NCBI RefSeq assembly: GCF_001644705.1
Contig: NZ_CP015137.1
Span: 2,580,001 to 2,612,000 of the forward strand
DNA length: 32,000 nucleotides
Reading direction: 5' to 3'
Source of the DNA: Dickeya solani IPO 2222
Lineage (GTDB): Bacteria; Pseudomonadota; Gammaproteobacteria; Enterobacterales; Enterobacteriaceae
The stretch's first letter is position 1. Every line of letters starts with the position of its first letter. The position numbers and the translations under genes are program-made. Positions 1 to 32,000 of this stretch are shown here, piece after piece. The notes under the pieces are model-generated. The model saw only the letters and a list, made by a program, of their open reading frames with translations. It was not told where the DNA came from and did no database searches.

Positions 1-2
1 AC

Positions 3-731
3 CCGGCCGACAAGGTGGTCGGCGGCGCGTGGCTGGGGCCGATGCCGCAGGTCTGGCTCGGCACCGACAATATCGGGCGCGACCTGTTTTCCCGTTTGGT
101 CTGGGGTACCCGCACCTCGCTGGCGGTGACCGCGCTGGCGGCGGCGCTGGCGTTTGTTCTGGGCACCGGGCTGGGGTTTCTGGCCGGGGTATGCGGCGGC
201 TGGGTCGACCAACTGATTTCCCGCGTTAACGACGTGCTGATGGCGATCCCGACGCTGATTCTGGCGCTGGTGGTGCTGGCGATGCTGCCGAAAAGCACCT
301 TGATCATCATTCTGGTGCTGGGCGTGCTGGAAGCCACCCGCGTGCTGCGTGTTTCGCGCGCGCTGGCGGTGGATGTCGCCACGCAGGAATTCATCGAGGT
401 GGCGCGCATGCGCGGCGAGTCGATGAGCTGGATTCTGTGTCGCGAGATTCTGCCGAATGCGCGCAACACGCTGGTGGCGGAGTTCGCGCTGCGTTTCATC
501 TTCATCCTGCTGTTCCTGTCGGCGTTGTCGTTTCTGGGGCTGGGTATACAGCCGCCGACCGCCGACTGGGGCGGGCTGGCGCGCGATAACAAAGACGGCA
601 TTCTGTTCGGCGTGTGGGCGGCGCTGGTGCCGGGGGCGGCCATCGCCCTGCTGGCGGTGTCGCTCAATGTGGTGGCCGACTGGCTGCTGAGTCGTGACGG
701 GCGTAACTGGCGCGGAGGCCGTGATGAGTGA
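3..731 (+). CDS. ABC transporter permease (DppC/OppC-type inner-membrane component); 5' end lies outside the window
   Basis: The frame stays open back to base 3, so the ORF-track start at 15 is not the true start. It has an LGTDxxGRDxxSR motif followed by several hydrophobic TM stretches, typical of peptide/nickel-family ABC permeases. The stop at 729-731 overlaps the start region of the downstream ATPase gene. Confidence 0.85.
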   Translation, partial: PADKVVGGAWLGPMPQVWLGTDNIGRDLFSRLVWGTRTSLAVTALAAALAFVLGTGLGFLAGVCGGWVDQLISRVNDVLMAIPTLILALVVLAMLPKSTLIIILVLGVLEATRVLRVSRALAVDVATQEFIEVARMRGESMSWILCREILPNARNTLVAEFALRFIFILLFLSALSFLGLGIQPPTADWGGLARDNKDGILFGVWAALVPGAAIALLAVSLNVVADWLLSRDGRNWRGGRDE

Positions 732-2319
732 GTTGCTGCGGGTCGAACATTTGCGCGTAGTCGCGGGCGGGCGCCCGCTGGTGCAGGACATTAGCTTTGC
801 CCTCAATAAAGGGGAAGTGCTGGGGTTGATTGGCGAGTCCGGCGCGGGCAAGTCCACCATCGGGCAGGCGATTCTCGGCCACTGTCGTCACGGCATGCGT
901 ATCGAAAACGGGCACATTTGGTTTCAGAACGGCGATAAACACAGCGATTTGGCCGCGTTATCGGAGCGGCAGTTACAGCGGGTGCGCGGTGCGCGCATCG
1001 CGTATGTGGCGCAGTCCGCCAGCGCGTCGTTCAACCCGGCGCAGCGCATCGGCGAGCAGGTGATTGAAACCGCGGTGCGCCACGGCGTGCTGTCACGCCA
1101 GCAGGCCATCGCGCGGGCGATCGAACTGTTTGCGCAGTTGTCGCTGCCGGAGCCGCAGGTCTTTTTCCAGCGCTATCCGCATCAGGTATCCGGCGGGCAG
1201 TTGCAGCGGGCGATGATCGCGATGGCGATGTGCGCTGGCCCCGATCTGATCATTTTCGACGAACCGACCACCGCGCTGGACGTGACTACCCAGCTCGGGG
1301 TGCTCAATGCTATCGATGAGATTATCCGCCTGACCGGCGTGGCGGCGTTGTATATCAGTCACGATCTGGCGGTGGTGGCGCAAATCAGTCACCGCATTAT
1401 GGTGCTGCGTCACGGCCGTCAGGTGGAAACCGGCGATACCGAGTCGTTGCTGGCAAACCCTGGCGAAGCGTACACCCGTGCGCTGCTGCAGGCGCGCGGC
1501 GAACCCAAAGCGCCGCAACCGGCAACCGACGACATCCTGCTGGATATCCGCCATCTCGGCGCGCGTTACCAGCAGCAACCGGTATTGCAGGACGTGTCGC
1601 TACAACTGGCGCGCGGACGCACGCTGGCGGTGATCGGCGAATCCGGCTCTGGTAAATCGACACTCGGGCGTACCCTGTGCGGGCTGCTGGCCCCGGCGGG
1701 CGGTGATATTCGGTTAAATGGCGACGCCTTGCCGCCGCGACTGGCGCAACGCAACCGCGCCCAGTTGCAATCGATCCAGATGATTCACCAGCACCCGGAT
1801 ACCGCGCTCAACCCGCGCCTGCCGATCGACGTGCAGATTGAACGGGCGATGGTGTGCCTGACCCAACTGGACGCCGTAGCGCGCCGCTCGCGCGTGAGCG
1901 ACCTACTGCATCAGGTCGGATTACCGCCGGAAATGGCGCAGCGTTATCCCACCGCGCTGTCCGGCGGTCAAAAACAGCGGGTATGCATCGCCCGCGCGCT
2001 GGCGGCGCAGCCGTCGCTTATCGTCTGCGATGAACCGACATCGGCGCTGGACCCGCTGGTGGCGCGCGAGGTGCTCGCGCTGTTGCGTCAGATCCAGCAG
2101 GAAACCGGCGTCGCCTACCTGTTCATCACCCACGATTTACATGTAGTGCGGGAAGTGGCCGACACCGTGGCGGTGCTGCGACACGGCCGCATAGTCCGGC
2201 AGGGGCCGGTGAGCGAAACACTGTCGCCGCCGCTGGACGACTACACGCAGCAACTACTGCTGGCGGTGCCGGAAATGCGCTGCGGCTGGCTGCGGGACGT
2301 GATGGAGCGGGCGCTGTGA
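724..2319 (+). CDS. ABC transporter ATP-binding protein with two fused ATPase cassettes (DppD/DppF-like, GsiA-type architecture)
   Basis: It has two Walker A motifs (GESGAGKST, GESGSGKST), two ABC signatures (VSGGQLQR, LSGGQKQR) and two Walker B motifs (LIIFDEPT, LIVCDEPT). I chose the start at ATG 724 (MSELLRVEHL), preceded by GGAGG at 714-718, rather than the track start at 694. Confidence 0.9.
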   Translation: MSELLRVEHLRVVAGGRPLVQDISFALNKGEVLGLIGESGAGKSTIGQAILGHCRHGMRIENGHIWFQNGDKHSDLAALSERQLQRVRGARIAYVAQSASASFNPAQRIGEQVIETAVRHGVLSRQQAIARAIELFAQLSLPEPQVFFQRYPHQVSGGQLQRAMIAMAMCAGPDLIIFDEPTTALDVTTQLGVLNAIDEIIRLTGVAALYISHDLAVVAQISHRIMVLRHGRQVETGDTESLLANPGEAYTRALLQARGEPKAPQPATDDILLDIRHLGARYQQQPVLQDVSLQLARGRTLAVIGESGSGKSTLGRTLCGLLAPAGGDIRLNGDALPPRLAQRNRAQLQSIQMIHQHPDTALNPRLPIDVQIERAMVCLTQLDAVARRSRVSDLLHQVGLPPEMAQRYPTALSGGQKQRVCIARALAAQPSLIVCDEPTSALDPLVAREVLALLRQIQQETGVAYLFITHDLHVVREVADTVAVLRHGRIVRQGPVSETLSPPLDDYTQQLLLAVPEMRCGWLRDVMERAL

Positions 2320-2423
2320 TTATCAGGTTCTTTTTGCCTTGCGCGCTATATGTTGAAGGATATACTTGGACTGGCTTTTTTACATGGGCTTTATGACTAT
2401 CTCAGCGAACAAGGAGTGTTTTT

Positions 2424-2903
2424 ATGTCACATCTAATTTATTTGACGCTAGAGGGGAACCAGCAGGGATTAATTTCCTCTGGTTGTTCAACATTTGACTC
2501 TATTGGAAATCGTTATCAAAGCGGACATGAGGATCAGATTCAGGTATTAGGGTTAAGTCATTCTATAACCAGAGAAGAGAATATAGCTCACCATCCTATA
2601 CAATTAATTAAGCCAATAGATAAATCATCGCCGTTGCTTGGCATGTCTATAACATCGAATGAGCGACTTACAGCTAAATTCTTTTTTTACAGAACAAATC
2701 TTGCTGGGCAATTAGAGGTTTTTTATGAGTTGAAATTAGTAGATGCAAGAATCGTAGATGTATCATCTTCTTATCCTCATGCTATTAATAACAATGAAAC
2801 CTTACCGTATGAAGTGATTAGGTTAAAGTATAAATCAATAGAGTGGTCCCATAAAACGGCGGGAACGTCTGGATATAGTATATGGAATGAGAGTGATGAA
2901 TGA
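2424..2903 (+). CDS. hcp: Hcp (TssD) family type VI secretion tube/chaperone protein; orphan copy with no other T6SS core genes in the window
   Basis: The 159-aa length and the N-terminus IYLTLEGNQQGLISSGCSxxDSIGNRYQSGHEDQI, then KPIDKSSPLL and a C-terminal AGTSGYSIW, match enterobacterial Hcp proteins as I recall them. AAGGAG lies upstream of the ATG. The gene sits in an AT-rich islet. Confidence 0.85.
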   Translation: MSHLIYLTLEGNQQGLISSGCSTFDSIGNRYQSGHEDQIQVLGLSHSITREENIAHHPIQLIKPIDKSSPLLGMSITSNERLTAKFFFYRTNLAGQLEVFYELKLVDARIVDVSSSYPHAINNNETLPYEVIRLKYKSIEWSHKTAGTSGYSIWNESDE

Positions 2904-2993
2904 TTTTGTGACGGATTTTTTATATATTGTATAAGGCTATTCAGCGTGTGATTAAAAATAAAAGGATTTAATTAGGGGTAAAGGGAGGTAAGG

Positions 2994-3593
2994 ATGGATA
3001 TCAAAGAAGGCCTTTTTACCTTTAATGCTGAAGGTGATGATATACCTAATAGTCTCTATTTTTCAAGAAAGATCCATTGGCCTGGGAACCCGGCTATTTG
3101 TAAAGATATCGCATCTGGCGTAACGATAGGAAGAGGATTCGACCTTGGTCAAAGAACTCAGTCTGAATCATATTATCATCTGATGAGTGCAGGTATTCCA
3201 CAAGAGAAGGCAATGATGATCTCGGAAGGTTCAGGGATGCATGGATGTGAAGCATCAGATTTTGTTACTCGGAATAGGGATAAAATTGGTGAAATAACTC
3301 ATTTTCAGCAAGCTAATTTATTTAAGATATCATTTCCTTCATATATTACAAGGGCCAGAGGGTTTTATAACAGATATAAAAACTCTAATACTGTGTCTTG
3401 GGATAATATGGATGAAAGGATGAGGGATATATTTATTGATATGATATATCAGGGATCGATGAGAATTAGATATGTTTCTTTTTTTGAAGAGAACAACCCT
3501 GATGCTGTTATCTCGCTGATAAAAAACACATCCAGTTTGGCTGCTTATGACAAAAGTAGAAAAAGAGTGATTTACTTAAAGGGGGAGAAATGA
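2994..3593 (+). CDS. Candidate Hcp-associated T6SS effector with a lysozyme-fold, pesticin C-terminus-like muramidase domain
   Basis: The gene lies directly downstream of hcp with a GGGAGG RBS. An N-terminal acidic residue in FNAEG is followed about 30 aa later by SGVTIGRGFDLGQR. This is the E...(S)GVTIGxGxDLG pattern I associate with pesticin-type/T4-lysozyme-like muramidases. Later FKISFPSYITRARGFY and IDMIYQG segments resemble that family. There is no signal peptide, consistent with T6SS delivery. The coding call is solid; the functional call is moderate. Confidence 0.55.
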   Translation: MDIKEGLFTFNAEGDDIPNSLYFSRKIHWPGNPAICKDIASGVTIGRGFDLGQRTQSESYYHLMSAGIPQEKAMMISEGSGMHGCEASDFVTRNRDKIGEITHFQQANLFKISFPSYITRARGFYNRYKNSNTVSWDNMDERMRDIFIDMIYQGSMRIRYVSFFEENNPDAVISLIKNTSSLAAYDKSRKRVIYLKGEK

Positions 3594-3970
3594 GGATTCT
3601 ATTTTTTGTTCTTTTGCTTTTTTCATTTGAATCCTACGCAAATGACATTCAGTCTTGTTATGAAAAAAAGGTAACGGCATATATTCAGAGTTGTATGGAG
3701 GTATTAGCTCAAGATGAGAATAAGAAATACAATGACGAATATGATAAATTTATCAAGAGTATTCGCAGTGAAGACTTAGCTAATTATAGTGATTTTATTG
3801 AATCAATTGCTAATTCTAAATTATTTTGGGATAAATATATTGCCAGTGAGTGCAGAGCTGAAGGTTTGTTAAATATAAAAGACTCTCCTGCCTACCATAT
3901 TGCATATAGTGAGTGTTTGGTTAAAGCTTACAGAATCAGGGTGATGTTTTATAAAAAATATCCATTTTGA
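3590..3970 (+). CDS. Candidate cognate immunity protein; periplasmic DUF1311 (LprI lysozyme-inhibitor-like) four-cysteine protein
   Basis: The ATG overlaps the effector stop (ATGA at 3590-3593). The Sec signal MRILFFVLLLFSFESYA|ND is followed by four Cys (CYEK...SCMEV...SECRAEG...SECLVKAY) and a FWDKYIASEC segment, fitting the DUF1311 pattern as I recall it. Confidence 0.55.
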   Translation: MRILFFVLLLFSFESYANDIQSCYEKKVTAYIQSCMEVLAQDENKKYNDEYDKFIKSIRSEDLANYSDFIESIANSKLFWDKYIASECRAEGLLNIKDSPAYHIAYSECLVKAYRIRVMFYKKYPF

Positions 3971-4096
3971 TTTTTTGGGTAAGAGAATAAATGAAGACTC
4001 TTCTGGTGTTGTGGGATGTTATATACCCAGAATCATTCGAGTTGTGTTTGCCCTTTAGGGCAAGGCTCATTACGAGCCTTGTAATGCAGCGATGCC

Positions 4097-4831
4097 TTAC
4101 CCCTGCGCCGGAAACGGAGGCAGTTGTCGAAAAGTATGCAATAGTCCTTCCGACCAGGCTTTGCGAATGGCGACGAAGTAAGGGTCGTTTTCGGTGATGC
4201 GGCGCTGTTCGCTGGCATCAAAGCTGCCGTTGCGATAAATCATCACGTCCAGCGGCAGGCCGACCGAGAGATTGCTGCGCAGCGTGGAGTCGATGGAAAT
4301 CAGCGCGCAGCACATCGCCTGTTCCAGCGAGGTGTCCGCCGTCAGTACCCGGTCGATAATCGGTTTGCCGTACTTACTTTCGCCGATCTGAAAGTAGGGG
4401 GTGTCGACGGTGGCTTCGATAAAGTTGCCTTCCGGGTAGATGTGAAACAGCCGCGGCGTTTCGTCGCCAATTTGCCCGCCCAGCAGCAGGTTGCAGCCGA
4501 AATTGGTGCTGCTGCCGTTTTGCTGCGCCTGGCTGTCACGGTGGATTATCTCTCGCACCGTTTCTCCCACCAGCGTGGCGGCGTCGTACAGCGTGCTGAC
4601 CTGCATCAGGTTCGGCGTGTGCTGGGCCTGTATGCGGGCGTTCAGCAGGCTGATGATGCTCTGGGTGGTGGCGAGATTGCCGGCGGACTGGAGCACCAGC
4701 ACCCGTTCGCCTTCCTGACGGAACACATAGAGCTTTCTGAAGGTTGCGATGTGGTCGACCCCCGCGTTGGTGCGGGAGTCGGAAGCAAAGACCAGCCCGT
4801 CAGACAGACGCATGGCCACACAGTAGGTCAT
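4097..4831 (-). CDS. Anbu-type proteasome beta-subunit-like peptidase (Ntn hydrolase)
   Basis: The N-terminus MTYCVAMRLSDGLVFASDSRTNAG places Thr2 as the expected N-terminal nucleophile. The length of about 244 aa fits. It is the last gene of the conserved cpATP-grasp/alpha-E/transglutaminase/peptidase operon. Confidence 0.85.
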   Translation of the reverse strand: MTYCVAMRLSDGLVFASDSRTNAGVDHIATFRKLYVFRQEGERVLVLQSAGNLATTQSIISLLNARIQAQHTPNLMQVSTLYDAATLVGETVREIIHRDSQAQQNGSSTNFGCNLLLGGQIGDETPRLFHIYPEGNFIEATVDTPYFQIGESKYGKPIIDRVLTADTSLEQAMCCALISIDSTLRSNLSVGLPLDVMIYRNGSFDASEQRRITENDPYFVAIRKAWSEGLLHTFRQLPPFPAQG

Positions 4832-4860
4832 ACAACACCTTTTGAGTTAAACAGTGCTCA

Positions 4861-5682
4861 CTATTGCTGCTGTTGCGCCTGCTGCTGTCGCTCAAACAGG
4901 CTCACCTCAGCCTCGGAAAACATCTCTTCATCGCCGCCGCCGAGGCGGCTGCCGCGCACCGGGCAGGCATCCAGATAGTCCATCCCCACCGCCAGCCGTA
5001 AGTGCTGATTGAGCTGGCGGGTGTTGTTGGTGATGTCAAAACTGTACCAGCGTTCGTTCAGCCAGGCTTCGGCCCAGGCGTGCATCGCCACGTGCTCGGT
5101 ATCCCGGCTGTAAACGTAGCCGCTGACGTAGCGCGCCGGAATGCGCAGGCTGCGGCAGCAGGCCAAAAATACATGGGTATGATCCTGACACACCCCTTTG
5201 CCTTTGGCAAAAGCCGCCGATGCGGTGTCGTGCACCCGGGTGGCGCCGGGAGTATACGGCATTTTCAACCGCAATTCCGCCATCAGCGCCGCCAGGCTGC
5301 CCGCCGGATCGGCCTCGTGGTAATAACGCCGGGCGAACTCGCGGATCGACTCGTCGGCCTCGGTCAGTTCGGTACTGCGCAGGAACACCAGCGGCGACAG
5401 CGACTCGTCGCTCTCCTCGGGCAGCTCTTCTACATTATCGGCGATTTCCACCACACCCTGAGCGTGGATCAGAATGTCGTGATGAGGATGGTCCAGCGTC
5501 AGCACGTGCATCAGGTTGCCGTAGGCGTCGGTGGTGGCGACCGCCGAGGCCGGCAGAGTCAGCTTCCAGTCGCGGATGCGCTGGCGAGCGGAACTCTGCG
5601 GCGTAAGCCGCAGGTACTGGGTGCTGAACTTCACTTCTTCATCGTAACGATAGTGGGTCAGGTGATTGATGGTGAGTTTCAT
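4861..5682 (-). CDS. Transglutaminase-family protein (Bact_transglu_N plus transglutaminase-like cysteine protease core)
   Basis: The N-terminus MKLTINHLTHYRYDEEV is typical of the Bact_transglu_N domain. The catalytic-Cys context is GKGVCQDHTHVF, with downstream H and D residues. The start overlaps the alpha-E stop (ATGA). Confidence 0.9.
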   Translation of the reverse strand: MKLTINHLTHYRYDEEVKFSTQYLRLTPQSSARQRIRDWKLTLPASAVATTDAYGNLMHVLTLDHPHHDILIHAQGVVEIADNVEELPEESDESLSPLVFLRSTELTEADESIREFARRYYHEADPAGSLAALMAELRLKMPYTPGATRVHDTASAAFAKGKGVCQDHTHVFLACCRSLRIPARYVSGYVYSRDTEHVAMHAWAEAWLNERWYSFDITNNTRQLNQHLRLAVGMDYLDACPVRGSRLGGGDEEMFSEAEVSLFERQQQAQQQQ

Positions 5683-6608
5683 AGCGCCTCCAGGTAGGTG
5701 TGACGGATGCTGTCAGCCAGTTCGTTGATTTTGATGAGGAAACGGTTGAGATAGTTTTGCAGGTCGTCGGCCAGTACGTCGTCGAGCGAGCCGAAGCGCA
5801 GTTCCACGTGCAGTAAATGGGCCAGCCGCTGTGGGATGCGCGCCCGTTCGCTGCCGATCATCTCCAGTTGTTGCACCAGATCGCCCACGCAGGCGTGCAG
5901 CGAGCGCGGCACGTCGTTGCGCAGCACCAGCAGTTCGGTGACGGTTTCCCGGCTGATGGGCTGGCGATAAATGCTGTGGTAGGCCTCGCGGGCGCTCACC
6001 GCGCGCAGCAGGGTATCGAGCCGGTAGTATTCACGCACCGGGTCTGGGTCGTTGTTGAGCTGTTGATCCTTGATCGTCAGCAACTGCGCGGTAGCAAACG
6101 CCCGTTCTATCAGGGTGCCGATGCGGATAAAACACTGGGCGTCGTTGCGCAGTAACGTGCCGAACATGGCGCCGCGAAACAGGTGCGCGCGCTCTTTTAC
6201 CCAGTCGAAGAACGCATCAATACCGATCTTGTCCACCCCGGACTGGCGCAGGTTGCGGATATCAATACGGGTGGTGTTGATGCATTCCCACACTTCGGAC
6301 GACAGGCTACCGCGTACCGCGTGGGCGTTGTTCCAGGCCATTTCGATGCAACTGTAGATGCTGCTGGGGTTGTGGCTGTCCAGCGCAAAGAAGTTCAGCA
6401 GGTTGTTCATGGTGAAGCGGGCGTAGCGCTCCTGAAACAGCTCATGGGTGAACGTCAGATTGAGCGGCAGCGATAGGTCATGTTGCTGCTGACCGTGGCG
6501 CGGCATCATCGACAGTTTGTAGGTGACGTCCAGCACGCGGGCAAAACTTTCCGCCCGTTCCAGATAACGGGCCATCCAGTACAGTTCGCTGGCGGTACGG
6601 CTTAGCAT
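5679..6608 (-). CDS. Alpha-E domain protein
   Basis: The N-terminus MLSRTASELYWMARYLERAE is the hallmark start of alpha-E domain proteins. The protein is all-helical-looking and 309 aa long. Its start overlaps the upstream gene stop by 7 nt (ATGCTAA). Confidence 0.85.
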   Translation of the reverse strand: MLSRTASELYWMARYLERAESFARVLDVTYKLSMMPRHGQQQHDLSLPLNLTFTHELFQERYARFTMNNLLNFFALDSHNPSSIYSCIEMAWNNAHAVRGSLSSEVWECINTTRIDIRNLRQSGVDKIGIDAFFDWVKERAHLFRGAMFGTLLRNDAQCFIRIGTLIERAFATAQLLTIKDQQLNNDPDPVREYYRLDTLLRAVSAREAYHSIYRQPISRETVTELLVLRNDVPRSLHACVGDLVQQLEMIGSERARIPQRLAHLLHVELRFGSLDDVLADDLQNYLNRFLIKINELADSIRHTYLEAL

Positions 6609-8041
6609 GATTCATCCTCCTCCATCACCCAGGTATCTTTGGTGCCGCCTCCTTGCGAGGAGTTCACCACCAGCGAGCCTTCGGTCAGCGCGACGCGGGT
6701 CAGCCCGCCGGGCACCAGCCGGATCTCCTCGCCGTACAGCGCGAACGGGCGCAGGTCGATATGGCGCGGCGCCAGCCCTTCCTCGACGAACGTCGGGCAG
6801 GTGGAGAGCGCCAGCGTGTCCTGAGCGATGTAATTGCCGGGGTTAGCCAGCAGCCGCTGGCGGAAATCCTCGATTTGCTGGCGGGTGGATTTGGGGCCGA
6901 CCAGCATGCCGTAGCCGCCCGCGCCGTGAACCTCTTTCACCACCATGCTGTCCAGATGGGCCAGCACGTAGCCGAGATCGTCGGGTTTGCGGCACTGCCA
7001 GGTAGGGATGTTGCCGAGAATCGGCTCCTCGGACAGGTAAAAGCGGATCATCTCCGGCACATAAGGGTAGATGGATTTGTCGTCCGCCACGCCGGTGCCG
7101 ATGGCGTTCGCCAGCACTACGCCGCCGGCGCGGTACACCGACAGCAGCCCCGGCACGCCGAGCATCGAATTAGCGCGGAACGCCAGCGGGTCGAGGAAGG
7201 CATCGTCAAGGCGGCGGTAGATCACGTCCACCCGGTACGGACCTTCGGTAGTGCGCATGTACACCGCGCCTTCCTTCACGAACAGGTCGGCGCTTTCCAC
7301 CAGTTCCACCCCCATTTGCTGGGCGAGGAAGCTGTGCTCGAAATAGGCGCTGTTGAAGCGGCCCGGCGTCATTACCACTACCGTCGGGTCGTCGACATGG
7401 GTGCTTTCCCGCAGCGTCTGCAACAGGTAGCTGGGGTAACGCTCCACCGGTGCGATGTGCTGGCTGGCGAACAGGTCCGGATAGAGCCGCATCATCATCT
7501 TGCGGTTTTCCAACATGTAGGACACGCCGGATGGCGTGCGCAAATTGTCCTCCAGCACGTAATAGTGGCCGTCGCTGTTGCGCACCATATCGATGCCGGT
7601 GATGTGGGCGTAGATATTGTTGTGCAGGTCGACGCCCTGCATGCACGGCTGATATTGCTCGTTGGCGAGTACCTGTTCGCGCGGCACGATGCCGGCGTTG
7701 AGAATGTGTTGCTGATGGTAGATATCGTAGAGGAAGGCGTTGAGAGCTTTGACCCGCTGGCGGATGCCGAGGTCGAGCATACGCCATTCATGGGCCGGGA
7801 TGATGCGCGGCACGCTGTCAAAAGGAATCAGGCGCTCGGTGCCGCCTTCTTCGCCATACACGTTAAAGGTAATCCCCACCCGGTGGAACAGCAGTTCCGC
7901 CTGTTCTTTCTTCTGGCGGATGGCGTGCTGGTCGGTCTGTTGCAGCCATTGCCAGTAGGCGTCGTAGTGCTGGCGTTGCGAGCCTTCTGCGCTGAGCATC
8001 TCATCGTAGTAAGGCGCGGTCGGAAGCGTCATTTTTATCAT
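6602..8041 (-). CDS. Circularly permuted ATP-grasp type 2 protein (amidoligase-like)
   Basis: The size and conserved blocks (GITFNVYGEEGGTERxIPFD, HITGIDxVR, YVLEDNLRTPSGVSYMLENR, VVLANAIGTGVADDK) match the family. I chose the start at ATG 8041 (MIKMTLPTAPYYDEM), preceded by AGGGGA. The track start at 8242 adds 67 low-complexity residues that look non-coding. Confidence 0.85.
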   Translation of the reverse strand: MIKMTLPTAPYYDEMLSAEGSQRQHYDAYWQWLQQTDQHAIRQKKEQAELLFHRVGITFNVYGEEGGTERLIPFDSVPRIIPAHEWRMLDLGIRQRVKALNAFLYDIYHQQHILNAGIVPREQVLANEQYQPCMQGVDLHNNIYAHITGIDMVRNSDGHYYVLEDNLRTPSGVSYMLENRKMMMRLYPDLFASQHIAPVERYPSYLLQTLRESTHVDDPTVVVMTPGRFNSAYFEHSFLAQQMGVELVESADLFVKEGAVYMRTTEGPYRVDVIYRRLDDAFLDPLAFRANSMLGVPGLLSVYRAGGVVLANAIGTGVADDKSIYPYVPEMIRFYLSEEPILGNIPTWQCRKPDDLGYVLAHLDSMVVKEVHGAGGYGMLVGPKSTRQQIEDFRQRLLANPGNYIAQDTLALSTCPTFVEEGLAPRHIDLRPFALYGEEIRLVPGGLTRVALTEGSLVVNSSQGGGTKDTWVMEEDESC

Positions 8042-8083
8042 TGTCGTCCCCTGCATTCCGCTTGATGGAAGATACAACGAAAA

Positions 8084-8100
8084 ATGCAGAAAGCATGCCA
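8084..8100 (-). promoter_or_regulatory. Sigma54-type -24/-12 promoter candidate for the cpATP-grasp operon
   Basis: The minus strand reads TGGCATGCTTTCTGCAT. GG and GC have exactly the consensus spacing of TGGCAC-N5-TTGCA. The -12 element lies about 45 nt upstream of ATG 8041. Confidence 0.5.
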
Positions 8101-8142
8101 GCGTGGCAAATGAGCTGCTTATTGCTGACGACGGAGAAAAAC

Positions 8143-8159
8143 TGCACTTCACTGGTGCA
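8143..8159. promoter_or_regulatory. NtrC-like enhancer dyad upstream of the sigma54 promoter
   Basis: TGCACTTCACTGGTGCA is a 7-3-7 dyad. It matches the NtrC consensus TGCACCA-N3-TGGTGCA at 15 of 17 positions as I recall it. It sits roughly 75 bp upstream of the predicted start site. Confidence 0.4.
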
Positions 8160-8290
8160 AATGACGGCAAACGGTGCGCTACGGCGGGGTGATGCAGCGA
8201 AAATAACGATAGGAGATAGTGCGATAGCGGAGGAGGGCGCACCGGCGTGAAACACCCGGCGCGCTGTGCAGCGCAGCCGGGTAACTGACC

Positions 8291-8677
8291 TTAGCCGCGA
8301 ACCGCGATAGCTTCGATCTCGATTTTCACGTCTTTCGGCAGGCGAGCCACTTCCACGCAGGAGCGAGCCGGGAACGGCGCGTTGTGCTCGGTGAAGAAGG
8401 CTTCGTACGCGGCGTTAACCGTGGCGAAATCGTTCAGATCTTTCACGAACACCGTGGTTTTGACGATGTTGCCGACTTTCATACCGGCCGCTTCCACGAT
8501 GGCTTTCACGTTTGCCAGTGACTGGCGGGCCTGTGCGGTGATGTCGTCCGGCACCAGACCGGTTTTCGGGTCCACCGGAATCTGGCCAGAGGTGATGATC
8601 ATGCTGCCCAGGTCAACACCCTGAACATAAGGGCCGATGGCGGCCGGAGCCTGTTCCGTACTGATAATGCGTGACAT
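8291..8677 (-). CDS. ridA: RidA (YjgF/TdcF family) reactive enamine/imine deaminase
   Basis: The 128-aa protein, MSRIISTEQAPAAIGPYVQGVDLGSMIITSGQIPVDPKTG...CVEVARLPKDVKIEIEAIA, is near-identical in pattern to E. coli RidA. It occupies the conserved position downstream of pyrBI. Confidence 0.95.
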   Translation of the reverse strand: MSRIISTEQAPAAIGPYVQGVDLGSMIITSGQIPVDPKTGLVPDDITAQARQSLANVKAIVEAAGMKVGNIVKTTVFVKDLNDFATVNAAYEAFFTEHNAPFPARSCVEVARLPKDVKIEIEAIAVRG

Positions 8678-8723
8678 GTTTTCTCCTGATTATGTCTGAA
8701 ATGATGCGACTTCCGCATTATTC

Positions 8724-8781
8724 CAAAAAGCCCGCCGTCAGGCCAATGCCGCAATCCGATGGGCGGCGTTTTCCTGACGGC
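8724..8781 (-). terminator. Possible pyrBI operon terminator (long hairpin followed by a U-run)
   Basis: On the minus strand GCCGTCAGG ... CCTGACGGC forms a 9-bp stem with a large loop, followed by GGGCTTTTTGG. It lies just after the pyrI stop. Confidence 0.4.
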
Positions 8782-8790
8782 AAACGCGTA

Positions 8791-10207
<1,417 letters not shown>

Positions 10208-10239
10208 TTGGCTATGCTCCCCTCGGTTAGGCCCGGTAA

Positions 10240-11085
<846 letters not shown>

Positions 11086-11160
11086 TTCGTTATTTTTATG
11101 CTTTCCATCATTTGCTGACAAACCCTTTAAGCGCAAGGTTACGGGGTTTTCCGGCGTCAA

Positions 11161-11296
11161 AAACTGTGCTGAGGTGAGCGACTTCGCCGGGTGAGCCGCA
11201 TGGATGCGGCGAAAGTCCGTGTCGTGCCGGGAGCACGTCACGGGCGGCCCGAACCGCGAAGGCGAACGCCGAAGGTACCGCGCAGCGGCACAGTTT
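11161..11296. repeat. GC-rich imperfect-palindromic intergenic element (ERIC/IRU-like or a lineage-specific MITE-like repeat)
   Basis: The outer arms AAACTGTGC (11161) and GCACAGTTT (11288) pair. There are internal hairpins (GCCGCA-TGGA-TGCGGC and CGTGTCGTGC-CGGGA-GCACGTCACG). One end, CTGAGGTGAGCG, resembles the ERIC core CTGGGGTGAGCG, and the other end has CCCCCAGCCAGTG. Confidence 0.3.
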
Positions 11297-11525
11297 AGCC
11301 CCCAGCCAGTGGTCAAGGAGAGGCGGCGTTTGAGCCTCTCCTTGTCGTGCGTGCGATAATTTTGCAAAGGAAAAACTAAAGTCATTACGCACGAAATTTC
11401 TCACCAGTTTTGCATAAAATCGCCAGCAAAAAGACAATACGGCTGTTTGTTAACAGCCTCATTTCCCCCCGCTATTAGCGCCGTATCGGATGTGATCCCG
11501 CCCGTAAAATAGGCATAAGGTTTTA

Positions 11526-11576
11526 TGAAACCGGTTGCAGTGATAATGGCTTTCATGCAGTCTGAAACCGGTTTCA
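11526..11576. promoter_or_regulatory. Two LacI/GalR-family operators flanking a GATAAT -10-like box (AscG-type motif)
   Basis: TGAAACCGGTTGCA lies at 11526-11539, and the perfect 14-bp palindrome TGAAACCGGTTTCA lies at 11563-11576. TGATAAT at 11541-11547 sits between them, about 55 nt upstream of the PTS gene ATG. Confidence 0.6.
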
Positions 11577-11628
11577 GTGGTGGTCGAATCAACGAAGTGG
11601 TTACCGAATATCAACATAAGGTGGCGCC

Positions 11629-13056
11629 ATGTCAGGGATCCGAGATTACGCGAAATTAGCGCAGAACATTCTGCAGGAAGTGGGCGGTCAGCCAAATATT
11701 GTCGATTTTTCCCGCTGTGCCACCCGATTACGCCTGATTCTGGCGCAAACGCCTGATAACGCGAAAGCGCGGATTCAGAGCCTGCCCAGAGTGATTGCGG
11801 TGGTGGAGAGCGCCGGTCAGTTTCAGGTGGTCATCGGTGTGCATGTGGCGGAAGTGTACCAGCAGATGGCGGCATTGCTCGGCGAAGGCGCTGAGCGCGG
11901 CGAAGAGCCCCGTCGGCGCGTGATGGATACGGTGATCGCCACCATGTCGGCGGTGTTCGCGCCGATTGTGTATATCCTGGCGGCGGCCGGGATACTGCAG
12001 GGCATATTGATCGTTATTCAGCAGTTCTCCGCCAGCTTTGCGCTGACCGGCACCTATCGCGTGCTCAATTTCATGTCCTGGACGCCGTTCGCCTTTTTGC
12101 CGGTGTTTATCGCCCTGACTGCTTCCCGCCATTTCCGCTGCAACACCTATATCGCGGTGCTGTGCTGCTGCGCGTTGATCAACCCCGAATGGACGGCGAT
12201 GGCGGGGAAAATCGCCGCCGGCGAGTCGATCACCCTGCTGGGGCTGCCGCTGGCGAAGACAGTGTATACCGCGTCGGTATTGCCGCCGCTGTTTCTGGTG
12301 TGGGTGCTGGCGTGGGTGGAGCGCCGGGTGGAAAAGCGATTGCCGGATATCGTCAGCGCGCTGTTTACCCCGTTGATTTGCTTTGTGATTGTGGTGCCGC
12401 TGACGCTGCTGTTGATCGGCCCGGCCAGCACCTGGGTCGCCACCGGGATCGCCGCCGGCTATAACGCGCTGTTCAATACCTTCCCGGCGCTGGCGGCCGC
12501 GATTATTGGCGGCGTGTGGCAGATCATTGTGATCTTCGGCGTGCACTGGGGCATCACGCCGGTGGTGGTGGCCAACTTTGACCTGAACGGTTACGACTCG
12601 TTTCAGGCGTTCCAGACCGTCGCCGTGGTCGCCCAGATGGCGGCCGCATTCGGCTGTTTTTTGAAAACGCGCAACCGTGAACTGAAAGCGCGTTCGATGT
12701 CGGCGGGGGTGACGGCGATTTTCGGCATCACCGAACCGGCTATCTACGGGGTGACGCTGCGCTACAAGAAACCCTTTATCTGCGGCTGCATCGGCGGGGC
12801 GGTGGGGGCGGTAGTCGCCAGCCTGTTCGGATCGCTGTATTACGCCTATGCCGCATTGCCGGGCGTGCTGACGGTGATCAACGCCATCAATCCGTCCGCG
12901 CCGATGTCGTTTATCGGCGAGCTGGCTGGCTGCGGCGTGGCAATCGTATTGACTATCGGACTGGTGATGGTGGTGGGGTTTGACGATCCGGTGGAGGAAA
13001 CGGCCGCGACGTCTGCGGAGGCAGCGTCGACGACCCGGACAAGCACATCGGTTTGA
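11629..13056 (+). CDS. PTS beta-glucoside-family EIIBC component (no EIIA domain)
   Basis: The N-terminal EIIB domain has a phosphorylatable Cys in SRCATRLRL. It is followed by about 10 hydrophobic segments and the ITEPAIYGV motif of Glc/Bgl-family EIIC. AAGGTGG serves as the RBS. Confidence 0.9.
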   Translation: MSGIRDYAKLAQNILQEVGGQPNIVDFSRCATRLRLILAQTPDNAKARIQSLPRVIAVVESAGQFQVVIGVHVAEVYQQMAALLGEGAERGEEPRRRVMDTVIATMSAVFAPIVYILAAAGILQGILIVIQQFSASFALTGTYRVLNFMSWTPFAFLPVFIALTASRHFRCNTYIAVLCCCALINPEWTAMAGKIAAGESITLLGLPLAKTVYTASVLPPLFLVWVLAWVERRVEKRLPDIVSALFTPLICFVIVVPLTLLLIGPASTWVATGIAAGYNALFNTFPALAAAIIGGVWQIIVIFGVHWGITPVVVANFDLNGYDSFQAFQTVAVVAQMAAAFGCFLKTRNRELKARSMSAGVTAIFGITEPAIYGVTLRYKKPFICGCIGGAVGAVVASLFGSLYYAYAALPGVLTVINAINPSAPMSFIGELAGCGVAIVLTIGLVMVVGFDDPVEETAATSAEAASTTRTSTSV

Positions 13057-13074
13057 TATGACTGTGAATATTGA

Positions 13075-14559
<1,485 letters not shown>

Positions 14560-14613
14560 ACCGTGTCAGGATAAGCGTGTGGGCTGATAACGCCGGTTAT
14601 CCGGCCCACTGCT

Positions 14614-14648
14614 GAGCCACATCGTCGTCGGTGTGGCTCATTGTTTTT
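14614..14648 (+). terminator. Rho-independent terminator after the phospho-beta-glucosidase gene
   Basis: GAGCCACA-10 nt loop-TGTGGCTC is followed by ATTGTTTTT. Confidence 0.6.
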
Positions 14649-14653
14649 GCTGC

Positions 14654-15670
14654 TTAAATCTCGACGCTGTGGCTCAATGTCGCCACCATCACCGCTTTGA
14701 TGGTGTGCATGCGGTTTTCCGCCTGATCGAACACGATACTGTGGGCGGATTCAAATACATCGTTGGTGACTTCCATACCGTTGTGCAGGCCGTACTGCTC
14801 CGCCATTTGTTTGCCGAGCGTGGTCTGATCGTCGTGAAACGCCGGCAGGCAGTGCAGGAATTTCACCTGCGGGTTGCCGGTGGCGGCGATCATTGCGGCG
14901 TTGACCTGATACGGCCGCAGTAGGTCAATACGCTGCTGCCATACCTCTTTCGGTTCCCCCATCGAAACCCACACGTCGGTGTAGATGAAGTCCACGCCGT
15001 TTACCCCGGCCACTACGTCTTCAGTCAGCGTAATCGAGCCGCCGGTTTTGGCCGCTGCCGCCTGACATTCCGCCACCAGACCAGCATCCGGCCAGCAGGC
15101 TTTCGGGGCGATTAATCGCAGATCCAGCCCGGTGATGGCGGCGGCTTCCAGCATACTGTTGCCCATATTGTTGCGGGTGTCGCCCACATAAGCCAGTTTC
15201 ATGCCCGACAGCGATTTACCCGGCAAGTGTTCCTGCATGGTCAGCAGGTCCGCCAGCAACTGGGTCGGATGGAATTCGTTGGTCAGGCCGTTCCACACCG
15301 GCACGCCGGAAAACTCGGCCAGCGTTTCCACCAGCACCTGGCCGTAGCCGCGGTACTGGATGCCGTCGTACATGCGGCCCAGCACCCGGGCGGTGTCTTT
15401 CATTGATTCTTTATGACCGATCTGGCTGCCGCTGGGGCCAAGGTAGGTGACTTGCGCGCCTTGATCGTATGCAGCAACTTCGAAAGAGCAACGAGTGCGG
15501 GTCGAATCTTTTTCGAAGATGAGTGCGATGTTTTTACCTTGCAGGTGACGGGTTTCGGCGCCGTTTTTCTTATTAGTTTTCAGGGTGGCGGCGAGGGTCA
15601 GAAGGCTGCTGATCTCAGCTGGAGTGAAATCCATCAGCCGTAAAAAATGGCGCTTGTAGAACGGGTTCAT
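14654..15670 (-). CDS. argI: Ornithine carbamoyltransferase
   Basis: [29 protein letters not shown] and HCLPAFH motifs are present, and the protein is near-colinear with E. coli ArgI. The start at ATG 15670 ([10 protein letters not shown]) is preceded by GGAGAAG. The track start at 15694 adds 8 residues. Confidence 0.95.
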
Positions 15671-15702
15671 CGTTGTCTTCTCCATGTGGCTCAACGCTTA
15701 AG

Positions 15703-15741
15703 GTTGAATTAAAATTCACTTTATATGTGTAAATATTCAAA
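15703..15741. promoter_or_regulatory. Tandem ARG boxes (ArgR operator) upstream of argI
   Basis: GTTGAATTAAAATTCACT (15703-15720) matches the 18-bp ARG box wNTGAATwwwwATTCANw at all core positions. After a 3-bp spacer, TATGTGTAAATATTCAAA (15724-15741) matches with two core mismatches. Confidence 0.65.
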
Positions 15742-15831
15742 TTCAAGTGCCGCGTTCAAACTTTCTGGTGGAGAGAGAGGCTAGCCTGTGGGAAAATAAC
15801 CTATCTTTGCCGCTTTGATGAGGACTGAGAC

Positions 15832-16260
15832 ATGGCAAACCGCGAACTGCTGGAAGAACAACGTGAAGAAACCCGCCTGATCATTGAGGAATTGCTGGAG
15901 GACGGCAGCGACCCCGATGCGCTCTACACCATCGAACACCATTTCTCAGCCGAGAAGTTTGAAGATCTGGAAAAAGTGGCGGTGGATGCGTTCAAACTGG
16001 GCTACGAAGTCACCGATGCCGAAGAAATGGAAATGGAAGACGGCATGGTGCTGATGTGCTGCGACGCTATCAGCGAGGTGGCGTTGAACGCTGAGTTGAT
16101 CGATCAGCAGGTGGAACAACTGCTGGCGCTGGCCGAGCGTCATGGCGTCAACTACGACGGCTGGGGCACTTATTTTGAAGACCCGGACGGCGAGGATGAA
16201 GACGAATTTGGGGAAGACGAAGACTTCTATGATGAGGATGACGACGGCAAGCGTCATTGA
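15832..16260 (+). CDS. rraB: Regulator of ribonuclease activity B
   Basis: [40 protein letters not shown] and the acidic C-terminal tail are nearly identical to E. coli RraB. The position next to argI is conserved. Confidence 0.92.
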
Positions 16261-16274
16261 TTCTGGTTTTGTGT

Positions 16275-16307
16275 ATCGCCCGGCAATTGCCGGGCGATGT
16301 GTTTTTA
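16275..16307 (+). terminator. Rho-independent terminator after rraB
   Basis: The perfect 24-nt palindrome ATCGCCCGGCAATTGCCGGGCGAT is followed by GTGTTTTTA. Confidence 0.65.
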
Positions 16308-16334
16308 TGCGGCGCAATGACAGTGCCCGCGTCC

Positions 16335-16847
16335 TTACAGCGTTTTCAGCATCCTGACTTCGCAATCCACATGGCCGGTGCTGCCCATGGCATGCGAGAT
16401 ATGTGCGAAGCCGAGTTTTTCATACAGGTGGATGGCGCTGGTCAGGTGCGCGGTGGTTTCCAGATAGCAACGCCGAAACCCCTGCTCACGGCCAAACGTC
16501 AGCGCCAGTTCCGCCAGTTGGCGGGCGATGCCTTGACCGCGCGCCAGCGGTAGAAAATACATTTTCTGCAATTCGCAGATATCCGACTCGCCGCCGGACA
16601 GCGGAGCCAAACCGCCGCCGCCCACCACTTCGCCATTGCATTCCACCACCCAGTACGCGCTGGCGGGGCGACAATAGAGTTCGAACAACTGGTCCAGGTC
16701 CGGGTCGGACACGGTATACCCCTTGTCGGCCGTCAGGCCGAATTCAGCGGAAACCCGGCGGATCACGTTGGCAATCGCCGCGTTGTCCGCGGCCGTAATC
16801 GGGCGGGTCAGCAGTGGTGTGGACGCTGAAGTTGTCATGTTGCTCAC
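16335..16847 (-). CDS. yjgM: GNAT family N-acetyltransferase, YjgM homolog
   Basis: [53 protein letters not shown] and the C-terminal [13 protein letters not shown] are colinear with E. coli YjgM as I recall it. Synteny with rraB is conserved. Confidence 0.85.
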
Positions 16848-16905
16848 TCTTGTCGGCAGAATCCTGTCAGGTCGAAAACGTCGGCAACCGGCTGGCGTTT
16901 CCCGA

Positions 16906-16948
16906 TGATACGTACTGTCGGTGATACGTACCGCTGATTATACGTACC
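16906..16948. repeat. Three direct copies of T(G/T)ATACGTAC(C/T) at exact 16-bp spacing in the yjgM / XRE-regulator divergent intergenic region
   Basis: The cores are at 16906 (TGATACGTACT), 16922 (TGATACGTACC) and 16938 (TTATACGTACC). Each contains the palindrome TACGTA. The array lies 60-100 nt upstream of the yjgM ATG. Confidence 0.45.
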
Positions 16949-17162
16949 GATGCGCCAGCTCAAAACCCGTTATTGATAAAGGCGCGTAACAAAAAGCGCA
17001 ACCGTGGATGAGCGAAGCGGTAATCGTTCGACCATGACGCGAATCCTGCTGTTAAACGTGCGGCGGAATAACCCGTTCTCACTGCGTTTCACTCTGAACG
17101 TATCTTGATCTATTTTCTCATTTATGAGATTTTTTATCAAAATTGATATTTAAGGCGACGCG

Positions 17163-17768
17163 ATGGAACCTTCCATTTCTGAAACCGAACGTCTTTCTGA
17201 AAACGATCGTCTTTCCGAAACCGATCGTCGGCTGGCCGGGCGGCTGGCGGCGCTGCGCCGTGAGCGAGGTTGGTCGCTGGACGAACTGGCACAGAACAGC
17301 GGCATCAGCCGCGCCACGTTGTCCCGGCTGGAACGCATGGAGTCCAGCCCGACGGCGGCATTGTTGGGCCGTTTGTGCGCGGTGTACGGCTGCACTATGT
17401 CGTGCCTGCTGGCCGAAGTGGAAACCCAACTGCCGCAGAAGTTGAGCGCCGCGCAACAACCGGTATGGATTGATCCGGAAACCGGGTTTGTCCGCCGTAC
17501 GGTTTCCCCCCCTTCAGCCGGTTTTCGCGCCGAAATGATTCACGGCGAGCTGCCGGCCGGCGCGCGTATCGAATACACGGCGCCGCCGCTGGTGGGGTTG
17601 GAGCATCACCTGTATGTGCTGGATGGTCAGTTGGTTATGACGCTGGAAGGCGTGACCCACACGCTCGTCCCGCAGGACAGCCTGCGTTATCGCCTGTATG
17701 GCGCGTCCGGGTTCCATAATCCCGGCCCGGACCCGGTTCGCTACCTGATTGCTATCTGCACCCCTTAA
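17163..17768 (+). CDS. XRE-family HTH transcriptional regulator with a C-terminal cupin domain
   Basis: The HTH segment is LRRERGWSLDELAQNSGISRATLSRLERMESSP. The C-terminal beta-rich part (HHLYVLDGQLVMTLEGVTHTLVPQDSLRY) is typical of cupin sensor domains. Confidence 0.85.
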   Translation: MEPSISETERLSENDRLSETDRRLAGRLAALRRERGWSLDELAQNSGISRATLSRLERMESSPTAALLGRLCAVYGCTMSCLLAEVETQLPQKLSAAQQPVWIDPETGFVRRTVSPPSAGFRAEMIHGELPAGARIEYTAPPLVGLEHHLYVLDGQLVMTLEGVTHTLVPQDSLRYRLYGASGFHNPGPDPVRYLIAICTP

Positions 17769-17792
17769 TCTTTTTTTGCTACGGAGCTGAAG

Positions 17793-18290
17793 ATGGAGCT
17801 GACGATAATGACAAACACATCCCCGCGGGCGCCGCTGGTGATCCGCGAAGACGATCTGAGCGGCGAGGCCACTCGGGCGCTGGTGGCGCTGCATCTGGCG
17901 GGCATGCACGATAATTCACCGCCGGAGCAGGTGTTCGCGCTGGACTTGTCCGGTTTACAGGCGCCGGATATCACGTTCTGGAGCGTCTGGCGCGGTGAGC
18001 AGATCGCCGGTATCGGGGCGCTGAAAATGCTGCCGGACGGCAGCGGAGAACTGAAATCGATGCGTACCCATCCGCAATGTCTGCGTCAGGGCGTGGCCGC
18101 GCGCCTGCTGGTTCATATTCAGGGCGAAGCGCGTCGGCGCGGTTTGCGCCGCCTGAGCCTGGAAACCGGCAGCGGTCCGGCGTTTGAACCGGCGCTGGCG
18201 CTGTATCGTCAGCACGGTTTTGTGAATGGCGAGGCATTCGCTGAGTATACGGCCGGCGAATTCAACCAGTTCCTGCATCTGCCGCTGTAG
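17793..18290 (+). CDS. GNAT family N-acetyltransferase
   Basis: The acetyl-CoA binding region is RQGVAARLLVHIQGEARRRGLRRLSLETG, and LYRQHGF is present. The gene lies 24 nt downstream of the XRE-cupin gene. The start is ambiguous between ATG 17793 and ATG 17808, both preceded by GGAG. Confidence 0.8.
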   Translation: MELTIMTNTSPRAPLVIREDDLSGEATRALVALHLAGMHDNSPPEQVFALDLSGLQAPDITFWSVWRGEQIAGIGALKMLPDGSGELKSMRTHPQCLRQGVAARLLVHIQGEARRRGLRRLSLETGSGPAFEPALALYRQHGFVNGEAFAEYTAGEFNQFLHLPL

Positions 18291-18572
18291 ATAACGGCTC
18301 GGTTTATCTCTTTCATCTCTGCGCACAGGCGACAATATCGGCAACCGGAGGGTAACGGCAGGCTTGCTTTGCGGTTAGCGGCGTATCCCTGAACAGAATC
18401 AGGACACGGATTGTTTCATCGGTATTGTTCAGGACTAAATTATATGCCGCGATAACTAAAATTGGCGGAATATAATTATTTTTTAATGATTAGCCTGCGA
18501 GCATTATTGGGATATTTTACAGGAAACATTAACATCAAGATCCCCCGCCTAAGATTACGGAAGAGTTGTTCT

Positions 18573-19640
18573 ATGGTTAATCGCTTGCTGTCTGGACTGG
18601 CTGGTCTGGTTTTTCTGTTGGTTTTATCTCCTTTGTCGACTGCACAAACGCTACAACCACAAGAAGGAAATTGGGTCGCGCCTGAATTCCGATTCCATAC
18701 CGGAGAAACCGTCAACAATCTCCGTATTCATTATTACACGTTGGGCGACAGTAAAAAGCCGGCCGTATTATTGCTGCACGGCACTAACCAGCCGATCGGC
18801 GCCTTATTGGCTGCCGGTTTTGGCGGCGAATTATTTGGCCCCGGCCAGCCGCTGGATACCAGCAAATATTTCATCATTATTCCTGAAAGCATCGGTTCCG
18901 GAAAATCCGCCAAGCCGTCTGACGGCCTGCGCACTAAATTCCCGCAATATAACTACGATGATATGGTGCTGGCGCAATACCGCCTGCTGACCGAAGGTCT
19001 CGGCATTACGCATCTGCGGTTGGTGATGGGATATTCGATGGGGGGTATGCATACCTGGATGTGGGGCGAAAAATACCCGGACATGATGGATGCGCTGGTG
19101 CCGATGGCGTCGCAGCCGAACGAACTGTCGGGCCGCAACTGGATGCTGCGCCGCATGCTGATTGAAACCATCAAACGCGATCCGGCGTGGAAAAACGGCG
19201 ATTACACCACTCAGCCGCCGTCGCTGCAGACCGCCAACATCATGTTCAGCATTGCCACCACGGGCGGTACGCTGGCCTACCAGAGCAAAGCGCCGACTCG
19301 CGCCCAGGCGGACAAACTGGTGGATGAGCGTCTGGCCGCGCCGGTCACCAGCGATGCCAATGACTTTATTTATATCTGGAATTCCTCAGCGGATTATAAC
19401 GCGTCGCCGGAATTGGCCCGTATCAAGGCGCCGTTGCTGGTGATTAATTCCGCTGACGATGAGCGTAATCCGGTTGAAACAGGAATACTGGAAAGTGAGC
19501 TGAAAAAGGTGAAACACGCCGAACTGTTTTTGATTCCGGCAAGTAAGGAAACCAGCGGCCATGCCACCATGATGTCGGCGAAGTTTTATAAAAATAAACT
19601 GGGTGAGTTTTTGGCGACGACGCCGCCACATAATCAGTAA
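18573..19640 (+). CDS. Secreted alpha/beta-fold hydrolase (homoserine O-acetyltransferase-like esterase family)
   Basis: I chose the start at ATG 18573, after GGAAGAG. The Sec signal is MVNRLLSGLAGLVFLLVLSPLSTA|QT. The nucleophile elbow is GYSMGG, with an acid in INSADDERNP and a His in ETSGHATM. The 37-aa N-terminal extension in the track looks non-coding. Confidence 0.75.
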   Translation: MVNRLLSGLAGLVFLLVLSPLSTAQTLQPQEGNWVAPEFRFHTGETVNNLRIHYYTLGDSKKPAVLLLHGTNQPIGALLAAGFGGELFGPGQPLDTSKYFIIIPESIGSGKSAKPSDGLRTKFPQYNYDDMVLAQYRLLTEGLGITHLRLVMGYSMGGMHTWMWGEKYPDMMDALVPMASQPNELSGRNWMLRRMLIETIKRDPAWKNGDYTTQPPSLQTANIMFSIATTGGTLAYQSKAPTRAQADKLVDERLAAPVTSDANDFIYIWNSSADYNASPELARIKAPLLVINSADDERNPVETGILESELKKVKHAELFLIPASKETSGHATMMSAKFYKNKLGEFLATTPPHNQ

Positions 19641-19795
19641 CGGGAATTAATAATATTGGGCCGGCGGTGGCGACGCAATAATGTCCACACAATAACGTCG
19701 GCCTTTTCCTTTCATGATATTTCCTTTTCATTTTTGTTGCGGTTACGTGTGAGCTGAAGCTCATGGTTTTTCATTACTAAACAACAGGGACAATT

Positions 19796-21415
19796 ATGTT
19801 TCGTAAGATAAAGATCCGCACAACGCTCAGTATTATGGTGTTCTCTCTGGCGGTGCTGTCATTGATGGTGGGCGTCCTGGGGTTGGTGGCCGTCCAGTCG
19901 GGTAATAAATCGTTTGCGCATGTGGATAACGTGGTGTTGCCGGGGCTGGTGGCGCTGAATGAAAGTTCGGAATTGTTATTGCGCGCCCGCCTGGATTTAC
20001 GTTTGTACGAATCCCTGATGGGGAAAGGGGATAAGGATGCCGCCACGGTGGCGCTCAAGCGCGCCAGAGGCAAAATTGATGATGCCGGCAAGAAGTGGCA
20101 GGAGTACCTGACCTATCCGCAATTCGAACAGGAAAAGGTCATTTCTTCCGACATGGCGGCTAAACGCGACACCCTGATGAACGAGTTCATCAACCCGGCG
20201 TTTATTGCGCTGGAAGCCGGCAATCTGGATGACTATCGCCAGCGGGCGGGTAAATCCACCACGCTGTACGCCGATTTTGACGGCGCGGCGAAAAAACTGG
20301 TGCAGTACAAGCGCCAGAGCATTGACGAGGCTTACAGTGACTCAAATGCGCGCGTTAGCCGTATGCAGGTGATCCTGTCGGTGGTGATTGTGTGTGCGCT
20401 GGTGCTGGCGGCGCTGGCCTGGTTTATCCTGACCAATCTGGTGGTGAAACCGCTCAACCAGGCGATTACCGTGTTTGACCGGATTGCTGAAGGCGACCTG
20501 CGCGCCAAAATCGATATTCGCGGCAATAATGAAATCGCCCAGCTGTTTGGCGCGGTGCAACGCATGCGTGATGGGTTGGAAAATATGGTACGGGCGGTGC
20601 GCAACGGCACCGACGCTATCAGCGTCGGCGTTGAGGAGATCGCCTCCGGCAACATTGATTTGTCCAGCCGTACCGAGCAGCAGGCCGCGTCGTTGGATGA
20701 GACCGCCGCCAGTATGGAACAGATTCTGTCGACGGTGGGCAACAACGAAGACAACACCCGCAAGGCGAACGATCTGGCGAAGAAAGCGTCGGACTCAGCC
20801 TCTCGCGGCGGTAACGTGGTGACGGAAGTGGTGGATACCATGCGTTCTATCCAGCAGAGTTCGGCCCGCATTTCCGACATTGTGGGCGTGATCGACGGCA
20901 TCGCCTTTCAGACCAACCTGTTGGCGCTGAACGCGGCGGTGGAAGCCGCACGGGCGGGCGAGCAGGGCAAAGGGTTCGCGGTGGTGGCGTCCGAAGTGCG
21001 TACGCTGGCGCAGCGCAGCGCCACGGCGGCCAAAGAGATCGGCACCATGATCGATAACTCGCTGAGCCGTATAGAAAAAGGCGCCGGGCTGGTGGAAGTG
21101 GCCGGCAAAACAATGGATGAAATCCTGTCGGATGTCCGCAAAGTGGTGGATATCATGGGCGAAATCATGCTGTCTTCCGGCGAGCAGAGCCGGGGTATTT
21201 CGCAGATCAATATCGCCATCAATCAGATGGACGGAGTAACCCAGCAGAACGCCAGCCTGGTGGCGGAGGTGGCGACTGCCGCCAGCTCGCTGCAGGCGCA
21301 GGTAACACATCTGCAGCAGTCGATCGCCAGTTTCCGTCTCGACAGCGAGACGCAGCCGATGCTGACCGGCCGCCTCAATGTGCCGCCGCGCGTGGCGCTG
21401 GTCGGCGTGCAGTAA
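19796..21415 (+). CDS. Methyl-accepting chemotaxis protein (four-helix-bundle periplasmic sensor, HAMP, MA signalling domain)
   Basis: There are two TM segments (residues about 10-33 and 190-212). A HAMP region follows, then the highly conserved signalling hairpin IAFQTNLLALNAAVEAARAGEQGKGFAVVASEVRTLAQRSA. Confidence 0.9.
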   Translation: MFRKIKIRTTLSIMVFSLAVLSLMVGVLGLVAVQSGNKSFAHVDNVVLPGLVALNESSELLLRARLDLRLYESLMGKGDKDAATVALKRARGKIDDAGKKWQEYLTYPQFEQEKVISSDMAAKRDTLMNEFINPAFIALEAGNLDDYRQRAGKSTTLYADFDGAAKKLVQYKRQSIDEAYSDSNARVSRMQVILSVVIVCALVLAALAWFILTNLVVKPLNQAITVFDRIAEGDLRAKIDIRGNNEIAQLFGAVQRMRDGLENMVRAVRNGTDAISVGVEEIASGNIDLSSRTEQQAASLDETAASMEQILSTVGNNEDNTRKANDLAKKASDSASRGGNVVTEVVDTMRSIQQSSARISDIVGVIDGIAFQTNLLALNAAVEAARAGEQGKGFAVVASEVRTLAQRSATAAKEIGTMIDNSLSRIEKGAGLVEVAGKTMDEILSDVRKVVDIMGEIMLSSGEQSRGISQINIAINQMDGVTQQNASLVAEVATAASSLQAQVTHLQQSIASFRLDSETQPMLTGRLNVPPRVALVGVQ

Positions 21416-21448
21416 CCCGCGCTGGCGTTGCATTACCAGCAGTACAAT

Positions 21449-21487
21449 AAAAAGCCCCGCGATGAAAAGCGGGGCTTTTATTTTTTG
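21449..21487. terminator. Bidirectional rho-independent terminator shared by the MCP gene and valS
   Basis: AAAAAGCCCCGC-GATGAAAA-GCGGGGCTTTTATTTTTT has A-runs and T-runs on both sides of an 8-bp GC stem. Confidence 0.7.
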
Positions 21488-21555
21488 TATTTTTCAGACT
21501 AACGTTGCATCAATCAAGGCCGACGCAGCGTTTACTGCGTCAGCCAGTGGCCTGA

Positions 21556-24414
21556 TTACAGCGCGGCGATGGTAGCCTGTTGTTCCAGCAGTTTGGTTTT
21601 GGCGACGGCGTAACCATCACGTTTTTCGCGCTCTTTGGCGACGACCGCTTCCGGCGCGCGCGCGACAAAACCCTCGTTGGACAGCTTGCTATCGATGCGG
21701 CTGATTTCCAGTTCGAGCTTCGCCACTTCTTTTGCCAGACGATCCAGTTCGGCCACTTTATCGATCAGCCCGGCCATCGGGATCAGCAGCTCAGCGCCAT
21801 CCACCAGTTTGGTGACGGATACCGGGCCTTTGTCGCCAGCCGGCAACAGCGTGATGCTCTCCAGACGCGCCAGCGTCTGAATAAAGCCGAGGTTGTCCTG
21901 AACACGGCGGGTGGCATCGGCGGACGCATCGCGCAGCAGCAGCGTCAGCGGCTTGCTGGGTGCGATGTTCATTTCGGCGCGGATGTTGCGCACCGCGACG
22001 ATCGCCTGTTTGATCCACTCCAGATCGTTGAACGCCTGCTCGTCTTCCAGCGTGGCGTCAAAGGCCGGGAACGGCTGCAACATAATGGTGTCGTCAGTCA
22101 CGCCTTTCAGCACTTTCACTCGCTGCCAGATGGTTTCGGTAATGAACGGAATGATCGGGTGCGCCAGACGCAGCAGCGCTTCCAGCACGGTGACCAGCGT
22201 ATGGCGAGTGCCGCGCAGTTCCGCGTCGCTGCCGCCGGTCATCACCGGTTTAGTCAGTTCCAGATACCAGTCGCAGAACTGGTTCCAGGTGAACTCATAC
22301 AGCACGTTGGCGGCCAGATCGAAGCGGTAACCGTCCAGCGCTTCGCGGTAGGTTTTTATCGTGCGGTTGAATTCCGCCAGAATCCAGCGGTCGGCCAACG
22401 ACAGCACTTTTTCCCCGCCGGCAGTAAAGCCGCAGTCTTGATCTTCGGTATTCATCAGCACGAAGCGGCTGGCGTTCCACAACTTGTTGCAGAAGTTGCG
22501 GTAACCTTCCAGGCGTTTCATGTCCCAGTTGATGTCACGGCCGGTAGAAGCCAGCGCCGCCAGCGTAAAGCGCAGCGCGTCGGTACCGTGCGGTTCGATG
22601 CCGTTCGGGAACTGTTTTTCGGTACGCTTGCGGATTTTTTCCGCCAGTTGCGGCTGCATCATGTTGCCGGTGCGTTTTTCCAGCAGCGCTTCCAGCGAAA
22701 TACCGTCCACCATATCCAGCGGGTCAATCACGTTGCCCTTGGATTTGGACATCTTCTGACCTTCCTCATCGCGGATCAGGCCGGTCATGTACACGGTATG
22801 GAACGGCACCTGCGGCTTGCCGTCTTCATCCTTGATGAAGTGCATGGTCAGCATGATCATGCGGGCAATCCAGAAGAAGATGATGTCGAAGCCGCTGACC
22901 ATCACGCTGCTCGGATGGAAGGCTTTCAGCTCCGGCGTCTGCTCCGGCCAACCCAGGGTGGAGAAGGTCCACAGCCCAGAGGAGAACCAGGTGTCCAGCA
23001 CGTCTTCGTCCTGACGCAACGCTACATCGGCGCTCAGGTTGTTGTCGCGGCGCACTTCGGCTTCATCGCGGCCGACATACACCTTGCCGTTGTCGTCGTA
23101 CCACGCCGGAATACGGTGGCCCCACCACAGCTGACGGGAGATACACCAGTCCTGAATGTCGCGCATCCAGCTGAAGTACATGTTTTCGTACTGTCTTGGT
23201 ACGAACTGGATGCGGCCGTCTTCCACCGCTTCGACGGCTGGCTTGGCCAGCACGCCGGCACGGACGTACCACTGGTCGGTCAGCATCGGCTCGATGACTA
23301 CGCCGCCGCGGTCGCCGTAGGGTACGGTCAGGTCGTGCGCTTTGATTTCTTCCAGCAGGCCCAGTTCGTCAAAGGCGGCTACCACCGCTTTACGGGCGGC
23401 AAAACGTTCCAGCCCGCGGAAAGCGTCCGGAATGTCGCTGTTGTAGGCGGTACTGGCTTCACCGTTGGTGCTGAAGACTTCCGCTTCCTGACGGATATCG
23501 CCGTCGAAGGTCAGAATGTTGATCATCGGTAACTGATGACGCTTGCCGACTTCGTAGTCGTTGAAGTCGTGCGCCGGGGTGATCTTCACGCAGCCGGTGC
23601 CTTTTTCCATATCGGCGTGTTCGTCGCCGACGATCGGAATGCGGCGGCCGACCAGCGGCAGGATCAGGAATTTGCCGATCAGATCCTTGTAGCGCGGATC
23701 TTCCGGATTCACCGCCACGCCGGTATCGCCCAGCACAGTTTCCGGACGGGTGGTCGCCACCACCAGATAATCGTTGCCGTCGGCGGTTTTAGCGCCGTCC
23801 GCCAGCGGGTAACGCAGGTGCCACATTGAACCTTTGACGTCGCGATTTTCCACTTCCAGATCGGAAATGGCGGTGCGCAGTTTCGGATCCCAGTTCACCA
23901 GGCGTTTGCCGCGGTAGATCAGGTCTTCTTTATACAGACGAACGAACACTTCTTTAACCGCGTTGGACAAGCCGTCGTCCATGGTGAAGCGCTCGCGATC
24001 CCAGTCTACCGAGTTGCCCAGCCGGCGCATCTGACGGGTGATAGTACCGCCGGATTCCTCCTTCCACTGCCAGATTTTATCGATGAACGCTTCTCGGCCG
24101 TAATCGTGACGGGTTTTACCCTCTTCGGCGGCGATCTTGCGCTCCACTACCATCTGGGTGGCGATACCGGCGTGGTCGGTCCCGGCCTGCCACAGGGTGT
24201 TTTTACCCTGCATACGCTGGTAGCGGATCATCGTGTCCATAATGGTTTGCTGGAAAGCATGACCCATGTGCAGGCTGCCGGTGACGTTGGGCGGCGGGAT
24301 CATGATGCTGAAGCTTTCCTGGCTGGTGTCGCCGTTGGGCTTGAAGTAGCCTTGTTTTTCCCAGTGCTCGTACAGCGGCTGCTCAATGTCGTGCGGGTTG
24401 TATGTCTTTTCCAT
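21556..24414 (-). CDS. valS: Valine--tRNA ligase
   Basis: The protein is colinear with E. coli ValS, with the HIGH-type motif [13 protein letters not shown] and KMSKS. The start at ATG 24414 (MEKTYNP) matches E. coli. The track start at 24423 is a TTG three codons upstream. Confidence 0.97.
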
Positions 24415-24427
24415 TATGCTCAAAAAG

Positions 24428-24877
24428 TCAGTGAGTTGGCGGCGTCGCCGTGGTCAATTGGAAGCCGACGCTGCGATAGGCCTTGTAGCGGTCGCGCGCC
24501 AACTGTTTCAGAGATTCTTCGTAAGGAACGAAGTCTATCACTTCATGGAAAGCGGTGGCAAAATCTGCGAACTGCGGCTGTAGGCTAATCAACAGGTCGC
24601 GCGGCGCGTTGCCGCGCTTCTGCGGCCATGCCAGCTCCACCGGCGCGCCTTGCCGCGGCCCTTCTCCCGCCAGATTATGCGGCACGAATTCGTGAGGTTC
24701 GCGTTGCCACAGCGCCTCGTCCAGCCTTAATGCCTGCTGCTCGTCCTCGCAGGCGATCAGTACCCGCTGACCGGCGCGCCAGCGCGCCGCCGCCAAATCG
24801 CAGGCCAGCGCTTCGCAGGCGTTCAGTTCGCCGCTGAGGCGATCGTGATCAATAAGATAGAAGGTCGCGTTTTTCAT
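24428..24877 (-). CDS. holC: DNA polymerase III chi subunit
   Basis: [12 protein letters not shown]..., [20 protein letters not shown] and [11 protein letters not shown] are colinear with E. coli HolC. The start at ATG 24877 is preceded by GGAG. The gene lies 13 nt upstream of valS, as in E. coli. Confidence 0.93.
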
Positions 24878-24910
24878 GGTGCTCCGCATACCGATGAGGG
24901 CTACAGACAG

Positions 24911-24938
24911 AATAACAAATCCCCGCAAGCGCGGGGAT
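24911..24938 (-). terminator. Rho-independent terminator after pepA
   Basis: The minus strand reads ATCCCCGC-GCTT-GCGGGGAT followed by TTGTTATT. Confidence 0.55.
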
Positions 24939-24991
24939 CAAGCCGGAAGGGGATGAATGCGCCACCGGCCGGCGGTGGCGGTTGCCGATGG

Positions 24992-26683
<1,692 letters not shown>

Positions 26684-26783
26684 TTAGCTACGAAGGTTGC
26701 CACAAATGAGTGTAAATGGCGAGTTAGCGAAAAAACTATCGACTTTCCTGCAAAAATACAAGTTTTCACAGGCGTAATTAAGC

Positions 26784-27902
26784 GTGATCATCATTCGATA
26801 TCTGGTACGGGAAACCTTTAAGAGCCAGGTGGCCATTCTGTTTATCCTGTTGCTGATTTTTTTCTGTCAGAAACTGGTGCGGATACTGGGCGCTGCCGTG
26901 GACGGCGACATCCCAACGAATCTGGTTTTGTCCCTGCTGGGGCTGGGCGTGCCCGCGATGGCGCAGCTGATTCTGCCGTTGAGTCTATTCCTCGGGCTGC
27001 TGATGACCTTCGGGCGGCTCTACGCTGAAAGCGAAATCACCGTAATGCATGCCTGCGGGCTGAGCAAAGGCGTGTTGCTCAAGGCCGCGCTGTTGCTGTC
27101 GCTGTTGACGGCGTCGTTCGCCGCCGCGAACGTGCTGTGGCTGAGCCCCTGGTCGTCGCGCCATCAGGACGAAGTGCTGGCGGAGGCGCGCGCCAACCCA
27201 GGTATGGCGTCGCTGGCGGAAGGGCAGTTCCAGCAGACGCAGGACGGCAACTCGGTGCTGTTCGTTGGCAAGGTGAACGGCGGCGACTTTGAGCGGGTCT
27301 TTCTGGCGCAGTTGCATCCGCGTGAGAACACCCGGCCGTCGGTGGTCGTGGCCGATCGCGGTACGGTCGCGGCGCGCGGCGACGGCTCCCAAGTGGTGAC
27401 GCTCAATAAAGGCACCCGTTACGAAGGGACGGCGATGCTGCGTGATTTCCGTATTACCGATTTTATCAATTATCAGGCCATCGTCGGTTATCAGCCGGTC
27501 GCGGTTGACCCGAGCAATGTCGAACAGATGAGTCTGAAGACGTTGTGGCATTCTTCTGATATTGCCGCCAGAGCCGAGTTCCATTGGCGGTTGACGCTGA
27601 TTCTGTCGGTGCTGGTGATGGCGGTGATGGTGGTGCCGCTGAGTGCGGTCAACCCGCGTCAGGGCCGGGTGCTGAGTATGTTGCCTGCGATGCTGCTGTA
27701 TCTGGTGTTCTTCCTGCTGCAAAGCTCGCTGCGCTCGAACGCCAGCAAGGGCAAGCTCGACCCGATGGTGTGGATGTGGCTGACCAATCTGGCCTATCTT
27801 GCGCTGGCCATCATCCTGAACCTGTGGGACAGCGTGCCGGCGCGCAAGATGCGCGCCAGCCTGAAATCGGGTAATCGCCAGAAAATAAAAGGAGCGGCCT
27901 AA
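26784..27902 (+). CDS. lptF: LPS export ABC transporter permease LptF
   Basis: It has a GTG start. MIIIRYLVRETFKSQVAILFILLLIFFCQKLVRILGAAVDGDIP is nearly identical to E. coli LptF. It is divergent from pepA, as in E. coli. Confidence 0.93.
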   Translation: MIIIRYLVRETFKSQVAILFILLLIFFCQKLVRILGAAVDGDIPTNLVLSLLGLGVPAMAQLILPLSLFLGLLMTFGRLYAESEITVMHACGLSKGVLLKAALLLSLLTASFAAANVLWLSPWSSRHQDEVLAEARANPGMASLAEGQFQQTQDGNSVLFVGKVNGGDFERVFLAQLHPRENTRPSVVVADRGTVAARGDGSQVVTLNKGTRYEGTAMLRDFRITDFINYQAIVGYQPVAVDPSNVEQMSLKTLWHSSDIAARAEFHWRLTLILSVLVMAVMVVPLSAVNPRQGRVLSMLPAMLLYLVFFLLQSSLRSNASKGKLDPMVWMWLTNLAYLALAIILNLWDSVPARKMRASLKSGNRQKIKGAA

Positions 27903-27903
27903 G

Positions 27904-28974
27904 ATGTTTCGCGTACTGGACCGCTATATCGGTAAAACCATTTTCAACACCATCATGATGACGCTGTTCATGTTGGTGTCGCTGTCCGGCATCATCAAGT
28001 TTGTCGATCAACTGCGCAAAGTGGGGCAAGGCAGCTATTCGGTGGCGGGCGCTGGGGTGTATACCCTGCTCAGCGTGCCGAAAGACATTGAGATCTTCTT
28101 CCCGATGGCCGCGCTGCTGGGCGCGCTACTTGGGCTCGGAACGCTGGCCACCCGCAGCGAGCTGGTGGTAATGCAGGCTTCCGGTTTTACCCGGCTGCAG
28201 ATCGCCGGCTCGGTGATGAAAACCGCCATTCCGCTGGTGCTGCTGACCATGGCGATTGGCGAATGGATGGCACCGGCGGGCGAGCAGATGGCTCGCAACT
28301 ACCGTTCTCAGATGATGTACGGCGGTTCGATGTTGTCGACCCAAAGCGGGATGTGGGCCAAAGACGGCAACGACTTTGTCTACATTCAGCGGGTGGCGGG
28401 AGAAAATGAACTGGTTGGCGTCAACATTTATCACTTCGACAAACAAAGCAAGCTGTTGTCGGTTCGTTACGCCGCGTCGGCTGTGTATGAGAATGGCGCC
28501 TGGAAATTGTCTCAGGTTGAAGAGTCCGACCTGCGCGACAGCAAGCAGATTGGCGGCAGCCAGACGGTAAGCGGCGAATGGAAAACCAACCTGACGCCGG
28601 ACAAACTCGGCGTGGTGGCGCTGGAGCCGGATGCGCTGTCGATCCGCGGTTTGTATGACTACATCAACTACCTGCGCCAGAGCGGCCAGGAAGCCAACCG
28701 TTACCTGCTCAACATGTGGAGCAAGTTATTCGCGCCGCTGTCCGTGGCCGTAATGATGCTGATGGCGCTGTCGTTCATCTTCGGCCCGCTACGCAGCGTA
28801 TCGGCGGGTATGCGAATCGTGATCGGCATTAGCTTCGGTTTTCTGTTTTACGTGTTGGATCAGATCTTCGGTCCGCTCAGTATGGTGTACCACATTCCGC
28901 CGATGCTGGGCGCCCTGTTGCCGAGCGCGTTGTTCCTGTTTATCAGCATCATGCTGCTACTGAAACGGCGCTGA
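27904..28974 (+). CDS. lptG: LPS export ABC transporter permease LptG
   Basis: VLDRYIGKTIFNTIMMTLFMLVSLSGIIKFVDQLRKVGQGSY is colinear with E. coli LptG. The start lies 1 nt after the lptF stop. Confidence 0.93.
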   Translation: MFRVLDRYIGKTIFNTIMMTLFMLVSLSGIIKFVDQLRKVGQGSYSVAGAGVYTLLSVPKDIEIFFPMAALLGALLGLGTLATRSELVVMQASGFTRLQIAGSVMKTAIPLVLLTMAIGEWMAPAGEQMARNYRSQMMYGGSMLSTQSGMWAKDGNDFVYIQRVAGENELVGVNIYHFDKQSKLLSVRYAASAVYENGAWKLSQVEESDLRDSKQIGGSQTVSGEWKTNLTPDKLGVVALEPDALSIRGLYDYINYLRQSGQEANRYLLNMWSKLFAPLSVAVMMLMALSFIFGPLRSVSAGMRIVIGISFGFLFYVLDQIFGPLSMVYHIPPMLGALLPSALFLFISIMLLLKRR

Positions 28975-28989
28975 TTCAGCTTTTCCACT

Positions 28990-29021
28990 AAACGGGTGGG
29001 CTGCGGCTCACCCGTTTTTTT
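28990..29021 (+). terminator. Rho-independent terminator after lptG
   Basis: AAACGGGTG-loop-CACCCGTTT is followed by TTTT. Confidence 0.7.
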
Positions 29022-29219
29022 ATCAGCGCTAAACCGCCGCTTTGAACGATGGCGATGACTTGTCTTCCATCATCGTCGGCGTGTTTTTTGATGGGGTGTC
29101 ATTGCTTGCTGGCGTGTGGGACACACCGAAAAAGTGCCGCGATGGCAACGCATGAAAACGACGAAACCTCGACAACGGCGATTTTTTCAGCGCTCGCAAC
29201 GCCATACGACGGATTGGGG

Positions 29220-29247
29220 TTGCACCGGGCCCGCACCACTGTATAAT
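29220..29247 (+). promoter_or_regulatory. Candidate sigma70 promoter of leuX
   Basis: TTGCAC (29220-29225), a 16-nt spacer and a perfect TATAAT (29242-29247) lie 31 nt upstream of the mature tRNA 5' end. Confidence 0.45.
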
Positions 29248-29278
29248 CCACCACGTTTTCCGCAAAGTACTACTTCGT

Positions 29279-29363
29279 GCCGAAGTGGCGAAATCGGTAG
29301 ACGCAGTTGATTCAAAATCAACCGTAGAAATACGTGCCGGTTCGAGTCCGGCCTTCGGCACCA
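29279..29363 (+). tRNA. leuX: tRNA-Leu (anticodon CAA)
   Basis: The 85-nt sequence GCCGAAGTGGCGAAATCGGTAGACGCAGTTGATTCAAAATCAACCGTAGAAATACGTGCCGGTTCGAGTCCGGCCTTCGGCACCA matches E. coli leuX as I recall it. It has a long variable arm, the anticodon loop TTCAAAA and an encoded CCA. Confidence 0.95.
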
Positions 29364-29377
29364 AAATTCAAAAATCA

Positions 29378-29401
29378 AGCCACCTTCGGGTGGCTTTTTT
29401 T
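29378..29401 (+). terminator. Rho-independent terminator after leuX
   Basis: AAGCCACC-TTCG-GGTGGCTT is followed by TTTTT. Confidence 0.65.
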
Positions 29402-29582
29402 GTGTCCGCTATCGTCCGCTGACTTCCATAAATAATTGTTAAATAACGATTTAATCTGATTTTATTGTCTGGGTAGATTGTGCGTTTTTTCCACAGTGGT
29501 CTTTTTACATCCGTTGACATCCAGATTATTTGGGGGTCAAGATAAGGGTCAATTCGCTTCGATTATGAGTTGACCCCCAATT

Positions 29583-30839
29583 ATGGCCCTGACTGACGTT
29601 GTTGCCCGTACCGCTAAGCCCCGCGAGAAAGCCTATAAGCTCGCGGATGCACATGGCCTGTACCTTTTGGTGAGCCCTAACGGTTCTAAGCGCTGGTATC
29701 TCAAATATCGCTTTGAAGGTAAGGAAAGCCGGATTGCATTCGGTGCCTATCCGCTAGTCTCGCTGGCGAAGGCCAGAGAGAAGCGTGATGAGATACGATT
29801 GCTGCTGTTGGAGGGCATCCACCCAACGGAAAAGCGCGAAGAAGAAAAAGAGCAGGCGCAAGAGGCGTTGAATACTTTTGCCAAGGTCGCGCAGGACTGG
29901 CACCGAAACATTAGCCAAAACCGCTGGTCAGAAACGCATGCAGGACGGGTATGGCGCGATATGGAACGAAATTTACTACCTGCTATCGGGCATCGCCATA
30001 TTGCCGACCTGAAAACCAAAGACCTGCTGGAGCCGCTGAAAGTCGTCGAACAAAACGGCCATCTTGATTTAGCGTCACGACTGCGCCAGCGCGTCACCGA
30101 TATTATGCGTTACGCGGTGCAGAATGACCTGATAGAGCGCAACCCCGCGCAAGACCTCTCCGGCGCGATAGCCGCGCCAAAAGCTACCCATCGGCCAGCC
30201 CTGAAGCTGAATAAACTGCCGGATTTTCTGGCACGGATAGAACGCCACAAAGGGCGAGCGTTAACCAAACTGGCCTTAAAACTCACGCTGTGCGTTTTTA
30301 TCCGCTCCAGTGAGCTACGTTTTACCCGCTGGCCGGAAATCGATTTTAAACGTGCCATGTGGACGATACCGGCTGAACGTGAAGCCATTCCCGACGTGAA
30401 GCATTCGCAGCGCGGCGCAAAGATGCGCTCTGAACATCTGGTGCCGTTATCCCGACAGGCTTTAGCGCTGCTGGAAGAGATTAAGGCCATCAGCGGTGCT
30501 CATGAGCTGATTTTCCCCGGCGATCGTCGGCCAACTAAACCGATGAGTGAAAACACCGTCAACAACGCATTACGAACCATGGGCTATGACACCACTACCG
30601 AAGTGTGCGGACACGGCTTCCGCACCATGGCCTGTAGCGCACTGGTGGAGTCCGGCCAGTGGTCGCGGGATGCGGTAGAGCGCCAGATGAGTCATCAGGA
30701 ACGTAATGGCGTTCGTGCTGCCTACATCCACAAAGCGGAGCATCTGGATGAGCGTAGGCTAATGCTGCAATGGTGGGCGGATTATCTGGATGCGAACAGG
30801 GAAGCGTATGTGGTGGCGTATGAGTATAACCCCATTTGA
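29583..30839 (+). CDS. int: P4-like (IntB/IntS/CP4-57 type) tyrosine recombinase/integrase
   Basis: The N-terminal DUF4102-type arm-binding region is LTDVVARTAKPREKAYKLADAHGLYLLVSPNGSKRWYLKYRF. The C-terminal catalytic residues lie in IRSSELRFTRW (R), HGFRTM (H-x-x-R) and RAAYIH (Y). Confidence 0.92.
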   Translation: MALTDVVARTAKPREKAYKLADAHGLYLLVSPNGSKRWYLKYRFEGKESRIAFGAYPLVSLAKAREKRDEIRLLLLEGIHPTEKREEEKEQAQEALNTFAKVAQDWHRNISQNRWSETHAGRVWRDMERNLLPAIGHRHIADLKTKDLLEPLKVVEQNGHLDLASRLRQRVTDIMRYAVQNDLIERNPAQDLSGAIAAPKATHRPALKLNKLPDFLARIERHKGRALTKLALKLTLCVFIRSSELRFTRWPEIDFKRAMWTIPAEREAIPDVKHSQRGAKMRSEHLVPLSRQALALLEEIKAISGAHELIFPGDRRPTKPMSENTVNNALRTMGYDTTTEVCGHGFRTMACSALVESGQWSRDAVERQMSHQERNGVRAAYIHKAEHLDERRLMLQWWADYLDANREAYVVAYEYNPI

Positions 30840-30930
30840 TTGTGTTACCTATCGGGAGGTCTATCATTCCTTGCTGTAGATTAGAATAGAATAATGATAA
30901 ACTGTAAAAAATAATGCATCATGTAACTAT

Positions 30931-32000
30931 ATGAAAATATTGGTAATAAGTGATTTGCATGTTGGAAAAACTGCCCGCGCTAAAGATTTCTGCACTCTGA
31001 GCAGTGACGCTACGTCTGCGATTACAGAGAATTTTATTGAAGATTTCAGAGAATTGGTTCAGTCAGAAAATCTCAGCGCAACACATTTATTAATCGCCGG
31101 TGATATGACGAATAGTGGGGAAATACCTGAATTTGAAATGGCAGCTGAGAGGATACAAGACATAATAAATATTTTGAGTATTGATCTCAAGAACGTTTAT
31201 TTTGTTCCTGGCAATCATGATGGAAATTGGGGGCATGAGAAAGAATCCTCAAAAAGAGGAGATAAGATAGAAAAAACTAGAGAAGCAAAATATCTTAATA
31301 TAAAAAGCAATGATTTTTTTTCGAGTGTTTTAAATAACACAAGTTTTTCTTCATATTATAAGGACCCATTCTCAGCTATTTGGGAAAGTGATAACATTAT
31401 TGTCGTTGGTGTAAACTCTTCAGCATATGATAGCTGTGATAAAGAGGTTAAGTTTGGAGAAGTCGATTTAAAATGCCTTGATGCATTACAGAAGAAGCTT
31501 CTCGAAATGAAAAAAAAGAAAGATAGACGCCTTAAAATTCTACTAACACATCATCATCCAAAAATTTATACGGATAGAACTTTTGCTGATGCAGATTTAA
31601 GTCAAATGAAGAATGCAGAGGACTTCTTACATTTTGCCAGTAAGAATGAGTTTGACTTTATCGTACATGGTCACAAACACATTCCTCGCTTTAACTTTCA
31701 AGTTGATTCAGATGGTTATGCGGTAAATATTCTTAGTGCAGGAAGTTTTAGTGCCCAATTAAAAGATTGGCATAATGGAGTTGCTAATTTTATTCATTTA
31801 ATTGAACATCATGACTTTTGTCCGGAAAATAATTATTCAAGAGGTAGGGTAATATCATGGTCATATTTTACAAATCATAAATGGAAACATTCTCAATATG
31901 ATAGAGATATGATTAACCATGAGGAGTATTTTGGAAGTGTGCTATCTAAAAATAAACTTAAAGCTATCTTGAAAAGAGAAATTTCCGAGTGGAAGGCTAC
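30931..32000 (+). CDS. Calcineurin-like metallophosphoesterase with an additional C-terminal region; 3' end outside the window (not in the supplied ORF track)
   Basis: I translated this by hand from ATG 30931. There is no stop through base 32000 (356 codons). The full MPE motif set is in order: ISDLHVG, AGDMTNSG, PGNHD, LLTHHHP and VHGHKHIP. It is very AT-rich and is the first cargo gene after the integrase. Confidence 0.75.
   Translation, partial: MKILVISDLHVGKTARAKDFCTLSSDATSAITENFIEDFRELVQSENLSATHLLIAGDMTNSGEIPEFEMAAERIQDIINILSIDLKNVYFVPGNHDGNWGHEKESSKRGDKIEKTREAKYLNIKSNDFFSSVLNNTSFSSYYKDPFSAIWESDNIIVVGVNSSAYDSCDKEVKFGEVDLKCLDALQKKLLEMKKKKDRRLKILLTHHHPKIYTDRTFADADLSQMKNAEDFLHFASKNEFDFIVHGHKHIPRFNFQVDSDGYAVNILSAGSFSAQLKDWHNGVANFIHLIEHHDFCPENNYSRGRVISWSYFTNHKWKHSQYDRDMINHEEYFGSVLSKNKLKAILKREISEWKA

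Follow-up and report, generated by a model that had tools for sequence, protein, structure and literature searches.

An orphan hcp islet of Dickeya solani encodes a predicted pesticin-type T6SS muramidase and a candidate DUF1311/LprI-family immunity protein

Exploring a 32-kb stretch of Dickeya solani DNA (hereafter the window), we found a short islet in which an hcp paralogue precedes the gene of a 199-aa protein (the effector), which is followed in turn by the gene of a small protein with a predicted signal peptide. The effector is probably a pesticin-type muramidase that is delivered by the T6SS and is paired with a DUF1311 immunity protein, and the best account of the three genes together is an orphan T6SS toxin module that D. 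solani acquired horizontally. This reading builds on the homology and fold of the effector, the conservation of its catalytic residues, the linkage of the three genes and the recurrence of the effector-immunity pairing in other loci. Coordinates of the features, together with the orphan hcp islets used for comparison, are given in Table 1.

Table 1. Features of the islet in the window and of related orphan hcp islets
Feature	Position	Strand	Description
Low-GC islet	2320..4096	.	~1.8 kb, three genes: hcp, effector, immunity gene
hcp (tssD) paralogue	2424..2903	+	159 aa, 18 kDa; T6SS tube protein, presumed effector carrier
Shine-Dalgarno sequence of effector gene	2981..2988	+	AAGGGAGG; strong, 5 nt before ATG; direct reading
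Effector gene	2994..3593	+	199 aa, 22.8 kDa, pI 8.5; predicted muramidase of pesticin-C-terminal type / T4-lysozyme fold, no signal peptide
Glu13 codon (FNAEG)	3030..3032	+	Predicted general-acid catalyst, counterpart of pesticin E178 and TssI2 E844
Thr44 to Asp50 codons (TIGRGFD)	3123..3143	+	Counterparts of pesticin T201 and D207 (phmmer, hmmsearch, hhalign)
Immunity gene (predicted)	3590..3970	+	126-aa DUF1311/LprI-family protein; ATG overlaps effector stop (ATGA)
Signal peptide of immunity protein (predicted)	3590..3640	+	Residues 1-17; cleavage between MRILFFVLLLFSFESYA and ND
P. brasiliense orphan hcp islet (L085)			Tlde1-domain protein and 87-aa gene
D. dadantii 3937 orphan hcp islet (L082)			PG_binding_1/Phage_lysozyme protein and 134-aa gene
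Y. pseudotuberculosis orphan hcp islet			290-aa protein of unassigned function and DUF1240 gene

The composition profile set the islet apart from its surroundings, its GC content being 0.353 as against 0.646 in the ABC ATPase gene and 0.595 in the proteasome-like gene; GC3 of the islet genes is ~28-31%, and the surrounding D. solani DNA has ~60-65% GC. An ABC-transporter ATPase gene flanks the islet on one side and a proteasome-type (Anbu-like) gene cluster on the other, and D. solani GCA_026891515.1 and D. oryzae share this insertion site and gene neighbourhood. Neither a transposase or integrase gene nor meaningful direct or inverted flanking repeats were detected at the islet borders, no phage, holin or lysis genes were found within the islet, and no T6SS core genes are present in the 32-kb window. 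Scanning the plus strand between the islet genes revealed neither a sigma-70-like promoter nor a terminator-like site, so the three genes look like one operon. The first of them is a bona fide hcp, scoring 190.3 bits with TIGR03344 (cut-off 58.9) and 83.5 bits with PF05638, and the effector ORF begins 90 bp past its stop codon, in agreement with the initial annotation, which had placed the effector directly downstream of hcp. The same annotation had described the effector as devoid of a signal peptide, and indeed its N-terminal Kyte-Doolittle maximum is 0.05 compared with 3.12 in the protein encoded downstream.

The lysozyme-fold, pesticin C-terminus-like signature that the initial annotation had read in the effector was borne out in all computational checks suggested along with it, and the resemblance to pesticin far exceeds what chance would give. 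The effector matched Pfam PF16754 (Pesticin) over residues 26-158 with 30.5 bits (E 4e-7), above the gathering cut-off of 25.8, and hhalign with the pesticin C-terminal domain (from pPCP1) gave a probability of 96.9% (E 1.9e-10). Sequence searches of the PDB, in which E-values up to 10 were considered for the single sequence and up to 1 for the profile, returned pesticin as the sole lysozyme-type match, at E 5e-4 for the effector (phmmer) and at E 7.5e-6 for the family profile. The AlphaFold2 model of the effector, made with 29 homologues as input, was confident (pLDDT 92.4, pTM 0.86), and the Foldseek comparison that had been suggested along with the annotation placed pesticin first and T4 lysozymes next. 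The top match, pesticin chain 4aqn_A (E 2e-5, probability 1.0, TM 0.67), spanned 198 of the 199 residues, ranks 1-11 were all pesticin chains (E 2e-5 to 6e-4, TM 0.58-0.67), dozens of T4 lysozymes appeared from rank 12, and the best 50 entries were all pesticin or T4 lysozyme, among them fusion constructs of lysozyme and the tail lysozyme gp5. Among the viral structures of BFVD the only good matches were pesticin-domain proteins, not endolysins, and PHROGs yielded no endolysin family for the effector; the only PHROGs match was a 357-position profile without annotated function at positions 180-304, a span that pesticin matches too. No NCBIfam model matched the effector, and Pesticin was its only Pfam domain, with none of the adaptor markers MIX, FIX, PAAR, DUF4123 and DUF1795 seen. 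That the effector is a lysozyme-fold and catalytically competent protein of the pesticin family is thus well supported as a prediction from sequence and model. The exact sequence is deposited at NCBI from D. solani (ANE75820.1 and others, 41 contigs) under the RefSeq name 'pesticin C-terminus-like muramidase'. Kinship with Tse3 (Tge1), structures of which exist in the PDB, was rejected, given that pesticin was the sole lysozyme-type match in the PDB sequence searches and that the best 50 Foldseek entries did not include Tse3.

All motifs quoted in the initial annotation are present in the effector, namely FNAEG (E13), SGVTIGRGFDLGQR (T44, D50), FKISFPSYITRARGFY and IDMIYQG, and the Glu...GxTIGxGxDLG-like core that it had recognized is kept as the invariant Glu of xAEG and the Thr and Asp of GVTIGRGxDLG. 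E13, T44 and D50 are invariant in 29 of 29 aligned homologues. When the comparison was extended to 291 distinct domains, drawn from 80 related loci and from protein searches, the Glu/Thr/Asp triad was kept together in 271, most of the others being gapped at those columns. In the alignments of phmmer, hmmsearch and hhalign alike, T44 and D50 fall directly on T201 and D207 of pesticin; the substitutions T201A (PDB 4arm) and D207A (PDB 4arl) at these equivalent residues inactivate pesticin, and both structures were among the Foldseek matches. None of the three methods aligned E13 with pesticin E178 because of an 8-residue insertion that follows E13, past which the alignments begin (residue ~23-28). 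The equivalence of E13 and E178 rests on the shared x-E-G motif (GFEGF in pesticin), on the invariance of the residue and on the structural alignment spanning nearly the whole protein. In related effectors the E/T/D triad is essential in TssI2 (PMC9620997), and D867A is inactive in VgrG3cp (PMC9927483).

Two cysteines of the effector, Cys36 and Cys85, covary across the 291 domains, both being present in 87, neither in 193 and only one in 11. In the AlphaFold2 model Cys36 lies in a loop of lower confidence (residues 31-40). The covariation hints at a disulfide that may form in the target cell's periplasm.

Pesticin of the Y. pestis plasmid pPCP1 (PF16754, PDB 4aqn) and the effector have in common a T4-lysozyme-like fold, a Glu/Thr/Asp catalytic set and the motifs x-E-G, H-[FW]-P, GVT[IF]G.G.DLGQR and YQ, and periplasmic peptidoglycan is the target of pesticin and the predicted target of the effector. 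The two differ in that sequence identity is only ~19%, that residues 1-166 of pesticin, comprising its N-terminal FyuA-binding and translocation domains, are missing from the effector, and that the stretch from the Glu to the HWP motif is longer in the effector owing to the insertion. Whereas pesticin is a plasmid-borne bacteriocin, the effector is linked to hcp, and their immunity proteins, Pim (PF16765) and a DUF1311/LprI protein, respectively, are unrelated.

The gene downstream of the effector encodes the predicted immunity protein, which appears, as judged from its sequence, to be a DUF1311/LprI-family protein targeted to the periplasm. Four cysteines (C23, C35, C88 and C109) are conserved in its mature form. 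With PF07007 the protein of the window scored 21.6 bits, 0.4 bit under the cut-off of 22, while the same model matched 37 of 50 aligned relatives (best E 8e-19), and the profile of the immunity family matched PDB 3gi7, 'secreted protein DUF1311', at E 1e-20. Its sequence agrees at 100% identity with an NCBI entry named 'lysozyme inhibitor LprI family protein [Dickeya solani]'. Pim as a homologue of the immunity protein was rejected, since hhalign of the family profile against pPCP1 Pim gave a probability of 0.1; PF16765 was matched by Pim and not by the immunity protein of the window. A survey of the genomic context of the 80 related loci revealed a DUF1311/LprI-type homologue with a signal peptide directly downstream of the toxin in 67 instances.

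To place the effector among its relatives, we examined where the pesticin domain is found. When 1.84 billion representative proteins were searched by profile, 1,312 clusters were recovered, 911 of them at E<=1e-10, and in most clusters the domain is located at the C-terminus of larger proteins. The free form of ~200 aa follows an orphan hcp in Dickeya and Pectobacterium. In main clusters of the order tssB-tssC-hcp a PG_binding_1+Pesticin protein of ~295 aa is encoded directly after hcp (locus L035 and six similar loci; hosts Ewingella, Erwinia, Pantoea and P. zantedeschiae). In Vibrio hepatarius the domain extends the C-terminus of an evolved VgrG (L049), and in three loci (L034, L037 and L050) vgrG precedes the pesticin-domain gene; such vgrG-following proteins, found in Pseudomonas and Aeromonas, measure 770-900 aa. 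Fusions to Peptidase_M23 (~900 aa; L030, another Pseudomonas locus), RHS (L070, Lysobacter) and Pyocin_S (L046, Shewanella) were also detected, as were orphan toxin-immunity pairs at varied sites in Erwinia, Rosenbergiella and Rouxiella. Such a spread is that of a polymorphic toxin domain.

Several pesticin-type T6SS effectors have been described elsewhere. TssI2/TsiI2 of Vibrio fluvialis has muramidase activity and periplasmic toxicity (PMC9620997), VgrG3cp/TsiV3cp of V. cholerae E1 is T6SS-dependent (PMC9927483), and both muramidase activity and T6SS-dependent killing were demonstrated for these evolved-VgrG pesticin effectors (PMC9620997, PMC9927483). TssI2 and VgrG3cp share with the effector the toxin domain family, the essential triad and a downstream gene for a periplasmic immunity protein, which in the related Vibrio loci L048 and L049 belongs to the same DUF1311-like family as that of the Dickeya islet. 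Their domain, however, is fused to the VgrG spike via a PG_binding_1 module, whereas the effector is a free protein of 199 aa encoded beside hcp, and the spacing of Glu to Thr is 19 in TssI2 and 31 in the effector. Closer in taxonomy is Pse15 (pesticin domain)/Psi15 (LprI domain), which mediates T6SS1-dependent killing in Pantoea agglomerans (bioRxiv 10.64898/2026.08.01.741415). Compared by description, this pair resembles that of Dickeya in belonging to Enterobacterales and in the order of a pesticin-domain effector gene and an LprI/DUF1311 immunity gene; the Pse15 accession, WP_062758233.1, was absent among the members of the clusters of the effector. PG_binding+pesticin proteins have also been reported from Pantoea 'hcp islands' (Pme, bioRxiv 10.1101/2023.03.17.533219; P. 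ananatis, PMC3942780), and both these and Pse15/Psi15 are sited in hotspots or hcp islands. The Pantoea hcp-island versions differ from the effector in carrying an N-terminal PG_binding_1 (~295 aa) and in following a main-cluster Hcp without BLAST similarity to the Hcp of the islet. Its gene context also places the effector, as a predicted member, in the established group of pesticin-like muramidases that act as T6SS effectors and are paired with DUF1311/LprI immunity. The term 'uncharacterised' of the initial annotation therefore holds for the Dickeya protein and not for its family, of which T6SS effectors have been validated elsewhere (PMC9620997, PMC9927483, bioRxiv 10.64898/2026.08.01.741415) and whose Dickeya member had already been named by NCBI.

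The hcp gene of the islet bears on how the effector may be delivered. Its product shares 83% identity with the Hcp that in Pectobacterium is encoded ahead of a ~45%-identical effector, and BLAST showed no similarity between it and the Hcp of the Ewingella main cluster. Other orphan islets, whose small cargo differs, also start with an Hcp, at 68-84% identity to that of the islet (Table 1). In two of these, L085 (hcp-Tlde1) and L082 (hcp with PG_binding_1/Phage_lysozyme), the Hcp is of the same subfamily (74-84% identity), and, as in the islet of the window, a single hcp is grouped amid housekeeping genes with the gene of a small protein that targets peptidoglycan and with a partner gene that is likewise small. 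The toxin folds differ, Tlde1 being L,D-transpeptidase-like and Phage_lysozyme being GH24, the partner genes differ too, and in D. dadantii 3937 the pair is convergently oriented, unlike in the D. solani islet. Loci of Dickeya and Pectobacterium (L001, L002, L028, L029 and L033) keep the order of hcp and then effector, and overall hcp lies directly upstream of the pesticin-domain gene in ~13 of the 80 loci. The effector, at 22.8 kDa, lies at the upper end for small cargo of the Hcp lumen, a point against carriage there. The recurrent design of hcp, small toxin and partner, as well as a protein of this mass that holds nothing beyond its catalytic domain, suggests transport in the lumen of Hcp. 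We lean towards this route and no further, since most standalone homologues of ~200 aa (Erwinia, Rosenbergiella, Rouxiella) are encoded without an adjoining hcp; a neighbouring hcp is hence not required throughout the family, and export may take a different route.

These many standalone homologues also lend weight to another reading, in which toxin and immunity protein are the same and the effector is carried on the spike of VgrG/PAAR or by any of the cell's Hcps, the adjoining hcp being an extra tube-subunit gene that travels with such cassettes. The domain is spike-borne in Vibrio (L049; PMC9620997), and Pse15/Psi15 expressed from a plasmid was delivered by the T6SS1 of a surrogate Pantoea strain (bioRxiv 10.64898/2026.08.01.741415). 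Yet the effector, with Pesticin as its sole Pfam domain, lacks the adaptor markers listed above, it is nearly all catalytic domain with no obvious spike-binding module, and the succession of hcp and small effector recurs within the Hcp subfamily of the islet. We therefore regard carriage on the spike or by any Hcp as a minor, though real, possibility, and delivery through the lumen of the adjoining Hcp remains the route we favour.

As to the reaction, lysozyme-fold enzymes include lytic transglycosylases, which would cut the same bond and leave 1,6-anhydroMurNAc as the product, and for one hcp-island protein of Pantoea the structural model follows the phiKZ gp144 transglycosylase (PMC3942780). 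We consider transglycosylase activity of the effector improbable, given that hydrolytic T4-type lysozymes typically have the complete Glu/Asp/Thr set, which is invariant here, and that pesticin and TssI2, the closest relatives that have been characterised, are muramidases (PMC9620997, citing Vollmer 1997 and Patzer 2012). The least credible reading is that the protein remains from a phage as an endolysin, or forms a bacteriocin module independent of the T6SS, and is set free by lysis rather than injected: the fold is common to phage lysozymes, pesticin is a TonB-dependent bacteriocin and a Pyocin_S fusion of the domain exists, but the islet is free of phage and lysis functions, the 199 residues are catalytic only, with no receptor-binding or translocation domain, neither PHROGs nor BFVD pointed to an endolysin, and the neighbours are hcp and the gene of a predicted periplasmic immunity protein.

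From homology and gene context we infer the enzymatic activity of the effector, its dependence on the T6SS, its passage through the Hcp lumen and the mechanism of its inhibition. The effector, having no signal peptide, would be produced in the cytoplasm and would most likely bind inside the hexameric rings of the Hcp encoded upstream. T6SS genes are conserved in D. solani (PMC4028081), and a T6SS encoded elsewhere in its genome is assumed to fire the loaded tube, making the islet dependent on a distant cluster. Once freed in the periplasm of a neighbouring Gram-negative cell, the effector would act as an N-acetylmuramidase and hydrolyse the beta-1,4 MurNAc-GlcNAc bond of peptidoglycan, whereupon the target cell would lyse; in this reaction Glu13 may serve as the general acid, with Asp50 and Thr44 positioning the water. 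The producer and its kin would be guarded by the translationally coupled DUF1311/LprI protein, which is predicted to be exported by Sec and disulfide-bonded and may inhibit the enzyme by binding it in the periplasm.

A more speculative extension, which we think unlikely as a whole, is that the orphan Hcp serves as a dedicated and exchangeable carrier of small, peptidoglycan-degrading cargo, in mobile cassettes of hcp, cargo and antidote found in Dickeya, Pectobacterium, Yersinia and Photorhabdus, and that the Dickeya cargo belongs to a subclade that would be loaded in reduced form and then locked or activated by a DsbA-dependent Cys36-Cys85 disulfide in the oxidising periplasm of the victim.

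Literature searches found no experimental data on the effector or its Dickeya and Pectobacterium orthologues, no description of an hcp-pesticin islet in either genus and no experimental work on a standalone effector of the pesticin type that is linked to Hcp. The validated pesticin-type T6SS effectors that we found are the VgrG fusions and, by description, Pse15. The family was known before, and the name that RefSeq gives the gene is correct; on the Dickeya or Pectobacterium islet we found no paper. It is an incremental and well-predicted case, and none of it overturns current understanding.

In the aggressive potato pathogen Dickeya solani, Rhs toxins make up most of the T6SS arsenal known so far (PMC4028081). 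To these the islet adds a predicted cell-wall-lytic effector-immunity pair that probably aids competition in the rhizosphere and in rotting tissue. Since the validated relatives are VgrG fusions and Pse15, and the searches returned no study of a standalone pesticin-type effector linked to Hcp, the effector offers a convenient minimal model for the loading of lysozyme-fold enzymes into Hcp. Together with its immunity protein it may likewise serve as a model for the inhibition of lysozyme-type enzymes by DUF1311/LprI proteins, and on its own as one for the tuning of activity by a disulfide formed in the periplasm.

An orphan hcp paralogue whose product is 84% identical to the window Hcp lies within the nif gene cluster of Dickeya dadantii 3937 (locus L082; CP002038.1, 4306371-4313850). 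At locus coordinates 3501-5266, this hcp is adjoined, in convergent orientation, by genes for a 267-aa protein with PG_binding_1 and Phage_lysozyme domains and for a 134-aa protein. Together they resemble a second effector-immunity islet of lysozyme type linked to hcp, of a fold family other than that of the window effector. Pectobacterium brasiliense carries an Hcp of the same subfamily followed by a Tlde1-domain protein and an 87-aa gene product (locus L085, 3501-4758), and on a metagenome contig (L089, 3501-5319) a Yersinia pseudotuberculosis-type Hcp, likewise of this subfamily, is followed by an unannotated 290-aa protein and a DUF1240 gene, together a candidate uncharacterised effector-immunity pair. 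Hcp homologues of Xenorhabdus and Photorhabdus (P0298, P0300, P0308, P0311, P0315 and others), ~61-63% identical to the window Hcp across the Hcp domain, are 243-247 aa long with C-terminal extensions of ~85 aa and may be Hcp-toxin fusions.

Two to three tandem DUF1311 genes are present in each of the related loci L035, L038 and L062. Downstream of the effector homologue of [Erwinia] mediterraneensis (locus L025, 5001-5609) we found four tandem ORFs of ~133-135 aa; none of the four matched the DUF1311 HMM built in this analysis, and they may form an immunity-gene array of the alternative or orphan kind. A table of species-specific genes of Dickeya fangzhongdai ND14b lists a 737-aa DUF4764 and Pesticin protein adjoining a 149-aa DUF1311 protein (genes 4575/4576; PMC6329079). 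In this other Dickeya species the toxin/immunity pairing of the D. solani islet recurs in a larger architecture.

The islet is directly adjoined by a four-gene cluster, whose layout we take to be that of the 'Anbu' bacterial proteasome-homologue operon. Further along the window, the match to Ysr276 lies opposite a long minus-strand ORF (24992-26659).

Window features (Rfam score in bits)
Feature	Position	Strand	Description
Effector Cys36 codon	3099-3101		
Effector Cys85 codon	3246-3248		
Four-gene cluster	4097-8242	-	proteasome-type peptidase (PF00227); transglutaminase-like ORF; alpha-E (PF04168); circularly permuted ATP-grasp (PF04174)
Ysr276	25751-25942	+	Yersinia sRNA, antisense type; Rfam match, 181.9 bits
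tRNA-Leu(CAA) gene	29279-29363	+	

Within the effector, Cys36 lies in a subclade-specific insertion, loop 31-40 (pLDDT 67 in the predicted model). Among 291 distinct homologous domains, 87 carry both Cys36 and Cys85, 193 carry neither and 11 carry a single one. Because the two cysteines covary across homologous domains, we propose a putative Cys36-Cys85 disulfide, suggesting a bond that could form solely in the oxidising periplasm of the target cell.

Follow-up and report, generated by a model that had tools for sequence, protein, structure and literature searches.

What entered the Dickeya solani chromosome next to its leuX gene, and what did it bring along? The question arises at the right end of a 32,000-nt stretch of strain IPO 2222 (the window), where the chromosomal lptF and lptG genes give way to a tRNA gene, an integrase gene and abruptly AT-rich DNA. 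A sequence-only reading of the window had proposed an island integrated at leuX, with defence or accessory cargo beginning at the window edge. Here, we examined this proposal by comparing the locus with its counterparts in related species, following the island past the window and analysing the cargo by profile searches and structure prediction. The features discussed are collected in Table 1.

Table 1. Features at the leuX locus. Positions are those of the window; positions above 32000 are virtual window coordinates, in which the window is extended with identical D. solani chromosome sequence.
Feature	Position	Strand	Remarks
lptF	26784-27902	+	core gene, left flank of the island; Pfam LptF_LptG on product
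lptG	27904-28974	+	core gene, left flank of the island; Pfam LptF_LptG on product
Terminator-like hairpin 3' of lptG	28990-29017	+	12-bp stem, then T run
leuX, tRNA-Leu(CAA)	29279-29363	+	integration target; ARAGORN; Rfam RF00005, 59 bits
attL core	29343-29363	n/a	CGAGTCCGGCCTTCGGCACCA; last 21 nt of leuX
Spacer between leuX and int	29364-29582	+	219 nt; presumed attL arm and int promoter region
Bidirectional terminator-like hairpin	29377-29396		in the leuX-int spacer
P4-type tyrosine integrase gene (int)	29583-30839	+	418 aa, apparently intact; reads away from leuX
Left edge of variable cargo slot	30829-30841		cross-genus DNA homology ends at the int stop codon
AT-rich intergenic stretch 5' of cargo operon	30840-30930	+	91 nt
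Metallophosphoesterase (MPE) gene, 5' part	30931-32000	+	ATG at 30931; 356 of 410 codons; runs off the window
attR	42726-42745 (virtual)		CGAGTCCGGCCTTCG-CACCA; 20-nt copy of the leuX 3' end, one base deleted

An integrative island at a leuX hotspot

The sequence-only reading had described a tRNA-Leu(CAA) gene, a spacer of about 220 nt and an outward-reading P4-type integrase, and ARAGORN, Rfam, the measured spacer and Pfam domain searches bear out every part of this layout. The tRNA-Leu(CAA) was the sole tRNA called by ARAGORN in the window. The integrase covers the Pfam profiles Arm-DNA-bind_3, Phage_int_M and Phage_integrase in full, is assigned as a PHROG integrase and carries the motifs RSSELR, HGFR and AAYIH with residues R241, H344-x-x-R347 and Y381; against NCBIfam PRK09692 it scores 264 bits, under the cut-off of 434. 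The GC content is 0.54-0.58 in the core genes and integrase versus 0.31-0.35 from about 30850 on, in agreement with the AT-richness noted right after int.

Extension downstream, the check that had been suggested for the far border, led to an attR that is a one-base-deleted copy of the last 21 nt of leuX, at an attL-to-attR distance of 13,403 nt in two D. solani assemblies. The repeat was recovered by an indel-tolerant search; a substitution-only search of four loci (L001-L004) gave no match. The window is identical to D. solani locus L001 over 12.4 kb, L001 is identical to D. solani locus L092 over 16.9 kb, and all D. solani assemblies examined share one arrangement here. The same one-base-deleted repeat recurs in other genera, at two loci of Pectobacterium and one of Serratia; Serratia sp. 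PL17 has a perfect leuX repeat ahead of an integrase (25 nt by BLAST and at least 22 nt in the locus survey). In D. solani, attR lies 186 nt ahead of a second, frameshifted integrase and a type I methylase gene, the latter at the start of an adjacent second island.

Dickeya, Brenneria and several Pectobacterium loci share an invariant leuX (100% identity), and the lptG-leuX gene order is kept in about 70 of 80 species loci. Among 62 evaluable species with leuX after lptG, 32 carried a full integrase, 8 a fragment and 22 none, which upholds the earlier view of leuX as an integration hotspot. Since the lptG-leuX-integrase layout recurs in 32 of these 62 species loci, it is not a chance pattern. 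The leuX-to-integrase spacer measured 163-226 nt in the 32 species (median, 199), and the 3 kb after int fell more than 0.05 below core GC in 25 of 28 loci. The D. solani integrase is 94-98% identical to the leuX integrases of Pectobacterium, Lonsdalea and Brenneria, whereas D. undicola and D. oryzae have other integrases (56% identity) at the same site. That the region is a mobile island at a hotspot is, in our judgement, almost certain, and the D. solani leuX island itself is a textbook case.

A conserved backbone with exchangeable cargo slots

The island backbone shares 87-92% DNA identity with copies in Pectobacterium and Lonsdalea and is partly present in Brenneria; the core DNA of D. solani is only about 80% identical to that of Pectobacterium, below the value for the island. 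Two AT-rich cargo slots (GC, 0.31-0.36 versus 0.58 in the core) differ among copies, one directly 3' of int and the other beside attR. Slot borders were taken from blastn comparisons of L092 with L037, L023, L028, L035 and L012, in which backbone homology restarts at virtual 35216-35236. Depending on the copy, the int-proximal slot holds the three genes found in D. solani (the trio), a HipBA-like pair or a membrane protein, of which there are two unrelated kinds. The cargo thus does not consist of core genes, given that the same backbone is followed by different genes after int, that 22 related species have no integrase and that others have different islands.

Intact Pectobacterium copies encode the integrase, an HTH regulator, a primase-helicase, Ash, AlpA, an Integrase_1-family protein and a RelE/HTH pair, with an intact primase-helicase of 678 aa comprising Zn-ribbon, Toprim and AAA_25 domains. 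The D. solani copy retains int and AlpA, has lost Ash and has a truncated and split primase-helicase. Its backbone is a decayed satellite-type element, and the truncated replication gene makes mobility today doubtful. Among the called genes of the 13.4-kb island, none was assigned to psu, sid or delta by Pfam or PHROG; the same approach did detect Psu in locus L098.

The island also contains toxin-antitoxin pairs. In the second slot, outside the window, a 243-aa kinase matches PADLOC profiles for PD-T4-6 (best E=5e-33, profile positions 38-202 of 292) and mad6 (E=4e-40), and its gene is translationally coupled to a PP2C phosphatase gene.

The integrase-proximal trio

In D. solani, the int-proximal slot is filled by a tightly packed operon encoding the MPE (410 aa), an ORC/Cdc6-like AAA+ ATPase (588 aa) and a tandem-CARF, SAVED-like protein (316 aa). 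The operon is complete in L001 and L092, both identical to the window, and reaches virtual 34874; as had been expected, most of the cargo lies past base 32000. Between int and the MPE gene there was no convincing match to a sigma-70 promoter; promoter-like matches in the region (4) were no more frequent than in a shuffled control (mean, 5.4). We also considered whether the trio is pseudogenised in two D. solani assemblies and rejected this, since the differences were all single-base homopolymer deletions, one of which also falls in the essential gene lptF, indicating sequencing errors rather than decay of the trio.

The gene directly after int, earlier taken to encode a non-housekeeping enzyme, does specify a Metallophos protein (PF00149, E=3e-18). 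The MPE also matched the NCBIfam model of the anti-phage phosphoesterase DS9_1 (106 bits, E=1e-30, cut-off 420), aligning only to positions 196-445 of 486 and leaving positions 1-195, the PUA part, unmatched. All five MPE motifs are invariant across six homologues of 28-70% identity, and judged by sequence the protein is a catalytically intact phosphoesterase of the Calcineurin-CE kind with a predicted C-terminal winged-helix-like domain. Weak matches to SbcD and to wHTH-Calcineurin_assc were seen. The sole match in a PDB sequence search, and thus the closest solved sequence relative, was Lmo2642, which we take to be a cyclic-nucleotide phosphodiesterase.

The ATPase matches PF24389 with invariant Walker A and B motifs. 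It retrieved nothing in a PDB sequence search and matched no PADLOC model; in a fold search, its predicted structure resembled ORC, Cdc6 and RADAR RdrA. The third gene product matches the PADLOC CARF6 profile with E=7e-165, a profile whose name probably comes from the 2020 CARF classification of Makarova. Its structural model (pLDDT 94) aligns as a whole with the Cap4 SAVED domain, and its halves match the cA4/cA6-binding CARF domains of Csm6, Cam1, Can2 and Csa3 (probability 1.0, rmsd 3.5-4 A). The CARF motif D-x-S-xxx-R is conserved in the CARF6-like family. Of the best 150 family members, nearly all stand alone at a length of 300-345 aa and the others are shorter fragments; a fused effector domain was absent from all of them. 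No cyclase domain (CD-NTase or Cas10) was found in the island or in any of 12 annotated neighbourhoods of the trio.

Distribution of the trio and its association with a methylase

Trio loci were found in Citrobacter, Vibrio, Enterobacter, Klebsiella, D. fangzhongdai, an Acidobacteriia metagenome-assembled genome and metagenome loci, and the sensor family comprises at least 350 clusters at 50% identity (E below 1e-30). Gene order was invariant in every adequately long locus examined, with similar gene sizes and overlapping gene ends. One trio (L099) lies between gpA and the portal gene Q of a P2-type prophage, and another (L098) lies inside a P4-type satellite. The gpA-Q interval of P2 is the old/tin hotspot, and P4-like satellites have int-proximal defence hotspots (Rousset et al. 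2022, PMC9122126). The trio also neighbours Shango-like genes, ScoMcrA-type HNH genes, SymE, CbtA and VapBC toxins, and some copies occupy chromosomal settings without a visible element. A tblastn search with the trio ATPase gave no match in 50,697 phage records or 72,556 plasmids, and blastn with two versions of the trio gave none in complete E. coli genomes.

A Dam/DpnM-like methyltransferase (MTase) gene sits directly upstream of the trio in 30 of 35 divergent loci versus 0 of 10 close metagenome relatives, as raw counts that ignore kinship among the loci. In three such cassette loci with called genes (L090, L101 and L102), MTase and MPE genes are 14-92 nt apart; the D. solani operon has no MTase gene. 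Judging from its closest solved relatives, the MTase presumably recognises GATC, and DpnM, the closest of these, belongs to a real restriction-modification (R-M) system. The named hosts of the MTase-less clade belong to orders that, we assume, have chromosomal Dam. The trio may, rather doubtfully, have been a four-gene cassette with a Dam/DpnM-type methylase ancestrally.

The trio does not correspond to any system defined in PADLOC, and our literature search found no description of an MPE/ATPase/CARF6-like trio, although the existence of PF24389, PADLOC CARF6 and the NCBI name 'ORC-CDC6 family AAA ATPase' makes it likely that the trio is already catalogued somewhere.

A candidate defence system and the alternatives

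Profile searches with defence models, as recommended by the sequence-only reading, have thus yielded CARF6 and PD-T4-6 matches and toxin-antitoxin pairs in the island and a type I methylase gene in the adjacent one. The defence or accessory cargo that it had foreseen is supported at candidate status. Genomic context, domain content and structure prediction, on which the label 'defence' rests, suggest that the trio acts against phages or other mobile elements, which we regard as quite likely. The trio probably amounts to an uncharacterised defence system with a link to methylation, and we favour, with good though incomplete confidence, an overall account in which a leuX island carries an int-proximal trio that is a candidate abortive-infection system.

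In this account, the element would have entered the 3' end of leuX by means of its P4-type tyrosine integrase. The tandem-CARF protein would then bind a nucleotide or oligonucleotide that contains adenine and is made during infection; this ligand may be an N6-methyladenine product released as Dam-methylated DNA is degraded. The ORC/Cdc6-like ATPase would serve as an oligomeric or DNA-bound switch, and the MPE as an effector hydrolysing (deoxy)nucleotides or nucleic acid, with abortive infection as the outcome. This specific chain from CARF ligand through ATPase switch to MPE effector is tentative and may well need revision, and the two winged-helix-type domains suit a DNA-targeting, restriction-like action at least as well as nucleotide depletion. 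More speculative still, and on the unlikely side, is the idea of a new, cyclase-less class of immunity, in which the CARF/SAVED receptor would read m6A (oligo)nucleotides from degraded, marked host DNA in place of a dedicated messenger and an ORC-like AAA+ assembly would activate the Calcineurin-CE MPE. In that reading, versions in Dam-positive Gammaproteobacteria would have shed their own MTase because the host supplies the methyl mark.

Alternatively, the trio may be the restriction half of an R-M-like system, with self marked by GATC N6-adenine methylation from the cassette MTase or, in Enterobacterales and Vibrionales, from host Dam. The winged-helix ATPase would load on un- or undermethylated DNA, such as that of a fast-replicating phage, the MPE would cut it and the CARF-like protein would only modulate. 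The Dam/DpnM-family MTase encoded in the same operon directly 5' of the MPE in most divergent loci, the DpnM precedent and the limitation of MTase absence to a clade presumed to have Dam all speak for such a system, as do the nucleases SbcD and Mre11 within the MPE superfamily, which also contains nucleotide hydrolases, and the weak SbcD match; the weak wHTH-Calcineurin_assc match and the ORC/Cdc6 fold suggest DNA binding. However, among named families the MPE is closest to the nucleotide phosphohydrolase Calcineurin-CE and not to a nuclease, plain R-M gives the conserved CARF ligand motif no obvious role, and phages from Dam+ hosts should arrive already methylated, limiting the benefit where the trio occupies anti-phage hotspots. 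We consider an R-M-like function unlikely, if worth keeping in mind.

Distinctly improbable is that the trio serves the mobile element itself, whether by countering CBASS or type III CRISPR signals (the CARF/SAVED protein as a sponge and the MPE as a degrader) or by replication and maintenance with an ORC-like initiator. Its carriage by satellites, prophages and islands, its lack of a cyclase, the kinship of the MPE to Lmo2642 (if that is indeed a cyclic-nucleotide phosphodiesterase) and the role of ORC/Cdc6 proteins as replication initiators in archaea and eukaryotes would all fit. Yet the carriers already have replication genes of their own (gpA, primase-helicase), the trio also occurs without a visible element and the phage and plasmid collections gave no match to its ATPase. 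Furthermore, a fold search of a viral structure library with the CARF6-like model retrieved nothing beyond generic Rossmann-fold matches, and neither a large ATPase nor a linked Dam-type MTase is expected in a signal sponge. The island itself might be questioned on the grounds that D. solani is clonal, with one arrangement in all examined assemblies, and that the replication gene has decayed: the AT-rich genes would then be lineage-specific and vertically inherited in Dickeya, lying by chance next to a tRNA gene and the remains of an old integrase, with no hotspot at all. This explanation, to which we attach almost no probability, is already contradicted by the results, in that an att repeat bounds the segment, the integrase is intact, identity between genera is higher in the island than in the core, the integrases of D. 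undicola and D. oryzae differ, 22 species have none and GC is 0.31 in the segment versus 0.58.

Significance

The leuX island illustrates neatly how, in plant-pathogenic Pectobacteriaceae, a mobile backbone can stay conserved while cargo is swapped in at its slots. Its trio represents a widespread module that resides in proven anti-phage hotspots, combines three domain families tied to immunity without a signal-making enzyme and is linked to putatively GATC-type adenine methylation. The negative search of complete E. coli genomes would go some way towards explaining why screens centred on that species have missed it. If the trio is a defence system, CARF/SAVED sensing would reach beyond cyclase-made messengers, and if the methylome-sensing reading is true, the trio would join PUA-Cal-HAD as a second and independent example of immunity that exploits the host methylome. 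Since resident defence systems restrict phage host range, the findings also bear on phage therapy and biocontrol of D. solani.

Comparison with known systems

The D. solani island shares with the tRNA-gene islands carrying P4-type integrases (PMC9122126) insertion at the 3' end of a tRNA gene, an outward-reading integrase, a repeat at the far border, low-GC cargo at fixed slots of a conserved element and accretion of islands in tandem. It differs from P4-like satellites proper in that its backbone is without psu, sid and delta; it also has an extra Integrase_1-family gene, a truncated primase-helicase and no Ash, and its host is a plant pathogen, not E. coli. The kinase of the second slot resembles PD-T4-6, a single-gene Ser/Thr kinase defence, in matching several PADLOC PD-T4-6 profiles, but it is shorter than most of these models, and coupling to a PP2C phosphatase is not part of PD-T4-6.

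The nearest point of reference for the trio is PUA-Calcineurin-CE-HAD, the DefensePredictor system DS-9, a stand-alone multi-protein defence without a cyclase that is tied to Dam N6-adenine methylation; it is triggered by m6-dAMP, its Calcineurin-CE turns dADP into dAMP, and an association of related Calcineurin modules with N6-adenine methylase genes has been noted (PMC12871103, PMC13092281). The validated effector phosphoesterase of that system, DS-9A, is the best named match of the trio MPE, and neither system has a cyclase. In contrast, the trio MPE has no N-terminal PUA domain and scores well short of the DS9_1 cut-off, and its partners are a PF24389 ATPase and a CARF6-like protein in place of a HAD phosphatase. 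With the sensors of type III CRISPR and CBASS (Csm6, Cam1, Can2, Csa3 and Cap4), the trio sensor shares a predicted CARF/SAVED fold and the D-x-S-xxx-R motif; it differs in standing alone without a fused effector, with no Cas10 or CD-NTase in the island and no CRISPR context. RADAR likewise pairs a large ATPase related to ORC/Cdc6 and STAND proteins with a separate nucleotide-modifying enzyme in a compact operon, and RdrA rings were among the best structural matches of the ATPase model, with probabilities of 0.94-0.97 but weak scores (E about 1e-3, TM 0.2-0.25). The trio is without the adenosine deaminase RdrB, whereas RADAR has neither a CARF-like third component nor a linked methylase.

Island boundaries at leuX

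The cargo gene that runs off the window edge belongs to a bounded, horizontally spread island with fixed cargo slots at a much-used tRNA site. As the sequence-only reading had described, leuX is followed by a short spacer and a P4-type integrase (int); the core genes pepA, lptF, and lptG lie upstream. Int covers the Phage_integrase profile in full, has the three-domain set of P4/CP4-57-type enzymes, and contains the motifs RSSELR, HGFR, and AAYIH. The AT-rich stretch noted in that reading straight after int was also recovered, where GC content, 0.58 for the core genes upstream and 0.55 for int, is down to 0.31 to 0.35 between about position 30850 and the window end, and the non-housekeeping enzyme placed there is a calcineurin-like metallophosphoesterase (MPE). 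A match to Ysr276, a Yersinia antisense sRNA family, also occurs in the window; since it lies within the pepA coding sequence and antisense to it, it may merely mirror pepA conservation.

The int protein is encoded by many Dickeya solani assemblies. Two D. solani loci, L001 (CP051457.1) and L092 (CP017454.1), serve as the continuation of the window because L001 has 0 mismatches to window positions 19583 to 32000 and L092 has 0 mismatches to L001 across 16,919 nt; virtual window coordinates equal L001 + 19582 or L092 + 23920. The continuation contains the direct repeat of the leuX 3' end expected downstream if the island were real, with one base deleted (attR), giving an island length of 13,403 nt from attL to attR. 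Two Pectobacterium species and one Serratia (L033, L052, and L058) also have the one-base-deleted repeat (CGAGTCCGGCCTTCGCACCA) 3' of leuX, and Serratia sp. PL17 has a perfect tRNA-end repeat (25 nt by BLAST) ahead of an integrase. This recurrence in Pectobacterium and Serratia marks the repeat as a recurring att feature rather than a coincidence. In Serratia inhibens (L058, 13849 to 15610), the repeat lies just 1.7 kb past leuX with no integrase in between, which suggests that this short segment is a minimal remnant island.

A second P4-type integrase begins 186 nt after attR, paralleling the 219-nt spacing at attL. It is frameshifted after HGFRTMACSS, and its C-terminal part, which includes the catalytic tyrosine motif, runs on in another frame; the next gene encodes a 787-aa HsdM_N/N6_Mtase protein (HsdM-type methylase). 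Thus, leuX holds at least two tandem islands, the one behind the first being immobilised and carrying a type I-like R-M gene.

Features of the leuX region in D. solani (positions are window or virtual window coordinates)
Feature	Position	Database locus	Strand	Details
Ysr276 match	25751-25942		+	RF02850, Rfam, 182 bits, full length
tRNA-Leu(CAA) (leuX)	29279-29363		+	ARAGORN, only tRNA in window; Rfam concurs
attL	29343-29363			last 21 nt of leuX, CGAGTCCGGCCTTCGGCACCA
Terminator-like hairpin	29377-29396			3' of leuX
leuX-int spacer				219 nt
P4-type integrase (int)	29583-30839			418 aa; Arm-DNA-bind_3 + Phage_int_M + Phage_integrase
MPE	30931-32163			410 aa; ATG 30931, exits window after 356 codons; PF00149, E=3e-18
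ORC/Cdc6-like ATPase				588 aa; Pfam PF24389 'ORC-CDC6-like', end to end, E=6e-98
CARF6-like sensor				316 aa; no Pfam hit; PADLOC PDLC01912 'CARF6', full length, E=7e-165
Right slot edge gene	35279-35542	L001 15697-15960	-	PADLOC R-M 'control protein', E=7e-32
Kinase and phosphatase genes	40629-42100	L092 16709-18180		second slot
attR	42726-42745	L092 18806-18825		CGAGTCCGGCCTTCG-CACCA
Second P4-type integrase region	42932-44874	L092 19012-20954		frameshifted

Cargo slots and backbone of the island

In an lptG scan with one genome per species, Pectobacteriaceae, Yersiniaceae, and related families contributed 80 loci, 62 of which were evaluable (leuX present with enough downstream sequence). 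Full-length P4-type integrases with 54 to 98% identity to D. solani int lay 163 to 226 nt past leuX in 32 of these, integrase fragments were present in 8, and neither was seen in 22. Median GC was 0.54 in the core, 0.50 in the integrase, and 0.41 in the following 3 kb, which was more than 0.05 below core GC in 25 of 28 loci. At the same leuX site, D. undicola and D. oryzae have different integrases (56% identity). About 2.3 kb (DNA level) past its P4-type integrase, D. oryzae (L006, 15100 to 20545) carries a backbone block of Integrase_1, AlpA, AAA_25, p136, HTH_35, and an HTH regulator that is inverted relative to leuX, which hints that the block may move or invert independently, perhaps via the Integrase_1-family gene.

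Copies of the D. solani element itself also occupy leuX in P. zantedeschiae, P. versatile, P. jejuense, and Lonsdalea quercina, with a partial copy in Brenneria alni. Their int is 94 to 98% identical to that of D. solani, and the other conserved parts are an HTH regulator, primase-helicase, AlpA, Integrase_1-family protein, and RelE/HTH pair. Shared island DNA is 87 to 92% identical, compared to about 80% for the flanking core genes, which indicates that the island has spread horizontally. Cross-genus homology ends at the int stop codon (window 30829 to 30841) and picks up at virtual 35216 to 35236. The intervening slot holds 4.4 kb and three genes at a GC of 0.31 in D. solani, 1.1 to 1.4 kb with either of two mutually unrelated multi-pass membrane proteins in the Pectobacterium and Lonsdalea copies, and a HipB/HipA-like pair in Brenneria. 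The gene at its right edge, similar to R-M control proteins, is conserved and oriented towards the slot, and could regulate whichever cargo occupies it. Homology stops again past the RelE/HTH pair (virtual ~40240 to 40297), where a variable, AT-rich second slot (GC 0.36) takes up the last 2.5 kb before attR. Its 243-aa Ser/Thr kinase matches the PADLOC PD-T4-6 (E=5e-33) and mad6 profiles, and a 4-nt overlap joins the kinase gene to that of a 247-aa PP2C phosphatase; the two look like a kinase-phosphatase pair that may serve in defence.

Intact backbone copies encode a 678-aa primase-helicase (Zn-ribbon, Toprim, and AAA_25), an Ash-family protein, and a Gp49/HTH pair. The D. solani backbone has lost about 1.5 kb, including Ash (L001 16807 to 17885 versus 15255 to 17820 in the Pectobacterium copy L037), and its primase-helicase, intact in Pectobacterium copies, has been cut short and broken into ORFs of 214 aa and 136 aa; the D. 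solani island is probably incapable of replication now. In a D. solani scaffold (L002, 11571 to 20891; GCA_000400565.1), thirteen stretches of N (one a single N, the others 100 N each) fall mostly in AT-rich cargo segments of the island, with real gap sizes of 4 to 815 nt as measured on seven. These gaps indicate that AT-rich cargo assembles badly from short reads and may be overlooked in drafts.

The MPE-ATPase-sensor trio

The three genes of the int-proximal slot adjoin or overlap, the ATPase and sensor genes by 11 nt. Five metallophosphoesterase motifs of the MPE (D8-x-H10, G57-D58, G94-N-H-D97, H207-H-H209, and G247-H-x-H250) are invariant across six homologues with 28 to 70% identity, and a C-terminal domain of about 120 aa with weak wHTH-Calcineurin_assc matches is also conserved. 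The Walker A (GSRGSGKT) and Walker B (C-x-DEAE) motifs of the ATPase are invariant in 47 sequences. The sensor carries the CARF motif [DN]-x-[ST]-xxx-[RK] as D110-Y-S-S-M-S-R116, invariant or almost so. Apparent trio pseudogenes in two other D. solani assemblies were rejected: they reflect single-base homopolymer deletions without substitutions and, since only homopolymers are affected and one such frameshift also occurs in the essential lptF, they are sequencing errors. The Enterobacter hormaechei assembly (L089, 3981 to 5213) has the MPE gene broken into ORFs of 148 aa and 252 aa, which could stem from genuine inactivation or from misassembly.

The trio forms a module that is conserved, mobile, and located in defence-rich contexts. 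Sensor and ATPase homologues are spread over Serratia, Pectobacterium, Citrobacter, Enterobacter, Klebsiella, Proteus, Yersinia, and other Dickeya, as well as Vibrio, Shewanella, Pseudoalteromonas, Aeromonas, and others. An exhaustive profile search returned 2,431 cluster representatives under a threshold of E<=1e-3, of which 350 also passed E<=1e-30; among the best 150, almost every protein was stand-alone and 300 to 345 aa long. The order MPE, ATPase, sensor and similar sizes were kept in every neighbourhood examined, while flanking genes varied and included SymE, RhuM, CbtA/CbeA, antirestriction and RadC genes, VapBC, and ScoMcrA-type HNH endonucleases. The flanking genes also include adjoining TerB, ATPase, and DEAD helicase genes, a putative Shango-like set by domain content. 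The trio lies within a P4-type satellite carrying alpha primase, AlpA, and Psu (L098) and, on an IMG/VR contig (L099), between a gpA-type origin nickase and the portal/terminase/scaffold genes of a P2-type prophage, a position corresponding to the old/tin anti-phage hotspot (Rousset et al., PMC9122126). In the same hotspot, the trio is separated from the portal gene by two more ORFs of 242 aa and 297 aa (L099, 10662 to 12280), the 297-aa ORF weakly matching a PHROG of unknown function. The trio turned up neither in the plasmid and phage collections searched nor, at the DNA level, in complete E. coli genomes.

Discussion

We infer that the trio is quite likely an anti-phage or anti-mobile-element system. 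Tentatively, the tandem-CARF protein would sense a nucleotide-type ligand, the ATPase would act as a switch, and the MPE would act as the effector; this scheme is possible, and in its most specific version the ligand would be m6A-derived. No cyclase was found in any trio locus examined. In PUA-Calcineurin-CE-HAD, a system related to DS-9, m6-dAMP from degraded Dam-methylated DNA is sensed, dNTPs are depleted, and Calcineurin-CE turns dADP into dAMP (PMC12871103).

In divergent trio loci (L090/L091, L101, the Acidobacteriia MAG L102, and probably L100), a Dam-family MTase gene (PF02086) immediately precedes the MPE gene in the same orientation. A metagenome survey of 80 loci, counting contigs with enough upstream sequence, found the MTase in 29 adjacent and 1 partial cases among 35 loci whose sensor shared <=35% identity with its D. 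solani counterpart and in none of 10 at >=42% (Fisher's test, p ~1e-6, for loci that are not phylogenetically independent). The MTase is most similar to DpnM (E=3e-42), followed by E. coli Dam (4e-26) and, far more weakly, T4 Dam (5e-07), all GATC-specific. Named hosts in the clade lacking the MTase come from orders in which chromosomal Dam is expected. The leading alternative to the sensing scheme is a restriction-like mechanism that would use GATC methylation to mark self DNA; we consider it less likely, and a counter-defence or element-maintenance role improbable. Ligand sensing coupled to an MPE effector remains our preferred scheme.

The top named match of the MPE was NCBIfam DS9_1 'anti-phage phosphoesterase' (E=1e-30), at 106 bits against a cut-off of 420 and aligned to the catalytic part of the profile only; DS-9 is an experimentally validated system that requires the MPE catalytic residues (PMC13092281). 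The predicted ATPase model (pLDDT 82.5) best matched ORC subunits, archaeal Cdc6/Orc1, and RADAR RdrA, with probabilities of 0.94 to 0.99, E ~1e-3, and low TM-scores. In the predicted sensor model (pLDDT 94.1, pTM 0.92), the halves matched CARF domains of Csm6, Cam1, Can2, and Csa3 (probability 1.0, rmsd 3.5 to 4 A over ~135 residues), and the full length aligned with the Cap4 SAVED domain. The individual families are already catalogued, per Pfam, PADLOC, and NCBI family names; a literature search whose reach stopped short of the Makarova 2020 CARF paper found the combination neither described nor tested. The element is satellite-like, yet without psu, sid, or delta it falls outside the strict class of P4-like satellites. 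The island is a further example of an already known element type, and its trio joins known immune domain families in a seemingly undescribed combination.

Follow-up and report, generated by a model that had tools for sequence, protein, structure and literature searches.

An open reading frame (ORF) that runs off the end of the window, the whole 32,000-nucleotide stretch of Dickeya solani DNA analysed here, encodes a metallophosphoesterase and belongs to an obligate operon of three genes. With somewhat better than even confidence, we read it as the effector of a horizontally acquired, methylation-linked three-gene defence-type cassette on a leuX-integrated D. solani island. From its sequences the cassette looks like an anti-phage system relying on host Dam DNA methylation, and such a methylation-linked system would probably act by abortive infection. 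An earlier note on this DNA had considered a defence effector possible. Sequence, fold and operon linkage make this the best-supported reading of the gene, but the note had missed the ATPase and the CARF-like protein that are its operon partners.

The phosphoesterase gene and its product

Read from the ATG at 30931, the forward strand stays free of stops for 356 codons up to position 32000, as the earlier note had translated it. Each of the remaining five frames carries 16–51 stops over the same interval, and the chance of 356 stop-free codons at the local base composition is about 4e-14. The ORF list for the window omits ORFs running off its end, and the frame is missing for the reason already supposed, namely that it runs past that end. 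Over its final 7 kb the window matches D. solani CP017454.1 at 100% identity. The full gene, whose retrieval had been advised, is intact there and encodes 410 aa; its stop would thus fall at window position 32163, and just 54 residues are missing. Near-identical DNA was absent from complete E. coli genomes. The whole family is uniform in length (~410 aa), and the protein can be called large, as it had been, only in a relative sense. By translation, Pfam and the CP017454.1 copy, the interval 30931..32000 (+) holds codons 1–356 of 410 of a metallophosphoesterase-wHTH gene, a predicted effector of the Calcineurin-CE type.

Two 8-nt homopolymers lie within the ORF, a T8 (31314..31321, +) and an A8 (31510..31517, +). 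No variation was seen in the A8. The T8 is a T7 in the assembly GCA_013339845.1, which splits the phosphoesterase gene, and the ATPase gene is split there as well. A decaying pseudogene in D. solani is nevertheless hardly credible. Over 18 kb this assembly differs from CP017454.1 by five one-base homopolymer deletions (one intergenic) and by zero substitutions. Because the differences are homopolymer deletions alone, typical of assembly error, the split copy is taken as an artefact, and phase variation of the T8 tract was rejected together with the pseudogene. The three cassette genes are intact in CP017454.1, whose sequence is identical to the window, an intact ATPase is found on at least 38 D. 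solani contigs, and the frameshift that the earlier note had thought might betray a pseudogene was not borne out.

The catalytic metallophosphoesterase domain extends from aa 1 to ~275 (30931..31755, +), as delimited by motifs, conservation and the NCBIfam model DS9_1. All five calcineurin-like motifs that had been read by eye were found in order on the forward strand: DLH (motif I, aa 8–10, 30952–30960), GDMTN (II, aa 57–61, 31099–31113), GNHD (III, aa 94–97, 31210–31221), HHHP (IV, aa 207–210, 31549–31560) and GHKH (V, aa 247–250, 31669–31680). Their key residues are invariant among 108 homologs. The ordered pattern DxH/GDxx(D/N)/GNH(D/E)/H/GHxH, the score of Pfam Metallophos (PF00149; E=3e-18, 67.3 bits against a gathering threshold of 21.5) and the sandwich fold place the protein in the calcineurin-like superfamily. 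Conservation also picks out a VNSS segment (31411–31422, +) with the family-invariant N162, which is spaced like N367, the substrate-recognition Asn of PUA-Cal; the match is one of spacing, not of direct alignment.

The AF2 model of the phosphoesterase has a pLDDT of 93.6. A PDB fold search returned 101 matches at E<=1e-3, and the best 50 of these 101 are all calcineurin-fold metallophosphoesterase proteins. The matches to the catalytic domain include SMPDL3A/B, Rv0805, GpdQ, Lmo2642 and YydB. Nucleotide phosphodiesterase folds score E 1e-12 to 1e-18, and Mre11 folds appear at ranks 36–38 with E~1e-6. Among sequence models, DS9_1, which describes the validated anti-phage phosphoesterase DS-9A, matches aa 3–253 with E=3e-32 (112 bits against an equivalog cut-off of 420), and DS8 reaches E=1e-11 (42.9 bits against 790). 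The CpdA, SbcD and YfcE models reach only E 1e-5 to 1e-6: the CpdA equivalog NF008359 scores 23.4 bits against 225, and SbcD TIGR00619 scores 26.7 bits against 77.65, restricted to the N-terminal 99 aa. The SbcD/Mre11-like nuclease that the earlier note had offered as an option is weak on these figures. A weak PADLOC match to 'Effector endonuclease' (E=7e-9) and a weak match to a phage exonuclease PHROG were also obtained. All PADLOC and NCBIfam matches of the phosphoesterase are sub-threshold, in agreement with the failure to recognise it as a named defence protein. The catalytic domain stands far closer to DS-9A and the nucleotide phosphodiesterases than to Mre11/SbcD or CpdA. Plasmid matches to the phosphoesterase, at 24–26% identity, were generic and were not accepted as family members.

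Nicastro et al. (2023) reportedly recognise a Calcineurin-CE effector clade that includes DS-9A/PUA-Cal. Judged by the DS9_1 model, the phosphoesterase has a similarity to this clade beyond that of generic metallophosphoesterases. It also holds the place that effectors take in multi-component conflict systems, sharing its operon with genes for an ATPase and a CARF-like sensor; distant relatives of the catalytic domain are fused to sensors in NACHT-HEAT, Roc-WD40 and TPR proteins.

A conserved extra region at the C-terminus had been described as one that could not be assigned. The region is real, and the structure prediction that had been recommended for it now gives an assignment. Since the AF2 model (pLDDT 93.6) is joined by a Pfam match above threshold in the homolog P0007 (PF24408, wHTH-Calcineurin_assc, 30.5 bits against a cut-off of 27), the C-terminus is modelled as a beta extension of the catalytic sandwich (aa ~286–334) followed by a winged helix-turn-helix (wHTH; aa ~340–408). 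PF24408 is also precomputed in many members of the phosphoesterase family. The extension, delimited by AF2 secondary structure and conservation at aa ~276–339 (31756..31947, +), has predicted strands at 286–296, 303–313, 317–320 and 331–334. Its residues H289, G305, W318 and G335 are invariant, and N286 and W310 nearly so. The winged helix, identified by AF2 and PF24408, begins within the window (31948..32000, +); helices are predicted at 340–357, 363–369, 371–375 and 378–392 and strands at 360–362, 394–398 and 404–408.

The operon, its island and the methyltransferase

The downstream neighbours, which the earlier note had wished to see, are an ATPase gene and then a CARF-like gene. The order of the cassette is the phosphoesterase (410 aa), a P-loop ATPase (~590–600 aa) and a tandem CARF/SAVED-like protein (316 aa, ~315 aa in the homolog loci), and it is the same in Dickeya, Enterobacter, Citrobacter, Vibrio, Pseudoalteromonas and Pseudomonas loci. 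In a scan of reference genomes, the ATPase came next on the same strand in 29/29 family-type loci with enough contig. The CARF-like gene was present in 28 of the 29, the contig of the remaining one stopping inside the ATPase. The gene ends abut or overlap, in at least eight phyla. One locus (L023) that seemed to be an exception without a downstream ATPase proved to hold a truncated copy flanked by two inverted IS-like ORFs.

The second protein matches Pfam ORC-CDC6-like (PF24389) over its full length with 332 bits, and following this Pfam label we call it an ORC/Cdc6-like AAA+ ATPase. Its Walker A (G47-x-R-G-x-G-K-T54) and Walker B (D234-E235) are invariant. A PDB profile search gave PtuA as the best sequence match, a marginal one (E=5e-4), and in the profile search of the family the best 120 of 336 matches were all close, uniform members. 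The third protein is matched by the PADLOC model CARF6 (PDLC01912) with E=7e-165. Its AF2 model (pLDDT 93.8) has two CARF-like Rossmann lobes that resemble the CARF domains of Csm6, Cam1, Can2 and Csa3 and the SAVED domain of Cap4; these matches came from the fold search alone, and a PDB profile search by sequence returned nothing. The signature [DN]x[ST]xxx[RK] after strand 4 is conserved as D110-x-S-x-x-x-R116 (D110-Y-S-S-M-S-R116). Profile, Rossmann-like fold and motif together place this protein in the CARF/SAVED superfamily. The best 150 representatives are stand-alone proteins of ~310–330 aa with no fused effector. Cas10, CD-NTase and SMODS cyclase families were absent from every Pfam-annotated cassette neighbourhood examined, and in these neighbourhoods the protein thus differs from CARF/SAVED sensors with a cognate cyclase.

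The phosphoesterase gene had been taken for the first cargo of an island, in an AT-rich context next to an integrase, and the tRNA, the integrase and the drop in GC all agree with this. The integration site is a tRNA-Leu(CAA) at 29279..29363 (+; ARAGORN). The island edge is formed by a P4-type tyrosine integrase of 418 aa at 29583..30839 (+; Pfam Arm-DNA-bind_3, Phage_int_M and Phage_integrase). An AT-rich spacer (30840..30930) separates the stop of the integrase gene from the ATG. The composition profile has its break here, GC falling from ~0.55 to ~0.31–0.39 near 30800, and the cassette has 31.7% GC in a core genome of ~58%. A promoter and terminator scan gave no signal above chance (24 sites against 24.1 expected), and no obvious Shine-Dalgarno sequence was read in the spacer. 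No second copy of the tRNA-Leu(CAA) 3′ end was found within 15 kb downstream in the D. solani locus (L086), and the far end of the island therefore lies further off. The cassette adjoins an integrase in three genera: besides Dickeya, Vibrio alginolyticus has a P4-type integrase and AlpA followed by the cassette, and Pseudoalteromonas has an integrase of a different type (DUF3258) followed by the cassette. No integrase adjoins it in the Enterobacter, Citrobacter, V. cholerae and Pseudomonas loci.

The cassette is widespread, with homologs in Klebsiella, Enterobacter, Serratia, Yersinia, V. cholerae, Pseudomonas aeruginosa and many environmental phyla. The distribution of the phosphoesterase is patchy and horizontal, with unrelated loci in different genera. 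The neighbourhoods of homologs, which the earlier note had proposed as a check for enrichment near defence genes, gave a mixed answer: Wadjet, SIR2, GmrSD, toxin-antitoxin (TA) pairs and HsdM are among the neighbours, but V. cholerae and Enterobacter neighbourhoods hold few or no recognisable defence genes. Neither the phosphoesterase nor the CARF-like protein has a homolog among the 50,697 phage genomes searched, and no ATPase homolog turned up in 72,556 plasmids. The Pfam names wHTH-Calcineurin_assc and ORC-CDC6-like suggest that the cassette has already been noticed. No experimental work on it was found in the literature searched, which covered the gene combination, CARF6 and YydB/YydD.

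A Dam-family methyltransferase adjoins 23/23 cassettes outside Enterobacterales, Vibrionales and Alteromonadales and 0/14 cassettes within these orders, Dickeya included. The three orders are taken as Dam-positive at the level of the order. The cassette methyltransferases match TIGR00571 with 203–226 bits against a cut-off of 115 and keep DPPY and the DNA-reading residues of Dam. This perfect partition by host is suggestive and not a statistical proof. The methyltransferase-less cassettes form one clade, and the loss therefore counts as one evolutionary event; several independent losses were rejected for the same reason. We infer that the ancestral system had four genes and that its Dam-family N6-adenine methyltransferase was lost only in a lineage of Dam-bearing bacteria. 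In Dam-positive orders, host Dam may replace the methyltransferase of the cassette.

Mode of action and alternative readings

The analysis shows which genes make up the cassette, how strictly they are linked in an operon, which folds are assigned to their products and how the methyltransferase is divided among host orders, and from this a course of events can be proposed. On infection, the ATPase and the CARF-like sensor would switch on the phosphoesterase. The enzyme would hydrolyse dNDP/dNTP, NAD+ or a related nucleotide pool rather than DNA, and phage replication would be stopped by abortive infection. The trigger would depend on GATC N6-adenine methylation, provided in Dickeya by host Dam. 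Its likeliest form would be a methylated adenine nucleotide from the degraded, marked chromosome, bound by the CARF-like protein, which would parallel the sensing of m6-dAMP by PUA-Cal-HAD. The ORC/Cdc6-like ATPase and the winged helix suggest an engagement with DNA, and the model gives neither a clear job.

A more specific proposal is advanced tentatively, and we doubt it more than we trust it. The cassette might carry out a cyclase-free abortive infection that reads the methylome, in which the tandem-CARF protein senses an N6-methylated adenine (deoxy)nucleotide and, together with the ATPase, unleashes a nucleotide-depleting Calcineurin-CE, the system having shed its own Dam in Dam hosts. 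Phage degradation of the GATC-marked host chromosome would set such a nucleotide free, and in Dam-less hosts the cassette's own Dam methyltransferase would barcode the chromosome. If true, this would be a second, independently built sensor of a methylome-derived danger signal, using CARF and not PUA; no other CARF is known to respond to a modified mononucleotide in place of a cyclase product.

Alternatively, the same cassette could work in the manner of BREX or restriction-modification, with GATC methylation as a self mark, the ATPase and wHTH reading incoming un- or under-methylated DNA, and the phosphoesterase either cutting or nicking this DNA (in the manner of Mre11/SbcD or PglZ) or being activated by it. 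The tight linkage of a Dam-family methyltransferase where the host is without Dam is typical of modification-based systems, and autoimmunity would explain why methyltransferase-less cassettes are absent from Dam-negative hosts. The C-terminal wHTH of the phosphoesterase and the weak matches to the PADLOC 'Effector endonuclease', sbcD and the phage exonuclease PHROG point the same way, as does the recurrence of ORC/Cdc6-like AAA+ ATPases (BrxC), fast-evolving wHTH and effectors in DNA-engaging systems (PMC12839542). However, the catalytic domain is much nearer to nucleotide-directed phosphodiesterases and DS-9A than to Mre11/SbcD, and a CARF/SAVED-like small-molecule sensor has no obvious part in DNA restriction. 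Phages propagated on Dam-positive hosts carry mostly methylated GATC sites, and this would limit the benefit in the very hosts where the methyltransferase-less form thrives. We consider this mode of action unlikely, though worth keeping in mind.

Two further readings are far less probable. JGI names several homologs '3′,5′-cyclic AMP phosphodiesterase CpdA', and Rv0805 and Lmo2642 are among the fold neighbours, yet a housekeeping or signalling cyclic-nucleotide phosphodiesterase (CpdA/Icc-like) outside defence is very improbable given the 23.4 bits against 225 of the CpdA equivalog model, the patchy horizontal spread over unrelated loci and integrase islands, and the 31.7% GC in a 58% GC genome. 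The constant operon with genes for an ATPase and a CARF-like protein, joined outside the Dam-positive orders by one for a Dam methyltransferase, likewise speaks against it. Equally slight is the chance that a mobile element uses the enzyme against defence, destroying immune second messengers (cyclic oligonucleotides) to shield the island or a helper phage; the earlier note had listed an anti-defence factor and a signal-degrading component among its options. The fold class does include SMPDL3A, which degrades cGAMP (PMC13092281), the CARF-like partner could bind cyclic oligonucleotides, and the gene is carried on an integrative island. This option is not borne out by the phage genomes, all 50,697 without a phosphoesterase or CARF-like homolog, or by the 72,556 plasmids without an ATPase homolog; no integrase adjoins the cassette in Enterobacter, Citrobacter, V. 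cholerae and Pseudomonas, and the linkage to the Dam methyltransferase would be left unexplained.

Metallophosphatase effectors have only recently joined the validated anti-phage domains (DS-8, DS-9, PUA-Cal-HAD), with only one mechanism known. Under the preferred reading, a methylation-linked defence cassette, an effector of the same clade would be controlled differently, by an ORC/Cdc6-like ATPase together with a CARF-like sensor that has no cyclase. Its distribution is a clean natural experiment, a Dam methyltransferase being carried exactly where the host is without Dam, and a host-methylome-dependent defence, whether by a self mark or a danger signal, is thus directly testable in E. coli dam+/dam-. 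Neither PADLOC v2 nor NCBIfam lists the cassette under a system name, and genome annotation therefore currently overlooks it. D. solani is a potato pathogen under phage biocontrol, and the cassette is a candidate determinant of phage resistance.

Relation to known systems

With SbcD/Mre11 and CpdA/Icc the phosphoesterase shares the five-motif binuclear metal site and the sandwich fold. It differs from both in scoring far below the family cut-offs and in being mobile and patchily distributed. Neither the SbcD profile nor an SMC-like coiled-coil ATPase supports membership in SbcCD/Mre11-Rad50; the partner is a 590-aa ORC-CDC6-like ATPase and not SbcC/Rad50. The low NF008359 score and the occurrence as island cargo, at sites differing among genera, set it apart from CpdA/Icc. 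The third protein resembles the CARF/SAVED effectors (Csm6, Can2, Cam1, Cap4) in its CARF fold, its [DN]x[ST]xxx[RK] motif and its two-lobe SAVED-like layout. Unlike these, it stands alone, is not CRISPR-associated, and has no Cas10/CD-NTase in the Pfam-annotated cassette neighbourhoods.

BREX combines the PglX methyltransferase, the ORC/Cdc6-like ATPase BrxC and the phosphatase-fold effector PglZ (PMC12839542). In its four-gene form the cassette similarly joins an N6-adenine methyltransferase to an ORC/Cdc6-like ATPase, an effector of metal-dependent phosphoesterase fold and DNA-binding wHTH modules. However, the cassette is much smaller and lacks BrxA, BrxB and BrxL, its methyltransferase is a plain Dam-family enzyme, its effector has the calcineurin fold and not the alkaline-phosphatase fold, and a CARF-like sensor is present. 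None of the PADLOC BREX models matched it.

DS-8 is a single-protein metallophosphatase-NACHT system (PMC13092281), and other STAND/GTPase proteins also carry calcineurin-type effector domains (PMC7159879). The effector domain is of the same class (DS8, E=1e-11), with SMPDL3A as a common structural neighbour, and an NTPase switch is coupled to a phosphoesterase effector in both. In contrast to the NACHT fusion of DS-8, the 410-aa phosphoesterase has no NTPase domain; the NTPase of the cassette is a separate protein of a different, ORC-CDC6-like family, and a CARF-like component and a methyltransferase link are added.

The closest named relative of the catalytic domain is found in DS-9/PUA-Cal-HAD (DS9_1, E=3e-32), which consists of a PUA-Calcineurin-CE and a HAD phosphatase in E. 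coli ECOR28 (PMC13092281, PMC12871103). The cassette is not DS-9 itself. Its phosphoesterase starts MKILVISDLH, with motif I at residue 8 and no PUA domain, and the DS9_1 profile is matched only from its position 196 onward, at 112 bits against the equivalog cut-off of 420. There is no HAD partner; the phosphoesterase ends in a wHTH instead, and a P-loop ATPase and a tandem-CARF protein are encoded separately. Both DS-8 and DS-9 need the catalytic residues of the metallophosphatase for defence (PMC13092281). In PUA-Cal-HAD, the Calcineurin-CE enzyme turns dNDP into dNMP and also cleaves NAD+ (PMC12871103), and an immune effector of calcineurin-like fold acting on nucleotides is likewise predicted for the cassette. 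Defence by PUA-Cal-HAD requires host Dam, with m6-dAMP as the trigger, and modules related to it show a link to N6-adenine methylases in which no restriction enzyme takes part (PMC12871103). A similar dependence on Dam N6-adenine methylation would hold for the cassette.

The phosphoesterase gene and its complete product

The frame opening at ATG 30931 (+) continues for 356 sense codons up to the end of the window at 32000. Each of the other five frames contains 16–51 stops over the same stretch, and an open frame of this length has a chance of about 4e-14 at the AT-rich composition. The five calcineurin-type motifs read in the earlier note are present in order in the translation, namely DLH (I, aa 8–10), GDMTN (II, aa 57–61), GNHD (III, aa 94–97), HHHP (IV, aa 207–210) and GHKH (V, aa 247–250), and the Pfam Metallophos model matches with 67 bits against a threshold of 21.5. 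The gene is missing from the supplied track, as had been supposed, because the ORF tool omits ORFs that cross the window end. Upstream lie a tRNA-Leu(CAA) gene (29279–29363) and a P4-type integrase gene (29583–30839), and the composition profile falls from a GC content of about 0.55 to about 0.31–0.39 at the integrase stop. This makes the phosphoesterase gene the first cargo of a leuX-type island, in agreement with the earlier placement.

Over its last 7 kb the window is identical to D. solani CP017454.1 (L086), from which the full ORF and its downstream neighbors were obtained as the note had advised. The protein has 410 aa, its stop would fall at window position 32163, and the genes of an ATPase and a CARF-like protein follow. 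Since the homologs are uniformly about 410 aa long, only 54 residues lie beyond the window. In another D. solani assembly (GCA_013339845.1, L001) the gene is split at a T8 run (window 31314–31321; compared stretch L001 9426–12427 and L086 7011–10014), and the next gene is also split. Over 18 kb this assembly differs from CP017454.1 by five single-base homopolymer deletions, one of them intergenic, and by zero substitutions. The deletions split the phosphoesterase and ATPase genes artificially, giving rise to the annotation of a 218-aa "hypothetical protein". The splits are thus assembly errors, and the frameshifted pseudogene that had been considered is rejected for D. solani. The ORF holds a second 8-nt tract, A8 at 31510–31517; tracts of this kind invite sequencing errors and could in principle slip.

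The extra region beyond about residue 270 is real, but it is not unassignable as first thought. An AlphaFold2 model built from 108 sequences was made on P0002, the nearest complete homolog among the search hits (84% identical, with the same length and motif positions), and reached a pLDDT of 93.6 and a pTM of 0.93. In the model, four conserved strands (aa 286–334) follow the catalytic sandwich, and aa 340–408 form a canonical winged helix-turn-helix (wHTH). H289, G305, W318 and G335 of the C-terminal strand region are invariant in the homologs. Pfam PF24408 (wHTH-Calcineurin_assc) models exactly this wHTH; it is above threshold in the homolog P0007 and is precomputed for many members of the family.

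The operon and its third protein

The phosphoesterase gene belongs to an obligate operon. Its next neighbor in D. solani encodes a 589–599-aa P-loop ATPase and starts 5 nt past the phosphoesterase stop, or 29 nt before it with an upstream start codon. Pfam ORC-CDC6-like, run on a 74%-identical Enterobacter homolog, matches the ATPase at full length with 332 bits. The start of the third gene, encoding 316 aa, overlaps the ATPase stop. A reference scan with one genome per species gave 79 loci, whose ORFs were called and searched iteratively with the three proteins. The ATPase gene comes next on the same strand in 29/29 loci that have a family-type phosphoesterase and sufficient downstream contig, and the third gene is also present in 28 of these; the contig of the 29th stops within the ATPase. 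The operon loci belong to Gamma-, Beta- and Alphaproteobacteria, Acidobacteriota, Verrucomicrobiota, Bacteroidota, Spirochaetota, Gemmatimonadota, Latescibacterota and Actinomycetota, and the arrangement recurs in annotated Enterobacter, Citrobacter, Vibrio, Pseudoalteromonas and Pseudomonas neighborhoods. Two loci are left over, one a 620-nt contig and one a truncated copy flanked by IS-like ORFs in inverted orientation.

This truncated copy, in Flagellimonas oceanensis (L023), lies between equal-length 331-aa ORFs (50–1045 (−) and 2504–3499 (+)) and, with no ATPase downstream, looks like an IS-flanked remnant. Genes split in two, through either real decay or assembly error, were also seen, for the phosphoesterase in Pseudoalteromonas (L012 7992–9229) and a Hyphomicrobiales MAG (L033 7986–9247), for the ATPase in a Korobacteraceae MAG (L018 2419–4340), and for the CARF-like protein in V. 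cholerae (L006 11060–11925). A further phosphoesterase domain of related type occurs in an Actinomycetota MAG, in a 798-aa protein encoded 1.3 kb downstream of the four-gene cassette (L084 7998–10394).

By profile and predicted fold, the product of the third gene belongs to the CARF/SAVED-type sensors. It matches the PADLOC CARF6 model with E=7e-165, and its AlphaFold2 model (pLDDT 93.8) has two Rossmann-like lobes. In the fold search, one lobe superposes on the CARF domains of Csm6, Cam1, Can2 and Csa3, and the entire protein aligns weakly to the Cap4 SAVED domain. The CARF signature [DN]x[ST]xxx[RK] reads D110-Y-S-S-M-S-R116, and the loops after strands one and four of the second lobe are conserved (G269-P-K-P-H273). 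The family comprises 349 clusters at E≤1e-30 and 2,417 at E≤1e-3; the best 150 matches carry no fused domain and are all about 190–350 aa, most about 310–330 aa. Among the Pfam-annotated cassette neighborhoods, none lists a cyclase family of the Cas10 or CD-NTase type.

Mobility and the Dam-family methyltransferase

The GC content of the Dickeya cassette is 31.7%, versus 58% in adjacent core genes, and in Dickeya, as in V. alginolyticus and Pseudoalteromonas, the cassette is the first cargo behind an integrase. A SymE toxin gene adjoins it in Enterobacter and Citrobacter, SIR2 (SIR2_2) and GmrSD genes lie upstream in P. syringae (L090 1–5030), and in one strain of P. aeruginosa Wadjet (DUF3375/JetA, JetB, JetC) follows the cassette at a distance of about 5 kb (L089 18806–21248). 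The annotated V. cholerae neighborhood has no obvious defence neighbors. Further on, the Dickeya island (L086 11359–20954) carries a RelE/MqsA-like toxin–antitoxin pair, a Ser/Thr kinase and PP2C phosphatase pair, an HsdM gene of type I R-M, AlpA with a second integrase (Integrase_1), and an XRE-type HTH gene in convergent orientation to the cassette. The tRNA 3′ end does not recur within 15 kb in L086. The small convergent XRE-family HTH_31 gene just past the cassette, at 11359–11622 (−), has a counterpart in P. aeruginosa (L087 15083–15340 (−)); it may act as a regulator, or the shared position may be chance. The phosphoesterase and CARF-like protein have zero homologs in 50,697 phage genomes, and the ATPase has none on 72,556 plasmids, which argues against the anti-defence role once suggested.

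The phosphoesterase gene of P. aeruginosa and P. syringae is preceded by a D12-class methyltransferase gene whose end lies about 22 nt away. A search of all loci found a homologous methyltransferase beside 23/23 cassettes outside Enterobacterales, Vibrionales and Alteromonadales and beside 0/14 within these orders, which are known to carry Dam, SeqA and MutH. The gene lies directly upstream, or directly downstream and sometimes convergent (L014, L017–L022, L024–L033, L036, L037, L040, L084 and L087–L091). The four enzymes tested score 203–226 bits on the Dam model TIGR00571 (cut-off 115). They retain DPPY, and of the residues that, according to the Dam–DNA structure literature, read GATC in E. 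coli Dam they retain N120, R124, N126, N132 and P134, with K9R and Y119F as conservative changes. In a neighbor-joining tree of the ATPase and CARF-like proteins, the cassettes devoid of the methyltransferase form one clade, sister to the Pseudomonas cassettes, and the loss is therefore best counted as a single event. The branching in this clade conflicts with the species tree, V. cholerae grouping with Cedecea, and Pseudoalteromonas with Enterobacter and Dickeya; this form has thus moved repeatedly, only among Dam-positive hosts. We infer that the cassette requires GATC N6-adenine methylation, which host Dam would provide in Dickeya. This partition is the most useful new lead, since the mechanism can be tested with dam+ versus dam− hosts.

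Effector affinities and proposed mechanism

Of the NCBIfam models, DS9_1, "anti-phage phosphoesterase", fits the phosphoesterase much the best (E=3e-32 over aa 3–253), followed by DS8 (E=1e-11); SbcD, CpdA, PdeM and YfcE give 1e-4 to 1e-6, and all these scores, DS9_1 and DS8 included, are under the respective cut-offs. A CpdA-type annotation is accordingly not supported. Fold neighbors are B. subtilis YydB, SMPDL3A/B, Rv0805, GpdQ and Lmo2642 (E 1e-11 to 6e-18); Mre11 matches only at about 1e-6, which, together with the sub-threshold SbcD score, speaks against the SbcD/Mre11-like nuclease proposed earlier. The top structural match, YydB (PDB 9a6c chain B), is modeled together with YydD in an integrative structure; these two are again a phosphoesterase and its partner, and the literature searched gave no described function for the pair. 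Remoter relatives of the domain in the scanned loci sit in NACHT/NB-ARC-HEAT, Roc-WD40, TPR-sensor and AAA proteins, and in conflict-system architectures of that sort calcineurin-type domains are predicted to be nucleotide-directed effectors (PMC7159879). The DS9_1/DS8 affinity, the fold neighbors and these relatives place the phosphoesterase, as a predicted member, in the Calcineurin-CE effector clade.

What stands firm is the gene content, the fold and the distribution; the mechanistic steps past these we infer. The methylation link would fit a restriction or BREX-like system in which methylation is the self mark, DNA is read by the ORC/Cdc6-like ATPase and the wHTH, and unmethylated DNA is either the substrate or the trigger of the phosphoesterase; such ATPases plus wHTH modules are typical of these systems (PMC12839542). 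Alternatively, the cassette methyltransferase or host Dam may barcode the chromosome, the cyclase-less tandem-CARF protein may sense a methylated adenine nucleotide as a danger signal, and the phosphoesterase would then deplete nucleotides. PUA-Cal-HAD offers a parallel: it needs host Dam and is triggered by the m6-dAMP that phage degradation of the host's chromosome sets free, and its relatives are associated with N6-adenine methylases but with no restriction enzyme (PMC12871103). On present analysis we favor the danger-signal mechanism because of the effector clade affinities, the small-molecule sensor without a cyclase, and the small benefit that restriction of unmethylated GATC would bring to Dam-positive hosts. 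It leaves the ATPase and wHTH without a clear job, and a hybrid of the two mechanisms is possible.

The three proteins match no PADLOC system and no NCBIfam anti-phage equivalog, as the earlier note's failure to recognize a named defence protein anticipated, and no experimental work on the cassette was found in the literature searched. Dedicated Pfam models for the wHTH and ATPase and the CARF6 class mean that the components have already been noticed in comparative genomics, and probably the whole cassette as well. DS-8 (metallophosphatase-NACHT) and DS-9 (metallophosphatase with HAD) are experimentally validated anti-phage systems whose defence requires the metallophosphatase catalytic residues (PMC13092281). 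In DS-9, the PUA-Calcineurin-CE-HAD system, the Calcineurin-CE domain converts dNDP to dNMP and is able to cleave NAD+, and dNTP pools collapse through this activity in abortive infection (PMC12871103). The D. solani phosphoesterase differs from DS-9 in having neither a PUA domain nor an HAD partner, and from DS-8 in having no NACHT domain, with sub-threshold scores for both, so membership in either is rejected; from its sequence relationships, the cassette is rated a candidate Calcineurin-CE-effector defence system with an unstudied control layer.
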